From assembly GCA_965248835.1 (NCBI GenBank), contig CBDFLJ010000002.1, positions 1,344,001 through 1,408,000 of the forward strand: a DNA stretch of 64,000 bases, read 5' to 3'. A model generated the notes under the pieces. That model was not told the DNA's origin. It worked only from the letters and a program-made list of their open reading frames with translations, and did no database searches. Source of the stretch: Alphaproteobacteria bacterium. GTDB lineage: Bacteria; Pseudomonadota; Alphaproteobacteria; MPNO01. Positions 1 to 64,000 of the stretch are shown piece by piece (position 1 is the first letter of the stretch; every line of letters starts with the position of its first letter). Made by a program: the position numbers and the translations under genes.

Positions 1-609
1 ATAGACCTCGCCCGGCGGCAGCGTAACCGGCTCGGCACCGATCGCCCTGACGAAGAAGCGGGTGAGCGGGGGAACGCGGATCTTCCTGCCCTTGAGGTCG
101 CCGATCCCGGTGATCTTGCGCTGGGTGTACATGAAGTGGTTGCCGGTATGCGGCTCGCCCGAATAGTGGCCGAGATACTGCACGCCATGGCGCTTGAAGA
201 TCTCGGCGATGAATGCGAACAGCTCGCTGCCCGGGCCGTTATCGGGGACCTCGTAGGGCGAGAGTTCGGAGAAATAGCCGCCCGGCACCACGCCGGCCCA
301 ATAGTTGGGCGCGCCGTACCAGACGTCGAACAATCCGCGCACCAGCGCCTCGGGCTGATCGAAGGTCGGAATGACGTCGCGCGAACCCTTGAAGGTGATC
401 GCCAGCTTGCCGGCGGCGAGCTTGTTGACGGTGTCCATGAACTTGATGCCGATGTCGGCCGCCGCCGACACCTTGGGCGGCCAGGAGCCGACCATCGTCT
501 GCTTTACGGGATCGGCCGCCGCGGCGCTGTGCGCACCGCCGTGGGCCGCCAGCGAAAATGCCAGCAATCCGAACGCCATGCCACGCGCCAATCGCAGAAT
601 GTCTCTCAT
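1..609 (-). CDS. dctP: TRAP transporter substrate-binding protein (DctP family), 3' end outside the window
   Basis: Not in the ORF track; hand translation from ATG at 609 (GGAGGGG RBS): signal peptide MRDILRLARGMAFGLLAFSLAAHGGAHSAAAA, then ...ITGIGDLKGRKIRVPP...IGAEPVTLPPGEVY, typical DctP motifs. Confidence 0.85.
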   Translation of the reverse strand, partial: MRDILRLARGMAFGLLAFSLAAHGGAHSAAAADPVKQTMVGSWPPKVSAAADIGIKFMDTVNKLAAGKLAITFKGSRDVIPTFDQPEALVRGLFDVWYGAPNYWAGVVPGGYFSELSPYEVPDNGPGSELFAFIAEIFKRHGVQYLGHYSGEPHTGNHFMYTQRKITGIGDLKGRKIRVPPLTRFFVRAIGAEPVTLPPGEVY

Positions 610-799
610 CAAAGTTCCCCTCCCTTGAGGCACCCGTTATCGGATTCGAATGGGCGTCTCGGGCCGGGGCCGGCCCGAGACGGAAAGTGTAGGGATGCGG
701 CCGTTCCCAGATCAAGCGAATTCCTCCGGCGGCCCGTTGCCCCTGCGCCGGATTCGGGCTTGTATGCTTCGGTCATCAAAGCAGCGCGAAAGACATTCG

Positions 800-1324
800 A
801 TGGCTGACCGACAGGCGCGCGATGCGCCCCATCGTCCTTCGGAATTGCTGGCGAGCCTGAAAGATCTCCGGATCGAGGTGGCAGTCACGGTCCCCGACGG
901 TTGGTTGGGTGAGCTGTTGGTCCGGATCGAGCACGAGGACTGGATCTCGCTGATCCGCGCAACGCACGAGGAAGAGGCCCTGGCGATCGCCTGCGGAGCA
1001 CGGCTGGGCGGCAAGCGCACCGTTCTGGTGATCCAGAATGTCGGGCTGCTCAGCATGGGCGCGGGCATGGTCTGCCTCGCCCAGCGCTATCAGTTCCCTT
1101 TGCTGATCCTCGCCTCCTACCGCGGCACGCCCGAGGATCCGGTCTTCTATCACATCCCCAAGGGACGGGTGACCGAGCCCGTCCTGCAGGGCTTCGGTCT
1201 GCGCTACGCCGTCGCCGATCCTGGCGCCCCGATCGGCCCGCAGGTCGAGCGGGCAGCAACCTATGCCGAGGAATCATCGGGACCCTTCGTGCTCCTTTTG
1301 GCTCAGGCGGACGTGCAGTGGTGA
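800..1324 (+). CDS. ThDP-dependent decarboxylase alpha subunit (sulfopyruvate decarboxylase ComD / phosphonopyruvate decarboxylase N-half-like)
   Basis: VPDGWL, THEEEALAIACGA.LGG, IQNVGL and YRG motifs of the PYR domain; ATG at 800 within ORF 650..1324. Confidence 0.8.
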   Translation: MADRQARDAPHRPSELLASLKDLRIEVAVTVPDGWLGELLVRIEHEDWISLIRATHEEEALAIACGARLGGKRTVLVIQNVGLLSMGAGMVCLAQRYQFPLLILASYRGTPEDPVFYHIPKGRVTEPVLQGFGLRYAVADPGAPIGPQVERAATYAEESSGPFVLLLAQADVQW

Positions 1325-1947
1325 AGGGCCGGTCGCCGACCCGGGAGGATTACTACGGCGCGCTCGCCGGGGCGCTGCCGCCGGCAACGCTGGTCGTCAC
1401 CTCGCTCGGCAATGCGTCCTATCTATGGGCGGTCGTCCGCGATGCGCCGGAGAACTTCTATCTCGAAGACGCGATGGGCCTCGCCCTTCCCCTGGCGCTC
1501 GGCCTTGCCGTGGCCCGGCCCGACCGCAAGGTGGTCGTGGTCGAAGGCGACGGCGGCATGCTGATGCATATGGGCGGTCTGGTGACGGTTGGCGCCGTTG
1601 CGCCGGAGAACCTGACCATCCTCCTGATCCAGAACGGTGTGCACGCCGCCTCGGGCGGGCAGGCATTGACCAAAGACGACCTCGACTTCGCCGCTCTGGC
1701 TGCGACTCTGGGCCTGAAAAGAGCGCGAAACATCGCTTCGCTCGATGGCTTCGCCGATCACTTCGCCTCGGCCATGGAGGGGCCGGGGCCGCAGCTCCTT
1801 GCGCTGTCGACGATGCCCGATCTCGAGGTCGTCGTCCCGCCGGCAAGCTTCGATCCCGTGGTCACCAAGCGCCGTTTCATGGACGCGATCCAGGCACCGC
1901 GCTACGTCCCCACCCTGTTCGGCGGCGGCCGGCTGGAACGGCAGTGA
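1318..1947 (+). CDS. ThDP-dependent decarboxylase beta subunit (ComE-like)
   Basis: NFYL..AMGLA..LALGLA and ThDP motif EGDGG...QNG; overlaps the alpha-subunit stop. Confidence 0.8.
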   Translation: MVKGRSPTREDYYGALAGALPPATLVVTSLGNASYLWAVVRDAPENFYLEDAMGLALPLALGLAVARPDRKVVVVEGDGGMLMHMGGLVTVGAVAPENLTILLIQNGVHAASGGQALTKDDLDFAALAATLGLKRARNIASLDGFADHFASAMEGPGPQLLALSTMPDLEVVVPPASFDPVVTKRRFMDAIQAPRYVPTLFGGGRLERQ

Positions 1948-1963
1948 TCCCGGTCGGGCCGCC

Positions 1964-4900
1964 TCAGGCCCTGCCGTAGCCGCCGCCGCCAGGCGTTTCG
2001 ATGACGAATACGTCGCCCGGATGCATCTCGGTGCCGTCGGTGCCGGACAGCTCGCTCACCGTGCCGTCGGCGCGCTCGACGTAGTTGTGCCCGCACTGTC
2101 CGGGTTCGCCGCCGGCGGCTCCGAACGGCGCCACCCTGCGGTGGCCGGACACGATTGCCGCGGTCATGTCCTCTTCGAACCGGACCCGGCGGATAACCCC
2201 GTTGCCGCCGCGGTGCTTGCCCGCGCCGCCCGAGCCGGGACGGGCCTCGAACGATTCCACGACCACCGGGAAGCGCCACTCGAGGATCTCCGGGTCGGTC
2301 GCCAACGTGTTGGTCATGTGGGTGTGGACCGCGTCGGTGCCGTCGTAATCGGGGCCCGCGCCCGAGCCGCCGCAGATGGTCTCGTAGTTCTGGTAGCCGG
2401 CGTTGTTGCCGAAGGTGAAGTTGTTCATCGTCCCCTGCCCCGCCGCCATGATGCCGAGCGCGCCGATCAACGCGTTGGTGACGGCCTGGCTGGTCTCGAC
2501 ATTGCCCGCGACCACGGCAGCCGGGTATTTGGGCGCCAGCATGCAGCCCTCGGGGATGATGACCTTGAGCGGCTTGAGGCATCCCGCGTTCAGCGGGATG
2601 TCATCATCGACCATCAAGCGGAAGACATACAGCACGGCCGCCATGCACACCGATGACGGCGCGTTGAAGTTCGAGTTCTGCTGCTCCGAGGTGCCGGTGA
2701 AATCGATGACGGCCTCGCGCTTGTCGCGGTCGACGGAAATCTCAACCCGGATGCGCGCGCCCGAATCCATCTCGTAGTCGTAGGAGCCGTCGGTCAGCAC
2801 GCCGAGCACGCGCCGGACGCATTCCTCGGCATTGTCCTGGACGTGCTTCATGTAGGCGTGCACCACATCGAGCCCGAAATGGTCGACCATCTTGCGGAGC
2901 TCCTGGACCCCCTTCTCGTTGCCCGCGATGTGGGCCTTCAGGTCGGCCAGGTTGTGGCGGAAGTTGCGCGTCGGATAGGGCGCGGTGGTGAACAGCTTCT
3001 CGGTCTCCGCATCGAGCAGCCGGCCGCCGGAGACGAGCTGAAAGTTGTCGATCAGCACGCCCTCCTCGTCGATATGAGTCGAGTTGGGCGGCACCGATCC
3101 GGGCGTGATGCCCCCGATCTCGGCGTGATGGCCGCGCGCGGCGACATAGAACAGAATCTCCTTACCGGCCTGGTCGAACACCGGCGTGATCACCGTCACG
3201 TCGGGCAGATGCGTGCCGCCGTTATAGGGCGTGTTGAGCATGAACACGTCGCCCGGCACGATGGTGCCACGGCGTTGCTCGGCGACGGTCCTCACGCTTT
3301 CGCTCATCGAGCCGAGATGAACCGGGATATGCGGCGCGTTGGCCACCAGGCTGCCGTCGGGCGCGAAGATCGCACAACTGAAGTCGAGCCGCTCCTTGAT
3401 GTTGACCGAGTACGAGGTGTTGCGCAGCACCTCGCCCATCTGCTCGGCGATCGACATGAACAGGTTGTTGAACACTTCGAGCATGACCGGATCGGCCTCG
3501 GTGCCGATCGATGCCGCGCCGGGCCGCGGCACCACGCGGTCGAGGATCATCTGGTCGTATTTGTTGATTACCGCCGCCCAGCCGGGCTCGACCACGGTCG
3601 TTGCGATGTCCTCGATGATCACCGCCGGTCCGTCGACGCGGCAACCGGGGCGCATCGCGTTGCGCTCGTAAAGCCGGGTTCGGTGCCGGGCACCGGCCAT
3701 GTAGGTCTCGACCTCGGCGACGATTTCGGGGGGCTCTCCCGGCCCTATCTCGTGGGCGGGATCGGCGACCTCGACGGCGCTGGCGATCACCTCGACGTTG
3801 ACCGCCTCGACGATATGGCTCTTCTCCGGAGCGATGAAGCCGTATTGCTGGTGGTGGGCGGTCTCGAACTCGGCGATGACCGCCGCGCGGTCGGCATTTT
3901 CGATGATCAACGGCGAGTCGGTGCCCTCGTAGCGCAGGTGCAGCTTGTGCTGGGCGATGGTGCGCGCCGGATCGCCGCCCTGGCGCACCATCTCGGCCCG
4001 GCCGTCGGCCTCCATCTCGTCGAACACCTTGGCGAGATCGCCCATCAGCGCGTCGTCCAAGGTCGCCTCGATGGCGCGTTCGCGCATCACCCGGAGGTCG
4101 GCGAGCCCCATACCGTAGGCCGACAGCACGCCGGCGAACGGGTGGACGAACACCCGCGAGATGCCCAGCGAGTCGGCCACCAGGCAGGCGTGCTGGCCGC
4201 CGGCGCCGCCGAAGCAGTTCAGCGTGTATTCGGTGACGTCGTAGCCGCGCTGGATCGAGACCTGCTTGATCGCCTTGGCCATGTTCTCCACGGCGATCAT
4301 CAGGAAGCCCTCGGCGACCTCGACCGGGCTGCGGCTGTCGCCGGTCGCGGCCTCGATCTCGGCGGCGAGCGCGGCGAACTTCTCGCGCACGACATCCTCG
4401 TCGAGCGCCTGATCGGCGCCGGGACCGAACACCTTGGGAAAGAACCGCGCCTGGATCTTGCCCACCATCACGTTGGCATCGGTCACGCATAGCGGCCCGC
4501 CGCGGCGATAGCATGCAGGACCCGGGTTTGCACCTGCCGAATCCGGCCCGACGCGGTATCGGGTGCCATCGAAATGCAGGATCGAGCCGCCGCCGGCCGC
4601 CACGGTATGGATTCGCATCATCGGCGCACGCATGCGCACCCCCGCGACCAACGTCTCGAAGGCGCGCTCATACTCGCCGTCGTAATGCGCCACGTCGGTC
4701 GAGGTACCGCCCATGTCGAAGCTGATGATCTTGTCGTAGCCCGCCATCGCCGATGTCTGCACCGCACCGACGATGCCGCCGGCAGGCCCGGACAGAATGC
4801 TGTCCTTGCCGCGGAAGAACCGCGCATCGGCGAGCCCGCCGTTGGACTGCATGAACATCAGCCGAGCATCGCGGAGCTGGTTGCGGATCAAATCGACATA

Positions 4901-5593
4901 GCGCCGCAGAATCGGCGAGACATAGGCATCGACCACCGTGGTGTCGCCGCGCCCGACGATCTTCATCAGCGGGCTCACCTCGTGCGAGACCGAGACCTGG
5001 TCGAAGCCGATCTCGCGGGCGATCTCGCCCACTGCGATCTCGTGGTCGTGGTGGCGATAACCATGGACGAACACGACGGCCGCCGACTGGATGCCGTCAT
5101 CATAGGCTTGCTGAAGCGCGGCCCGCGCGCCCGCCCGGTCGAGCGGGATCAGCTCCTCGCCATCGGCCGAATGGCGCTGCTCGACCTCGATCACGCGCTC
5201 ATAGAGCAGTTCCGGCAGCACGATCTCGCGCGCAAACAGAGAAGGCCGGTTCTGGTAGCCGATCCTGAGCGCATCGCGGAATCCCTTGGTGATCACCAGC
5301 ACCGTGCGCTCGCCCTTGCGCTCCAGAAGCGCGTTGGTCGCCACCGTGGTGCCCATCTTGACGGTGTCGATCACACCGGCGGGGATCGACGCGCCGCCGT
5401 CGAGGCCGAGCAGCTCGCGGATGCCCTGCATCGCCGCATCCTCGTAGCGTTCGGGGTTTTCCGACAACAGCTTGTGGGCGATCAGCGCACCGTCGGGGGC
5501 CTGGGCGACGAAATCGGTGAACGTGCCGCCGCGGTCGATCCAGAATTGCCAACCCGATTTCAATTGCCCTGTGTTTTCAGGCGTTTCAGCCAT
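1964..5593 (-). CDS. 5-oxoprolinase (ATP-hydrolysing) / fused hydantoinase A+B family protein
   Basis: 1209 aa; [70 protein letters not shown]. Confidence 0.92.
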
Positions 5594-5657
5594 TCCCCAA
5601 CCCTATGTAAAGCTGATGCGAAATCCTCGTCCGACCGGTCCCCACCGGCCGAAGCGC

Positions 5658-6602
5658 TCATCCTATCCGTGGGATGATCTCCGCGGCAATCTGCTCGATC
5701 TGCTCCATGTCGAACCGATAGGGCACCAGCGTGATCTGCTGGACGCCGGCATCGAGATGGGCCTGGAGCTGCTCGAGGCAGTCATCGACGGTGCCGAGCA
5801 CCGCGCTTTCGGTGGTCGAATCGCTCCACCCGGCGAAGTCCCATTCGGTGGTCAGCCACTCGTGCATCGGCGCCTGGACCGCCTCGCGCGACTTGCCGAT
5901 ATAGATCGGAAGCTGGTTGATGCTGCGCAGCGTGTCGGGATCCTTGCCCGCCTCCTCGGCGAAGCGCCGGACCTTGCTCCAGGACTTCGTGAAGCCCTGG
6001 GCGGTGTAGTAGTAGGTCAGCCAGCCGTCGCCGACCACGCCGGCGCGCTTGAGCACCCGGTCGACATAGCCGCCGATCAGGATCGGCGGGCGCGGCTTCT
6101 GGACCGGCTTCGGCGACATGACGGCCGAGGAAAGATCGTAAGGCGGGTAGCTGCCGGTCACCGAGTCCTCCTGCCACAGCCGGGTCAGGATCTCGAGGTT
6201 CTGGTCCATGATGTCGCCGCGCTTGTTGAACGGCACGCCGATCGCATCGAACTCGCGCTTGTACCAGCCCGAGGCCATGCCGAGCGTCAGCCGCCCGCCG
6301 GAGATCTGATCGATGCTGGAAAGCTGCTTGGCAAGCACCACCGGGTTGCGCGCCGGCAGCACCAGGATGCCGGTGCCGAGACGGATGCGTTCGGTGCGCG
6401 CAGCGATCGCGGTCAGCACGGACAGCGAATCGAGGATCGGGAAATAAGGATCGACCCCGAGCAGGATGTGGTCCCATGTCCACAGCGATTCGTAGCCGAG
6501 TTCCTCCATGCGGATGCCGAAGTCGATCAGCGCCTTGGCGTTCGGCATGACTGGGGCCGCGGTGAAGTTCTGCATCGCGATGCCGATGATCTTGCTTGCC
6601 AT
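5658..6602 (-). CDS. Luciferase-like (LLM) flavin/F420-dependent oxidoreductase
   Basis: GYESLWTWDH, TERIRLGTGILVLPARNPVVLAKQ, SGGRLTLG, PKPVQKPRPPILIGG, GDGW. Confidence 0.85.
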   Translation of the reverse strand: MASKIIGIAMQNFTAAPVMPNAKALIDFGIRMEELGYESLWTWDHILLGVDPYFPILDSLSVLTAIAARTERIRLGTGILVLPARNPVVLAKQLSSIDQISGGRLTLGMASGWYKREFDAIGVPFNKRGDIMDQNLEILTRLWQEDSVTGSYPPYDLSSAVMSPKPVQKPRPPILIGGYVDRVLKRAGVVGDGWLTYYYTAQGFTKSWSKVRRFAEEAGKDPDTLRSINQLPIYIGKSREAVQAPMHEWLTTEWDFAGWSDSTTESAVLGTVDDCLEQLQAHLDAGVQQITLVPYRFDMEQIEQIAAEIIPRIG

Positions 6603-6644
6603 TAAGGTCCTCTTGTTCGTGCGGCCGCCTGCCCCGTCGGGCCG

Positions 6645-7415
6645 TCAGGAGATATAGACCCGATCGGGATCGAACTCGCGCAGCACGGCGAGCTCCTCAT
6701 CGGTCGGGGGCGCGATGGTCTGAATGTCGTCATCGAACAGGAGCTCGAAGCCGGTGGCCTCCTGAACCTGCCGGGCGCTCACGCCGTCATGGAGCGCCTC
6801 GACCTTCATCTGCCTGGTCTTGTCGTCGAAGCCCAGGATCGCGAGGTCGGTGACCACCTTCTCCGGGCCGCCGGTGATCAGGCCGGCGTCCGCCCTGCTC
6901 GATCCGCCGTGCCAGAACCCGGTGCTGGTCACGAAGTCCACCCTGTCCACGAACCGGCGCTTCTCGTGGATCATGGCAACGATCATCCGGGTCAGGCTCG
7001 CGATGTCGTTACCGCCGCCGGTGCCGGGCAGCCGGATCACCGGATTGTCCGCCTCGCCGATGAAAGACGAGTTGAGGTTGCCGTAACGATCGATCTGAGC
7101 CCCGCCCATGAAGCCGATGTCGACATAGCCGCGCTGCAGCAACAGCAGCACGTCGGTATTCGACATGACCATGTTTGCGCGGCGCGTGCAGCGCTGCTCG
7201 TTGGTCGAGGGCGGCAATTCGCCGGGCACGATGAACGGCCCCAGGGTGCCGCCCTCGAACAGGATCGTCAGGCCCGGCGCGTGCAGGCGCTGTGCCAGCG
7301 TGGCTGCGAGCAGCGGGATGCCGACGCCGGCGAACACCGTCTGGCCGTCTTCGAGCAGCCGCCCGCTCATCACCGCGAGCAGTTCGGAGGCGCTGTGTCG
7401 TGCGTTCTCAGTCAT
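6645..7415 (-). CDS. Family I CoA-transferase beta subunit (glutaconate CoA-transferase GctB-like)
   Basis: VFAGVGIP, catalytic-Glu motif LFEGG, GFMGGAQIDRYGNLNS, LPGTGGGND; ATG at 7415 overlaps the alpha-subunit end. Confidence 0.85.
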   Translation of the reverse strand: MTENARHSASELLAVMSGRLLEDGQTVFAGVGIPLLAATLAQRLHAPGLTILFEGGTLGPFIVPGELPPSTNEQRCTRRANMVMSNTDVLLLLQRGYVDIGFMGGAQIDRYGNLNSSFIGEADNPVIRLPGTGGGNDIASLTRMIVAMIHEKRRFVDRVDFVTSTGFWHGGSSRADAGLITGGPEKVVTDLAILGFDDKTRQMKVEALHDGVSARQVQEATGFELLFDDDIQTIAPPTDEELAVLREFDPDRVYIS

Positions 7416-8361
7416 TGTAGACGCTCCTGCCGCGGATCGAGGCATCGATCACGTTGTCCATCCCGAGAAGCGCGAGATAGGCGTTCCAGTCCTTCGGCCC
7501 GTAGACAAAGCGCTCGAGATAGTCCTTCACGCCCGCTACCGGATCAGTCCTTGTGAGCTCGGCATAGGCATCGAGGTTGGAAAGGAACGGCTCGTAGATG
7601 CCATAGCATTCATGCGGCGCGCAGCCATAGGGCACCTCGACCACCGCGTCTACGGTGATGAACGGGATTCGGGTCTGGTCGGGCGCGCGTCGAATCTGGT
7701 CGTTGCTCACGATCCGCTCAGTCGTCAGGATCACCTTGTTCGCGGCCATGGCGATATCGGCGTCCATGAACGGCAGGCCGTCCATCTGGGCGTTGCCGTA
7801 TGGATCGCAGCGCTGGACATGGATAAGCGCGACATCGGGGTTGAGTGCGGGCACCAGCAGCAGCCGGTCGCCGGTGAACGGGCAGTCCATCTCGCGCGTA
7901 TCGGTAACGCGTGCGCCGACATCGGAACCCAGCATGGTGCGGACCGGCATGAAGGGCACGCCCATGGCGCCGGCGCGGTAGCGCAGCCCGATCGCCATGT
8001 GGCTCCACTCCTCGAACCGCGCGAGCTTGTTCTCGGTGTAGTGGCGCATCACCTTTGAGACGCCCCAGACGATCCCCTGGCTGAACCAACTCGTCAGGAT
8101 GTGCTGGCTGGCGCCCGAGCCGTAAAGCAGATCGCCCTCGGTCGAGGTGATGCTGCGCGAGACGCTCAGATGCTTTTTGCCGGCGCGTATCAGCGCCCAG
8201 ATCATCGCCATCGGCGTCCGAGACAGGGTACATCCGCCGAGCGCGACATGATCGCCGTCGGCAACCAGGGCAGCGGCGTCCTCCAGCGACATCACCCGCT
8301 CGCGCAGGCTGCGGTCGCGCGCTTCGGTCGCGCTGCGCAGCTCGAGATAGGATTTGCTCAC
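7408..8361 (-). CDS. Family I CoA-transferase alpha subunit (GctA-like)
   Basis: DGDHVALGG, RYRAGAMGVPFMP, CPFTG, PALNPDVALIHVQRCDPYGNAQ. Confidence 0.85.
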   Translation of the reverse strand: MSKSYLELRSATEARDRSLRERVMSLEDAAALVADGDHVALGGCTLSRTPMAMIWALIRAGKKHLSVSRSITSTEGDLLYGSGASQHILTSWFSQGIVWGVSKVMRHYTENKLARFEEWSHMAIGLRYRAGAMGVPFMPVRTMLGSDVGARVTDTREMDCPFTGDRLLLVPALNPDVALIHVQRCDPYGNAQMDGLPFMDADIAMAANKVILTTERIVSNDQIRRAPDQTRIPFITVDAVVEVPYGCAPHECYGIYEPFLSNLDAYAELTRTDPVAGVKDYLERFVYGPKDWNAYLALLGMDNVIDASIRGRSVYND

Positions 8362-8400
8362 GGCGCAGTACTCCCCTTGCCGACGGCGCGGACCGCGCCG

Positions 8401-9888
8401 TCAGATCCCGGTTCTCGCATTGAAATCATCGATCATCTCGTCCCACACGGGAAGCACCTCGTGGAGGCCTTTCCAGAAGCGCTGGTCGGCGCGCCGATCA
8501 AAAGTCTCGATATCGACGCCGCGCTGCTCGACCCAGCTGAAGTAGCCGAGGTTGAAGATGCGGCGGCGGTCGCGGTGGCCGGTCTCCAGGAAATGGTCGG
8601 ACTCGACCCCGATCAGGTGGCGGGCAAAGGTCTCGGCCGCGGCAATGGTATCGAAACGGCCGGCGAAATCGCGCGCGATGGTCTTGTCCCGCTCGCTGTC
8701 ATAGAGCGCGGCGCTGTCGGTGGCGACGGTGAGGACCAGGTCCTTCTCGGTGAAATCGAAGTGGCGGGCGGTCTTGATAGCCGCCAGGACGTTGGCAATC
8801 CCCGACAGGCCGAGATGGCTGAGTGCTAGGATCGTGGCCGGGTCGATCCCCTGGCGGTCGGCGAGATAGGCGTGCCCCACCGCGGTGTTGAACAAGACGT
8901 TCAGCCGGTCGCAGCTCGCATCGGAGACACCGGCCACAGCATCGGTGTTCATGACGTTCTGGATCAGGGGGATATGCTTGTCGCCGATGCCCTGAATGTT
9001 ATGCGCGCCATAGCCGTTATAGAGCATCGTCGGGCATTCGGTCGGCTCGACGGCGACGATCCGCGCGCCGTAAACGGCCTTCAGGTGGTCACCCGCGGCC
9101 AGCGTCCCGCCCGAGCCGGTGCCGGCGACGAATGCCCCCAGCGCGAGGTCGGGATCGTTTTCGCCGAGATGGCCGAAGATGCGCCCCAACGCGGGCCCGG
9201 TGCAGCGGAAATGGGCGAGATAGTTGGCGAATTCGGAGAACTGGTTGAGGATCACGTTGGTTGGCTCGACCGCGAGCTCATCGCAGGTGTCGTAGATCTC
9301 CTTGACGTTGCTCTCCGAGCCGGGCGTGCGGATGATGTCCTCGGGCCGGTTGATCCAGCGGTGCAGCCACTCGAAGCGTTCCGCGCTCATGCCTTCCGGC
9401 AGCACCGCGACCGACCGGCAGCCGAGGATGCGCCCGATAGCCACGCCGCCACGGCAGTAGTTGCCGGTCGAGGGCCAGATCGCCCGGTCGCGCTCGGGAT
9501 CGAACCGGCCGGTGATCAGCCGCGAGACCAGGCAGGCGTAGGCGGCCAGCACCTTGTGGGCGCCGATCATCGGGAACCGGTCGCCCAGCGCTACCGCAAT
9601 CGGCGCCGCGACCCCGGTGATCGGGCGCCCGAGAAGGATGAAACCCGGCGTTACCACCGTGTCCCTGCCGCCCTCACCGTTGAACCAGTGGACCCGAAAA
9701 AGGTTGGCCGCGCCGGGTTCGGCCGGATCGAGCCGCGCCGCCTCGGCCGCCACGGAGGGGGGTATCAGCGCGGGATCGGCAAGCTCGCGAAAGCTCGGCA
9801 ACCGGACGCGCGCTGCGCGCAGATGGCGCACGGCAGCATCATAGGCCACCCGGTCGACGATTTCCGTGGGCAGGTCCTCCGCCTTCAT
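8401..9888 (-). CDS. Large PLP-dependent fold-type II (cysteine synthase/TrpB beta family) enzyme, function unknown
   Basis: GAHKV (PLP lysine), STGNY, PEGMS.ER, GTGSGGT, IQGIG, GLSG; 495 aa. Confidence 0.8.
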   Translation of the reverse strand: MKAEDLPTEIVDRVAYDAAVRHLRAARVRLPSFRELADPALIPPSVAAEAARLDPAEPGAANLFRVHWFNGEGGRDTVVTPGFILLGRPITGVAAPIAVALGDRFPMIGAHKVLAAYACLVSRLITGRFDPERDRAIWPSTGNYCRGGVAIGRILGCRSVAVLPEGMSAERFEWLHRWINRPEDIIRTPGSESNVKEIYDTCDELAVEPTNVILNQFSEFANYLAHFRCTGPALGRIFGHLGENDPDLALGAFVAGTGSGGTLAAGDHLKAVYGARIVAVEPTECPTMLYNGYGAHNIQGIGDKHIPLIQNVMNTDAVAGVSDASCDRLNVLFNTAVGHAYLADRQGIDPATILALSHLGLSGIANVLAAIKTARHFDFTEKDLVLTVATDSAALYDSERDKTIARDFAGRFDTIAAAETFARHLIGVESDHFLETGHRDRRRIFNLGYFSWVEQRGVDIETFDRRADQRFWKGLHEVLPVWDEMIDDFNARTGI

Positions 9889-9964
9889 CCCTCCGCATCG
9901 CCCTTGCGCAAATTCCCGCCCAAAAACCGTACGTGGCGGGCCGGCCCGCCACGATCATCGCATC

Positions 9965-9993
9965 TTATAGTAAAGGCGCCCGCGCGGCCCAAG
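9965..9993 (-). promoter_or_regulatory. Putative sigma70 promoter for the PLP-enzyme operon
   Basis: Minus strand CTTGGG-N17-CTATAA, resembles alphaproteobacterial CTTGAC-N17-CTATAT. Confidence 0.45.
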
Positions 9994-10084
9994 CAGAAAC
10001 GTGGCACCGTCGGACGCCTCGCTAGCACGGCGTGGACCGAAGAGTGAAATCCTCCGGCCCCGGTGCTGGACAGCCCCGGAGTAG

Positions 10085-10161
10085 TGGCGGGAGTGACGGG
10101 ACTCGAACCCGCGGCCTCTGGCGTGACAGGCCAGCGCTCTAACCAACTGAGCTACACCCCC
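10085..10161 (-). tRNA. tRNA-Asp (GTC)
   Basis: GGGGGTGTAGCTCAGTTGGTTAGAGCGCTGGCCTGTCACGCCAGAGGCCGCGGGTTCGAGTCCCGTCACTCCCGCCA; cloverleaf, encoded CCA. Confidence 0.97.
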
Positions 10162-10178
10162 AGAATCGGGCAGGGGTG

Positions 10179-10207
10179 ATGTAGAACGGCTGGCCGCGCG
10201 AAGTCAA
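10179..10207 (-). promoter_or_regulatory. sigma70 promoter of tRNA-Asp
   Basis: TTGACT-N17-CTACAT directly upstream of the tRNA. Confidence 0.65.
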
Positions 10208-10261
10208 CAAGACCTTGGATGCGGTCCCGCCCGCCGGGCGCCCGGAACATGTCCGGGGTCG

Positions 10262-10337
10262 TGGTGGGCGGTGACGGGATCGAACCGCCGACATCCACGG
10301 TGTAAACGTGGCGCTCTACCGGCTGAGCTAACCGCCC
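10262..10337 (-). tRNA. tRNA-Val (TAC)
   Basis: GGGCGGTTAGCTCAGCCGGTAGAGCGCCACGTTTACACCGTGGATGTCGGCGGTTCGATCCCGTCACCGCCCACCA. Confidence 0.97.
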
Positions 10338-10379
10338 TGTTGCGTGATGCGGGCGGCACCCTATAGGAGTGGTGGCCCA

Positions 10380-10424
10380 CCGCCAAATCGAAAGCCGCCA
10401 AATCGAAAGCCGCCAAATCGAAAC
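10380..10424. repeat. 15-bp tandem repeat x3 (CCGCCAAATCGAAAG)
   Basis: Units at 10380, 10395 and 10410; the last differs only at its final base. Confidence 0.92.
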
Positions 10425-10447
10425 CGGCCGCCCGGAGGCGGCCGGTT
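10422..10447 (-). terminator. Putative intrinsic terminator downstream of hupB
   Basis: Perfect 11-bp stem AACCGGCCGCC/GGCGGCCGGTT with a 4-nt loop, followed on the minus strand by TCGATTT. Confidence 0.65.
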
Positions 10448-10509
10448 GCCTGGGTCAGGAGCCGGGGATTGCAGGGTCTGTGCGCGGTGTTCCGCGCACG
10501 AAGGGCCGT

Positions 10510-10782
10510 CTAGTTGACGGCGTCCTTCAACCCCTTTCCGGCCTTGAACTTCGGCTGCATCGACGCCGGGATCTGCATCGTCGCCCCGGTCTGCGGGTTC
10601 CGCCCCGTCGTCGCTACCCGTTTGGAGACGCTGAAGGTTCCGAATCCAACCAGGCGAACCTCTTCGCCACTTTGAAGCGCAGAGGTGATGCTGTCGATCA
10701 CCGCATCGACCGCCTTCGCCGAGTCGGACTTCGAGATTCCAGCGTTCGAAGCCACGTTTGCGACAAGATCGTTCTTGTTCAC
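10510..10782 (-). CDS. hupB: DNA-binding protein HU
   Basis: MNKNDLV...VRLVGFGTF...GRNPQTG...PKFKAGKGLKDAVN; located after lon. Confidence 0.97.
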   Translation of the reverse strand: MNKNDLVANVASNAGISKSDSAKAVDAVIDSITSALQSGEEVRLVGFGTFSVSKRVATTGRNPQTGATMQIPASMQPKFKAGKGLKDAVN

Positions 10783-10888
10783 GTCATGCCCCCTTTGCGA
10801 TCAGGGATAATGGGTTTGGCCCGTCACAAACACGATCGGACCGCCGAGGCTCGCCGTACGGCATCTCTACCGTGCTGCGATGGCGGGA

Positions 10889-10917
10889 GTGTAGATCGCG
10901 TCAAAATTGAGCGTCAA
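10889..10917 (-). promoter_or_regulatory. Putative sigma70 promoter of hupB
   Basis: TTGACG-N17-CTACAC on the minus strand. Confidence 0.55.
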
Positions 10918-11063
10918 TCGAGCAAACCCCGGGAATCCGGGCGATTCCGGGGTATTTTGCGAATCGGCAGCCCAATTTGGCAGCCCATCCCGGCCGATGA
11001 CACCGAACAAGCCCCGAAGGGCTCATCCGATCGATCGCCGCGGAGGGGGCGCGGTACGCCGGT

Positions 11064-13478
11064 TCAGTGGGTGATCACCTCACCCACGTCGCCCTCGCCC
11101 TTGGCGCCCGGCAGATTCTCGATCTCGTCCTGGTCCCATTCGATGGGCACCGGCCGGCGGACAAGGGACTGGCCGACGACCTCATCGACCGAAGAGACGG
11201 CGATGATCGTCAGGTTACGCTTGACGTTGTCGGGGATCTCGGCGAGGTCCTTCTCGTTCTCCTTGGGGATAATGACCGTCTTGATTCCGCCGCGCAGTGC
11301 CGCCAGCAGCTTTTCCTTCAGCCCGCCGATCGGCAGCACGCGGCCGCGCAGCGTCACCTCTCCGGTCATCGCCACGTCGCGGCGCACCGGGATCCCGGCC
11401 AGTGCCGAGACGATCGAGGTGCACATCGCAACCCCGGCCGAGGGGCCGTCCTTGGGCGTGGCGCCCTCCGGCACATGGACGTGGATATCGCGCTTCTCGA
11501 AGACCGTCGGCTTGATGCCGAAGGCGGTGCTGCGTGAGCGCACGTAGCTGCGCGCGGCCTGGACGGATTCCTGCATCACGTCGCCGAGCTTGCCGGTGTG
11601 CGCGATGGCGCCCTTGCCGGGCAGGATCACCGCCTCGACCGAAAGCAGCTCGCCGCCGACCTCGGTCCAGGCCAACCCGGTGCTCACGCCGACCAGGTCT
11701 TCCTCTTCCAGCTCGCCGAAGCGGTAGCGCGGAATTCCGGCATATTTCTCGAGCGTTCGGCGGGTGATGGCCACCTTCTTGCGCGCGGTCATCTGGACAT
11801 CCTTGACCGCCTTGCGCGAGAGGTTGGCCAGCTCGCGCTCGAGGTTCCGGACCCCCGCCTCGCGGGTATAGAGGCGGATCAGCTCACGCAACGCCTCATC
11901 GGAGATCGACCATTCGGTCTTCTTCAGCCCGTGAAGCTTTAGCTGCTTGGCGATCAGGTGGCGCTTGGCGATCTCAACCTTCTCGTCCTCGGTATAGCCC
12001 GCAAGACGGATGATCTCCATCCGGTCCATCAGCGGCTGGGGCATCCGCAGCGTGTTTGCCGTGGTGATGAACAGCACGTCCGACAGGTCGTAGTCGACCT
12101 CAAGGTAATGGTCGCTGAAGGTATTGTTCTGCTCGGGATCGAGCACCTCAAGCAGCGCCGAGGACGGATCGCCGCGCCAATCGGCGCCCAGCTTGTCGAC
12201 CTCGTCCAGCAGGAACAGCGGGTTGGAGGTTTTGGCCTTTTTCATGCCCTGAATGATTTTGCCCGGCATCGAGCCGATATAGGTCCGGCGGTGGCCGCGG
12301 ATCTCCGCCTCGTCGCGTACCCCGCCCAGCGACATGCGTACGAAGCTCCGCCCCGTCGCCCGCGCGATCGACTTGCCGAGCGAGGTCTTGCCGACGCCGG
12401 GCGGGCCGACCAGGCATAGAATTGGGCCGCGGATCTTGCGTACCCGCTGCTGGACCGCGAGGTACTCGACGATTCGCTCCTTGATCTTCTCCAGCCCGTA
12501 ATGGTCCTCGTCCAGCACCTGCTGGGCACGATTGAGGTCGCGGCGGACCTTCGAGCGCTTCTGCCAGGGGATGTTGAGCAGCCAATCGAGGTAGTTTCGC
12601 ACCACCGTCGCTTCGGCCGACATCGGGCTCATCGAGCGCAGCTTCTTGAGCTCCTGCTGGGCCTTCTCGCGCGCTTCCTTGCTGAGCTTGGTGGTGTTGA
12701 TCCGCTCCTCGATCTCGCCGGCCTCGTCGCGGCCGTCCTCGGTCTCGCCGAGCTCCTTCTGGATCGCCTTGAGCTGCTCGTTGAGATAGTACTCGCGCTG
12801 GGTCTTCTCCATCTGCCGCTTGACGCGGCTGCGGATGCGCTTTTCGACCTGCAGGACGCCGATCTCGGCCTCCATGAACGAATTGGCGCGCTCCAGCCGC
12901 TCGGTCACCGAGACCGTCTCCAGAAGCTCCTGCTTCTCGGAGATCTTCAGCGCAAGATGCGAGGCGACGGTATCGGCGAGCTTGCTGGTATCCTCAATTT
13001 GATTCAGCGAAACAAGAACTTCCGGAGGAATCTTCTTGTTCAGCTTTATATACTGCTCGAATTGGCTGATCACCGACCGGGCCAAGGGCTCGAGGTCCTT
13101 GGGATCCTGAGCCTCGTCCTCGATCAGCTCCGCCTCGGCCTGGAAGAAGTCCTCCGTGCGCACGAAGCTGATGATGCGCGCCCTGCGCGAGCCCTCCACC
13201 AGCACCTTGACGGTCCCGTCGGGCAGCTTGAGGAGTTGCAGCACCGTGCCGATCGTGCCGAGCTCATGGATGTCCTCGGGATTCGGGTCGTCCTGGCTCG
13301 CGTTGCGTTGAGCGACCAGCAGAATCTGCTTGTCGTCGTTCATGACGTCCTCGAGCGCGCGCACCGACTTCTCGCGGCCGACGAACAGCGGGACGATCAT
13401 GTGCGGAAAGACGACGATGTCCCGCAGCGGGAGGACCGGGAAGACTGGCAGCGCGGTATCGGAGGGCATATCGGACAT
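11064..13478 (-). CDS. lon: ATP-dependent protease La (Lon)
   Basis: [36 protein letters not shown]. Confidence 0.98.
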
Positions 13479-13544
13479 AGCCTTTTGACCTGTTACGCGG
13501 CTGCGGAGCCGATCCGGCTCCGGAACACAAGGGGCACCGGGCTA

Positions 13545-13572
13545 AAATGGCCTCAACGCCGAAAAGTTCAAG
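13545..13572 (-). promoter_or_regulatory. Putative RpoH (sigma32) promoter of lon
   Basis: CTTGAA-N16-CCATTT in the clpX-lon gap, matching the heat-shock consensus. Confidence 0.6.
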
Positions 13573-13584
13573 CCCGCCGAGGGC

Positions 13585-14850
13585 CTAGGCTGTCGAACCG
13601 CTTTCCTCGCGCCGGTCGGCATAGATGAACAGCGGCTTGATCCTGCCCTCGACGACCTCGCCGTTGATGGCGATCTCCTCGACATCCTCGAGCCCGGGCA
13701 ATTCGAACATGGTCTCGAGCAGGATGCTTTCGAGGATCGAGCGCAAGCCGCGCGCGCCTGTCTTGCGGCCGATCGCTTTGATCGCGACCGCGCGCAGCGC
13801 ATCGTCGGTGAAGTTGAGCTTCACCTCCTCCATCTCGAACAGCCGACCATATTGCTTGATCAGGGCATTTTTCGGGATGGTCAGGATCTGGACCAGAGCA
13901 TCCTCGCTGAGGTCCTCCAGCGTGGCGATAACCGGCAGGCGGCCGACAAACTCCGGGATCAAGCCGAACTTCAGCAAGTCCTCCGGCTCGACATCGCGCA
14001 GGACCTCGCCCGTCGCCCTGTCGTCGGGGCTGCGAACATCGGCGCCGAAGCCGATCGAGGTGCCCTTGCCGCGCTCGGAGATGATCTTCTCCAACCCGGA
14101 GAAGGCGCCGCCGCATACGAACAGAATGTTTGTGGTATCGACCTGCAGGAACTCCTGCTGCGGGTGCTTGCGCCCACCTTGCGGCGGCACGGAGGCGATG
14201 GTGCCCTCCATGATCTTGAGCAGCGCCTGCTGGACGCCTTCACCCGAAACGTCCCGTGTGATCGAGGGGTTGTCGGATTTGCGCGAGATCTTGTCGACCT
14301 CGTCGATATAGACGATGCCGCGCTGGGCGCGCTCGACGTTGTAATCGGCCGATTGGAGCAGCTTGAGAATAATATTCTCGACATCCTCGCCGACATAGCC
14401 CGCTTCTGTCAGCGTCGTGGCGTCGGCCATGGTGAAGGGCACATCGAGGATCCTGGCGAGCGTCTGGGCCAGCAGAGTCTTGCCGCAGCCGGTCGGGCCG
14501 ACCAGCAGGATGTTCGACTTGGCGATCTCGATCTCGTTGTTCTTGGTGCCGTGGGACAGCCGCTTATAGTGGTTGTGAACCGCGACCGAGAGCACCCGCT
14601 TGGCATGCTCCTGGCCGATGACATAGTCGTCCAGGACGGCGCAGATCTCGCGCGGCGTCGGCACGCCGTCACGCGACTTGACCATCGTGCTCTTGGACTC
14701 CTCACGGATGATATCCATGCAGAGCTCGACGCACTCGTCGCAGATGAAGACCGTCGGACCGGCGATAAGCTTGCGCACCTCATGCTGGCTTTTGCCGCAG
14801 AAGGAGCAGTACAGGACGTTCTTTGACTCGCCGTTACCAGACTTGTTCAT
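13585..14850 (-). CDS. clpX: ATP-dependent Clp protease ATP-binding subunit ClpX
   Basis: CSFCGK...CDEC zinc finger, [15 protein letters not shown] and IGF loops. Confidence 0.98.
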
Positions 14851-14879
14851 AGGAACCCCGTTTTCATAGGAACCCCGTT
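14846..14879 (-). repeat. Perfect 17-bp tandem duplication covering the clpX RBS and start codon
   Basis: TTCATAGGAACCCCGTT at 14846-14862 and again at 14863-14879. Confidence 0.92.
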
Positions 14880-15017
14880 GGAATTCGGCCCTGGCGGCAC
14901 GATGTTAGCGGAGCCGCGGGCGAGCGTCCATTGGCAATGTCCGGCGCCGGGATGGTGAAAAGCGGTCCCGCATGCCGCCGTTCGAGCGACCCGGGCCGCT
15001 GAATTTACGGTTGGGTC

Positions 15018-15668
15018 TCAGCCCTCGCCGCCCGCCGCTGCGGCCGCGGACTCCGGTGCCGGCCGGCTCTCGACAACCTCGTCGATCAAGCCGAATTCCT
15101 TGGCGTCTTCCGGCGACAGGAACTTGTCGCGGTCCATCGCCTCCTCGATCACCCCGATATCCTGGCCGGTGTGACGGACGTAGATCTGGTTGAGCCGGGA
15201 GCGCAGGGTGAGAATCTCCCGCGCATGGATCTCGATGTCCGTAGCCTGGCCCTGGAAGCCGCCGGATGGCTGGTGGACCATGATTCGGGAATGCGGCAGC
15301 GAATAGCGCTTGCCCTTCGCGCCGGCGGCCAGAAGCAGCGAGCCCATCGAGGCGGCCTGGCCGATACATACCGTCGACATCTCCGGCCGGATGTACTGCA
15401 TGGTGTCGTAGATCGCCAGCCCCGCGCTCACCAGGCCGCCGGGCGAGTTGATGTAGAAGGAGATGTCCTTGGTCGGGTTCTCCGATTCAAGATAGAGCAA
15501 CTGCGCGCACACCAGGGCGGAGACCACGTCGCTGACCGGTCCGATCAGGAAGATGATGCGCTCCTTCAGGAGACGCGAGTAGATGTCATAGGCCCGCTCG
15601 CCGCGGTTGGACTGCTCCACTACCATCGGGACGAGGGTATTCATGGTCACATCGCCGGGGTCATGCAT
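15018..15668 (-). CDS. clpP: ATP-dependent Clp protease proteolytic subunit
   Basis: [36 protein letters not shown]; ATG at 15668 chosen. Confidence 0.97.
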
Positions 15669-15796
15669 ATGCGTCAATGCCCTTGTTTGGACTCATCGAT
15701 CGGACGGCCGGAGCCCGCCGACATCATCGCGCGCATTCCTTGAATCCTCATTGACGCGGGCGCTTCCCCCGTCGCTTGCGGCCGGTCCGGCGCGGT

Positions 15797-17128
15797 TTAC
15801 TCGGTTGCGTCTTCCGGTTCGGCAGTCAGTTCTTCGAGGTCAACCGAACGGTCGGTGACCTGAGCCATTTCGATGATGAAGTCAACCACCTTGTCTTCGA
15901 AGATCGGCGCCCGCAGTTCCTGGATCGCCTGCGGGTTCGACTGGAAGAACTCGAAGATCCGCGATTCCTGGCCGGGGAACCGCCGAGCCTGCTCCATCAT
16001 CGCGCGGTTGAGGTCCTCCTGGCTGACCTGGATGTTGTTGGTGCTGCCGACCTCGGACAGCAGCAGGCCAAGCCGGACTCGCCGTTCGGCGATCGCCCTG
16101 TAGCGCTCGCGCAGCGCGTCTTCGGAAAGCTCCTTGTCGTCCTCGTCAAGCTTGTCTTGTTCTTTGGCGCCCTCGATCTGCGACCAGATCGCCTCGAACT
16201 CCTGTTCGACCATGCCCGGCGGCAGCTCGAAGGAATGGCTGTCCGAGAGCGTATCCAGCAGCATGCGCTTGAGCCGGGCGCGCGAGATCTGCCCGTATTC
16301 GCGCTCGAGCTGCTCCTTGACCGCGCCCTTCAAGGCAACGAGATTCTCCATCCCCAGGCTTTCGGCGAACGCTTCGTCGATTTGGACCGGTACAGAGGCG
16401 GACACCTCTTTGACGGTGACCGCAAAGGAAGCCGCCTTGCCCTTTAGGTGCTCCGCCGGATAGTCATCGGGAAAGCTCACCTCGACGGTTTTCTCACCGC
16501 CCGGGGCGATGCCGACAAGCTGCTCGTCGAAGCCCGGAATGAACAGGCCGGCGCCGAGCTGCAGAACGAAATCTTCCGCCGAGCCGCCAGTGAACGCCTC
16601 GCCGTCGATGGAGCCGACGAAATCGATCTTGAGCTGATCGCCCTCGGTGGCCGCGCGGCCGTCCTCGACCGGTTTGAACACGGTGCGCTGTTCGGCCAGC
16701 CGCTGGATCGCCTCGGCCATTGACGCCTCGCTGGGATCGGCCACCATGCGCTCGAGGTCGAGCTTGGCGAAGTCCATCGGCTCGATCTCGGGCAACAGCT
16801 CGAGCGCTACGGTATATTCGAGATCTTCGCCATCCTCGAACTTCACCACGTCGACCTTGGGCTGCAAAGCCGGACGGATCCCCTCGTCGGTGAAGGCGTC
16901 CCGGGTCGCATCCTGGATCGTCGCCTCGAGGATCTCGCCGCGCACGGCATCGCCGAACCGTTTCTTCAGCAACCCCATGGGTACCTTGCCGGGGCGAAAC
17001 CCCGGGATGGCGACCGTCTGACCGATCTCGTTCAGCCGACCGTTCAGCTTGTCCTCTATATCGTTCGCCGGGATGTTGATCCGGTATTCGCGCTTCAGGC
17101 CGTCGGCGTGGGTCTGGGTAACTTGCAT
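15797..17128 (-). CDS. tig: Trigger factor
   Basis: IPGFRPGKVP ribosome-binding motif, FKBP domain (FIPGFDEQL, FPDDYPAEHLKGK). Confidence 0.97.
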   Translation of the reverse strand: MQVTQTHADGLKREYRINIPANDIEDKLNGRLNEIGQTVAIPGFRPGKVPMGLLKKRFGDAVRGEILEATIQDATRDAFTDEGIRPALQPKVDVVKFEDGEDLEYTVALELLPEIEPMDFAKLDLERMVADPSEASMAEAIQRLAEQRTVFKPVEDGRAATEGDQLKIDFVGSIDGEAFTGGSAEDFVLQLGAGLFIPGFDEQLVGIAPGGEKTVEVSFPDDYPAEHLKGKAASFAVTVKEVSASVPVQIDEAFAESLGMENLVALKGAVKEQLEREYGQISRARLKRMLLDTLSDSHSFELPPGMVEQEFEAIWSQIEGAKEQDKLDEDDKELSEDALRERYRAIAERRVRLGLLLSEVGSTNNIQVSQEDLNRAMMEQARRFPGQESRIFEFFQSNPQAIQELRAPIFEDKVVDFIIEMAQVTDRSVDLEELTAEPEDATE

Positions 17129-17161
17129 TCGTATCTCGTCGTCTTAGCGGGCCATCGGCCC

Positions 17162-17246
17162 TGGTGCGGGCGGAGGGACTTGAACCCCCACGGCTTGCGC
17201 CACCAGATCCTAAATCTGGCGTGTCTACCATTTCCACCACGCCCGC
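17162..17246 (-). tRNA. tRNA-Leu (TAG)
   Basis: GCGGGCGTGGTGGAAATGGTAGACACGCCAGATTTAGGATCTGGTGGCGCAAGCCGTGGGGGTTCAAGTCCCTCCGCCCGCACCA; long variable arm. Confidence 0.97.
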
Positions 17247-17336
17247 AGCCTCGCCAGGCCCGATTCACACTGACGCGGGGATGGAGAAACCGCACCGCGA
17301 GCCTGCGCAGGGGCTCTCGGCCGGCGGCGGCGCAAC

Positions 17337-17365
17337 ATATAGTCTCCGCCCGTGCCCAGAGCAAG
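17337..17365 (-). promoter_or_regulatory. Putative sigma70 promoter for tRNA-Leu-tig
   Basis: CTTGCT-N17-CTATAT on the minus strand. Confidence 0.55.
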
Positions 17366-17400
17366 ACTGGCCCGGGCCGATCAGTGCCGATCAGCGCCGT

Positions 17401-19797
17401 TCAGTTCTGTGGCGGGCGGAAACGGCGTATGCAGGCCCGGGCCGCGGCATCGAGGATTGCATCGATGTCGATCCTGTAGGTCGCGTAGAGATCCGGGATA
17501 TCGCCGGATTGCCCGAACCGATCCACACCAAGCGGATAGATCCGGTGCCCGGCGACCGAGCCGAGCCAGGAAAGCGCAGCCGGGTGGCCGTCGAGCACGG
17601 TGACGATCGCTGCATCCGGCGACAGACCGCCCAACAGGCGCTCTATATGAGCAGCCGCCAGCGACTGTCCGGCGACGCGGGCCTGGCGCGCCGCGATCCA
17701 TTCGCCGTGCAGGCGGTCGGGCGAGGTGATCGCCAGCAGCCCTGCGCCGGGGATGTCCTCGCGGATCTGTGCGAGCGCAGCCTCGGCCTCCGGCGCAACG
17801 GCGCCCATGTAGGCAAGCGCGATCTCCGTGCCGTCGGGCGGCGCGGCGCCGCGCCAGTACGCGCCCGCGACCGCGCCTTCCCGCCACTCCTCGCCGACGG
17901 CGCGGTCGGGCTGATCGAGTACCCGAGTCGACAGCCTGAGGCAGACCGAACCGCCGTCATCGGCCTGCATATGGTGGAACCCCCATTTCATGATCTCCGC
18001 CAGCTCGTCGACAAAAGCCGGCTCGAAGGCGGCCAGGCCGGCCTGGCCGAGCGTGATCAGGGGAGTCTCCTGTGACTGATGCGCTCCGCCCTCCGGCGCC
18101 AGGGTCACGCCCGAGGGCGTGGCCACGACCATGAACCGGGCATCCTGGTAGCAGGCGTAGTGCAGCGCATCGAGCCCGCGGCGGATGAACGGGTCATAGA
18201 GCGTGCCGATCGGCAGCAGGCGGGTGCCGAAGATCGGCCCGGCGAGGCCGAAGGCGGACAGGGTGAGGAACAGGTTGTTCTCTGCGATGCCCAGTTCGAC
18301 ATGTTGGCCCTGGGGCAGCAGCGACCAGCGCTGGGGTGAAAGGACCTCCTCTTCGGCGAAGACGTCGGATGCGGCTTCGCGGTTGAAGATCCCCCGCCGA
18401 TTGACCCACGCTCCGAGATTGGTCGACACCGTCACGTCGGGTGAGCTGGTGACGATCCGGTCGGCGATTTCGGACTCGCTGCGGGCGATCTCGTTGAGGA
18501 TGCGGCCGAAACCGTCCTGGGTCGAGATCGCCGGACGCTTCGGCGGGTCCAGCGACTCCGGCACCGCGATCGCCGGCGGCGCGTGGCGGCGTCGGCCGCC
18601 GGCCGCGAACGGGACATCCCGAAGAAACTGCTCCAGCACCGCGGCGTCGACATCGAGCCCGGCAAAACGCGACCATTCCTCGTCCTCGCCGATCGCCATC
18701 TCCGCGCGGAAGATGTCCATCTGCTCCGGCGTCATCAGCCCGGCGTGGTTGTCCTTGTGCCCGGCGAACGGCAGACCGAACCCCTTGGTGGTGTAGCAGA
18801 TGAAGCAGGTCGGCCGGTCGTCGGTGACCGCACCGAACGCGGACCGCAGCGCATCCAGGTCGTTGCCGGCAAGGTTGGTCATCAGCGCATGGAGCGCCGC
18901 ATCATCCAGGGATTCGATCAGCCCGTGAACCTCAGGGTCGCCGCCGATGTCGCGGACCAGGCGCTCGCGCCAGCCCGCACCGCCCTTGAAGGTCAGCGCG
19001 GAGTAGAGTGAGTTCGGACAATGGTCGATCCAACGCTTGAGCGCCTCGCCGCCGGGCTCGGCGAAGGCCCGTTCCAGGGCGGTGCCGTATTTCAGCGCCT
19101 CGACCCGCCAGCCCACCGATCGGAACAGCGCGTCGATCCGGCCGAACAGGCGGTCGGAGACCACCGAATCGAGGCTCTGCCGATTGTAATCGACGATCCA
19201 CCAGATGTTGCGGATATCGTGCTTCCAGCTTTCCAGCAGGGCCTCGAAAATATTGCCCTCGTCGAGCTCGGCATCGCCCACCAGCGCGATCATCCGGCCG
19301 CACCGGTCGTCGTCGAGCAGGCCCTTCAGCGCCAGATAGTCCTGCACCAGGGCCGCGAAGACGGTCTGCGCCGCACCAAGACCGACCGAGCCGGTCGAGA
19401 AATCGACGTCGTCGTCGTCCTTGCTCCGCGAGGGATAAGCCTGCGCCCCGCCCAGGCTGCGGAACCGCTCCAGCCGCTCCCTGCTCTCGTTGCCCAGCAG
19501 GTACTGGATGGCATGGAACAGGGGCGCGGCGTGCGGCTTGACCGCCACCCGGTCTTCGGGTCGCAGGATGTCGAAATAGAGCGCCGTCATGATCGAGGCC
19601 ATCGAGGCGCAAGACGCCTGGTGGCCGCCCACCTTCAGGCCGTCACGCCTGGGCCGAATGTGGTTGGCATGATGGATCATCCACGAAGATAGCCACAGCA
19701 CTTTGCGTTCGAGCGCGGCCAGGCAGGCACGGTGATGCGCCTCCGTATCGGCCTCGATCGGGCCAGGATCGGCAATGTCGTGGACGTTCGATGCCAT
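17401..19797 (-). CDS. Homodimeric 2-oxoacid dehydrogenase E1 (AceE/MdeB-like; often annotated transketolase)
   Basis: KVGGHQAS, FSTGSVGLG, ThDP motif GDAELDEG...DYNRQSLD, ELGIAENN, EGGAHQS, LGVDRFGQSG. Confidence 0.85.
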   Translation of the reverse strand: MASNVHDIADPGPIEADTEAHHRACLAALERKVLWLSSWMIHHANHIRPRRDGLKVGGHQASCASMASIMTALYFDILRPEDRVAVKPHAAPLFHAIQYLLGNESRERLERFRSLGGAQAYPSRSKDDDDVDFSTGSVGLGAAQTVFAALVQDYLALKGLLDDDRCGRMIALVGDAELDEGNIFEALLESWKHDIRNIWWIVDYNRQSLDSVVSDRLFGRIDALFRSVGWRVEALKYGTALERAFAEPGGEALKRWIDHCPNSLYSALTFKGGAGWRERLVRDIGGDPEVHGLIESLDDAALHALMTNLAGNDLDALRSAFGAVTDDRPTCFICYTTKGFGLPFAGHKDNHAGLMTPEQMDIFRAEMAIGEDEEWSRFAGLDVDAAVLEQFLRDVPFAAGGRRRHAPPAIAVPESLDPPKRPAISTQDGFGRILNEIARSESEIADRIVTSSPDVTVSTNLGAWVNRRGIFNREAASDVFAEEEVLSPQRWSLLPQGQHVELGIAENNLFLTLSAFGLAGPIFGTRLLPIGTLYDPFIRRGLDALHYACYQDARFMVVATPSGVTLAPEGGAHQSQETPLITLGQAGLAAFEPAFVDELAEIMKWGFHHMQADDGGSVCLRLSTRVLDQPDRAVGEEWREGAVAGAYWRGAAPPDGTEIALAYMGAVAPEAEAALAQIREDIPGAGLLAITSPDRLHGEWIAARQARVAGQSLAAAHIERLLGGLSPDAAIVTVLDGHPAALSWLGSVAGHRIYPLGVDRFGQSGDIPDLYATYRIDIDAILDAAARACIRRFRPPQN

Positions 19798-19933
19798 GGG
19801 TCCATCCCGAGACGGGCGCGCTATGGAAATCATACGAACGTGAACGAAGATTTATCTTGCCATTTTGCGCTCGCTCTCCACAATTTTAGCAATGATCGTT
19901 CAAAATTTGATAACTTTTGGAGTGTTTCTGCCA

Positions 19934-20434
19934 ATGACCCGCCCAGACGATATCGACCGGAGAATTCTGGCCACGCTTCAGGTCAACGCGCGGATCTCCA
20001 ATGCGGAGCTTGCCGAGAGGGTGGGGCTGTCGCCCTCGCCCTGCCTGCGCCGGGTCCGCGCCATGGAGGACACCGGCGTGATCAAGCGCTACGCGACGCT
20101 GTTGGAGCCCGCCACGCTCGGCCTGCCGATCTCGGTCTTCGTGCAGGTCAGCCTCGAACGCCAGGTCGAACACGCCCTGGACACCTTCGAGAAAGCAATG
20201 CTGAACCGTCCCGAGGTGATGGAATGCTATCTGATGACCGGTGATGCGGACTATCTGCTGCGCGTGGTGGTCTCGGATCTGACGGCCTATGAGCGTTTCC
20301 TGAAGGACCACCTCACCCGGGTTCCCGACGTCGCCTCGATCAAGTCGAGCTTCGCATTGAACCAGGTCAAGTACTCGACCGCCTTGCCGCTCGACCCGGA
20401 GCCTGCCGCCGCCGCCGGCGCATCGGACACATAG
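19934..20434 (+). CDS. Lrp/AsnC family transcriptional regulator
   Basis: [50 protein letters not shown]; divergent from the E1 gene across an AT-rich gap. Confidence 0.95.
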
Positions 20435-20457
20435 AGCATGTTCGAAGTGGGCGCGCC

Positions 20458-21246
20458 TTAGGCGGCCTTCTCGGCCAGGGTGTAGTCGAAGGGGATCGGC
20501 TCGATATCACCGGCGAAAATCTCTTCGATCCGGCGCTCGGAAACCGGTTCGCCAAACTGGCCGTTGCGCATTTGGACGCGGTAGCGTAGCTGGCTTACGA
20601 CCAGTTCCCGGGCGAGCGCCCAGTCGGTCTGTTCGGGCGGCAGTCCGCCGAAGCCGGTGACACCCTTGAGCATGTGGCCGACCTCGTCGTCATAGACCCG
20701 CTGGCAGGCCGCGGCGATCCGGTCGTCGGTCCCGCCGTGACCGGCAAGCTTCGCACCCTCCGAATAGAGCGTGCAGTAACCGCCCTCGGTGAAGCTCAGC
20801 GCAGCCTGGCCCAGTGCGCCATGGGTTTGGCGCATCCGGTGGCGGTAGTCGTCGAGCGCTTTGCCCTCGGTCCAGTTCTCCAGCATGTTGGGCGTAAGCT
20901 TCGGATCGCCGGGCGCGCCGAGGCTGTCGTAGATGTCGGCGAACAGGCAATAGTGGTGGTATTCGGTATAGAGCGTCTCGACCAGGTCGAGCAGTTCGTG
21001 CCGATCCAGCCCGCGGTCGAGTTCCGCCCGTTGAGCGATCATCTGCTGGCCCAGTTCGACTATATGGCCGTGCTCGGGCTCGCCGAAGCCGGAGCCGAAG
21101 AACTCCTTGAAGCACTGGCGCTTGAGCCAGACGCGGTCGGTCTCGGCAGTACGCCCGGGTGCGTTGAAGTAGGTCCGCACCACCTCGGCCTCGCCGGCCC
21201 AGAGCGGCGCGCTGGCTTCGATAAGGTCCCTGAGGTGATCGTTCAT
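20458..21246 (-). CDS. Ferritin-like domain protein, putative diiron-carboxylate enzyme
   Basis: Strong RBS (AGGGAGG); pattern E(KEFF)...EYHH...E(TEGG)...EVGH. Confidence 0.65.
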   Translation of the reverse strand: MNDHLRDLIEASAPLWAGEAEVVRTYFNAPGRTAETDRVWLKRQCFKEFFGSGFGEPEHGHIVELGQQMIAQRAELDRGLDRHELLDLVETLYTEYHHYCLFADIYDSLGAPGDPKLTPNMLENWTEGKALDDYRHRMRQTHGALGQAALSFTEGGYCTLYSEGAKLAGHGGTDDRIAAACQRVYDDEVGHMLKGVTGFGGLPPEQTDWALARELVVSQLRYRVQMRNGQFGEPVSERRIEEIFAGDIEPIPFDYTLAEKAA

Positions 21247-21341
21247 CGGCCCGGCCTCCCTTTGTCCGCACCCAGTCTACTCTCAACGGCGCCTCGCCTT
21301 AAACTGTCGGGCCGCGCCGCAATTCACGGAGGCCACGGAAC

Positions 21342-22013
21342 ATGTATGTCGAGCACCGGACCTATTCGATCACGCCCGGCCGGGTCGGCGATTATCTGGC
21401 CGGCTACGGCCCCAAGGGCTATCCGATCCAGAAACGCTACCTGGGCGATTGCTGCATCGGCTCCTACGTCACCGAGATCGGCACCATCCAGGAGATCACG
21501 ATGATGTGGCGCTTCGATTCGCTCGACCAGCGGATGGAGCGCAAGGCCGCCAACGACCGCGATCTGGACTGGCAGCGGCTGATGGCCGACGGGCTGACCC
21601 CGTTCGTCGACCGGGTGGTCACCAAGGTGGTCGTCCCGGCCCCGTTCTGGCAAGACACCGCGGTCGACGGTTCACGCTACCCGTATGTCGAACAGCGCAC
21701 CTATGCGGTCAAACCGGGCCGGGTCGGCGCCTATCTTGCAGCCTATGGCGAGCGCGGCTTCGCGCTGCAGCGGCGCCACTTCGAGGACGCGAGCCTCGGT
21801 GTGTGGACCTCCGAGGTCGGCACCATCCAGGAGGTGACGATGTTCTGGGGCTTCGGCTCGCTCGATGAGCGGATGGAGCGCCGGCGGGCCAACGACGCCG
21901 ATCCCGAATGGGCCGAGCTCAACCGCGACGTGCTGGCGCCCAATATCGAGCGCGTCGTGACCAAGGTGATGTCGCCCACCCCCTATTGGGTGGCTGACCG
22001 GGCGGTGCCATAG
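21342..22013 (+). CDS. Protein with two tandem NIPSNAP domains
   Basis: Two ~100-aa repeats YVE.RTY...PGRVG.YL..Y...E.GTIQE.TM.W.F.SLD.RMER. Confidence 0.8.
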   Translation: MYVEHRTYSITPGRVGDYLAGYGPKGYPIQKRYLGDCCIGSYVTEIGTIQEITMMWRFDSLDQRMERKAANDRDLDWQRLMADGLTPFVDRVVTKVVVPAPFWQDTAVDGSRYPYVEQRTYAVKPGRVGAYLAAYGERGFALQRRHFEDASLGVWTSEVGTIQEVTMFWGFGSLDERMERRRANDADPEWAELNRDVLAPNIERVVTKVMSPTPYWVADRAVP

Positions 22014-23473
22014 AGCAAGCTCCGCAAGACCGACGGGATCAGCCCCGGCAGGTCGTCCGCCACAAGCCCGGGACCAAAAGCAGCCGCGGCCTCGCCGTGG
22101 ATCCAGGCCGCGGCACATCCGGCATCGAACGGGCCGAGCCCCTGCGCCATCAGCCCCGTCGCGATCCCCGCCAGCACGTCGCCGGCACCGGCGGTGGCAA
22201 GGCTCGGCGGCGCATTGACGTTGACCGCCACCCGGCCGTCGGGGGCCGTGATGACCGTGTCGCTCCCCTTCAGGAGGACCGCCGAGCCCGAAACGGCGGC
22301 CGCCGAACGCGCCCTGGCGAGTTTGTCGCCGGAGGCCTCGAACAGGCGGGAGAACTCGCCCTCGTGCGGGGTCATCAGCACCGGCACGCCGGCGATGGCC
22401 GCGAACAGCGCCGCCGGGTCGCCGGCGAAGACGCTGAGCGCATCGGCATCCAGCACCAGGGGTTTTCCGGTGCCTGCGGCGCTCAGGACCGTTCGGCGGG
22501 TCGCCTCGCCCAACCCGGCGCCCGGCCCGATCAGCGCCGCATCCCGCCTGCGGTCGGCAAGATAGGCCGCGAGATCGCCCGGGGCCGCCGCCGGCACAAC
22601 CAGCAGGCTTGCCATGTCGGCCGCGTAGATCGGCACCGCCTCGGGCGGGCAGACCACGCTGGTCAATCCGGCCCCGATCCGCATAGCCGCGCGCGCGGCA
22701 AGCCGGGCCGCCCCGGTCATCGTCCCGCCGCCGGCGATCACCGCATGCCCGCGGCTGTATTTCTGATCGCCCGGCCGCGGCCAGCGCAGCGCGGAGCGCC
22801 ACAGCGCCGGGCCGTTCTCCCACGCCTTCGGCCGGATCTCATCGAGGACGTTCCCGGGAATGCCGATGTCGGCGCAATGGATCTCGCCCATGAGCGCGCG
22901 GCCGGGCATCAGCACGTGGCCGGGCTTCTTGCGGAAAAACGTTACCGTCATCATCGCTTCGGCAGCGGCACCGAGGATCGCCCCGCTATTGCCGTCGACG
23001 CCCGAGGGGACATCGACGGCGACGCAAGGGATGGCCGCACCGGCCAGCGCCTCGATCACCGCGCGTGCGGCGCCGTCGACCTCTCGCACCAGACCGGCAC
23101 CGAAGATCGCATCGACGGCAAGCCTCGCCCCGGCCAGCGCCGCGGGGCTGAGCGGGACGATCGGCCCGGTCCAGCGCCCGGCGTTGAGCGCGGCATCGCC
23201 CTTCAGCGCCGCCCGCTCGCCGAGCAGCGCCACGGTGACCGGCCAGCCGTGCTCGGCCAGCAGGCGGGCGATCACGAAACCGTCGCCGCCATTGTTGCCG
23301 GGCCCGCACAGAATCGCCGTCGGGCGCGGGTCCCAGCGGGCCCGGATGCGATCGGCGACCGCACGGCCGGCGGCCTCCATCAGCGCCTCGCCCGGAATGC
23401 CCGCCGCGATCGCCGCGCGATCGGCGGCATACATCTCATCGACGCTCAGCAACGCCAACTCGTCGCACATCAC
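21983..23473 (-). CDS. nnr: Bifunctional NAD(P)H-hydrate epimerase/dehydratase (YjeF/Nnr)
   Basis: LMEAAG, CGPGNNGGDG, DAIFGAG, VDVPSG, VLDADAL, TPHEGEF, LATAGAGDVLAG. Confidence 0.93.
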   Translation of the reverse strand: MMCDELALLSVDEMYAADRAAIAAGIPGEALMEAAGRAVADRIRARWDPRPTAILCGPGNNGGDGFVIARLLAEHGWPVTVALLGERAALKGDAALNAGRWTGPIVPLSPAALAGARLAVDAIFGAGLVREVDGAARAVIEALAGAAIPCVAVDVPSGVDGNSGAILGAAAEAMMTVTFFRKKPGHVLMPGRALMGEIHCADIGIPGNVLDEIRPKAWENGPALWRSALRWPRPGDQKYSRGHAVIAGGGTMTGAARLAARAAMRIGAGLTSVVCPPEAVPIYAADMASLLVVPAAAPGDLAAYLADRRRDAALIGPGAGLGEATRRTVLSAAGTGKPLVLDADALSVFAGDPAALFAAIAGVPVLMTPHEGEFSRLFEASGDKLARARSAAAVSGSAVLLKGSDTVITAPDGRVAVNVNAPPSLATAGAGDVLAGIATGLMAQGLGPFDAGCAAAWIHGEAAAAFGPGLVADDLPGLIPSVLRSLLYGTARSATQ

Positions 23474-23516
23474 GCCGATCTCCGGTGGCGGCCGCCGCGG
23501 TGGGGTTTCAACCCCT

Positions 23517-24212
23517 TCAGGCTGCGGAATTGCGCCGCTCGCGTGCCTCGAGCTCGGCGATCACCTCTTCGAGGCCCATCACGTCGGCGTATTTGTGGTG
23601 CAGGTCGAACAGGCTGATCTTGTGGATCAAATCGGCCCGGTCGTAGACGCATTCCTCGACCACGGTGGCGTGATAGCCGTTCGAATAGGCATCCACGGTC
23701 GAGGCGCGGACGCAGCCCGAGGTGCTCTCGCCGCAGATGATGAGGCTGTCGATCCCTCGCCGGGTGAGCTGGGCGACCAAGGGCGTGCCGTAGAACGCGC
23801 TGGCGCGCTCCTTCTCGATCACCAGGTCGCCGGGCTCCGGCGCGAAGGCCTCATGGATTGCATAGTCGTCGTCGCGGCCCTGGCCGATCTGCCGGTTGGT
23901 GGCGACGACGCTGCCATCCTTCTGCGCGGCGGTGGTGTAGACCACCGGCAAGCCCGCCATGCGGGCGGCCGCAAACAGCCGCCGGGTCGGCTCGATCGCC
24001 GTCCAGGCGTTGACCCCGCACGCGCTGGGATGGCGGTCGATCAGTTCGATCACCGGCTCGCTGCCGCCGCGATAGGCGAGGTTATAGAGGTCGATCGCCA
24101 GCAGCGCCGGGGACCGCCCGACATGGACGTCGCGCCGGTAGGCGGCATAGATCCTGAGCACGTCCTCGGGAATGACATCGCGCCAGCAATGGTCTTCGAA
24201 ATCACGCGCCAT
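23517..24212 (-). CDS. Isochorismatase-family cysteine amidohydrolase (maleamate / N-carbamoylsarcosine amidase-like)
   Basis: Asp-Lys-Cys triad motifs AIDLY, EKERASAFYGT, GESTSGCVRASTVDA; ATG at 24212. Confidence 0.85.
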   Translation of the reverse strand: MARDFEDHCWRDVIPEDVLRIYAAYRRDVHVGRSPALLAIDLYNLAYRGGSEPVIELIDRHPSACGVNAWTAIEPTRRLFAAARMAGLPVVYTTAAQKDGSVVATNRQIGQGRDDDYAIHEAFAPEPGDLVIEKERASAFYGTPLVAQLTRRGIDSLIICGESTSGCVRASTVDAYSNGYHATVVEECVYDRADLIHKISLFDLHHKYADVMGLEEVIAELEARERRNSAA

Positions 24213-24334
24213 CCTTCGGTCTCCCTCAACCGGAGTGCTGCCATGGGCCAGTTTCCCAGATCCGCCCGCGTTGGTCGAGCGCAGCCCTTGCGCGGCCGGC
24301 CGGTTTCGCGATAGGCCAGACCGGCAGGGAGGAG

Positions 24335-25510
24335 ATGATGACGACGGCAATCGAGAACATCGAGGTCATCCACGTCGCGCTGCCGACCCGGCGCGAGCAC
24401 AAGTGGGCCGGCCTGACCGAGCCGATCGGCGGCTATGTCCTGGTCAAGATGACCGGCGCAAACGGCGTGACGGGATGGGGCGAAGCGCCGGCGCTGAAGG
24501 ATTGGGGCGGCGACTTCGGCCGATATTTCGGCGAATCGCCGGCCACGACCCGGCTCGTCGTCGAGCGCTATCTGGCGCCGGTCGTGATCGGGCTCGACCC
24601 GGCCCAGCCGGTGGCCCTCCACCGGGCGATGGATGCGATGATCAAGGGCTACCCCTACGCCAAGGCGGCGGTCGAGATGGCGGCCTACGATCTGGCCGGG
24701 CGCACGCTGGGTGTGCCGGTCCATGTGCTGTTGGGCGGGCTGGTGCGCGCAACGGTCCCGATCACCCATTCGATCGGGCTGCTGGATATCGAGCAAGCGG
24801 TCCAGGAGTGCCGCAAGGTCACCGCCGAGGGTATCCGGACCATCAAGATCAAAGTCGGGATCGATCCCGAGCGCGACGTCGAGATCGTCCGCCGAGTCCG
24901 CGAGGCCGTCGGTCCGGCTACCGATTTGTGCGCGGATGCGAACCAGGGCTATCGGACCCCGCATGAAGCGATCCGCACCATCCGCGCGATGGAGCCGGAA
25001 AGGCTGATCTACGCCGAGCAGCCGGTCGAGGGGATCGACCGCATGGCCGAGGTCGCCCGCGGCGTCGGTGTGCCCCTGATGGCCGACGAGAGCGCCTGGA
25101 ACGCCCGCGACGTCTTCGAGATCGCCGAGCGGCGGGCTGCGGAGATCGTCTCGATCTATGCCACCAAGCCCGGCGGGCTCTACCGTGCGATGCAGGTCGC
25201 CGCCGTCGCCAAGGCGGCAGGGTTGATCTGCAACGTCAACGGCTCGGTCGAGACCGGGATCGGCAATCTCGCCAACATTCACCTCGCAGCCGCTGCCGAA
25301 CCGGTGAGCCTGAGCTGCGTTGTGCCGATCTCCACCCCGGCCGGGCACCGCACCGACCAGGTCGGCGGGATCTACTACACCGACGACCTGATCGCCGCCC
25401 CGTTCACGGTCAGGGATGGCGCGGTCGTCGTGCCGACCGGCCCCGGCATGGGTATCGACGTCGACCCGGAGAAGATTGAACGCTACCGGGTGCGCGAGGA
25501 GCGCCCATGA
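24335..25510 (+). CDS. Enolase-superfamily enzyme, muconate-lactonizing (MLE) subgroup
   Basis: GWGEA, AKAAVEMAAYDL.GR..GVPV..LLGG, KIKVG, DANQG, EQP, DES, PTGPGMG. Confidence 0.88.
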   Translation: MMTTAIENIEVIHVALPTRREHKWAGLTEPIGGYVLVKMTGANGVTGWGEAPALKDWGGDFGRYFGESPATTRLVVERYLAPVVIGLDPAQPVALHRAMDAMIKGYPYAKAAVEMAAYDLAGRTLGVPVHVLLGGLVRATVPITHSIGLLDIEQAVQECRKVTAEGIRTIKIKVGIDPERDVEIVRRVREAVGPATDLCADANQGYRTPHEAIRTIRAMEPERLIYAEQPVEGIDRMAEVARGVGVPLMADESAWNARDVFEIAERRAAEIVSIYATKPGGLYRAMQVAAVAKAAGLICNVNGSVETGIGNLANIHLAAAAEPVSLSCVVPISTPAGHRTDQVGGIYYTDDLIAAPFTVRDGAVVVPTGPGMGIDVDPEKIERYRVREERP

Positions 25511-25549
25511 CGCCGTGTGCGTTGCACCCGAATGACACGGGAAACTTGG

Positions 25550-26668
25550 ATGCGCGCGGAGATCGTTAGACGCCTGACGGAAGCGATGAGCCCGGCTGGG
25601 CTCGACGCGGTGATCGCCGTCTCGCCGGAGAACTTCGCCTACATCGCCGGGTTCGTCGTCCCCTCCCAGCCGTTGATGCGCTGGCGCCACGCGATGGCGA
25701 TCCTGACGGCAAGCGGCGCCGGATCGATTGTCTGCGTGGACATGGAAGAGACCACGGTCACCGGCCACGCGGACGGCGTGCCGGTCCGCGCCTGGGGCGA
25801 GTTCACCGACGATGCGATGGCGGTGCTGGCCGATGAGCTCCAGCGCCTGGGGCTCGGCACGGCGCGGATCGGGATCGAGCTCGACTATCTGCCGGCGCGC
25901 GACTTCGGCAAGCTCGATGCGGCCCTGCCCAACGCGCGGTTTGCCACGATCGATGCCATGCTGGATGAGATGCGCCAGCGCAAGACCGACGACGAGATCA
26001 CCCTGTTGCGCCGGCTGTCGCGAATCGCCGACAAGGCGATCGGCGATGCCTTCGCCGCGGTCTCTCCGGGCGATACCGAGATGGACATCGCCGCCGCGCT
26101 GACCCGCAGCGTCTACGCGCAGGGGGCGGAGCAGTTCCGCCTGATGATCGTCGCCACCGGCGAGCGCAGCCAGCTTCCCAATGTCGGGCCCACGGAGCGG
26201 GTGTTAGAGCCGGGCGATGTCTGCCGGGTCGAAATCTTCCCGATGATCGGCGGCTATCATGCCGGCGTCTGCCGCACCGCCGTGGTCGGCGCGCCGCCCG
26301 AGGGCGCCGAGCGGATCTGGCGAAATCTGGTCTCGTGCAAGCACATGCTGATGGAGATGATCTGCCCCGGTGCGGCCGCGCGGGCGATCTACGACGCCTT
26401 CCTAGGCCGCTTCGGCGAGCTCGGCCTGCCGCCGATCGCCTTCGTCGGCCACGGCATCGGCTTGCACCTGCACGAGGCGCCGTACCTCGCCGCGCACGAA
26501 ACCGCCAGCCTCGCGCCCGGCATGGTTCTGGGGGTCGAGCCCCTGGTCTACCGGACCGGCCTCGGATACGGCATGCAGCTCAAGGACATGATCGCAGTGA
26601 CCGAGGACGGCCCGGCCGACCTGCTGTCTGATGCGACGGACAACGACAGCCTGATCGTGGTCGAATAA
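25550..26668 (+). CDS. M24 (pita-bread fold) Xaa-Pro peptidase / creatinase-like hydrolase
   Basis: Creatinase N-domain (SPENFAY..G), RQRKTDDEI, GHGIGLHLHEAP, VEP; start uncertain (25517, 25532 or 25550). Confidence 0.85.
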   Translation: MRAEIVRRLTEAMSPAGLDAVIAVSPENFAYIAGFVVPSQPLMRWRHAMAILTASGAGSIVCVDMEETTVTGHADGVPVRAWGEFTDDAMAVLADELQRLGLGTARIGIELDYLPARDFGKLDAALPNARFATIDAMLDEMRQRKTDDEITLLRRLSRIADKAIGDAFAAVSPGDTEMDIAAALTRSVYAQGAEQFRLMIVATGERSQLPNVGPTERVLEPGDVCRVEIFPMIGGYHAGVCRTAVVGAPPEGAERIWRNLVSCKHMLMEMICPGAAARAIYDAFLGRFGELGLPPIAFVGHGIGLHLHEAPYLAAHETASLAPGMVLGVEPLVYRTGLGYGMQLKDMIAVTEDGPADLLSDATDNDSLIVVE

Positions 26669-26705
26669 GCTCGGGGACGCATTCAGCGGCGCGGCAGCGC
26701 ACTGA

Positions 26706-27692
26706 TCAGGTCGAGCGGACCAGATCGAGCGCTGCCCGCTCGCCGGCCGCATCGCCGACAACCAGCAGGACCGGCTCGTCGATTCCAGCCTCTTGATAGG
26801 CGGCGATGCGCTGCCGGCACGCCTCGGCCGGTCCGCACACGCCGAACGCCTCGACCGCGTCGTCGGGGATAAGCGATGCGGCCTGGTCCATGTCGCGGCG
26901 GGCGATCGCGGCCTTGACCGCGTCACGGTCGACGGAGATGCCCGATGCAGCCACGCTTTCGGCGACGAAATCGTTGCGCATCATGAAGGCGATCTTGGGC
27001 CTCAGCCGGTCGAGCGCGGCGCGGCGGTCCTCATCGACCGCGGTGTAGAGATAGCCCGCGCGGCGGATCCGCGCCGGGTCGCGGCCCGCGCGCACGGCCC
27101 CCTCGGCAACCCGGGCGAGCGAGAGCGCGGCATGTTCGACCGTCAGCCCGGCCGACAGCACCACCCCGTCGGCCCGCTCGCCGGTCAGGCGGAGCATCAT
27201 CGGTCCCATCGCCGCGACATAGATCGGGATCGGCTCGGCCGGACGGAAGGCCATCCGCATACCGGCCAGGCGAAAGACCTCGCCCTCGTAGGTCCCGCCC
27301 TCGCCGGACCAGAGCCGGCGCAGGCAGTCGATGAACTCGCCCATCGCGCGCAACGGATTTTCGAGCTTCGCTCCGGCTTCGGCGAGGAACATCGGGTTGC
27401 CCGAGCCCAGCGCGATCGCCGCCCGGCCCGGGGCGGCCTCGGCGATGGTCGCCATCGCCATCGCGACCGGGACGGGGTGCCAAAGATACGGGCTGATCGC
27501 CGTCGGGATGACCGTCGCGCGCTCGGTCGACAATGCGAAGGCGGTGCACGAGACCATAGACTGGCGGTAGCCCAGATGCTCGGCCATCCACAGGTTCCGC
27601 ACCCCGGCCGCCTCGGCGCGGCGGGCGAGCGCCAGCGCGTCCTGGAAGGTCGCGAACCCGTCGAAGCTCACCCCGAATGCCGGCGCGTTCAC
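26706..27692 (-). CDS. LLM-class oxidoreductase, Mer-like, probably F420-dependent
   Basis: ARRAEAAG...LWMAEH, ATIAEAAPGR..IALGSG, PIPIYVAAMGPMML.L.GE.ADGV. Confidence 0.8.
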   Translation of the reverse strand: MNAPAFGVSFDGFATFQDALALARRAEAAGVRNLWMAEHLGYRQSMVSCTAFALSTERATVIPTAISPYLWHPVPVAMAMATIAEAAPGRAAIALGSGNPMFLAEAGAKLENPLRAMGEFIDCLRRLWSGEGGTYEGEVFRLAGMRMAFRPAEPIPIYVAAMGPMMLRLTGERADGVVLSAGLTVEHAALSLARVAEGAVRAGRDPARIRRAGYLYTAVDEDRRAALDRLRPKIAFMMRNDFVAESVAASGISVDRDAVKAAIARRDMDQAASLIPDDAVEAFGVCGPAEACRQRIAAYQEAGIDEPVLLVVGDAAGERAALDLVRST

Positions 27693-28798
27693 CGCCCCTC
27701 CCCCTCGGTCACCAGGCGGTGCAGCGCGGCCGACTCCAGGCCGGCGATGCCCATGCGTTCCAGGCTTAGCCCGGTTGCGGCGTAGTCAATGCCGGTCGCC
27801 GCCGATAGCAGAGCGATGTGAGCATCGATCGTCGGTGTCGGAACGCCGGCCAGCCTGCCGAATGCCGCGATCGGCACCAGGCCGTAGCCGACATCCTCAT
27901 GGACATAGCGATGGTCGAGCGAGGACGGGCTGCGCAGCGTCGCGTTGGGTGCGCTTTCGCGACACGCGCGGGCGACCGAACCGCTGTCGGCGGCCTCTCT
28001 CGTCGTCAACCCGGCGTTGAAGAAAATCTCAAGGAACGGCTTCGCAGGCACGCCAAGCGCTTGGGCGACCGCCATGCGTTCGGCGTCGATCGCGCCGACC
28101 ACGCGGCCGACCGCCTCGGTCATCCCTTCCTTGTAGAACAGGAAATCACCGTCGGTGTCCTCGATCCAGCCGGCATTCATCAGCATGCCCGGCGGGTGAA
28201 AGATCGCGTTGATGTTGGCAAGTCCGGTCTCGAGCACGCTGGAGGCTGCCCGGATTTCCGGGAACAGCGGCTGCACCTCGGCGTGCAGCCGGGCGGTGGC
28301 GCTGCCCGGCAGGGCCGCGAACATGAGCCGCTTGGTGTAGGAATAGATCCCCACCGTCGCCGGTCCTTCCATCCGGGCGATATAGGTCAACGTGACCGTC
28401 TCGCAGGTCTCGAGCGGCGCGGTGTGACCTGCGCGGCGGAGTTCCGTGCGGAAATGGAGGCCGCCCCCGGTATGGCCCGGATCGAGGAAGACCGGCACGC
28501 CCGGCGCCAGCACGCCCGCCAGGGCTTCGGCGTAGTAGGCATGCGCCACCGCGGGGACGACCAGCATCACCAGGTCGGCGCCATCGACAGCCGCCGCGAC
28601 ATCGGTGGTCAGCAACGCCGGCATCCCGGTGCCCTCGAAGATGCCGCGCGCGGTGATCCCGCCGTGCGCGCGGATCGGGGCCAGGCGCTCCTCGCTCCTG
28701 GCATGCAGCCGGACCTCGAAGCCGCGGCGGGTCAGGTCCGCCGCCGCGGCATGGCCCCCATGACCCGCCCCCAGTACCGCGACCGATGTGATAGCCAT
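27689..28798 (-). CDS. NAD/NADP opine (octopine/nopaline) dehydrogenase family protein
   Basis: VAVLGAGHGGHA.AADL, PGHTGG, ETGL.N.NAIFHP, FLFY.EG, HRYVHEDVGYGLVP, GVPTP. Confidence 0.88.
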   Translation of the reverse strand: MAITSVAVLGAGHGGHAAAADLTRRGFEVRLHARSEERLAPIRAHGGITARGIFEGTGMPALLTTDVAAAVDGADLVMLVVPAVAHAYYAEALAGVLAPGVPVFLDPGHTGGGLHFRTELRRAGHTAPLETCETVTLTYIARMEGPATVGIYSYTKRLMFAALPGSATARLHAEVQPLFPEIRAASSVLETGLANINAIFHPPGMLMNAGWIEDTDGDFLFYKEGMTEAVGRVVGAIDAERMAVAQALGVPAKPFLEIFFNAGLTTREAADSGSVARACRESAPNATLRSPSSLDHRYVHEDVGYGLVPIAAFGRLAGVPTPTIDAHIALLSAATGIDYAATGLSLERMGIAGLESAALHRLVTEGEGR

Positions 28799-28927
28799 CG
28801 CCTCCCCCGCCTGGCTGCGGATTTCGCGCGGCGATCTTGATCGGACCGGCCCGAACGGGCAAGACGTGACACCGGTGCCCGTTTGCGGCTATGTCCTGGG
28901 CAGGAACGCGAGGAGGCGATAAGGACG

Positions 28928-31282
28928 ATGAGGCGCGGACTGCCAGAGAGAGCGCGCTTGCGCACGCGGTTGCTCGAGACCTCGGTGGAGGCGTTGTGCG
29001 CCGAGGCTGCGGAAATCCGCGATGCCGGTCACGGCGAGGTCATCACCTGGTCACGCAAGGTGTTCATCCCGCTGACCCGGCTGTGCCGCGATGTCTGCCA
29101 CTACTGCACCTTTGCCGCCCCGCCGAAGAAAGGGGTCGACGCCTATCTGAGCGCGGAAGAGGTTCTGGCGATCGCACGCGCCGGTGCTGCGGCCGGCTGC
29201 AAGGAGGCGCTGTTCACGCTGGGCGACAAGCCCGAGCTGCGCTATCGCGCCGCGCGCGAGGCGCTGGCGGAGCTCGGCTTCGCCACCACCATCGATTATC
29301 TCGTCCATGCCGCGCGCCTGGTCTTCGAAGAAACCGGACTGCTGCCGCACGCCAACCCGGGCGTCCTCGGCGCCGGGGACGTGGCTGCCTTGCGCCCGGT
29401 CTCGGTCTCGCAGGGGTTGATGCTGGAGAGTCTCTCGCCCCGGCTCGCCGCGCGCGGGATGGCCCATCACGGCTCGCCCGACAAACGTCCCGCAGCGCGG
29501 CTTGCGACCCTCCGCCACGCCGGTGCGCAGTCTGTCCCATTCACCACCGGGATTCTCATCGGCATCGGCGAGACCCGCGGCGAACGGCTGGACGACCTGT
29601 TCACCATCGCCGACCTGCACGCGCGCTACGGTCACGTCCAGGAAGTGATCGTCCAGAACTTCCGCGCCAAGCCCGGCACCAGGATGGAAGCGGCGCCGGA
29701 GCCGGACATCGACGACCTCGCCTGGACGATCGCCGCGGCCCGGATCGTGCTGGGTCCGACCATGAACATCCAGGCCCCGCCCAACCTCAGCGCCGAAAGC
29801 TGGCCCGACCTGATCGATGCCGGGCTCAACGACTGGGGCGGGATCTCTCCGGTGACGCCCGACCACGTCAACCCGGAGGCGCCGTGGCCGCAGATTCCGG
29901 CACTGGCCACGGGCACCGCCGCCAAGGGAAAGGTCCTGGTAGAGCGGCTCGCGGTCTATCCCGAATATGCCCGCGAGCCCGGACGCTGGCTCGATGCCGC
30001 CCTGGCACCGGCGGTGCTGCGGATGAGCGATGCCGAAGGAAGGGCGCGCGAGGACGCGTGGGCGCCGGGCATGCCGGACGCGCTTCCGGTCCTGCCGGCG
30101 GCGGCGCTCAGGACATCGCCCGGGATCGCGCGCATCCTGGACCGCGCTGGCGACGGCGCCCGGCTCGAGGTCGGTGAGATCGCTGCGTTGTTCGGCGTGC
30201 GCGAAGGCGGCTTCACCGCGGTCTGCGAGGCCGCCGACGACCTGCGGCGAAGCGCCGTCGGCGATCGCGTCACCTACGTGGTCAACCGCAACATCAACTA
30301 CACCAATATCTGTTCCTACGCCTGCCGCTTCTGCGCCTTCTCCAAGGGCCGCGCGAGCGCCGGGCTGCGCGGGACGCCTTACGACCTGGGTCTGGACGAG
30401 ATCAGCCGGCGAGTGGCCGAGGCCTGGGACCGCGGCGCGACCGAGGTGTGCCTGCAAGGCGGCATCCATCCCGACTACACGGGCGAGACCTATCTCGCGA
30501 TCACCCGCGCCGTGAAGGAGGCCGCACCCGACATCCATGTCCATGCTTTCTCGCCCCTGGAGATCAGTCAGGGTGCGGCAAGCCTCGGGCTCGGCGTCGC
30601 TGACTTTCTCGAACGCCTGATCGAGGCCGGGCTCGGCTCGCTGCCGGGCACGGCGGCGGAGATCCTCGATCCACCGATCCGTAAGATCCTCTGTCCCGAC
30701 AAGGTCACGACCGCGCAATGGCTGTCGGTCATCGGGACGGCGCATCGTCTTGGTCTGCGCACCACCGCAACGATCATGTTCGGCAGCGTCGAGGGTCCGG
30801 AGTCCTGGGCCCGGCATCTCAACCACGTCCGCGACTTGCAGGCGGAGACCGGCGGCTTCACCGAGTTCGTCCCGCTGCCCTTCGTCCACATGGAGGCGCC
30901 GATCTACCTGCGCGGTCAGGCGCGCAAGGGGCCGACCTGGCGCGAAGCCGTGTTGATGCACGCCGTTGCCCGGCTCGCGCTCAACCCGCTGATCGACAAC
31001 ATCCAGACCTCCTGGGTCAAGATGGGGCGCAACGGCGCTGCGGCGTGCCTCGATGCCGGGGTCAACGACCTGGGCGGCACGCTGATGAACGAAAGCATTT
31101 CGCGCGCGGCCGGCACCACCCACGGCCAGGAGCTGCCGCCGGCGGAGATCGAAGCCCTCGCCCGCTCCGCCGGCCGGCACGCCGCTCAGCGCTCGACGCT
31201 CTACGGCCCGGTCGATGAACGGCGGACGGCCGCCTCGTACCAGGCAGGGCCGCTTGCGCCCATAATGACCGCGGCACAATGA
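28928..31282 (+). CDS. fbiC: FO synthase, bifunctional CofG-CofH fusion
   Basis: Two radical-SAM motifs CRDVCHYC and CSYACRFC; KVFIPLT, NRNINYTN, NDLGGTLMNESI. Confidence 0.95.
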   Translation: MRRGLPERARLRTRLLETSVEALCAEAAEIRDAGHGEVITWSRKVFIPLTRLCRDVCHYCTFAAPPKKGVDAYLSAEEVLAIARAGAAAGCKEALFTLGDKPELRYRAAREALAELGFATTIDYLVHAARLVFEETGLLPHANPGVLGAGDVAALRPVSVSQGLMLESLSPRLAARGMAHHGSPDKRPAARLATLRHAGAQSVPFTTGILIGIGETRGERLDDLFTIADLHARYGHVQEVIVQNFRAKPGTRMEAAPEPDIDDLAWTIAAARIVLGPTMNIQAPPNLSAESWPDLIDAGLNDWGGISPVTPDHVNPEAPWPQIPALATGTAAKGKVLVERLAVYPEYAREPGRWLDAALAPAVLRMSDAEGRAREDAWAPGMPDALPVLPAAALRTSPGIARILDRAGDGARLEVGEIAALFGVREGGFTAVCEAADDLRRSAVGDRVTYVVNRNINYTNICSYACRFCAFSKGRASAGLRGTPYDLGLDEISRRVAEAWDRGATEVCLQGGIHPDYTGETYLAITRAVKEAAPDIHVHAFSPLEISQGAASLGLGVADFLERLIEAGLGSLPGTAAEILDPPIRKILCPDKVTTAQWLSVIGTAHRLGLRTTATIMFGSVEGPESWARHLNHVRDLQAETGGFTEFVPLPFVHMEAPIYLRGQARKGPTWREAVLMHAVARLALNPLIDNIQTSWVKMGRNGAAACLDAGVNDLGGTLMNESISRAAGTTHGQELPPAEIEALARSAGRHAAQRSTLYGPVDERRTAASYQAGPLAPIMTAAQ

Positions 31283-31953
31283 ACGGGCCGCTGCCGGTCA
31301 TCGCGATCGTCGGCGGCACCGGTGCCGAGGGCACGGGCCTGGCGGTGCGCTGGGCGCGCGCCGGCTATCGGGTGGTGATCGGCTCGCGTTCGGCCGACCG
31401 TGCCGCCGAGACCGCCGCCGGGCTCGCCAGACACGGCAGTGTCGAGGGCGCGGCCAACGCCGATGCGGCGGCGGCGGCGGACATTGTCGTGGTCACCGTC
31501 CCCTACGCCGCACAGCGGCCGACCCTGGAGGACATCAAGCACGCGCTGGCCGGCAAGATCGTCGTCGATGTGACCGTCCCGCTGGTGCCGCCGCGCGTCG
31601 CGCGGGTGCAGCTCCCCGAGGAGGGATCGGCCGCGCTGATCGCCCGGTCGATCCTGGGCAAGGATGTCCGCCTGGTCTCCGCCTTCCAGAACGTCGCCGC
31701 CGACCACCTGGCCGATCCGAGCCACGAGACCGATTGCGACGTTTTGGTGTGCGGCGACGACAGGGAAGCGCGCGCCGAGGTGGTGCGGTTGATCGAGGCC
31801 ACGGGGCTGCGCGGGCTGGAGGCCGGCCCGCTGGACAACGCCGTCGCCGCCGAGGCGCTGACCTCGGTGCTGATCTGGATGAACCGGCGCTACAAGTCGC
31901 CGGGTGCGGGTATCCGGATCACCGGGCTGCCCGGTGAGGACGCGGCCGATTGA
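31279..31953 (+). CDS. npdG: F420H2:NADP+ oxidoreductase (Fno/NpdG)
   Basis: IAIVGGTGAEG.GLA.RWA, IGSR, VSAFQNV, E.LT.VLI..N..YK....GIRITG. Confidence 0.92.
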   Translation: MNGPLPVIAIVGGTGAEGTGLAVRWARAGYRVVIGSRSADRAAETAAGLARHGSVEGAANADAAAAADIVVVTVPYAAQRPTLEDIKHALAGKIVVDVTVPLVPPRVARVQLPEEGSAALIARSILGKDVRLVSAFQNVAADHLADPSHETDCDVLVCGDDREARAEVVRLIEATGLRGLEAGPLDNAVAAEALTSVLIWMNRRYKSPGAGIRITGLPGEDAAD

Positions 31954-32714
31954 CCCGCGGCTCGCCGCGGCTCGTGATCTCCGCGCCGTCCGGTATCGGC
32001 CGGATCGCCGAGGGCGCGGATTTGTGCACGGTCGTCCTGGATGCGCTGGCGCGCGAGGATGAAGCTCTCGCAGTCGGCGACATCGTGGTGCTGGCCCAGA
32101 AGATCGTCTCCAAGGCCGAAGGCCGCCTGGTCGATCTGGCCGCGGTAAGGCCGTCCGCCCCCGCGCGCGCGCTGGCGGCCGAAACCGCGAAAGACCCGCG
32201 TGTGGTCGAGCTGATCCTGCGCGAGTCCGAGCAGGTCGTCCGGTCCCGTCCGGGGTTGATCATCGTCCGTCACCGGCTGGGCTACGTCCTCGCCAATGCG
32301 GGGATCGATGCATCGAACGTCGGCGAAGGCCGGGTCCTGTTGCTGCCCGAAGACCCCGACCGGAGTTGCGCGGCTATCAGGGCGGAGCTTGAACGCCGTA
32401 CCGGGGTTGCGCCGGGCGTGATCATCAACGACAGCCTGGGCCGTGCCTGGCGGCTCGGGACGACAGGCACCGCGCTTGGCGCCGCGGGGCTTGCCGCGCT
32501 CAAGGACATGCGCGGCAGCCTGGACCTCTTCGGCCGGCCGTTGCAGGTCAGCGAGATCGGCCTTGCCGACGAGGTCGCCGCGGCGGCTTCGATCGTCATG
32601 GGCCAGGCCGCGGAGGCGCGGCCGGTCGTCCTGGTCCGCGGCCTGCCCTACCCGCCCGAAGACGGGCGCGGCGCGGACCTGATCCGGCCGGCCGCGCTCG
32701 ACCTGTTCGGCTGA
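31950..32714 (+). CDS. cofE: Coenzyme F420-0:L-glutamate ligase (stand-alone, no nitroreductase domain)
   Basis: QKIVSKAEGR, ANAGIDASN, LLPEDPD.S, DS.GRAWR.G, ADE.AAAA. Confidence 0.93.
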   Translation: MTRGSPRLVISAPSGIGRIAEGADLCTVVLDALAREDEALAVGDIVVLAQKIVSKAEGRLVDLAAVRPSAPARALAAETAKDPRVVELILRESEQVVRSRPGLIIVRHRLGYVLANAGIDASNVGEGRVLLLPEDPDRSCAAIRAELERRTGVAPGVIINDSLGRAWRLGTTGTALGAAGLAALKDMRGSLDLFGRPLQVSEIGLADEVAAAASIVMGQAAEARPVVLVRGLPYPPEDGRGADLIRPAALDLFG

Positions 32715-32715
32715 C

Positions 32716-33681
32716 ATGGAAGACGCGCCGCGATATCTGGCGCTCGCCGGCGGGGTCGGCGGCGCCAAGCTCGCCGAAGGGCTGACGCAGATCCTGCCGG
32801 CCGACAGCCTGGTGGTCGCGGTCAACACGGCCGATGACTTCGAGCATCTGGGCCTCCACATTTCGCCCGATCTGGATACGGTGATGTACACGCTCGCCGG
32901 GCGCAACAACGCCGAGACCGGCTGGGGGCTCGCCGGCGAGACCTGGTCGTTCATGGAAGCGCTCGGCGATCTGGGAGGCGAGACCTGGTTCAGTCTAGGC
33001 GACCGGGACCTTGCAACCCACCTGGTCCGTACGCATGCGCTTCGATCCGGCCGATCGCTGTCCGACATCACGACCTCGTTGAGCCGGGCGATGGGCATCG
33101 ATCATACGATCGTACCGATGAGCGACGAAGCGGTGCGCACGATCGTCCAGACCGCCGATGGCGCGCTGCCCTTCCAGGACTATTTCGTCCGCCTCGCCTG
33201 CGCGCCCGTCGTGACGGGCTTTGCTTTCGAGGGGATCGCCGACGCCAGCCCTTCACCCGGCCTCGTCGCCGCCCTGGCCGAGCCCGGTCTTGGTGCGGTC
33301 CTGATCGGGCCGTCGAACCCCTATGTCAGCATTGCGCCGATCCTCGCCATCCCGGCGGTGGCGGCATTCCTCGACCGGCGGGCGGTGCCGGTGATCGCGG
33401 TCTCGCCGATCGTCGGCGGTGCGGCGATCAAAGGCCCGGCGGCGAAGATGATGGCGGAACTCGGCGCCGAGATAAGCGCGAGCGGGATCGCGCGGCATTA
33501 CGGCGACCGCCTGGACGGGATCGTCATCGACCGGACCGATGCCGCCCTCGCCGCAGAATTGCGCGCCGCCGGGCTCGCCGTCGCCGTCGCGCCGACGGTA
33601 GTTACAAGCCCGCAGGATCGCCGTGCGCTCGCCCGCGTGGTGGTCGATTTCGCCGCCGATGTCGCACCGAGGCCGCGATGA
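32716..33681 (+). CDS. cofD: 2-phospho-L-lactate / phosphoenolpyruvate transferase (CofD/FbiA)
   Basis: LAGGVGGAKL, NTADD, ISPDLDTVMYTLAG, WF.LGDRDLATH, PSNPYVSI, KGPA. Confidence 0.95.
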   Translation: MEDAPRYLALAGGVGGAKLAEGLTQILPADSLVVAVNTADDFEHLGLHISPDLDTVMYTLAGRNNAETGWGLAGETWSFMEALGDLGGETWFSLGDRDLATHLVRTHALRSGRSLSDITTSLSRAMGIDHTIVPMSDEAVRTIVQTADGALPFQDYFVRLACAPVVTGFAFEGIADASPSPGLVAALAEPGLGAVLIGPSNPYVSIAPILAIPAVAAFLDRRAVPVIAVSPIVGGAAIKGPAAKMMAELGAEISASGIARHYGDRLDGIVIDRTDAALAAELRAAGLAVAVAPTVVTSPQDRRALARVVVDFAADVAPRPR

Positions 33682-34304
33682 GGCTCGCCGCTGTCGTTCC
33701 CGTGCGCTCGCTCGCCGGGGGCAAAGCGCGGCTCGCCGGCGTGCTCGACGACGGGATGCGGGCAAGGCTCAACGCGGCGCTGATGACCCACACACTGGCC
33801 CTGACCGCCTCCCTTCCGGGCTGCGCGAGGACGTTCGTCGTCAGCCCGGACTCCGAAGCCGGCGCCCGCGCCGCGGCGCTGGGCGGCACCCTGGTCGATG
33901 ACCCCGGCCAGGGCCTGAACGCCGCGGTCGCCGCCGGCCTTGCAGCCGCACGCGATCATGGCATCGAACGGGCGCTCATCCTGCCGATCGATCTGCCCCA
34001 GGCGCGGCCCGAGGATATCGCTGCCCTGGCGGCCTGTGCCGCACCTGTGGTCATCGTTCCGGACCGCTATGGCGCGGGCACCAACGCGCTATGCCTTTCG
34101 ACCGGGCTCGCGTTTGCGCCCCGCTTCGGCGCGGACAGCTTTCGCGCGCATATCGCCGAGGGCCGCCGCCTGGGCGCAACCATCGCGATCAGACGCAACC
34201 CGCTTCTGGCTCTCGATATCGACACCGAATCCGATTGGCGGGATTGGGGCCGCGCGGACGACCGCACCGCCTGGATCGACCAGCGTGTCCGAAACGCGTC
34301 CTAA
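33678..34304 (+). CDS. cofC: 2-phospho-L-lactate / PEP guanylyltransferase (CofC/FbiD)
   Basis: VVPVR....K.RL, GLNAA, DLP, GTNAL, FGADSF..H, LDIDT..D. Confidence 0.9.
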   Translation: MRLAAVVPVRSLAGGKARLAGVLDDGMRARLNAALMTHTLALTASLPGCARTFVVSPDSEAGARAAALGGTLVDDPGQGLNAAVAAGLAAARDHGIERALILPIDLPQARPEDIAALAACAAPVVIVPDRYGAGTNALCLSTGLAFAPRFGADSFRAHIAEGRRLGATIAIRRNPLLALDIDTESDWRDWGRADDRTAWIDQRVRNAS

Positions 34305-34325
34305 AGGAGCCGCGCACCGGGAAGC

Positions 34326-34354
34326 TTGCGGTGTGGCTCGATCGCTGGCTACAT
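34326..34354 (+). promoter_or_regulatory. Putative sigma70 promoter of the aap operon
   Basis: TTGCGG-N17-CTACAT about 60 bp upstream of aapJ. Confidence 0.45.
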
Positions 34355-34415
34355 AGTGCCTCGGCCGGTGCCCGCGAGGTGCCGGATTGGTCCCAATCAA
34401 ACTGGGAGAAACAGC

Positions 34416-35444
34416 ATGAAACTCACAGCCCTTGTGGGCGTCGCGGCAATCGCCGGAACCATGGCGATGGCCGGTGCCGTGCCCGGTCAGGCGGCGACCC
34501 TCGACGACGTACGTGCTGCCGGTGAATTGAAGTGCGGAATCAATACCGGTATCGCGGGCTTCGCCTACACCGACGACCAAGGCAAATGGAGCGGATTCGA
34601 CGTTGCCTACTGCCGGGCGCTCGCCGCCGCGGTGCTGGGCGATTCGAGCAAGATCAAGTTCGTCAACCTGACCGGCAAGAATCGGTTTCCGGCCCTCCAG
34701 TCGGGCGAGATCGACGTGCTGTCGCGCAACACGACCTGGACCTTCTCGCGCGATGTCGACCTCGGATTCACATTCATCGGGGTCAACTACTACGACGGTC
34801 AGGGTTTCATCGGACGCAAGTCGTTGGGCGTGATGAGCGCGAAGGAGCTGAACGGAGCCTCGATCTGCATCCAGACCGGCACCACCACCGAGCTCAACCT
34901 TGCGGACTTCGCCCGCACCAACAACATCAAGTACGAGCCGGTGCCGATCGAGACGAACGCGGAGGCGCGCGCCGCCTATCAGGCCGAGCGTTGCGACGTC
35001 TACACGACGGACGCATCCGGCCTCGCGGCCACGAAGGCGACCTTCGAGGACGCCGACAAGCACATGGTGTATCCCGAAATCATCTCCAAGGAGCCGCTGG
35101 GTCCGCTGGTACGCCAGGGCGACGACCAGTGGGCGGACATCGCGCGCTGGGTGCTCAACGCGCTCATCATCGCCGAGGAGAACGGCGTGACCCAGGGCAA
35201 CGTGGCGGCCATGGCCAAAGGGACGGCCAACCCTGAAATCAACCGCATGCTCGGGGCGGAGGGCAGCTTCGGCCAGAAGCTCGGGCTCGACGGCCAGTGG
35301 GCGGTTCAGGCGATCGCGGCCGAGGGCAACTATGCCGAGATCTTCAACCGCTACATCGGTCCGGACACCAAGCTTGGCCTCGGACGGGGTCTGAACGCGC
35401 TTTACAAGGATGGCGGCATCCTCTACGCGCCGCCGTTCAGATAA
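34416..35444 (+). CDS. aapJ: General L-amino acid ABC transporter substrate-binding protein (AapJ/BztA)
   Basis: Signal peptide, RF.ALQSGEIDVLSRNTTWT, YYDGQGF, GTTTE, ISKEPLGP, GGILYAPPFR. Confidence 0.93.
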   Translation: MKLTALVGVAAIAGTMAMAGAVPGQAATLDDVRAAGELKCGINTGIAGFAYTDDQGKWSGFDVAYCRALAAAVLGDSSKIKFVNLTGKNRFPALQSGEIDVLSRNTTWTFSRDVDLGFTFIGVNYYDGQGFIGRKSLGVMSAKELNGASICIQTGTTTELNLADFARTNNIKYEPVPIETNAEARAAYQAERCDVYTTDASGLAATKATFEDADKHMVYPEIISKEPLGPLVRQGDDQWADIARWVLNALIIAEENGVTQGNVAAMAKGTANPEINRMLGAEGSFGQKLGLDGQWAVQAIAAEGNYAEIFNRYIGPDTKLGLGRGLNALYKDGGILYAPPFR

Positions 35445-35460
35445 GCCGAACCGGGCTCGA

Positions 35461-35512
35461 ACCCGCCCGACGGCGACTGCCGCCGGGCGGGTCGGGCAGC
35501 CGCTCGGCTGCC
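35461..35512 (+). promoter_or_regulatory. Two GC-rich stem-loops between aapJ and aapQ (likely mRNA-stabilising or attenuating)
   Basis: ACCCGCCCG...CGGGCGGGT (35461-35492) and GGCAGCCG-CT-CGGCTGCC (35495-35512); no U tail. Confidence 0.5.
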
Positions 35513-35571
35513 TCTCGATCGAAACGATCGACATGGTCGGTAACCCAATGTCCGGCAGATAGCGGGCGCCG

Positions 35572-36726
35572 ATGCGCGTGAGCCGCCTGTGGACGGACGA
35601 GAGGGCGCGCGGGGTCGTCTTCCAGCTCCTGCTGATCCTCGGCCTGACGCTCGTTGTCGCCTTCATCGCGGTGAACACGATCGCGAACCTGCAGCGCGCC
35701 GGTCTCGCTTCGGGCTACGGCTTCCTGTTCGATACCGCCGCGTTCGACATCAACCAGCGGCTGATCCAGTACGACTCGACGTCGACCTACGGGCGGGCGT
35801 TCATCGTCGGCGGCCTCAACACGATCGTCGTCGCGGCGCTCGGAATCGTCGCGGCCACGATCATCGGCTTCGTCGCCGGCGTGCTGCGGCTGTCGAACAA
35901 CTTCCTCATCAGCCGGACCGTCGCCGTGTACGTGGAGTTCACGCGCAACGTCCCCGTGCTGCTCCAGATCATCTTCTGGTGGGTCATCATGCTGGCGTTG
36001 CCGCGGGTTCGCGACAGCATCTCGCTCGGCGATACGTTCTTTCTCAACAACCGCGGCATCCGGATGCCTTCGCCGGTATTCGAGGACGGCTCGTCATTCC
36101 TTCTGCTGGCGCTCGCGGTCGGCCTGGCCGCGACCTTCGTCGTCTCGCGCTGGGCCAGGGCCCGCCAGGACGCGACCGGCCAAGGGTTCCCGGTCGGGTG
36201 GGCCGGGCTCGCCCTCATCACCGGCCTGCCGCTCGTGGCCTACCTCATTCTCGGCCGGCCGATCGGATTCGACGCCCCGACCATGGGCAAGTTCAACCTG
36301 CAAGGCGGGTTCAACATTACCCCGGAGCTGGGGGCCCTCTGGCTCGCCCTGTCGACCTATACCGGAGCGTTCATATCGGAGATCGTTCGCTCCGGCATTC
36401 TTTCGGTGAACAAGGGACAGACGGAAGCGGCCGGGGCGCTCGGCCTTCGTCCCGGGCTTACGATGCGCAGGATCATCCTGCCGCAAGCGTTGCGGGTGAT
36501 CATCCCGCCTCTCACCAGCCAGTACCTCAATCTCACCAAGAACTCCTCGCTGGCAGTCGCCATCGGATACCAGGATCTCGTCTCGATCGGCGACACCATC
36601 CTGAACCAGAGCGGACAGGCGCTGGAGGTGATCTCGATCTACATGATCGTCTACCTCTCTCTCAGTTTGCTCACGTCTGGTTTCATGAACTGGTACAACG
36701 CGCGCATCGCGCTGGTGGAACGATGA
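35572..36726 (+). CDS. aapQ: Amino acid ABC transporter permease (AapQ/BztB)
   Basis: YVEFTRNVPVLLQI, EIVRSGI..V.KGQTEAA, PPLTSQYLNLTKNSSLA, MNWYNAR. Confidence 0.93.
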   Translation: MRVSRLWTDERARGVVFQLLLILGLTLVVAFIAVNTIANLQRAGLASGYGFLFDTAAFDINQRLIQYDSTSTYGRAFIVGGLNTIVVAALGIVAATIIGFVAGVLRLSNNFLISRTVAVYVEFTRNVPVLLQIIFWWVIMLALPRVRDSISLGDTFFLNNRGIRMPSPVFEDGSSFLLLALAVGLAATFVVSRWARARQDATGQGFPVGWAGLALITGLPLVAYLILGRPIGFDAPTMGKFNLQGGFNITPELGALWLALSTYTGAFISEIVRSGILSVNKGQTEAAGALGLRPGLTMRRIILPQALRVIIPPLTSQYLNLTKNSSLAVAIGYQDLVSIGDTILNQSGQALEVISIYMIVYLSLSLLTSGFMNWYNARIALVER

Positions 36727-37838
36727 GCGGCGAGCGTCCATTCCACCGCAGCCAGGCCGAGATGATGCCCCAACGCCAGCCACCGGCGGCGACCATCGGG
36801 GTGATCGGCTGGGTCCGCGCAAACCTGTTCTCGAGCTACCTCAACATCGCGTTAACCCTGATGTCGGCCGGGCTGCTCTGGGTTGCCGTGCCGCCGTTCC
36901 TCGACTGGGCGCTCTTCGGGGCCGACTTCAGCGGCGCCACCGGGGAAGACTGCACCGGCCGCGGCGCTTGCTGGGCGTGGCTCGACCAGCGTATCGAGCA
37001 GTTCCTCTACGGCTTCTATCCAGCGGAGTCCTACTGGCGGGTCAATCTCGCCGTCGCCCTGCTGGCGCCGGCGCTCGCCTACGTCCTGTTCGAGAATATG
37101 CCCTATGCCCGTTACGGGCGCTGGTTCTCGGTCGCCTATCCGGTGATCGCGGCCATCCTGCTGGTCGGCGGCTTCGGTCTCGAAGGCGTTACCACCGACA
37201 AGTTCGGCGGCTTCATGCTGAACCTCGTCGCCGGACTCGCGGGCATCGTCCTGTCGCTGCCGATCGGTATCCTGCTGGCCCTCGGCCGGCGCTCGCACCT
37301 GCCGATAGTGCGTGTCCTGTCGGTCGTGTTCATCGAGATGATCCGCGGGGTCCCGCTGATCACGCTGCTCTTCGTCGCCATCGTCATCCTGCAGTTGTTC
37401 CTGCCTCCGCAGGTGTCGCTCGACCAGCTCATCCGGGTCATGATCATGATCACCCTGTTCGCTTCGTCCTATATGGCGGAGGTCATCCGGGGTGGTCTGC
37501 AAGCGATACCCCAGGGCCAGCACGAGGCGGCGCAGGCGATGGGGCTGGGCTACTGGAAGATGATGCGCCTCATCGTCCTGCCCCAGGCGCTCAAGATCTC
37601 GATCCCCGGAATCGTCAACACGTTCATCGGTCTGTTCAAGGATACGACGCTCGTCATCATCATCGGTCTCTTTGATATTCTCGGCCAGGCGCGCCTGCTG
37701 CAGACCAATCCGGAATGGATCGGCGAAGTGGATCACGAGACATTCCTGCTGGCGGCGCTGTTCTTCTTCGTGATTTGCTTCTCCATGTCGCGCTATTCGA
37801 TCAATCTCGAGAAGCGTCTGGACCCGACACGACGATAG
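36723..37838 (+). CDS. aapM: Amino acid ABC transporter permease (AapM/BztC)
   Basis: ATG at 36723 overlapping the aapQ stop; [40 protein letters not shown]. Confidence 0.93.
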
Positions 37839-37851
37839 AGGAGGAAGCGCG

Positions 37852-38646
37852 ATGTCAGCCGCCGGGACGAATGTCGAGACGCCGCCGACGGGTACGAGCG
37901 ATGCGGGCATCGATCCGATCATCCGGATTGACGGCCTCAACAAGTGGTTCGGACCCTTCCACGTTCTGCGTGACATCAACCTGGAGGTGGCGCCCCAGGA
38001 ACGGATCGTCATCTGCGGGCCGTCGGGTTCCGGCAAGTCGACGCTCATTCGCTGCATCAACCGGCTGGAAGGGCACCAGGAGGGATCGATTACCGTAGAC
38101 GGCACCAAGCTTACGCACGATCTCAAGAACATCGACGCGATTCGGCGCGAGGTCGGCATGGTGTTTCAGCAGTTCAACCTGTTTCCGCACCTGACGGTGC
38201 TGGAGAACTGCGCGTTGGCCCCGATCTGGGTGCGAAAGATGCCGCGCGAGGAGGCGGAGGGAATCGCCATGGAGTACCTCGAACGGGTCAGGATCCCCGA
38301 TCAGGCGCGGAAGTATCCCGGCCAGTTGTCCGGCGGCCAACAGCAACGGGTGGCGATCGCGCGGTCGCTTTGCATGCGGCCCAAGATCATGCTGTTCGAC
38401 GAGCCGACCTCGGCGCTCGATCCCGAGATGATCAAGGAAGTGCTGGAGGTAATGGTCGATCTGGCCGACTCCGGCATGACCATGCTGGTCGTCACCCACG
38501 AGATGGGCTTCGCCTCGCAGGTCGCGAATCGAGTGATCTTCATGGACGAAGGTCAGATCGTCGAGCAGAACACGCCCGATGAATTCTTCAACAACCCGCG
38601 GTCCGATCGGACGAAGCTGTTCCTGAGCCAGATCCTCCACCATTGA
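37852..38646 (+). CDS. aapP: Amino acid ABC transporter ATP-binding protein (AapP/BztD)
   Basis: [37 protein letters not shown]. Confidence 0.95.
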
Positions 38647-38710
38647 GCCCGGCACGACCTCCACGCCGTAAGCTGACCGAGGCGTCCCCGCATCACCAGA
38701 AGAGGCAACG

Positions 38711-39622
38711 ATGCACTACGACTACGTCCCCATGCCGGCGCGCAAGCCGCTGCGATGGCCGAACGGCAAGCGCCTGGCGTTGATGATGACCTTCAACCTG
38801 GAATACTGGGATCTGACCAAGGACAGCGAAGCGCCCTACTACGCCGGCGGGCCGCCGATCCTGCCCGACCCGCTGCCCGGCAACGTGGCCGACTACCCCA
38901 ACTACTCCTGGCGCGAATACGGCCAGCGGGTCGGGATCTGGCGGCTGATCGATCTGTTCGACAAGGCCGGCGTGCCGGCGACGTGCACGATGAACGCCAA
39001 GATGGGGCTGGAGCGGCGGGAAGCGGTCGATGCGATCAACGAGCGCGGCTGGGAGCTTATCGCCCACAACTATTCACAGTCCGAACTCCTGACCGATTAC
39101 GCCTTCGATCCCGACCAGGAGCGCGCGGTCATTCGCGAGACCTTGAAGGTCTACCGGGATGTCGTCGGCCGCCCGGCCCAAGGTTGGCTTTCCTCTTCGC
39201 TGCGCTGCACCGAGAACACGTCCGACATCATCGCCGAAGAGGGGTTGATCTTCCACACCGACTACCTCAACGACGACCAGCCCTACCTGATCCAAACCGC
39301 GTCCGGCCCGATCGTCTCGATTCCCTACTCCAACGAGGTCAACGACTTCATGATCTATTTCCGCCGCGGCATGTCGAACGACCAGGCCTTCGAGGTGCTC
39401 AAGGATCAGTTCGACGAGCTATACGCCGAAGGCGCCGAAAGCGGCCGGATGATGAACGTCGGCATCCACCCGCATGTCTGGGGCCAGCCGTTCCGGGTCC
39501 GTGCGCTCAGGGATTTCCTCGACTACGCCAAGGGCTTCGAGGGGGTGTGGTGGGCCAAGCGCGAGGAGATCGCGCAGTGGTACCTGGAAAACCACCGCAG
39601 CCATATCGGCGAGGACGGATGA
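38711..39622 (+). CDS. Polysaccharide deacetylase (CE4) family, PuuE/allantoinase-like hydrolase
   Basis: LRWPNGKRLAL, NLEYW, SWREYG.RVGIWR, GWLS, NDDQPY, IPYS.EVND, GIHPH..GQPFR. Confidence 0.85.
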   Translation: MHYDYVPMPARKPLRWPNGKRLALMMTFNLEYWDLTKDSEAPYYAGGPPILPDPLPGNVADYPNYSWREYGQRVGIWRLIDLFDKAGVPATCTMNAKMGLERREAVDAINERGWELIAHNYSQSELLTDYAFDPDQERAVIRETLKVYRDVVGRPAQGWLSSSLRCTENTSDIIAEEGLIFHTDYLNDDQPYLIQTASGPIVSIPYSNEVNDFMIYFRRGMSNDQAFEVLKDQFDELYAEGAESGRMMNVGIHPHVWGQPFRVRALRDFLDYAKGFEGVWWAKREEIAQWYLENHRSHIGEDG

Positions 39623-39694
39623 CCGACCGGCGCATCTTCGACGCGGCAACGCCACGCAGAGCGTGAAAAACAAAGACCCGTTTCGAGGCGGACT

Positions 39695-40720
39695 CTAAGC
39701 CCGGGTGCCGTATTCATCAGCGATCATGCTATCGACGATTTCGCGCATGGCGATCAGCGGGCGGTCGCTGGCGATCTGCTGCATGGGTATCTCGGGATGG
39801 GCGTCGAGCGAGCGCTGCTGATGCTCGATTGCCCAGACGTCCTCGTCGATCACCGAATTGAGGAAACGCCAGGAATCGGATGACGGCGGGGACTCGTGGG
39901 CGACGACCTGGAAGTAGTGGGTGCTGCACTCGGTCTCCGGAGTGATGAAATGGTGCGGCCGGATCGCCCAGCGGCCCCGGCCCGGCGGCAGGGTGCTTTC
40001 CGGGCCATCGCTTCCGACCTCGGCGACACCGGTGTGGATGCGGTAGAAGGACGGGCCGCGGAACTCGACGATATGCCAGCGGTCGACGTTTCCGGTCGCG
40101 TTGGCCAGCCGCCCATAGCCGGCCGGCGCCGGGATGTCTCGGCTCTGGCGAACGAAATCGTATCCGAACCCGTTGACCCGCAGCTCCATCTCGGCCGGCC
40201 CCATGTCTTCGTTGCCGCCGCCCGACGGGATGTGCAGATAGGCCACGTGCAGCAGGTCCGCGAGGTTGTCGTTGAGCAGCAGGTAGTTCGCCGCCGCGCG
40301 GCGATAGAGCCTGGTGGCGTGCCAGTCGGGGTTCTCGAGCCAGCTACAGTCGAAGATCCGCGCCGCATCGGCCTGGCCGGGCGGACCCATCCACAGCCAT
40401 ACCAGGCCGCACCGCTCCTCGACCGGATATTTGCGGATCCGGATCTCGCCCGGGCTTTCCTGCCCCGGAACACGCACGCACGTCCCCGTCTCATCGTAGG
40501 TGAGGCCGTGATAGGGGCAGATCAGCGTATCGTCTTCGCTGATCCGGCCGAGCGACAGCGGCATGCGGCGGTGCGCGCAGCGGTCCTCCAGCGCCACGAC
40601 CCGGCCCTGCGAGGTCCGGAAAAAGACGACCGGGTCGCCGATGATGGTGCGCGCCAGAGGCTGCCGCTGACCGACCTCCTCCGACCAGGCCCCGACATAC
40701 CAGCAGTTTCTGATGAACAT
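39695..40720 (-). CDS. Rieske non-heme iron oxygenase alpha subunit (VanA-like)
   Basis: MFIRNCWYV, DRCAHR...CPYHG Rieske ligands, NLADLLHVAYLH and EDV mononuclear-iron motifs. Confidence 0.9.
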   Translation of the reverse strand: MFIRNCWYVGAWSEEVGQRQPLARTIIGDPVVFFRTSQGRVVALEDRCAHRRMPLSLGRISEDDTLICPYHGLTYDETGTCVRVPGQESPGEIRIRKYPVEERCGLVWLWMGPPGQADAARIFDCSWLENPDWHATRLYRRAAANYLLLNDNLADLLHVAYLHIPSGGGNEDMGPAEMELRVNGFGYDFVRQSRDIPAPAGYGRLANATGNVDRWHIVEFRGPSFYRIHTGVAEVGSDGPESTLPPGRGRWAIRPHHFITPETECSTHYFQVVAHESPPSSDSWRFLNSVIDEDVWAIEHQQRSLDAHPEIPMQQIASDRPLIAMREIVDSMIADEYGTRA

Positions 40721-40791
40721 CACCTGCTCTCCCGATGAGCGCTCGAGCCTGGACCGCCCGCGCCTGAATGGCAAGCCGCAGACGCAGGCGG

Positions 40792-41556
40792 TCAATAGCC
40801 GACGATGACCTCGCCGCTGTTCGGGCTGACGACCTGACCGGTGATCATCTCGGATTCGTCGGACGCGAGCCAGGCGACCGCATAGGAGATGTCCTGCGGT
40901 TCGGTATAGCGGCCGAGAGGCATGGTCTCCTCGCGTGCGCGGATCTGGGCCTCGGTATTGCTGCCCCTTGTCATCTCGGTCAGCACGAAGCCCGGGGCCA
41001 CGGCATTGACGGTGATCCGGTGCTGGGCAAACTCACGCGCCCAGCACTTGGTGAAACCGGAGATCGCGGCCTTGGCGGCGGCGTAGTGTGAGGCGAGCGC
41101 GCTGCCGCCCATCGCGTAAATCGAGGAGATGTTGACGATCCGGCCGTAGCGCCGCTCGATCATCGCCGGCAGCACGGCCTGGGTGGCGAAGAAGCTGCCG
41201 CGGACATGGACCTCGAACATCTCATCGAAGAGCCCAGCGTCGATTTCTTCGATGCGGCGCCGCGCGCCGCCGACCCCGGCGTTGTTGACCAGGATGTCGG
41301 GCGGCCGGAGGGCGGCGGCGGCCTCTCCGATTCCCGCCTGGAGTGCCGGGACGTCCCGCATGTCGGCTTGCAGCGCATGCGCGCGCCGGCCCGCCGCGCG
41401 CACCATCTCGGCGGTCTCCTCGACCCCCGCCGCCTTGATGTCGTGGACGATCACGTCGGCGCCGCGCTCGGCCAACAGCACCGCGTGGCTGCGTCCCATC
41501 CCGCCGCCCGCTCCGGTGACCAGCGCGGTCCGCCCTTCAAGCGAGTTCTTTGCCAT
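40792..41556 (-). CDS. SDR family oxidoreductase
   Basis: ATG at 41556; TGAGGGMG, NNAG, YAAAK, NAVAPG. Confidence 0.9.
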   Translation of the reverse strand: MAKNSLEGRTALVTGAGGGMGRSHAVLLAERGADVIVHDIKAAGVEETAEMVRAAGRRAHALQADMRDVPALQAGIGEAAAALRPPDILVNNAGVGGARRRIEEIDAGLFDEMFEVHVRGSFFATQAVLPAMIERRYGRIVNISSIYAMGGSALASHYAAAKAAISGFTKCWAREFAQHRITVNAVAPGFVLTEMTRGSNTEAQIRAREETMPLGRYTEPQDISYAVAWLASDESEMITGQVVSPNSGEVIVGY

Positions 41557-41582
41557 GTCCGTAGTCCTTTCCGTCTGTCCAC

Positions 41583-42344
41583 TCAGATCCCGACGATGGC
41601 CACGCCGCCATTGGGCGACAGCACCTGGCCGGTCATGAATTCGGCCTCCGCGGAGGCGAGCCAAGCGACGGTATAAGCGATCTCGACCGGTTCGGCCAAA
41701 CGGCCCAGCGGAACCTCCGAGCGCATCGCGGCGATCCGCTCTGCTCCGATGCTGCCCAGCGTAAGGTTGGTTTCCACCAGGCCGGGTGCGACCGCGTTGA
41801 CCGTGATGTTGAACGGCGCCAGCTCGCGCGCCCAGGACTTGGTAAGCCCGGAGATCGCCGATTTCGCAGCGGCGTAGTGCGAGGCGAAATCCACTCCGCC
41901 CAGGGCGAAGGTGGAGCTGATGTTGATGATCCTGCCGGCCCGGCGCTCCTTCATGCCCGGCAGCACCGCCTGGGTGGCAAAGAAGGCGCCGCGGACATGG
42001 ACCTCGAACATCGCATCGAACGTCGCGACGTCGATGTCGGCGAGCCCGAACCCCTGGCCGCCGATACCCGCATTGTTCACCAGCACGTCGATTGCGCCAT
42101 AGTCCCGTTCGGCGGCGGCGATGGCGTCCTTCAACGCATCGACGTCGCGGAGATCGACCACCAGGACATGCGGCTCGGTCCCGGCCTCGCGGACCAGGGC
42201 GGCGGTCTCCCCGGCCCGGCCGCGATCGATGTCGTGGACGATGACGCGCGCGCCGCGCTCGGCCATCAGCACCGCGTGGGCGCGTCCCATGCCGCTGCCC
42301 GATCCGGTGACCAGCGCGGTTTTTCCTTCGAGTGAGCCGGTCAT
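41583..42344 (-). CDS. SDR family oxidoreductase, paralog of the adjacent SDR
   Basis: ATG at 42344; TGSGSGMG, NNAG, YAAAK, NAVAPG. Confidence 0.9.
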   Translation of the reverse strand: MTGSLEGKTALVTGSGSGMGRAHAVLMAERGARVIVHDIDRGRAGETAALVREAGTEPHVLVVDLRDVDALKDAIAAAERDYGAIDVLVNNAGIGGQGFGLADIDVATFDAMFEVHVRGAFFATQAVLPGMKERRAGRIINISSTFALGGVDFASHYAAAKSAISGLTKSWARELAPFNITVNAVAPGLVETNLTLGSIGAERIAAMRSEVPLGRLAEPVEIAYTVAWLASAEAEFMTGQVLSPNGGVAIVGI

Positions 42345-42427
42345 CCTCCACCCCTGTTTCCGACGGCTGTCGGCGGTTATTGTCCGTCGCCGCTCCCGCC
42401 GCAACAAGCCTGCGCCCGCGCCAGAAT

Positions 42428-43480
42428 ATGCCCCGCCCGTCCGCCAGATCCGTCACGCTTGCCCTGACCGGCCTTGCCGCCGCCTTTGCCGGCGGCTGGG
42501 CGTTCGATGCGCTGGCGACGCCGATCCCGTGGCTGCTCGGCCCGCTGTTCGCGGTTGCCGGAGCCAATCTCGCGGGTCTGCGGATCACTTGCCCGCCAGG
42601 CGGACGTCAGCTGGGCCAGATCCTGATCGGCACGGCCATCGGGCTGCGGTTCACGCCGGACGTCACCGCGATCGTGCTCGGCCAGATCCATTGGATGGCG
42701 GCGGCGGCCCTAGCGGCGATCCTGTTGGGCGGGCTCGGCGCCTGGATCCAGACCCGCATCGCCGGGCTGGATGTGCCGACGGCTTTCTTCGGCTCGGTGC
42801 CCGGCGGGATGGCTGAAATGCTGGCGCTGGGCGACCGCTTCAGGGCGGAGCCGGTGGCGCTTGCGCTGTCCCAGACGGTACGGGTGGGCATCATCGTGGT
42901 GACGGTGCCGGTGGGTCTCACCTATTTGGGAGAGGCAGGTGATGCCATCTTCCTGCCAACGGTGAGCGCGGTGGACTGGCAGGGATTGCCGCTGTTGCTG
43001 GGCGGGACGACGGCAAGCGCCTTGATCCTCAACCGGCTGGGCATGACCAACGCCTGGATGCTGGGTGCGGCCGGCTTCGCTGCGGCGATCACCATCGCCG
43101 GGATCGAAATATCGAGCCTGCCCGGATCGCTCCTCATTCTCGGCCAGCTTCTGATCGGTGCAGCACTCGGCGAGCGCTTCGACCGCGAGCCGATGCGCCG
43201 CGCGCCGCGGGTGATCCTGGGGGCGGTGCTTTCGACGGCCGTCCTGATTGCCGCCGGCATTCTGCTTGCGCTGGGCATATCGGCCGCCTCCGGGATCTCG
43301 GCCTCGACGATGATCGCCGCGACTTGTCCCGGCGGCCTGGTCGAAATGAGCATCACCGCCCAGGTGCTGGCACTCGGCGTTCCGCTGGTGACCGCCTATC
43401 ACATCATGCGGATCATCATGATCACGGCCGTCACGCTGCCGCTGTTCCGGCTGGCCGGGCGTTACTATCCGCTCGCCTGA
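42428..43480 (+). CDS. AbrB (AidB regulator) family duplicated membrane protein
   Basis: [32 protein letters not shown], second half AWMLG...PGGLVEM. Confidence 0.85.
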
Positions 43481-44211
43481 TCGGCGACGGCCCGGGCAGC
43501 CGCGCGCACGGCCTCCTCGTCGGCCAGATAGCGGCTCGATATCACCCTCAAATCGCTGCCGATCTCGTAGACCAGCGGTATCCCGGTCGGGATGTTGAGC
43601 TCCAGAATCGCCTCGTCCGAGATACCGTCCAGATGCTTGATCAGGGCGCGCAGGCTGTTGCCGTGGGCGGCGACGATCACCGTCCCGCCTTTCGCCACCG
43701 CGGGCGCGATGCGATCGTTCCAATAGGGCAGGACCCGGTCCAGCGTCGTCGACAGGCTCTCGGAGTCCGGCAACGCGGCCGGCGGGACGTCGGCATAGCG
43801 GCGCTCGAACCGCGGATGGCTCGGGTCGTCGCGGTCGAGCGGCGGCGGCGGCGTGGCATAGCTGCGCCGCCAGATCTTGACCTGGTCGTCGCCGTATTCG
43901 GCCGCCGTCTCGGCCTTGTTCAACCCCTGCAGCGCACCGTAATGGCGCTCGTTGAGCCGCCAGGACCGCTCGACCGGCACCCACATCTGATCGAGCTCCT
44001 CGAGGATGATCCACAGCGTGCGGATCGCCCGCTTGAGCACCGAGGTAAAGGCGATGTCCAGCCTCACGCCCTCGCCCGTCAGCACCCGGCCCGCCGCGCG
44101 TACTTCGGCGACACCAGCGTCCGACAGATCCACGTCCACCCATCCGGTGAACCGGTTCTGGAGGTTCCAATCCGACTGGCCGTGGCGGACTAGGATCAGC
44201 TTTGAGGTCAC
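43465..44211 (-). CDS. gpmA: 2,3-bisphosphoglycerate-dependent phosphoglycerate mutase
   Basis: [46 protein letters not shown]. Confidence 0.97.
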
Positions 44212-44404
44212 CGTGAAATCCCCGTCTCTCGGCTCGGCTCATGCCCGGGCCGGCCGCAACCATATACCGCCCCGGATTCGCTATCGATTGCAAATTCGGC
44301 CCGCCGCAGCGGGGCGTTCCTGCCCGCACCTGGATTTCGCCGCGAACCTTTCCTATCCTTCGGCGCAGGCGCCGCCTGCGCCGATTTAGCTGAGAGGGCA
44401 CGAC

Positions 44405-46015
44405 ATGGCGATGGGGTTTCGCGAGGCGATCCAGACGCAGCGCGCCGCGGGCCGGCTGATCGATATCGACCGTCCGGTCGACATCCGCTACCTCGGCACG
44501 CTGATCGAGGAGTCCGAACAGGCGCTTCTGTTCAACAACGTCGCCGGATACGACATGCCCGTCGTTGCGGGCATCATGAACAGCCGCGAACGTATGGCGC
44601 TGGCTTATGGCTGCGCGTTCGAAGAGATCCAGGCAAAGCTGCGACAGGGCGTCGCCAAGCCGATCCCGCACGTCGAGGTCAACACGGGGCCCGCACGCGA
44701 GGTCTGCTACCAGATCGGCGAGGAGGTCGACCTTTTTTCGCTCCCTGTACCGTTGTTCGCGCAACTCGATGGCGGGCCGATGATCACCGCCGGCGTGACG
44801 ATCGCGCGCGACGGCGCCGACGGGCTCAATGCGGGCGTCTACCGCTATCTGATCCGCGAAAAGAACCTAACCGGCATCGATCTGGTGACTCCCAACGACC
44901 TGCGGCGCATCGCCGAGAACAATACGGTGGCGGGTAGATCGACGCCGATCTCGATCAGCATCGGCACCGATCCGGCGGTCACGCTCGCGACCAGCTACCG
45001 GCCGCCGGTTGGCGTGGACGAGATCGAGATCGCCGGCGGCATCATCGGCGATGCGGTGCGTTTGACGCCCTGCCAGACGATCGACGTCCCGTGCATCGCC
45101 GACGCCGAGATCGTCCTGGAGGCCGAGATCCTGCCCACCGGCTGGACCAGGCCCGAGGGCCGGTTCGGCGAATTCACCCGAATCATGGGTGCCCTGCACT
45201 GGAACCCCCATATCCGCATCAATGCCGTCTATACCCGCAAGGATCCGATCTACTGGGCCTTGCATACGCCGTGGGAGGTCTCCTGGCTCTCGGCGGTGAT
45301 CCAGGAAGCGTCGCTGCGCCGCTCGCTATACGAGGCGAACATCGACGTCAGCGCGATCAACGTCACGCCCGGAGGCACCTGCTACTTCCACGCCATCATC
45401 GCCATCAGAGCCCGGGTGGGCGACGGCAAACAGGCGATCCATGCCGCCTTGTCGGGCGATGATTTCAAGCATGTCGTCGTGGTCGACGACGACATCGATG
45501 TCTTCGATCCGCTGGAGGTCGAATGGGCGATCGCGACCCGGGTGCAAGCGGACAAGGATGTCGCGATCCTTTCAGGCATGCGCACAAAGCCGCTCGATCC
45601 CAGCCTGACCCTGGTCACCGGCCGGATGCCGACCACCGGGAAGATGGGCATCGATGCGACCATCTCGCCGGACATTCCGCGTGCCCGCTTCCAGCGCATC
45701 GCCTATGCCTTCGCCGAGGATGTCGAGGTTGAAAGTTATTTGAGCCAGAGCAACGGCACGGTCGAGGACCCCGACGCGGTCGACCTCGACGCGTTGGCAG
45801 CCGAGATCCGCGCCGTCGTCGCGGAGGCGCCGATCTACTATTCCGAAATCCTCGAGCGCTTCTGGGCCAAAGGCTTCCAGAATACGAACCGGGCGGTCGG
45901 CCGCCTCCACCAGACCGGCGCGCTATGGCAGGACGAGGACGGCCGGATATGCCTGGCGGAGTCTCCCTTCGCCGCAGTGCCGCCGGCCTCGAAGCTGACC
46001 AACCGCAGCGAATAG
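44405..46015 (+). CDS. UbiD family prenylated-FMN (de)carboxylase with C-terminal extension
   Basis: VDLFSLPVP...DGG..IT.G, N.G.YR, EIVLE, EGRFGEF, VDDDID, WAIATR, KMGIDAT. Confidence 0.88.
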   Translation: MAMGFREAIQTQRAAGRLIDIDRPVDIRYLGTLIEESEQALLFNNVAGYDMPVVAGIMNSRERMALAYGCAFEEIQAKLRQGVAKPIPHVEVNTGPAREVCYQIGEEVDLFSLPVPLFAQLDGGPMITAGVTIARDGADGLNAGVYRYLIREKNLTGIDLVTPNDLRRIAENNTVAGRSTPISISIGTDPAVTLATSYRPPVGVDEIEIAGGIIGDAVRLTPCQTIDVPCIADAEIVLEAEILPTGWTRPEGRFGEFTRIMGALHWNPHIRINAVYTRKDPIYWALHTPWEVSWLSAVIQEASLRRSLYEANIDVSAINVTPGGTCYFHAIIAIRARVGDGKQAIHAALSGDDFKHVVVVDDDIDVFDPLEVEWAIATRVQADKDVAILSGMRTKPLDPSLTLVTGRMPTTGKMGIDATISPDIPRARFQRIAYAFAEDVEVESYLSQSNGTVEDPDAVDLDALAAEIRAVVAEAPIYYSEILERFWAKGFQNTNRAVGRLHQTGALWQDEDGRICLAESPFAAVPPASKLTNRSE

Positions 46016-46055
46016 GCCCCCTCAGCCTTGCGCCGCCGGCGCCAGCGGCGTGCGC

Positions 46056-47060
46056 TCAGGGTTGAAGCACGATCTTTCCGAAGACCTCGCGGTCGATGAG
46101 CTGCTGGATCGAGGCGGCGGTCTCCGAAAGCGGGCGGACCGCGTGCAGGACGGGCTTGATCTCGCCATCGACCACCATGCGCATCATCTCGGCCTGGTCC
46201 TCCATCGTCCAGGCGTTGCAGCCCAGGATGCTGATCTCGTAGGTCCAGATGTAGCGGACATCGTTATCCGTGGCGTAGCCGGCCGAGGCGCCGCAGGTCA
46301 GCATACGGCCGCCCGGGTGAATGATCTTCAGGCACTCCAGCCAGGTGTCGCCGCCTATGTAGTTGACCACGACGTTGACGCCGCCGCCCTCGCCCATGCG
46401 CGGTTTGCCGTAAGTCTCGTAGACGAATTCGCGGACGTTCCGTTCGGACGTGTTGATGACGTGATCGGCGCCGATCTCCCGCAAACGCTGCATCTTCCAT
46501 TCCGCGCTGCCGCAGGCAATGACCTCGCAGCCTGCGGCATGGGCGAGCTGCACGCAGGCGGTGCCGACCCCGCCGGTGGCGCCGAGGACGAGCACGGTCT
46601 CGCCCTTTTGGACACCCCCCCGGGTCACCATCATGCGCAGCGCCGTGCCGTAGGCGATGGGCAGGCTGGCCGCCTCCACGTCGCCGAGACCATCCGGGAT
46701 CGGGATCATGTAAGCGGCGGGGATGCGGACGAGCTCGCAACAGCCTCCCAGCCGGCTTTCTCCGATCATGCCCTCGCCCTTGATCAGAGGGTATAGGCTG
46801 ACCCGGTCGCCGGGCTTCCACTGCTCGGGGTCGACGTCGGCGCCGAGCGCGACGATCTCCCCTGCGATGTCGCCGCCGGGGATCATCGGCAACGGCGTGC
46901 GCAGTGCCGTCTCCTTCCTCAGGATCATGGGCTCGAAGCCGTTGAGCGCCACGGCGTTGACCTTGACCAGGCAGTCGCCGGGGCCGATCTGCGGATCGGG
47001 GAAGTCCTCGATCCGGATGTTTTGGGTCGAGCCGTGCTCGTGGAAGACCGCGGCCTTCAT
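46056..47060 (-). CDS. MDR-superfamily quinone oxidoreductase / zinc-binding dehydrogenase-like protein
   Basis: ATG at 47060 (GGAGGAG RBS); LPMIPGGD..G, AASLP.AY.TA, GATGGVG, GADHVIN, FGKIVL. Confidence 0.88.
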   Translation of the reverse strand: MKAAVFHEHGSTQNIRIEDFPDPQIGPGDCLVKVNAVALNGFEPMILRKETALRTPLPMIPGGDIAGEIVALGADVDPEQWKPGDRVSLYPLIKGEGMIGESRLGGCCELVRIPAAYMIPIPDGLGDVEAASLPIAYGTALRMMVTRGGVQKGETVLVLGATGGVGTACVQLAHAAGCEVIACGSAEWKMQRLREIGADHVINTSERNVREFVYETYGKPRMGEGGGVNVVVNYIGGDTWLECLKIIHPGGRMLTCGASAGYATDNDVRYIWTYEISILGCNAWTMEDQAEMMRMVVDGEIKPVLHAVRPLSETAASIQQLIDREVFGKIVLQP

Positions 47061-47228
47061 CTCCTCCTCCGTCCGTGTTCCCCCGTGAGGGTGCCGATGC
47101 GGTCCTGGTATATCATTCCGCCCGCAGGCAGGCGATGCAGCGCGCCGCTTCGGGTTGCGTCTTGTCCGCGGCGGGATTCTGAGCAAGATTTTCCCGCCCA
47201 TTCCGATCCGGCGACGGCAGATACCGCG

Positions 47229-48749
47229 ATGGCCCCCACGAATCTCGGCGACCTGATTGATCGAACCGCCGATCCGCACAAGGTCGCGGTCATCGACCTG
47301 TCCGATGCCGCCGACCCGGTCGAAGTCACCTATCGTGTCCTCGCCGAGCGAACCGATGCCATCGCCCGGTCGCTGCGCTCGCGGGGGTTCGCCCGGGGCG
47401 AGGCGGTGGCAATCCTCGCCGCCAACAGCGCCGATTATCTGTGCGCCTATTTCGGCATCATGCGGGCCGGGCTGGTCGCGGTGCCGCTCGGCTTCAAGTT
47501 TCCCGCCGAGACGATCCACTACATGCTGGCGGACTGTGGTGCCCGGCTGGTGTTCGCCGACGCCGAACGGGCCGCGCTGTGCCCCGGCGGCATACCGCTC
47601 GTCCGGTTCGGCAACGACGGTCCCGAAGGGTTCGAGGCCGCGCTTCAGCCGGGTCCGTTCGCGTGTGTCGACACCGGCCAGGATGATATCGGCATGATCC
47701 TTTACACCTCGGGTTCGACCGGTCGGCCCAAGGGTGTGCCGCTCACCCACGCCGGGCAGCTCTGGGTGATCAACAACATAATGGGCGAGAACAGCGATTT
47801 CCGCCGCCACCGGTTCCTGATCGCGGCACCGCTGTATCACATGAACGGGCTTTTGATGTCGAAGCTCGTCGCGGCCAGCCACGCGAGCGCAGTGCTGCAG
47901 CCGCAGTTTCGCGCAGCGCGCTACATCGAGGCGATCGAGCGCTACGGCTGCACCTATCTCACGTCGGTTCCCACCATGATCGCCCTGGTCGCCAAGGAGA
48001 CGGCGCTGCTGGCGAAGACGGATCTCGGCTCCGTCGAGACGGTCTTGATGGGGTCGGCACCGCTCACCCAGGCGTTGATCGACAAGGTTCACGAAATCTT
48101 TCCCGACGCGGCCACGGCGAATTCCTACGGCACCACCGAGGCGGGCGCGGGGACTTTCGGCGCCCACCCGGACGGTCATCCCCGGCCGGAAATCGCACTC
48201 GGCTATCCCGCGCCGGGTGTGGAGGCGCGGCTGGTCAACGACGAGGACAAGGATGCCGAGGAGGGTGTGCTGCACCTCAGGACGCCGGCCCGGATGAGCG
48301 GATATCTCAACCTTCCCGAACGGACGGCCAGGAGCGTCGATGCGGACGGCTGGTACGACACCGGCGATATCATGCGCCGCGACGGGCTGGGCTTCTTCTA
48401 TTTCGTCGGCCGGGCCGACGACATGTTCGTCTGCGGCGGCGAGAACGTCTACCCGGGCGAGGTCGAGAAGCTGCTGGAACGCCATCCGGCCGTCCACCAG
48501 GCCTGCGTCGTTCCGGCCGAGGATGCCGTGCGCGGCCAAAAGCCGGTAGCCTTCGTCGTCGGCGCGCCGGGGACGACGATCACCGAGCAGGAGGTCAAGG
48601 CGTTCGCTCTCGCCAACGGCCCGCCGCACGCGCATCCGCGCAACGTCGCGTTCGTGGCCGCCTTGCCGCTCGCCGGCACCAACAAGATCGACCGCGGCGC
48701 GCTCATCAAGCGCGCCGCGGTCTATGCCGAGCGAGAAGGTCCCCGGTAG
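47229..48749 (+). CDS. Class I adenylate-forming enzyme (acyl-CoA synthetase)
   Basis: YTSGSTGRPKG, SYGTTE, WYDTGD, GRADDM...GGENVYP.EVE, NKID. Confidence 0.92.
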   Translation: MAPTNLGDLIDRTADPHKVAVIDLSDAADPVEVTYRVLAERTDAIARSLRSRGFARGEAVAILAANSADYLCAYFGIMRAGLVAVPLGFKFPAETIHYMLADCGARLVFADAERAALCPGGIPLVRFGNDGPEGFEAALQPGPFACVDTGQDDIGMILYTSGSTGRPKGVPLTHAGQLWVINNIMGENSDFRRHRFLIAAPLYHMNGLLMSKLVAASHASAVLQPQFRAARYIEAIERYGCTYLTSVPTMIALVAKETALLAKTDLGSVETVLMGSAPLTQALIDKVHEIFPDAATANSYGTTEAGAGTFGAHPDGHPRPEIALGYPAPGVEARLVNDEDKDAEEGVLHLRTPARMSGYLNLPERTARSVDADGWYDTGDIMRRDGLGFFYFVGRADDMFVCGGENVYPGEVEKLLERHPAVHQACVVPAEDAVRGQKPVAFVVGAPGTTITEQEVKAFALANGPPHAHPRNVAFVAALPLAGTNKIDRGALIKRAAVYAEREGPR

Positions 48750-48928
48750 TCGCCGCGCCTGCGCACGGCTCGACAGGTGCGGACTGGCAACGGCACGTCC
48801 GAAACCCGGCCGTTTCCACCCCAGAAGATGGCAGCCGGTTCAGCCATGTCGTTGCCGGGACGCCATCCCCGAAAACCCGCTCCGTCGCCAATCGCCGGGC
48901 GTGGGCGCCCGCCGGCTTACCCGGCGCC

Positions 48929-49702
48929 TTACGGATCCGGCGGGCTGTCGGGCGATTCGTCGGTCGGATCGCCGCCCAGCGCCGCCAGCGCCTCCTTGAG
49001 GTCGGCAAGCCCGGTCCGGAGCAGCGCGGGGTCGGTGCCGCGCAGGACCACGCTCACCCCGAAACGGCGCTGGCGCATTGCCGGATAGCTGCCGATGTCG
49101 ATCGAAGGATAGCGGTCCTGGAGGGCGCCAAGCGCTTCGGCGATCGCACCCTCGGGCAGGTAGACATGGACCGCCCTGGCCTGGACCGGCGTGCCGCCGA
49201 CAAGCTGGTGCTTCAGCCCGTCGAACATCGCCCGCATGATCTGGGGCACGCCGGCCAGCACGTAGACGTTGCCGATCCGATAACCCGGTGCGGCGCTCAC
49301 CGGGTTGGAGACCAGTTCGGCCCCTTCGGGGAAGGTCGCCATGCGCATCCGCGCCTCGTTCATCTCGCCGCTCCGCATGTAGGATTGCAGCAGGGCGACG
49401 ATCTCGAAGTCGCGGTACATGCCGACGCCGAACGCCTCGGCGACGCATTCCGAGGTGATGTCGTCATGGGTCGGCCCGATGCCGCCGGTGGTGATCACGT
49501 AGTCGAATCCGGCCTTGGTCTCGCGCAGCGTAGAGACGATGACCGCGCGGACATCGGGGATGACCCGAACCTCGCGCAGCCGGATGCCGATCTCGTTCAG
49601 GCCCTTGGCCAGGTAGTTGATGTTTCTATCCTGAGTCCGGCCCGAGAGGATCTCGTTGCCGATGACCAGGACGCAGGCGGTGACGATCTTCTCTTCGGAC
49701 AT
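48929..49702 (-). CDS. Competence/damage-inducible CinA-like molybdopterin-binding domain protein
   Basis: VIGNEILSGRTQD.N, TTGGIGPTHDDIT, N.VS.APG, AGVP, IGSYP. Confidence 0.9.
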   Translation of the reverse strand: MSEEKIVTACVLVIGNEILSGRTQDRNINYLAKGLNEIGIRLREVRVIPDVRAVIVSTLRETKAGFDYVITTGGIGPTHDDITSECVAEAFGVGMYRDFEIVALLQSYMRSGEMNEARMRMATFPEGAELVSNPVSAAPGYRIGNVYVLAGVPQIMRAMFDGLKHQLVGGTPVQARAVHVYLPEGAIAEALGALQDRYPSIDIGSYPAMRQRRFGVSVVLRGTDPALLRTGLADLKEALAALGGDPTDESPDSPPDP

Positions 49703-49793
49703 CGCGCCCCCAAGCGGAAGAAAAGGCCGGGCATACTTATCAGCCGGTGTAGGATGAGGCCAGTGCCGGCCGAGACCACGGAGCGACCAGCCG

Positions 49794-50492
49794 ATGCGTT
49801 TCCCTGATCCGCTGGTTCGGGGTGAATTGATCAAGCGCTACAAGCGGTTCCTGGCCGACGTGCGGCTGGAGTCCGGCGAGGTCGTGACCGCTCATTGCGC
49901 CAACACCGGCTCGATGGAAGGGGTTTGCGCGCCGGGCTCCGAGGTCTGGCTGTCGCCGGCGCGCAATCCGAACCGCAAGCTGCGCTATAGCTGGGAGATG
50001 ATCCGGGTGGGCGCGAGGCTGGTCGGCATCAACACCGCTCATCCCAATGCGATCCTCGCCGAGGCGATCGCGGCCGGGTCGATCCCGCGGCTGGCGGGCT
50101 ATCAGACCATCCGGCGCGAGGTGCGCTACGGCCGGAACGCGCGCATCGACATCCTGCTCAGCGGCGGCGGCCGGTCGGACTGCTACGTCGAGGTCAAGAA
50201 CGTCCACCTGAAGCGCGGCGATACCGCCGCCTTTCCCGACGCGGTGACCGCGCGGGGGACCAAGCACCTCATCGAGATGGCGCGCCTGGTGGATGCCGGG
50301 CTCGATGCTTTGATGGTCTATGTGGTCCAGCGCGAGGATTGCGCGGCGTTCGGCATCGCAGACGACATCGATCCGGTCTATGCCGAAGCGCTCGCGGCCG
50401 CGCGCAAGGCAGGCGTCGGCGTGATCAGCCATGCCTGCCGGCTGAGCCCGGAGGCGATTGAACTGGACCGGCCGCTTCGGCTCGCCCTATAA
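49794..50492 (+). CDS. sfsA: Sugar fermentation stimulation protein SfsA (nuclease fold)
   Basis: KRYKRFLADV, AHCANTGSM, YVEVKNV, FPDAVT.RG.KHL. Confidence 0.95.
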   Translation: MRFPDPLVRGELIKRYKRFLADVRLESGEVVTAHCANTGSMEGVCAPGSEVWLSPARNPNRKLRYSWEMIRVGARLVGINTAHPNAILAEAIAAGSIPRLAGYQTIRREVRYGRNARIDILLSGGGRSDCYVEVKNVHLKRGDTAAFPDAVTARGTKHLIEMARLVDAGLDALMVYVVQREDCAAFGIADDIDPVYAEALAAARKAGVGVISHACRLSPEAIELDRPLRLAL

Positions 50493-50500
50493 ACGGACCC

Positions 50501-51325
50501 ATGAACGACCCTTGGGCGGCCACCGAAGACCTGCGGGACCCTTCGCCCCACATCCCGCTTTACGGGCCGGAGGCGTTCGCGGCGATGCACCGCGCCGGCC
50601 GGCTCGCCGCGGAGGTGCTGGACTTCATCACGCCCCATGTCGTCCCCGGCGTGACCACCGGGCGGATCGACACGCTGTGCCACGACTATATTGTCGCGCA
50701 CGATGCGGTCCCCGCCCCGCTCAACTACCGCGGCTTTCCCAAATCGGTCTGCACCTCGGTCAACCATGTCGTCTGTCACGGCATCCCGGGCGACAAGGTC
50801 CTGCGCGACGGCGACATCGTCAATATCGACATCACGGTGATCCTCGACGGCTGGCACGGAGATACCAGCCGCATGTTCCCGGTCGGCAAGGCCGGCGTCA
50901 AAGCGCGCCGGCTGTGCGATGTGACCTACGAATCGATGATGCGCGGGATCGCGGCGGTGCGCCCGGGCGCCACGCTGGGCGACGTGGGCCACGCGATCCA
51001 ATCCTTCGTCGAGGCCGAGCGATTCTCGGTGGTGCGCGATTTCTGCGGCCACGGGCTGGGGCGGATCTTCCACTGCCCGCCGAGCGTGCTCCACTACGGC
51101 CGGCCGGGACAGGGGGTGGTGCTCAAGGAGGGCATGTTCTTCACCATCGAACCGATGGTGAATGCCGGCCACTACGAGACCAAGATCCTGTTCGACGGCT
51201 GGACGGCGGTGACCAAGGACCGCTCGCTGTCGGCGCAGTTCGAGCATTCGCTCGGCGTGACCGCGGACGGCTGCGAGATCTTCACGCTTTCGCCCTCCGG
51301 GCTGCACAAGCCGCCCTACGACTGA
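50501..51325 (+). CDS. map: Type I methionine aminopeptidase
   Basis: CTSVNHVVCHGIP, NIDIT...HGDTSR, GHGLG, FTIEPM, SAQFEHS. Confidence 0.97.
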   Translation: MNDPWAATEDLRDPSPHIPLYGPEAFAAMHRAGRLAAEVLDFITPHVVPGVTTGRIDTLCHDYIVAHDAVPAPLNYRGFPKSVCTSVNHVVCHGIPGDKVLRDGDIVNIDITVILDGWHGDTSRMFPVGKAGVKARRLCDVTYESMMRGIAAVRPGATLGDVGHAIQSFVEAERFSVVRDFCGHGLGRIFHCPPSVLHYGRPGQGVVLKEGMFFTIEPMVNAGHYETKILFDGWTAVTKDRSLSAQFEHSLGVTADGCEIFTLSPSGLHKPPYD

Positions 51326-51351
51326 GTTCGAAGACTGACAGGGAGACCGCC

Positions 51352-52188
51352 ATGAGCAAGAGCTTTGGCGCGCTTTGGCACGACCGGTTCGGCACCGAGG
51401 CGCCGGCGGGCGGCGGCACCAGCCCTGATCCGGCGATCGCCCGGCTGCTCGCCCACCGCACGCACCGGCGCTACACCGACCAGCCGATCGAGCCGGCGAT
51501 GCTCGCGACGCTGTTGGCGGCCGCACTGTCCGCCCCGTCGAAATCCGACCTCCAGCAGGTTTCCATCATCCGCATCAAGGACGTCGCGACGCGCGCAAAA
51601 ATCGCGGCCCTGATCCCCTCGATGCCCTGGATCGGCGCTGCGCCCGAGTTCTTCATCTTCTGCGGCGACAACCGGCGGATCCGCGAGATCTGCCGGATGC
51701 GCGGGCTGGACTACGCCAACGACACGATGGACGCGGTGCTCAACGCGACCATCGATGCCGCGATCGCCATGCAGACGATGATCGCCGCGGCCGAGATCGC
51801 AGGTCTTGGCGCCTGCCCGATCAGCCATGTCCGCGATCACGTCGACACGGTGGCCGAGATCCTGGCGATCCCGGACGGCGTCTTCCCGATCTCCGGGCTG
51901 TGTCTCGGCCATCCCGCCCAGGACGGCTTCATCAGCCTGCGGCTGCCCGCGGAGGTCACCGTGCACACCGACCGCTACGACGATTCCGCGCTCGAGGCGG
52001 AGATCCACGGCTACGACCGCCGCCGCGATGCCCGCTATTCGATCCCGCCGGAGAAGTACAAGCGCACCGAAGCGTTCGGCACGCCGGCGTTCTACGGCTG
52101 GTCCGAGGACAAGGCCCGCCAGATGGCCGTCAACGACGGCCAGACCATGCGCGCCTACCTCGCCGCCAAGGGATTCGCCATCGCGTAG
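51352..52188 (+). CDS. Nitroreductase family protein (NfsA-like)
   Basis: HRT.RRY, APSKS.LQQ.SII, IDAAIA.Q....AAE..GLG.CPI, GLCLG.P, RLP. Confidence 0.88.
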   Translation: MSKSFGALWHDRFGTEAPAGGGTSPDPAIARLLAHRTHRRYTDQPIEPAMLATLLAAALSAPSKSDLQQVSIIRIKDVATRAKIAALIPSMPWIGAAPEFFIFCGDNRRIREICRMRGLDYANDTMDAVLNATIDAAIAMQTMIAAAEIAGLGACPISHVRDHVDTVAEILAIPDGVFPISGLCLGHPAQDGFISLRLPAEVTVHTDRYDDSALEAEIHGYDRRRDARYSIPPEKYKRTEAFGTPAFYGWSEDKARQMAVNDGQTMRAYLAAKGFAIA

Positions 52189-52203
52189 GCGTGCGTGCGC
52201 GGT

Positions 52204-53040
52204 CTACGATCCGTCCAGGAACAGCACTTCCGTCCGCCGCGGCAGATCGCGGAAACTGAGCTCTATCGAGACCGCGCCGTGGCGGCGGACCGGCCATTGC
52301 CTGGCCCGGGCCTGCTCTATGAACGCCTGGACACCGCCCAGCGAGCCGTAATGCATCGGGATGATCAGCACCGGCTTGATCTGGTCGAGCACCTCGAACA
52401 ACTCGCGGTGGCTCATGGTCCACATGCCGTCTATCGGCGCGAACGCGATGTCGATCCGCCCGAGATCGCGGAGCTGGTCCTTGGACAGAACATGGTGCAG
52501 GTGCGAGATGTGGACAACGCACAGGCTCTGGGACTCGATGAGGAACATCGAATTGTTGTTGGTCAGCTTGCCGCCGAGATCGGTGAAATTTGTCGGCACG
52601 TTCCGCACCCGCACGTCCCGGATCGAAAGATTGTGGCGCGCGACTCCGCCCCCGGGATCCCAACCGCGCAGCACGTGGGGGATCGCCTCGTCGGGCTGGT
52701 AGCTGAAATGGGTATCGTGCGCGTTGTTCATCGTCACGATCGTCGGCCGGCGCGGCGGATGGATATAGTCGTTGTAATCGGTGGCGATCCGCACGCCTTG
52801 GGGCGATTCGACCTCGAACGTCGAGTGGCCGATATAGCTGATGCGCAGATGATGCGCCTTGACCGAAGCGGCGGAATAGGCGGCGGGGATGATCCGCGGC
52901 GCACCGTGCGCCATCGGCAGGCAGGCCGCCGACGCCGCACCGGCAAGGCCGATCAGCCCGGCAACGAGCCCCAACGCCTGGACACATCGCGCCAGCCGCG
53001 ATCCCATCGGCATCCTCTCGGCGAACGTCGTCGCATGCAT
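52204..53040 (-). CDS. Exported MBL-fold metallo-hydrolase
   Basis: Signal-like N-terminus, ISYIGHSTF, IATDY, PIDG..TM, IIPMHY; start uncertain. Confidence 0.8.
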   Translation of the reverse strand: MHATTFAERMPMGSRLARCVQALGLVAGLIGLAGAASAACLPMAHGAPRIIPAAYSAASVKAHHLRISYIGHSTFEVESPQGVRIATDYNDYIHPPRRPTIVTMNNAHDTHFSYQPDEAIPHVLRGWDPGGGVARHNLSIRDVRVRNVPTNFTDLGGKLTNNNSMFLIESQSLCVVHISHLHHVLSKDQLRDLGRIDIAFAPIDGMWTMSHRELFEVLDQIKPVLIIPMHYGSLGGVQAFIEQARARQWPVRRHGAVSIELSFRDLPRRTEVLFLDGS

Positions 53041-53161
53041 GGCTCAACCTTACGCCAATCCGGCGCCAAGGCCAGTCTGGAATCGACGCGGCCGGTGCCC
53101 GGCCCGCCGATTGCGCACGCTGCCGTGCTGGGCGAGACTGTTGGTGGAAACGACGGCATCA

Positions 53162-53842
53162 ATGGCGAAAAAGCCTGATCATCTGGGCCACCGGGCGCGT
53201 CTTAGGGAGCGCTTCCGGTCGGGCGGCGGCGATGCGCTGGCCGATTACGAACTACTCGAACTGTTGCTGTTCCAGGCGATCCCGCGCCAGGACACCAAGC
53301 CGGTCGCCAAGGCGCTGTTGCGCCGGTTCGGAACTTATGCGGCCGTCTTGCGCGCCGAGCCCGCGGCGTTGGGCGAGGTCGAGGGTATCGGCGAGGCCGC
53401 TGTGGTGGCGATCAAGACCGTTGCGGTCGCAGCCGAACGGCTTGCCCGGCAGGAGGTGATGGACCTGCCGGTGCTGAACTCCTGGGACGCTCTGGTGGCC
53501 TATCTGCGCGTCAAGATGGCTCATCAGAAGACTGAAAGCTTCCGGATCCTCTTCCTCGACACCAAGAACCGCCTGATCGCAGACGAAGAACAGCAGCGCG
53601 GCACCGTCAACCACACCCCGCTCTACCCGCGCGAGGTCATGAAACGCGCGCTCGATCTGGCGGCAAGCGCGGTGATCCTGGTCCACAACCACCCCTCGGG
53701 CGACCCGAGCCCGTCCAAGGCCGATATCAAATTGACCAAGGAGGTGCGCGACCTCGGCGCCGGGATGGGTGTGGTTGTCCACGACCACGTGATCGTGGCG
53801 CGCGGAGGGCACACCAGCTTTCGCTCGATGGGCCTGCTTTAG
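53162..53842 (+). CDS. radC: RadC / JAB-domain protein (UPF0758)
   Basis: GHRARLRERF, DYELLELLL, HNHPSGDP.PS.AD, HDH. Confidence 0.95.
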   Translation: MAKKPDHLGHRARLRERFRSGGGDALADYELLELLLFQAIPRQDTKPVAKALLRRFGTYAAVLRAEPAALGEVEGIGEAAVVAIKTVAVAAERLARQEVMDLPVLNSWDALVAYLRVKMAHQKTESFRILFLDTKNRLIADEEQQRGTVNHTPLYPREVMKRALDLAASAVILVHNHPSGDPSPSKADIKLTKEVRDLGAGMGVVVHDHVIVARGGHTSFRSMGLL

Positions 53843-53923
53843 ACGCACCGCAAAGGGGCGGCCGCGGCCCCTGGTTGTGTATAACGCACGCGGTGTCGAT
53901 GCGGGCGAGGAGACCGGAGAGCG

Positions 53924-55060
53924 ATGTCGTTCAACGTCGCGGTGATCGGCGGCGGGCCGGCCGGGCTCTATTTCAGCTTCCTGCTCAAACGCAGGCGGCC
54001 GGATGCGGTGGTGCGGATCTGGGAGCAGAACCCGAGCAACGCGACGTTCGGTTTCGGCGTGGTGTTCTCCGACCGGGCGCTGGAGTTCCTGCGCGAGGAC
54101 GACGAGGACACCTACGCCTTTCTCCAACCGCATATCGAGACCTGGCCGGACCTCAAGATCGTCCATCGCGACGCCGCGGTCCCCATCGACGGCAACGGCT
54201 TCGCCGCGATCGGCCGGCTCGAACTGTTGCGGCTCTTCCATCGGCGCTGCGCCGCCCAGGGCGTAGAGATCACCTTCGAGCATCCGGTGGGCGCCGACGG
54301 GCCGCGGCAGGAGGCCGACCTGGTGGTCGCTGCCGACGGGGTCAACTCGGTGGTCCGCGCGAGCCTCGGCGCGGCTTTCGAGACGACCGTCTCGGAACGC
54401 TCGAACCGGTTCGTGTGGTACGGGACCACCAAGGTTTTCGATACGTTGAGCCTGACCTTCCGGCGCGGCGCGGACGGGGCTTTCGTCGCCCATCATTACC
54501 GCTACAGCCCGACGATGAGCACCTTCATCGTGGAGTGCGACGAGGCGACCTGGCACCGCGCCGGGTTCGCGGCGATGAGCGATGCCGAAAGCCGCGCGTA
54601 TTGCGAGCGGGTCTTCGCGCCCGATCTCGACGGCCAGAAGCTGATTTCGAACAAATCGCTCTGGCGCCAGTTCCCGGTTATCTGGAACGCGCGATGGAGC
54701 GCCGGAACCGTCGTGCTGCTGGGCGATGCGCTGCGGACCTGCCATTTTTCCATCGGCTCGGGCACCAGGCTCGCGATGGAGGACGCGATCGCGCTCGACC
54801 GGGCGCTGGCCGCGGCCAAGGACGCGGTGCCCGAAGGGCTCGCCCGTTTCGAGGCCGCCCGTCGCCCGCCGGTCGAAAAGATCGTCGCCGCAGCCAACCT
54901 CAGCGCCGGCTGGTACGAGCGCATCGACCAGACAATGGCACAGTCTCCGGAAGAGTTCGCCTACGACTACATGACCCGTACCGGCCGGGTGAGCGATCAG
55001 CGCTTGAGCGCCATCGCGCCACGATTCATGGCCCGCTACCTGGCAAGGCCGCAAAGCTGA
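53924..55060 (+). CDS. FAD-dependent monooxygenase (aroyl-CoA hydroxylase domain-like)
   Basis: GGGPAGL, TFGFGVVFS, AADGVNS, LLGDA..T.HFSIGSGTRLAMEDA. Confidence 0.88.
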   Translation: MSFNVAVIGGGPAGLYFSFLLKRRRPDAVVRIWEQNPSNATFGFGVVFSDRALEFLREDDEDTYAFLQPHIETWPDLKIVHRDAAVPIDGNGFAAIGRLELLRLFHRRCAAQGVEITFEHPVGADGPRQEADLVVAADGVNSVVRASLGAAFETTVSERSNRFVWYGTTKVFDTLSLTFRRGADGAFVAHHYRYSPTMSTFIVECDEATWHRAGFAAMSDAESRAYCERVFAPDLDGQKLISNKSLWRQFPVIWNARWSAGTVVLLGDALRTCHFSIGSGTRLAMEDAIALDRALAAAKDAVPEGLARFEAARRPPVEKIVAAANLSAGWYERIDQTMAQSPEEFAYDYMTRTGRVSDQRLSAIAPRFMARYLARPQS

Positions 55061-55117
55061 GGCGGCACCGCCCAACCGCAACGCATCACGGCCGGGCGCG
55101 CCACGCCGTTGCCGCGT

Positions 55118-55963
55118 TCAGGGCTCGAACAGGAGATAGGTGCGGGTCTCGATGCTCTCGCGCGGCGGGTCGATCGAGCTCTGATCCGGCAGGCGGAAGG
55201 CGCCGTGCGGGGTGAACCGCGCGCGCCCGTCATCGAGACTGTCCCAGCCCTTGATCAGCAGCACCTCGTCGCGACGCATCGCGGGCGCCCAGTACCAGCG
55301 TTGTCCCGGTCCGTGGGCGACCTGGTAGATCTCGCCGACCCGGTCGGGAAAGACCTGCTCGGTGGCGACAAACGCCTCGTCGGCCACCGAGCCGGCGTCA
55401 GCCACCGCCAGCGGGGTGCGCCGGACCGGCCCGGAGATCGGGCGCCAGACATTGACTTGAACGATCCGCCCGCCGCCGCCGATGACGCGATCGAACAGCG
55501 CGGCGTCCAACACTTCGCGCGCCCGCACCGGGCCCGATTCGGTCGTGTAGTCGACATGGACGCGCTCGGCCGGGCCGCGCAGCCCGTCCGGGTTGGCCGC
55601 GCCCTCGCTGCGATCGGAACGGCGCGTATGATCGAAGACCACGACCCGGTCCGCCTCGGCATAGGCCTTCAACAACCCCTCGATCTCGGGATTGTAGACG
55701 TCGAGGATCGCCGCGTCGTCGTAGAGGTCATCCACCGCGGTCGCGTGGGACAGCAGCACGAATCCCTGGCGGTCGATTGACAGCGTCGGGGCGATCGGGC
55801 GCATGTCGCGGATGCTGACCGTGCGGTCCTCGACATCGAAAAAGATCTCCGGCGTCCCGCCGGTCAGCGCCGAGCTATGGAAATAGGGCTTGGTCTCTTG
55901 CGGTACGATGAAGGTGAGCGGCGCCCGGACGTCTTGCGCCCCGGCTTGTGTCGGCGGGCTCAT
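55118..55963 (-). CDS. CmcJ/NvfI-like oxidoreductase
   Basis: IRDMR, D.QGF.L, VFDHT.R, VHVDYT, NVWRPI, PLAV.D, TPHGAF, RESIETR. Confidence 0.8.
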   Translation of the reverse strand: MSPPTQAGAQDVRAPLTFIVPQETKPYFHSSALTGGTPEIFFDVEDRTVSIRDMRPIAPTLSIDRQGFVLLSHATAVDDLYDDAAILDVYNPEIEGLLKAYAEADRVVVFDHTRRSDRSEGAANPDGLRGPAERVHVDYTTESGPVRAREVLDAALFDRVIGGGGRIVQVNVWRPISGPVRRTPLAVADAGSVADEAFVATEQVFPDRVGEIYQVAHGPGQRWYWAPAMRRDEVLLIKGWDSLDDGRARFTPHGAFRLPDQSSIDPPRESIETRTYLLFEP

Positions 55964-56160
55964 GCAACGGCTTCCCTGCTGTCGATCGCCGCAGCTTGGT
56001 CCCCGCCGACCGGTTTGTCCACACGCAAGGAAGTGATCCGGCTCAGAATCCATTTGCCCGGTCGGCTGCGCACGTCTATCGAAAATCGACTCCGACCCCG
56101 ATTAACGCGATGCGCGCGCCATCGTCGGGCGGGGCTTTTGATCCCGAACCCGCAGCCGTA

Positions 56161-56859
56161 TCAGCCCTCATCCGTCATCGCGATCACAGTCGGCTGGATT
56201 TCGGCGAACGCGGTGACGATCCGGTGGGCGCCGGCGGCCTGCAGCTCGGCGACCGCGTGGACGCCCCAGTTCACCCCGACCGCGCCGGCGCCGGCATTGA
56301 TCGCCATTTCGACATCGAAGGTGGTATCGCCGATCATCACCGTCTCGGCCGCGGCTGCGCCGACATCGGCCATCGCCTGGAGCAGCAGGTAGGGGGCGGG
56401 CTTGCCGGGGCCCATGTCGGCGGTCTTGACCACGCAGAAATGATCACTGATCTGGTGGGCTTCGAGCAGATCGAACAGACGGCCCCCCGACCGGCTGGTC
56501 ACGATACCGAGCACGTAGTCGTCTTCTTCCAGGGCACGCAGCGTCTCGCGCGCACCGGGGAAAAGCGTCTCGCGTCGTGCCGGACGGCTTCGGCGGCCCA
56601 GCCTTACGTCTTCGTAATAGGCACGGATCCGCTCGAACTCGCTGGGCCCCGCGTCAGGCAGCAGAGCGATCACGCTCTCTTCCCAGGGCAGCCCGATGAT
56701 TCGGCGGACCGCGTCGGTGTCGGGCATGGGAAACCCGCAGGCCTCCCAGCACGCGCACACGCCCTCGACGATCGAGGCCGCGCTGTCGAGCAGCGTCCCG
56801 TCGAGGTCGAAGGCGGCAAAACGAATGTTGCGACCGCTGAACAAAACCACCCGCTGCAC
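56161..56859 (-). CDS. HAD-IA family hydrolase (phosphoglycolate phosphatase-like)
   Basis: FDLDGTLLDS, KPAP, MIGDTTFD..MA, GVNWG. Confidence 0.9.
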   Translation of the reverse strand: MQRVVLFSGRNIRFAAFDLDGTLLDSAASIVEGVCACWEACGFPMPDTDAVRRIIGLPWEESVIALLPDAGPSEFERIRAYYEDVRLGRRSRPARRETLFPGARETLRALEEDDYVLGIVTSRSGGRLFDLLEAHQISDHFCVVKTADMGPGKPAPYLLLQAMADVGAAAAETVMIGDTTFDVEMAINAGAGAVGVNWGVHAVAELQAAGAHRIVTAFAEIQPTVIAMTDEG

Positions 56860-56865
56860 CTTCGG

Positions 56866-57855
56866 CTAGAACGGACTGTCAAACGTAAACGGGGCGATAT
56901 CGCGGCCGAACTCCTCGGCGAAGCCGTAGAACGACCACTGGGCGCGCATCGCCGCGTCGAGCGGCGCGGCAACCGTCACCGCGCCGCCGGCTTCGCGCGG
57001 GATGTGCAAGCGTCTGGCATGCAGCATCAGGCGCCCGACAACCGGCCGGCCGTCGGGCTGCGGACCCGGGCGGCCGTATTTGCGGTCCCCCAGGATCGGC
57101 GTGCCGAGTGCCCGGCAATGCACGCGAAGCTGGTGGGTCCGGCCGGTCCGAGGTGCCAGCGACAGCCACGAGACGACATCGCGGACGGAATCGATGACCG
57201 CATAGTCCGTCCGCGCCGGCTTGCCGTCCTGTTCATCGGCCATGACCTGCTCGCGCCCATCGGGATCGATGGGCTTTTTAGCGAGCGCCAGGTCGAGCGT
57301 GCCGCGTTCGGGGTGTGGCACGCCGGCGACCAGCGCCCAGTATTCCTTGACGATCAGGCCGTCGCGGAACGCACCGACCAAAACGGAGGCGGTTTTGCGG
57401 TCGCGGGCAAGCACCAGGACGCCGCTGGTCGCCTTGTCCAGCCTGTGAACCAGGCGGGGGCGTTCATCGGCCCCGAAGCGAAGCCCCTCGAGCATTCCGT
57501 CGACCGATTCCCCGACCTTGGAGCCGCCCTGGACTGCGAGCCCGGCCGGTTTATCGATCGCGATGATGTGCTCGTCACGGTAGAGCACCAGGTTCCGGAT
57601 GAACGCCCGCTCCGCTTCGCCCAGTCTTTCCTCGCTCGCCGGCGTATCGAGGAGGCTCGGCGGGAGGCGGATCTGCTGGCCGGCGGCAAGCCGCGCGGAG
57701 GCTTTCGCCCGTCCGCCGTCCAGACGCACCTGGCCGGTGCGCAGCAGCTTCTCCAGCCTTCCGTGGCCCAGCGCCGGATAATGGCGCTTGAACCAGCGGT
57801 CGAGCCGGATGTCGGCATCGCCGGCCGCGACGGTCAGCGTGCGCGCCCGGCTCAT
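56866..57855 (-). CDS. RluA family pseudouridine synthase with S4 domain (RluC-like)
   Basis: RLDRWF, DKPAGLAVQGG, VHRLDK.TSG, TGRTHQLRVH, PILGD.KY, LHA; ATG at 57855. Confidence 0.93.
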   Translation of the reverse strand: MSRARTLTVAAGDADIRLDRWFKRHYPALGHGRLEKLLRTGQVRLDGGRAKASARLAAGQQIRLPPSLLDTPASEERLGEAERAFIRNLVLYRDEHIIAIDKPAGLAVQGGSKVGESVDGMLEGLRFGADERPRLVHRLDKATSGVLVLARDRKTASVLVGAFRDGLIVKEYWALVAGVPHPERGTLDLALAKKPIDPDGREQVMADEQDGKPARTDYAVIDSVRDVVSWLSLAPRTGRTHQLRVHCRALGTPILGDRKYGRPGPQPDGRPVVGRLMLHARRLHIPREAGGAVTVAAPLDAAMRAQWSFYGFAEEFGRDIAPFTFDSPF

Positions 57856-57988
57856 CCGGGCACCGACCGGGTGAGCCGCAGCCCGGCGATCAGCAACGCC
57901 CGCAGCATCCAGGCTTCCTCCGCCGCCAGGGCGAGCGTCTCGGCAGGCGCACCCGCGCCCCGCCGGGCACAATTGCGGCCGGGCGCAT
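57852..57988 (-). pseudogene. crcB: Probable collapsed remnant of the fluoride exporter crcB/fluC
   Basis: 137 bp between rarA and rluA; start coupled to the rarA stop (TGATG), stop coupled to the rluA start (ATGA); one frame reads MRPAAIVPGGA, another ETLALAAEEAWMLRALLIAGLRLTRSVPG*. Confidence 0.55.
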
Positions 57989-59289
57989 CATCGCGGCCGC
58001 TTGCGCCGTTCCGCCCACGCCTTCAGACGTTCGGCGAGCCGGGCTTCCTCGCCGCGCCCGGTCGGCACGAAATAGGTCTCCGGCACCATCTCGTCGGGGA
58101 AATAGTTGTCGCCGGAAAACCCTTCGGACGTGTCGTGGTCATAGGTGTAACCGGCGCCGTAGCCGAGATCCTTCATCAGCGCGGTCGGCGCGTTGAGAAT
58201 GTGGGCCGGCGGCATCAGCGAGCCGGTGCGTCTGGCCGCCTCGCCGGCCGCACCGAACGCCCGGTAGAGCGCGTTGGATTTGGGCGCAGCGGCGAGATAG
58301 ACCACCGACTGGGCAATTGCCAGCTCGCCCTCCGGCGAGCCGAGCCGTTCATAGGTCTGCCAGCCGGCGAGCGCCTGGACCAGCGCGCCGGGATCGGCCA
58401 GCCCGATATCCTCGGTCGCGAGCCGGGTCAGCCGCCGGGCGATGTAACGCGGATCCTCGCCGCCTTCGAGCATGCGGGCCAGCCAGTAGAGCGCCGCATC
58501 GACATCGGAGCCGCGGATTGCCTTGTGCAGCGCGCTGATCAGGTTGTAATGCCCGTCCTGGGACTTGTCGTAGAGCGGCGCCCGGCGCTGGACCAGAGCC
58601 GACAGAGCGGCGACATCGAGCGGCCGGTCGCTGGGTTGGCCAAAGACGGCATCGGCAAGGTTCAGCGCGTAGCGCCCATCGCCGTCGGCCATCTCGCATA
58701 GCGCCCGCCGCGCCTGGCCGTCGACCGGCAGGGCGCGGCCCATCTCGGCCTCGGCACGGACAAGCAGCGCCTCCAACGCCGCGTGGTCGAGCCGCGCCAG
58801 GACGAAGACCTGGCAGCGCGACAGCAGCGCTCCGTTGAGCTCGAAGGACGGGTTCTCGGTGGTCGCGCCGACCAGCGTGACCGTCCCGTCCTCGACATAG
58901 GGCAGGAACCCGTCCTGCTGGGCGCGGTTGAAGCGGTGGATCTCATCGACGAACAACAGCGTGCCCTGCCCCGCCGAGCGGTGGCCGCGCGCCTGCTCGA
59001 AAATCCGCCGGAGATCGGCGACACCGGAAAAGACCGCCGAAAGCGGCTCGAAGTGAAGCGCCGTCACATCGGCCAGCAGCCGCGCAATGGTCGTCTTCCC
59101 CGAGCCCGGCGGCCCCCAAAGGATCATCGAGGCGAGCTTGTTCTCGGCCAGCATCCGGCCGACCGGCCCGTCCGGGCCGAGCAGGTGGTCCTGGCCCAGC
59201 ACATCGGCGAGGCTTGTCGGGCGCAAGCGGTCGGCGAGCGGCCGCGGCGCTTGGGCTTCGAACAGACCGGGGCTCGAGTCGGCGGCCAT
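57988..59289 (-). CDS. rarA: Replication-associated recombination protein A
   Basis: PLADRLRP, GPPGSGKTT, DEIHRFN, ATTENP, ISALHK..RGSD, EDIG.ADP. Confidence 0.96.
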   Translation of the reverse strand: MAADSSPGLFEAQAPRPLADRLRPTSLADVLGQDHLLGPDGPVGRMLAENKLASMILWGPPGSGKTTIARLLADVTALHFEPLSAVFSGVADLRRIFEQARGHRSAGQGTLLFVDEIHRFNRAQQDGFLPYVEDGTVTLVGATTENPSFELNGALLSRCQVFVLARLDHAALEALLVRAEAEMGRALPVDGQARRALCEMADGDGRYALNLADAVFGQPSDRPLDVAALSALVQRRAPLYDKSQDGHYNLISALHKAIRGSDVDAALYWLARMLEGGEDPRYIARRLTRLATEDIGLADPGALVQALAGWQTYERLGSPEGELAIAQSVVYLAAAPKSNALYRAFGAAGEAARRTGSLMPPAHILNAPTALMKDLGYGAGYTYDHDTSEGFSGDNYFPDEMVPETYFVPTGRGEEARLAERLKAWAERRKRPR

Positions 59290-59292
59290 CGA

Positions 59293-60702
59293 TCAGGTCC
59301 CGAACACGACGGAAATGGTCTCGCCTTCGCGTCGTATCGCCATGTGCCAGCGCTCGGCAGGCCTGGACAGCAGCGCGCGCAGCCCCGCGACCGAGCGCGG
59401 CTCGCGTCCGTTGATCCTGAGCAGGATGTCACCGGGGCGGAAGTCGAGCCTGGCCGCGGTGCTGCGCGGCGGTATTTTGATGACCACCGCCTTGTCGGGA
59501 ATCGCCTCGATTTTCAGCTCCTCGGCCACCGCCGGCGAGAGATTGGCGACCGTGGCGCCGGACAGGGGGTGCTGACCGGTGAGCGCGGTGAGATTGCGCG
59601 GCGGGATCTCCGGCGCGCTCATGACCGAAAGCCTCAAGGTCTGCGCGCGGCCGCCGCGCAAGATCGAAAGCCGGGCGGTCGCGCCCAGCCTCAAGGTCGC
59701 GATCCTGAAGGACAGGCCGGCGCGGTCATCGATCGGCCGCCCGTCGACCGCGGTGATCACATCGCCTTGGCGCAGCCCCGCCTCATCGGCCGGGCCGCCG
59801 CGCCAGACATCGCGGACGATGACCCCGACCGGCCGGTCGAGTCCCAAAGACGCGCCGATCTCGGCGGTGACGTCCTGGGTCGTGGCTCCGAGCCACGGCC
59901 GGACGACCTTGCCCTGCCGGTCGATCGCATCGATCACCGACGCGACCATGTTCGAGGGGATGGCGAAGCCGATACCGATCGAGCCGCCGCTGCGCGAATA
60001 GATCGCGGTGTTGATGCCTACCAGGCGGCCGTCCATGGACACCAGCGCGCCGCCGGAATTGCCCGGGTTGATGGCCGCATCGGTCTGGATGAAGAAGCTG
60101 AAATCCGACACGCCGGCCGCCGTGCGCGCCATCGCCGAGACGATCCCGCTGGTCACGGTCTGGCCGACCCCGAAGGGGTTGCCGATCGCCAACACGAGGT
60201 CGCCGACTTCGAGATTGTCGGAATCCCGGAGCGCCAGGTAGGGAAGGCGCTCTCGGCCCGGATCGATTCGCAGCACCGCCAGATCGGTCCGCTCGTCGGA
60301 GCCCACCAGCCGCGCATCGAACTCCCGACGGTCGGCAAGCACGACGGTGATGCTGCTGGCCTGCTTGATGACATGATGGTTGGTCACCACAAGCCCGTCG
60401 GGCCGGACGACCACGCCGGAGCCGAGCGCGTTCTCCACCCGCTCGCGCGGCCCGCCGAAGGAGAGGCCCTCATCGAAAAAGCGCCGGAAGAACGGGTCGT
60501 TGAACAGCGGCGAAAACGGCGCACTGCGGACCACCCGCTTGGCGTAGATGTTGACCACCGCCGGCGCAGCCTGCTTGACCAGCGGCGCGAAGGAAAGCCG
60601 GATCTCTTCGCGGTCGACAGGCATCCGCTTCTGCGCTCCGGCATCGGTGCCGGCGAGCGCGGCGAGGGCCGCCAATACGAAGATTGCGGGCAAACGGATC
60701 AT
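59293..60702 (-). CDS. degQ: DegQ/DegP (HtrA) serine endoprotease with two PDZ domains
   Basis: Signal peptide, LGSGV, TNHHV, DLAVL, IGNPFG, TDAAINPGNSGG. Confidence 0.92.
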   Translation of the reverse strand: MIRLPAIFVLAALAALAGTDAGAQKRMPVDREEIRLSFAPLVKQAAPAVVNIYAKRVVRSAPFSPLFNDPFFRRFFDEGLSFGGPRERVENALGSGVVVRPDGLVVTNHHVIKQASSITVVLADRREFDARLVGSDERTDLAVLRIDPGRERLPYLALRDSDNLEVGDLVLAIGNPFGVGQTVTSGIVSAMARTAAGVSDFSFFIQTDAAINPGNSGGALVSMDGRLVGINTAIYSRSGGSIGIGFAIPSNMVASVIDAIDRQGKVVRPWLGATTQDVTAEIGASLGLDRPVGVIVRDVWRGGPADEAGLRQGDVITAVDGRPIDDRAGLSFRIATLRLGATARLSILRGGRAQTLRLSVMSAPEIPPRNLTALTGQHPLSGATVANLSPAVAEELKIEAIPDKAVVIKIPPRSTAARLDFRPGDILLRINGREPRSVAGLRALLSRPAERWHMAIRREGETISVVFGT

Positions 60703-60748
60703 CGGCGCACCATGCCGCGCCGCCGGCCGATTGAAAAGAGGTCGGGCC

Positions 60749-61195
60749 TCAGGCCCCGGCCGCGGCCGCCTCGGTTTCGTCAGCCGCGGTAACCTGGACC
60801 GGGCCGGAATCAACCCCCTTTGCCTCCGGGTTGCGGTCGACTAGCTCGATCACCGCCATCGGTGCGGAATCGCCGTAGCGGAACCCGGCCCGCAGGACCC
60901 GCGTATAGCCACCTTGGCGCGCGGCGTAGCGTTCGGCGAGCGTGGTGAACAGCTTGTCGGCGAGCTTGGCGTCCCCGCCCAGCCGGCGGATCGCTTGGCG
61001 TCTGGCGTGCAGATCGGCGCTGCCGCGCTTGCCGAGCGTGATCAACCGGTCGACGATCGGGCGCAGCTCCTTCGCCTTGGGCAGGGTGGTCTTGATCTGC
61101 TCGTGCTTGACCAGCGCTGCGGCCATGTTGCGGAACAGCGCCGTGCGGTGCGCACTGCTCCGGTTGAGCTTGCGGCCGCGAACCCGATGGCGCAT
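60749..61195 (-). CDS. rplQ: 50S ribosomal protein L17
   Basis: MRH....RKLNR...[32 protein letters not shown]. Confidence 0.97.
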
Positions 61196-61230
61196 TACCC
61201 TTCTCCCCGATGAACGACGGCGGTCCGGAC

Positions 61231-62253
61231 CTAGTAAGGCTCGTCCAGACGTCTGGCCAGATCCTCGATGTTCTCGGGCGGCCAACTGATGATGTCCATG
61301 CCCAGCGTCAGGCCCATCGTTGCCAGCACTTCCTTGATTTCATTGAGCGACTTACGCCCGAAATTAGGGGTGCGCAGCATTTCCTGCTCGGACTTCTGCA
61401 CCAGATCGCCGATATAGATGATGTTGTCGTTCTTCAGGCAGTTGGCGGAGCGGACCGACAACTCGAGCTCGTCGACCTTGCGCAACAGGTTCTTGTTGAG
61501 CGTTGGCTCGCTCGGCTGGATGTCTTCCGAGCGCGTCGAGGGCTCCTCGAAGTTGATGAAAAGCTGGAGCTGGTCCTGAAGGATCCGCGCAGCAAGCGCC
61601 ACTGCATCCTCCGGCGAGATCACTCCGTTGGTCTCGATTTCAAGCGACAGCTTGTCGTAATCGGTCACCTGGCCGACGCGGGTATTCTCGACCCGGAAGG
61701 CCACCTTGCGCACGGGGCTGAACACCGCATCGACCGGCATCAGGCCGATAGGCGCGTCCTCGGCACGGTTCTGCGTGGCCGGCACGTAGCCCTTGCCGTT
61801 ATCGACGGTCATCTCCATCGAGATCTTGGCGCCCTCGTCCAACGTGCAGATCACGATGTCCGGCTCGACGATCTCGATGTCGTGGCCCACCTCGATCATG
61901 CCGGCGGTGATCTCGCCTGGCCCGCTGCGGTTGAGATACATCCGCTTGGGTCCGTCGCCGTGCATGCGCAGCGCCAAGGACTTGATGTTGAGCACGATGT
62001 CCGTCACGTCCTCGCGGACTCCCGGGATCGAGGAGAACTCGTGAAGAACGCCGTCGATCTGAACGGCGGTGCAGGCCGCGCCCTGGAGCGAAGACAGCAG
62101 CACCCGGCGCAGCGCGTTGCCGAGCGTCACGCCGAACCCGCGCTCGAGCGGTTCGGCGACGATCGTTGCGAACCGGCTCGAATCGGTGCCCGGCAGGATC
62201 TCGAGCTTGTTCGGCTTGATCAGTTCCTGCCAGTTCTTCTGAATTATCGACAT
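61231..62253 (-). CDS. rpoA: DNA-directed RNA polymerase subunit alpha
   Basis: [44 protein letters not shown]. Confidence 0.98.
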
Positions 62254-62341
62254 CTCTTGCGATCCTCGACGAAGAATTTCGATCGGCGGCGCTAGCCCGG
62301 CCGCCGAAGCCACCGCCTTCGATGCGGCGCCTCGGCTGGCC

Positions 62342-62734
62342 TCAGACGCGGCGACGCTTGCGCGGACGGCAGCCGTTATGGGGGATAGGCGTGACGTCGC
62401 GTATTGAGGTGATGCTGAAACCGACCGCCTGCAAAGCCCGCAGCGCCGATTCACGGCCCGAACCCGGGCCCTTGACGCGGATTTCCAGGGTCTTCACCCC
62501 GTGTTCCTGCGCCTTGCGGCCGGCGTCCTCGGCGGCCATCTGGGCTGCATAGGGCGTGGATTTGCGCGAGCCCTTGAAACCCTGGGACCCGGAGGAAGAC
62601 CAGGAGATCGTGTTGCCCTGGGCGTCGGTGATGGTGATCTTGGTGTTGTTGAAAGAGGCGAATACGTGGGCGACGCCCGAAGTGATGTTCTTACGCTCGC
62701 GACGACGGACCCGCGTGGTGGTTGCTCGTGCCAT
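62342..62734 (-). CDS. rpsK: 30S ribosomal protein S11
   Basis: [38 protein letters not shown]. Confidence 0.98.
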
Positions 62735-62759
62735 CTTGTTCCCTATATCCGGCCGCGCG

Positions 62760-63122
62760 TTACTTCTTGCCCGCGATCGGCCGTGCACGGCCCTTCCGGG
62801 TGCGCGCGTTGGTATGGGTGCGCTGGCCCCGCACCGGCAGGTTGCGCCTGTGCCTGAGACCGCGATAGCAGCCCAGGTCCATCAGCCGCTTGATGTTCAT
62901 CGCGGTCTCGCGCCGCAAATCGCCCTCGATCTTCTGGTCCCGGTCAATGATGTCGCGGATGCGGACCAGCTCGTCATCGCCCAGGTCGTTGGCCCGGGTG
63001 GTCCCGACGACATCGGCCTTGTGGCAGATCTCGCGGCCGCTGGTGCGCCCGATGCCGTAGATATAGGTGAGTGCGATCTCGATCGGCTTGTTCGGCAAAT
63101 TTACGCCGGATATGCGCGCCAC
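62760..63122 (-). CDS. rpsM: 30S ribosomal protein S13
   Basis: [21 protein letters not shown]...[16 protein letters not shown]. Confidence 0.97.
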
Positions 63123-63191
63123 GACGCGTCCTCCTGCTGCCAGTCCAGGGTGGGGATTTCGGAGCTGTCGGGCCCCAGCCGGGGCCGGCGG

Positions 63192-63219
63192 ATTATAGGG
63201 GTTCGCATTGGCTAGTCAA
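63192..63219 (-). promoter_or_regulatory. sigma70 promoter of the rpsM-rpsK-rpoA-rplQ operon
   Basis: TTGACT-N16-TATAAT; the -35 box overlaps the last adk codons. Confidence 0.7.
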
Positions 63220-63874
63220 CCGCCTCCAGCGCGCCGACAAGTGCGTCGATCTGCCTGGTGACCTCATCGATCGGCGTCATGCCGTCGACGCTCCTGAGCG
63301 TGCCCTTGCCGCGGTAATAAGGCAAAAGCGGCGCGGTCTGTTCGTGATAGGCCGCGAGTCTCGTTCGGACGATCTGTGCGTTGTCGTCGGCCCGGCGCTT
63401 GAACGCGGTATGCCCGCAGCGGTCGCAAACACCGTTGACCCTGGTCGGCTGAAACGCGTCGTGATAGCCCGCCCCGCAATCGGCGCAGGAGAACCGTCCG
63501 GTGATCCGCCGCACCAGAGCCGCATCGTCGACCTTCATCTCGATCGCCGCGTCGAGCCGCCGGTGTTTACACGACAGCATGTCGTCAAGCGCCTCGGCCT
63601 GGGCGACGGTACGGGGAAAGCCGTCCAGGACGAACCCGCCGGCGCAATCGGGCGCCTCGATGCGTTGCTCGATCATCGCCACCATGACGTTATCGGGGAC
63701 CAGCTTGCCCGCCTCCATGACCGCCTTGGCGGTCTTGCCGACCTCGCTGCCCGAGGCCACCGCCGCGCGCAGCATCTCGCCGGTCGATAGCTGCTCCAGC
63801 CCGTGAGCGTCCTGCAGGCGCTGCGCCTGCGTGCCCTTGCCGGCGCCCGGAGGACCCAGGAGGATCAGATTCAT
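63212..63874 (-). CDS. adk: Adenylate kinase with four-Cys (zinc) lid
   Basis: [30 protein letters not shown]...CDRCG, RADD. Confidence 0.97.
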
Positions 63875-64000
63875 CCACGCCGCCCCCGGAGCTTCGACTT
63901 CTTGATCAGCCCCTCGTATTGATGAGCGATCAGATGTGACTGGACCTGAGCCACCGTGTCCATCGTGACCGTCACGACGATCAGGAGGCTGGTCCCGCCG
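63871..64000 (-). CDS. secY: Preprotein translocase SecY, C-terminal fragment
   Basis: Hand translation [42 protein letters not shown]; the stop overlaps the adk ATG. Confidence 0.93.

Follow-up and report, generated by a model that had tools for sequence, protein, structure and literature searches.

Parts of the locus described here have counterparts in several known systems. The npd cluster for picrate and dinitrophenol in Rhodococcus and Nocardioides combines NpdG, an Fno-type F420 reductase, with hydride transferases of the luciferase-like oxidoreductase (LLM) type, and to our knowledge it has no adjacent cofactor biosynthesis operon. LLM imine reductases of the LmbY/Apd6 type use F420H2 in 4-alkyl-L-proline biosynthesis and are encoded in actinobacterial antibiotic gene clusters. 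In the catabolism of ectoine and hydroxyectoine, the M24 ring hydrolase DoeA/EutD acts together with EutA, EutB and the OCD-type enzyme EutC. Two further points of reference are methylene-tetrahydromethanopterin reductase (Mer), whose partners are C1 enzymes, and the NAD-linked opine dehydrogenase CENDH (N-(1-D-carboxyethyl)-L-norvaline dehydrogenase) from Arthrobacter sp. 1C.

The window, a 64,000-nucleotide stretch of an alphaproteobacterial genome, carries an opine-dehydrogenase-family gene (ODH) and an LLM gene head-to-head with an F420 biosynthesis operon. Both this locus and the npd cluster join an Fno-type F420 reductase with an F420-class LLM, but the npd cluster is actinobacterial, is directed at nitroaromatic substrates and is without ODH, M24 or MLE partners. 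LmbY/Apd6 provide a precedent for an F420-dependent LLM that reduces the C=N bond of a cyclic imino acid, chemistry that may also operate here. In ectoine catabolism too, a cyclic amidino acid is processed by a non-peptidase M24 enzyme alongside enzymes of racemase or dehydratase type and of imine-reductase type, a combination that the window genes might parallel, with ODH and an F420-class LLM in place of EutC and no DoeB, DoeC, DoeD set seen. Profile searches recovered all genes named in a first-pass annotation of this DNA at their coordinates, and the features of the locus are as follows:

24335..25510, + strand: MLE-subgroup enolase-superfamily enzyme (PF13378 174 bits, PF02746 64.8 bits)
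25517..26668, + strand: atypical M24 hydrolase with Creatinase_N plus Peptidase_M24 fold (PF00557 129.9 bits, PF01321 58 bits)
26706..27692, - strand: LLM, Mer-like, second gene of the ODH-LLM operon (PF00296 205.7 bits)
27689..28798, - strand: ODH, CENDH-like, first gene of the ODH-LLM operon (PF02317 Octopine_DH 153 bits, cut-off 30)
28799..28927, no strand: intergenic region separating the divergent starts of ODH and FbiC (read from the sequence)
28928..31282, + strand: FbiC (fused CofG/CofH), FO synthase (NF006687 1132.7 bits, cut-off 1018)
31279..31953, + strand: Fno/NpdG, NADPH-dependent F420 reductase (TIGR01915 208.8 bits, cut-off 149.8)
31950..32714, + strand: CofE, F420-0:L-glutamate ligase (TIGR01916 256.5 bits, cut-off 180.65)
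32716..33681, + strand: CofD, 2-phospho-L-lactate transferase (TIGR01819 297.3 bits, cut-off 257.45)
33678..34304, + strand: CofC, guanylyltransferase of F420 biosynthesis (TIGR03552 143.7 bits, cut-off 105)

The 4-bp overlap that the first-pass annotation had reported between ODH and the LLM is exact, with the TGA stop of ODH and the GTG start of the LLM sharing GTGA. The divergent gap, given before as ~130 bp, measures 129 bp when FbiC starts at ATG 28928, which is preceded by a GAGGAGG ribosome-binding site, and 84 bp when FbiC is taken as the longest open reading frame from TTG 28883. Within this region, an inverted repeat (8-bp arms, 14-nt spacer) occupies 28854-28883, and the region's counterpart at one other locus (L066) shares short stretches with it; searches of the region found neither a sigma-70 consensus promoter nor an Rfam match. 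Downstream, aapJQMP does follow the cof operon but not directly, as the likely AapJ start (ATG 34417, with a GGGAGA site and a signal-peptide-like N-terminus) falls 112 bp past the CofC stop at 34304. The proposed association of aapJQMP with the locus did not survive comparison: AapJ is near ODH in just 3 of 80 regions and is placed differently in the other two, so this adjacency is not conserved. Just past the LLM, the M24 hydrolase and MLE-type enzyme genes (24335-26668) had been overlooked; in the window they are convergent to ODH-LLM and are not co-transcribed with it.

The F420 operon is complete at the equivalog level, with FbiC, CofC, CofD and CofE all over cut-off, and a search of the window's own genome found Fno/NpdG as the sole copy over cut-off. 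CofE is a stand-alone protein of 254 aa in which PF01996 was the only domain found, with no nitroreductase domain. This gene set agrees with that of proteobacterial F420 operons in the available text of a review (PMC8498797), which lists fused FbiC with CofC, CofD, CofE and Fno. The same text has predicted alphaproteobacterial F420 producers encoding Fgd as well as Fno, whereas no Fgd-family match at cut-off was found here.

ODH matches the CENDH structure (PDB 1bg6) over its full length (E 1.9e-58) and shares its two-domain layout and dinucleotide motif. The N-terminal Rossmann domain has GAGHGG at residues 10-15, aligned to the CENDH motif (GxGxxG), and residues 185-334 form the C-terminal helical Octopine_DH domain. 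Residues G10, G12, G14, G15, R34, H201 and P202 are invariant across 34 aligned sequences, and His201-Pro202 aligns to His202, the active-site histidine of CENDH. ODH thus looks catalytically intact, and its putative activity would be that expected of the family, in which an amino acid and a 2-oxo acid are joined reversibly by reductive condensation. Unlike that of CENDH, its gene is translationally coupled to one for an F420-class LLM. In addition, the acidic residue after beta-strand 2 of CENDH is replaced by Ala-Arg-Ser in the window ODH and Arg34 does not vary; this points to NADPH and makes the enzyme probably NADP(H)-linked rather than NAD-linked as in CENDH.

The first-pass annotation had asked for the LLM to be scored against F420-specific and FMN-specific families, and F420-class families and structures came out best. 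The protein has the LLM TIM-barrel domain, and its 14 best NCBIfam matches are all F420-class families, led by Mer (NF002619) at 171.9 bits, versus 60.9 bits for the best FMN-class family. Among PDB entries the best 9 matches are labelled as F420-dependent enzymes, as are 10 of the best 11, with Mer (1z69) at the top (E 1.5e-40, 289 residues aligned). No curated F420 LLM family claims the protein, because no NCBIfam cut-off was reached (best 171.9 vs 276). By similarity the LLM belongs to the F420 class, and we infer that it uses F420; like Mer, it may also transfer hydride at a C-N centre with F420 as its partner. About 44 LLM-family matches were counted across the window genome, and among them another gene of the window encodes a curated F420-class LLM, so F420 has other clients in this genome.

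The M24 protein has prolidases as its best PDB matches (E 9e-32) but is not a canonical M24 metallopeptidase of the prolidase or aminopeptidase P type. At the positions of the five metal ligands D, D, H, E, E (P. furiosus prolidase numbering), the window protein has E239, G250, H312, E341 and K356. All 44 of 44 orthologues keep this pattern (EGHEK in 41, EAHEK in 3), and a paralogue found in the module has ENHEE in 15 sequences. Module M24 proteins match ectoine hydrolase models weakly (79.8-83.2 bits; DoeA cut-offs 575 and 613). The MLE-type enzyme has 3i4k as its best PDB match (E 3.4e-49) and TIGR02534 as its best NCBIfam match, where 245.1 bits falls below the 334.95 cut-off of this muconate/chloromuconate cycloisomerase subfamily. 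Its KxK motif, D/E/D ligands and second Lys are conserved across 52 aligned sequences, and with both catalytic lysines present it looks catalytically intact.

Conservation of this arrangement was scored within 10 kb of ODH orthologues at 79 loci. An LLM relative occurs within this distance in 63 of the 79 loci (59 within 4 kb), an M24 relative in 61 and an MLE relative in 47, and all three are present in 40. At least two cof genes are present within this distance in 28/79 loci, FbiC stands upstream of ODH in divergent orientation in 28/79, and in the marine clade 135-370 bp separate the aligned ends of ODH and FbiC. Restricted to loci that extend at least 9 kb to either side (49 in all), the counts are 43 for LLM, 40 for M24, 32 for MLE and 22 for cof. 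The ODH+LLM+cof neighbourhoods that the first-pass annotation had proposed to look for in other genomes therefore recur, which makes the arrangement more than chance, and on the ODH tree three to four clades show cof adjacency.

In other lineages ODH, LLM, M24 and MLE are all co-directional. Examples are the orders M24-ODH-M24'-MLE'-LLM-ABC transporter (L036), MLE-M24-ODH-M24'-MLE'-ODH2-LLM-TctC with TctA downstream (L069), and GntR-MLE-ODH-LLM-M24 in Pseudonocardia (L074). Accessory genes around the module vary between lineages, and OCD genes flank it in 5 loci. Uptake systems and regulators of catabolic type are often found nearby, namely TctC (17 loci), TctA (12), an ABC ATPase cluster (20) and GntR-FCD (9).

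The module was also tied to F420 by its distribution. In contrast to CENDH, the window ODH and its orthologues are almost confined to genomes with F420 genes: F420 biosynthesis genes are present in 72 of 77 ODH-carrying genomes versus 58 of 401 evenly sampled Alphaproteobacteria counted as CofD-positive. The 72 comprise 26 cof-adjacent loci, one locus with FbiC only (L004) and 45 CofD matches among the 50 remaining genomes that were searched, where CofD was over cut-off in 43 and had no match in 5; two of these 50 (L044, L059) were searched although their ODH has two or more cof genes within 10 kb. Of the 401 sampled genomes, 3 contain an ODH orthologue (at least 58% identity) and 3 a close LLM relative, and every one of them is CofD-positive; so is every carrier in Binatia, Chloroflexota, Nitrospinota, Methylomirabilota and Actinomycetota. 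One carrier available in culture is Rhodoplanes elegans DSM 11907. In five ODH-carrying MAGs, CofD, CofH and CofE were all not found; three of these MAGs are 5.5-7.6 Mb, and two of the three carry an ODH-adjacent LLM 55-56% identical to that of the window. The pattern is thus the reverse of one in which ODH-LLM orthologues lie mostly in genomes without cof genes. Gene identities, conserved linkage and restriction to F420-gene genomes are established, and comparative genomics supports a real functional link between ODH-LLM and F420.

We consider it reasonably probable that the locus encodes a pathway that depends on F420, is fed by Fno and NADPH, acts on an amino-acid carboxylate of N-substituted or cyclic type and is run by a four-enzyme client module. 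For this pathway we infer LLM cofactor use, direction of flux, order of steps and class of substrate. FbiC, CofC, CofD and CofE would supply the cofactor, and Fno would reduce it with NADPH to F420H2. ODH, its translationally coupled LLM, the M24 hydrolase and the MLE-type enzyme would form the client module, acting on a transported nitrogen-containing carboxylate such as an N-alkylated or cyclic imino or amidino amino acid. The M24-like enzyme may hydrolyze a C-N bond, and the MLE enzyme may abstract an alpha-proton, with epimerisation, dehydration or beta-elimination as the outcome. Hydride would then be transferred twice, at C=N or C=C, once by ODH with NAD(P) and once by the LLM with F420, for which Fno would regenerate F420H2 from NADPH. 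Since the module also has M24 and MLE enzymes, a simple scheme of opine cleavage or synthesis is incomplete, and strombine, alanopine and tauropine, which the first-pass annotation had given as examples, are unsupported as the opines concerned.

Alternatively, the module could be biosynthetic, with ODH condensing an amine and a 2-oxo acid reductively before a second, F420H2-dependent reduction by the LLM. The resulting opine-type metabolite would be, for example, a compatible solute, part of a metallophore or a signal. The ODH residues that suggest NADPH use and the coupling of F420 to NADPH through Fno are consistent with this direction; the equilibrium of opine dehydrogenases lies towards reductive condensation, F420H2 is a reductant of low potential, and the best-known F420-dependent LLM imine reductases, LmbY/Apd6, are themselves biosynthetic. 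We nevertheless regard it as unlikely, as TctC and ABC uptake systems, GntR-FCD and hydrolases (M24, M20, hydantoinase/oxoprolinase) form a catabolic operon pattern, and no recurrent synthetase, exporter or nicotianamine-synthase-like gene was found at module loci. ODH and the LLM might otherwise serve F420 biosynthesis or tailoring itself, by reducing dehydro-F420-0 or supplying a lactyl or glyceryl precursor. Their head-to-head placement with the cof operon in 28/79 loci, a window CofE that lacks the nitroreductase domain of FbiB, and an LLM that presumably binds an F420-like molecule would all fit such a role. It is made highly improbable by the ODH orthologues being found in only 3 of the 58 CofD-positive genomes of the class sample, by modules beside FbiB-type fusions of CofE with a nitroreductase (L036; L053 and L059 have long forms), by a module in Pseudonocardia, by cof genes located elsewhere in 45 genomes, and by the M24, MLE, transporter and regulator genes that accompany the module.

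The remaining alternatives concern the LLM. It could be an FMN-dependent monooxygenase or reductase whose proximity to cof genes is inherited synteny without cofactor dependence, and its scores under every curated F420 family cut-off, the NCBI naming of its relatives only as 'LLM class flavin-dependent oxidoreductase' and the five carrier MAGs in which cof genes were not found point this way. This is very unlikely given the difference between 60.9 and 171.9 bits, the F420-class identity of the top 14 families and best 9 structures, the presence of F420 genes in 72/77 carriers over seven phyla against a 58/401 baseline, and the finding of no recurrent flavin reductase gene in the module. A true Mer function for the LLM in a C1 pathway, with ODH unrelated to it, is suggested by Mer being both the closest family (NF002619, TIGR03555) and the closest structure, and by the JGI name 'Mer' for some relatives. 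We consider this almost certainly incorrect. Unlike Mer, the window LLM falls far below both equivalog cut-offs (171.9 vs 276 for NF002619; 156.1 vs 348.7 for TIGR03555), its partners are ODH, M24 and MLE rather than C1 enzymes, and in 21/79 loci no more than 50 bp separate the LLM match from that of ODH. In addition, PF02289 (methenyl-H4MPT cyclohydrolase, Mch) was not found in the window genome, which is 100% complete by markers, in a search where three archaeal controls were positive.

The preferred reading, an F420-dependent client pathway, applies to a subset of F420 producers: 55 of the 58 CofD-positive sampled Alphaproteobacteria have no ODH orthologue, and therefore the module is not the general reason for F420 in this class. 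None of the papers covered by the literature search joins the ODH and LLM families. The available text of the review cited above names no ODH-linked F420 client and states that no F420 enzymes outside Actinobacteria have been studied (PMC8498797). The ODH module, found almost only in F420-making bacteria and placed here head-to-head with an F420 operon, is thus a testable candidate for a role of F420 in Proteobacteria.

An ORF listing and profile searches of the window placed an opine-dehydrogenase-family gene (ODH; CENDH-like, PF02317) and a Mer-like luciferase-like gene (LLM) head-to-head with an operon encoding F420 biosynthesis and the NADPH-dependent F420 reductase Fno.

Gene map of the ODH-LLM region (window coordinates, strand, product)
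21983-23473, minus strand, Nnr
23517-24350, minus strand, isochorismatase-family protein
24335-25510, plus strand, MLE-type enolase-superfamily protein (MLE)
25517-26668, plus strand, Creatinase_N + Peptidase_M24 protein (M24)
26706-27692, minus strand, LLM
27689-28798, minus strand, ODH
28928-31282, plus strand, FbiC
31279-31953, plus strand, Fno
31950-32714, plus strand, CofE
32716-33681, plus strand, CofD
33678-34304, plus strand, CofC
from 34417, plus strand, aapJQMP

All five cof/fno genes passed NCBIfam equivalog cut-offs in the profile search, and the GTG start of LLM overlaps the TGA stop of ODH as GTGA. For FbiC the most probable start codon is the ATG at 28928, ten bases past GAGGAGG, giving a divergent gap of 129 bp that would shrink to 84 bp with the longest FbiC ORF. 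With such small corrections, the genes named in the first-pass annotation, the ODH-LLM overlap and the divergent cof operon were borne out. The aapJQMP genes, described there as following directly, do lie downstream, but 112 bp separate the CofC stop from the most likely AapJ start, the ATG at 34417. Further downstream are a polysaccharide-deacetylase-like ORF (38711-39622) and, on the minus strand at 39695-42588, genes for a Rieske/VanA-type oxygenase and for a protein of 598 aa that has an SDR domain at its C-terminus.

The divergent ODH/FbiC region contains an inverted repeat (8 bp with a 14-nt spacer, 28854-28883) and short stretches common to the intergenic region of one related locus (L066), while a promoter-like hexamer pair upstream of ODH is common to a marine clade. 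Searches found no sigma-70 consensus promoter or intrinsic terminator in 26500-29100, and Rfam gave no match across 21000-39000 with E values allowed up to 0.1. In the closest relatives (L002-L007, L011, L013, L056, L067) a gene for a 567-aa AMP-binding, acyl-CoA-synthetase-like protein separates FbiC from ODH, whereas the window has only the 129-bp gap. CofE in the window (31950-32714) is a stand-alone protein without the FbiB nitroreductase domain; Pseudolabrys-type relatives have the fused CofE-nitroreductase form (L036), and long forms occur in L053 and L059. GC content from Nnr to CofC (22001-34000) is 0.68-0.72, with 0.70-0.72 in five of its six 2-kb bins, compared to 0.62-0.70 elsewhere in the window. 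This hinted at a recent horizontally acquired island, which we rejected because Defluviicoccus-type relatives share the order Nnr-isochorismatase-MLE-M24-LLM-ODH-cof at 75-83% protein identity.

A scan with one genome per species yielded 79 loci with ODH relatives (51-88% identity), which were searched by tblastn with the window proteins. LLM lay within 10 kb of ODH in 63/79 loci and within 4 kb in 59/79, counts that are lower bounds because a Pseudonocardia LLM was missed by tblastn and caught only by Pfam; in 21/79 the LLM match started within 50 bp past the ODH match. M24 was found in 61/79 loci, MLE in 47/79, and LLM, M24 and MLE together in 40/79. At least two cof genes were present in 28/79 loci, and FbiC was divergent and upstream of ODH in 28/79. 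When only the 49 loci with 9 kb or more to each side were counted, 43 had LLM, 40 M24, 32 MLE and 22 cof genes. The first-pass annotation had proposed a candidate F420-linked opine or N-substituted amino acid pathway with the ODH-LLM pair as client. The pair is real and recurs beside cof genes in several clades, but the module also includes the M24 and MLE proteins.

In a FastTree phylogeny of ODH with 79 rows, adjacency to cof genes appeared in three to four clades: 11/17 in the marine clade, 11/15 in the window's Defluviicoccus-type clade (the four exceptions sit on truncated contigs) and 4/6 in the Pseudolabrys clade, as well as in single rows L028, L035 and L072. Well-supported branches force at least eight changes of this state. 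The ODH-LLM-M24-MLE set also occurs in Binatia, Nitrospinota, Chloroflexota and Pseudonocardia, and in other lineages its four enzymes are encoded contiguously in the same direction.

Gene order at four loci
L036 (Pseudolabrys): cof operon and GntR divergent from M24-ODH-M24'-MLE'-LLM-ABC transporter-ODH2
L069: HyuA/B, GntR, then MLE-M24-ODH-M24'-MLE'-ODH2-LLM-TctC; TctA downstream
L075 (Binatia): two OCD genes, then M24-MLE-ODH-LLM-M20-M20
L074 (Pseudonocardia): MFS, GntR, MLE, ODH, LLM, M24, molybdenum hydroxylase

Accessory genes differ by lineage and include TctC (17 loci), TctA (12), an ABC ATPase cluster (20), GntR-FCD (9), molybdenum hydroxylase (13), SDR (14) and AMP-ligase (12). AapJ was near ODH in only 3/80 regions and differently placed in the other two, so the aap adjacency is not evidence of function. 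The window's own genome has a second ODH/LLM neighbourhood about 385 kb away (L080, G000:C2:975001-994000), with an LLM 52% identical to that of the window, an ODH paralogue at 44%, molybdenum-hydroxylase subunits, a glyoxalase-family protein, a DAO-type flavoprotein, an SDR and an ornithine cyclodeaminase/mu-crystallin protein.

The module is almost confined to genomes that have F420 genes. Fifty genomes of ODH loci, of which only L044 and L059 had two adjacent cof genes, were searched for CofD (TIGR01819): 43 had a match over the cut-off, two had fragments and five had none. Counting 26 unsearched cof-adjacent loci and L004 (FbiC only), 72/77 ODH genomes carry F420 genes, compared to a CofD baseline of 58/401 evenly drawn Alphaproteobacteria (55 over the cut-off); orthologues thus do not reside mostly in cof-less genomes. 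We give no p-value because related genomes are not independent. CofH and CofE were also not found in the five CofD-less carriers, all MAGs without a completeness figure, one represented by a 2.7-kb contig binned as Chloroflexota (ODH 79% identical). Carriers span seven phyla, and outside Pseudomonadota all are CofD-positive except the MAG of this contig. Among the 401 sampled genomes, ODH orthologues occurred in three and close LLM relatives in three (five candidates scored per genome), all CofD-positive; distant ODH-family matches (31-37% identity) occurred in 20 further genomes, nine of them CofD-positive.

LLM scored best against the Mer family (NF002619, 171.9 bits) and the next thirteen families were also F420-class, while the first FMN-class family reached 60.9 bits; LLM stayed below the cut-off of every family in the NCBIfam search. 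Its nine best PDB matches all carry names of F420-dependent enzymes, with Mer 1z69 at the top (E 1.5e-40). A true Mer was rejected, as scores fall far under the equivalog thresholds and no methenyl-H4MPT cyclohydrolase is present in the genome, which markers rate as 100% complete. Passages of Mascotti et al. 2018 (PMC6279831) give no sequence marker that separates F420- from FMN-dependent LLM proteins. Passages of a 2021 review (PMC8498797) state that predicted alphaproteobacterial F420 producers also encode Fgd. In the window's own genome, an assembly rated 9.51% contaminated, no Fgd family was over cut-off among 44 LLM-family matches and a single Fno was found, which would leave NADPH via Fno as the sole recognised way to F420H2. 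The minus strand of the window holds another candidate cluster of F420 clients at 1964-9888. Its LLM (5658-6602) scores 206.2 bits against the curated F420 family TIGR03619, over the cut-off of 166.9, and its neighbours are a 1209-aa fusion of hydantoinase/oxoprolinase A and B, two CoA-transferase subunits and a PLP enzyme.

ODH aligned over its full length to Arthrobacter CENDH (1bg6, E 1.9e-58) and carries the dinucleotide motif GAGHGG and His201-Pro202, with His201 aligned to CENDH His202, which we take to be catalytic. G10, G12, G14, G15 and His201-Pro202 are invariant among 34 aligned sequences. We infer a preference for NADP(H), because the CENDH acidic residue past beta-strand 2 is replaced by Ala-Arg-Ser and Arg34 is invariant. 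A search for longer ODH proteins returned a 761-aa sequence (P0121) with Creatinase_N, half an M24 domain and ODH, probably a merged or frameshifted gene call that we did not count as fusion evidence. When the M24 protein was aligned to P. furiosus prolidase 1pv9, using what we presume to be its metal-ligand numbering, the five ligand positions read E, G, H, E, K. All 44 orthologues have a non-canonical pattern (EGHEK in 41, EAHEK in 3) and the second module paralogue has ENHEE in 15, compared to the canonical DDHEE in eight ordinary M24 proteins of the neighbourhoods; by this alignment, the module M24 protein is atypical. The MLE protein retains the KxK motif, D/E/D ligands and second lysine, and matched no characterised subfamily at cut-off in NCBIfam and PDB comparisons. 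Protein Atlas matches for M24 and MLE gave only generic family names.

We put at about even odds that ODH-LLM-M24-MLE is an undescribed F420-dependent pathway in which the ODH-family and Mer-like deazaflavin enzymes work in tandem on C-N bonds in an amino-acid carboxylate that is cyclic or N-alkylated. By analogy with known pathways, the substrates may be opines, cyclic imino acids made by an MLE-type dehydratase, or cyclic amidines resembling ectoine or creatine, with the M24-fold enzyme opening the ring. That the module instead serves F420 biosynthesis is unlikely, since the ODH orthologue is missing from 55/58 CofD-positive sampled genomes and the module coexists with FbiB-type CofE-nitroreductase fusions. 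An FMN-dependent LLM is likewise unlikely given both the family scores and the phylogenetic profile. As to direction, the NADPH signature of ODH and general thermodynamics favour reduction, but the transporters, GntR regulators and hydrolases favour catabolism; a biosynthetic module is the less likely reading.

Our literature search found no paper joining opine dehydrogenases to F420; for F420 in Defluviicoccus, Rhodoplanes or Pseudolabrys, none of the matches listed was relevant, and for F420 in Proteobacteria the only match was the 2021 review (PMC8498797). It states that, outside Actinobacteria, no enzyme using F420 had yet been studied, and it poses the reason for F420 in Proteobacteria as an open question. 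A four-enzyme module that faces the F420 operon in several lineages is a concrete candidate for a use of F420 in Proteobacteria. Cultured strains bear it (Rhodoplanes elegans DSM 11907, R. roseus DSM 5909, R. azumiensis KCTC 15603 and Pseudonocardia bannensis DSM 45300), which puts genetic and enzymological work within reach. If confirmed, the pathway would provide a new reaction context for opine-dehydrogenase-family enzymes and a new family of Mer-like deazaflavin enzymes that may be useful for imine or enamine biocatalysis, and would give F420 its first defined physiological role in Alphaproteobacteria.
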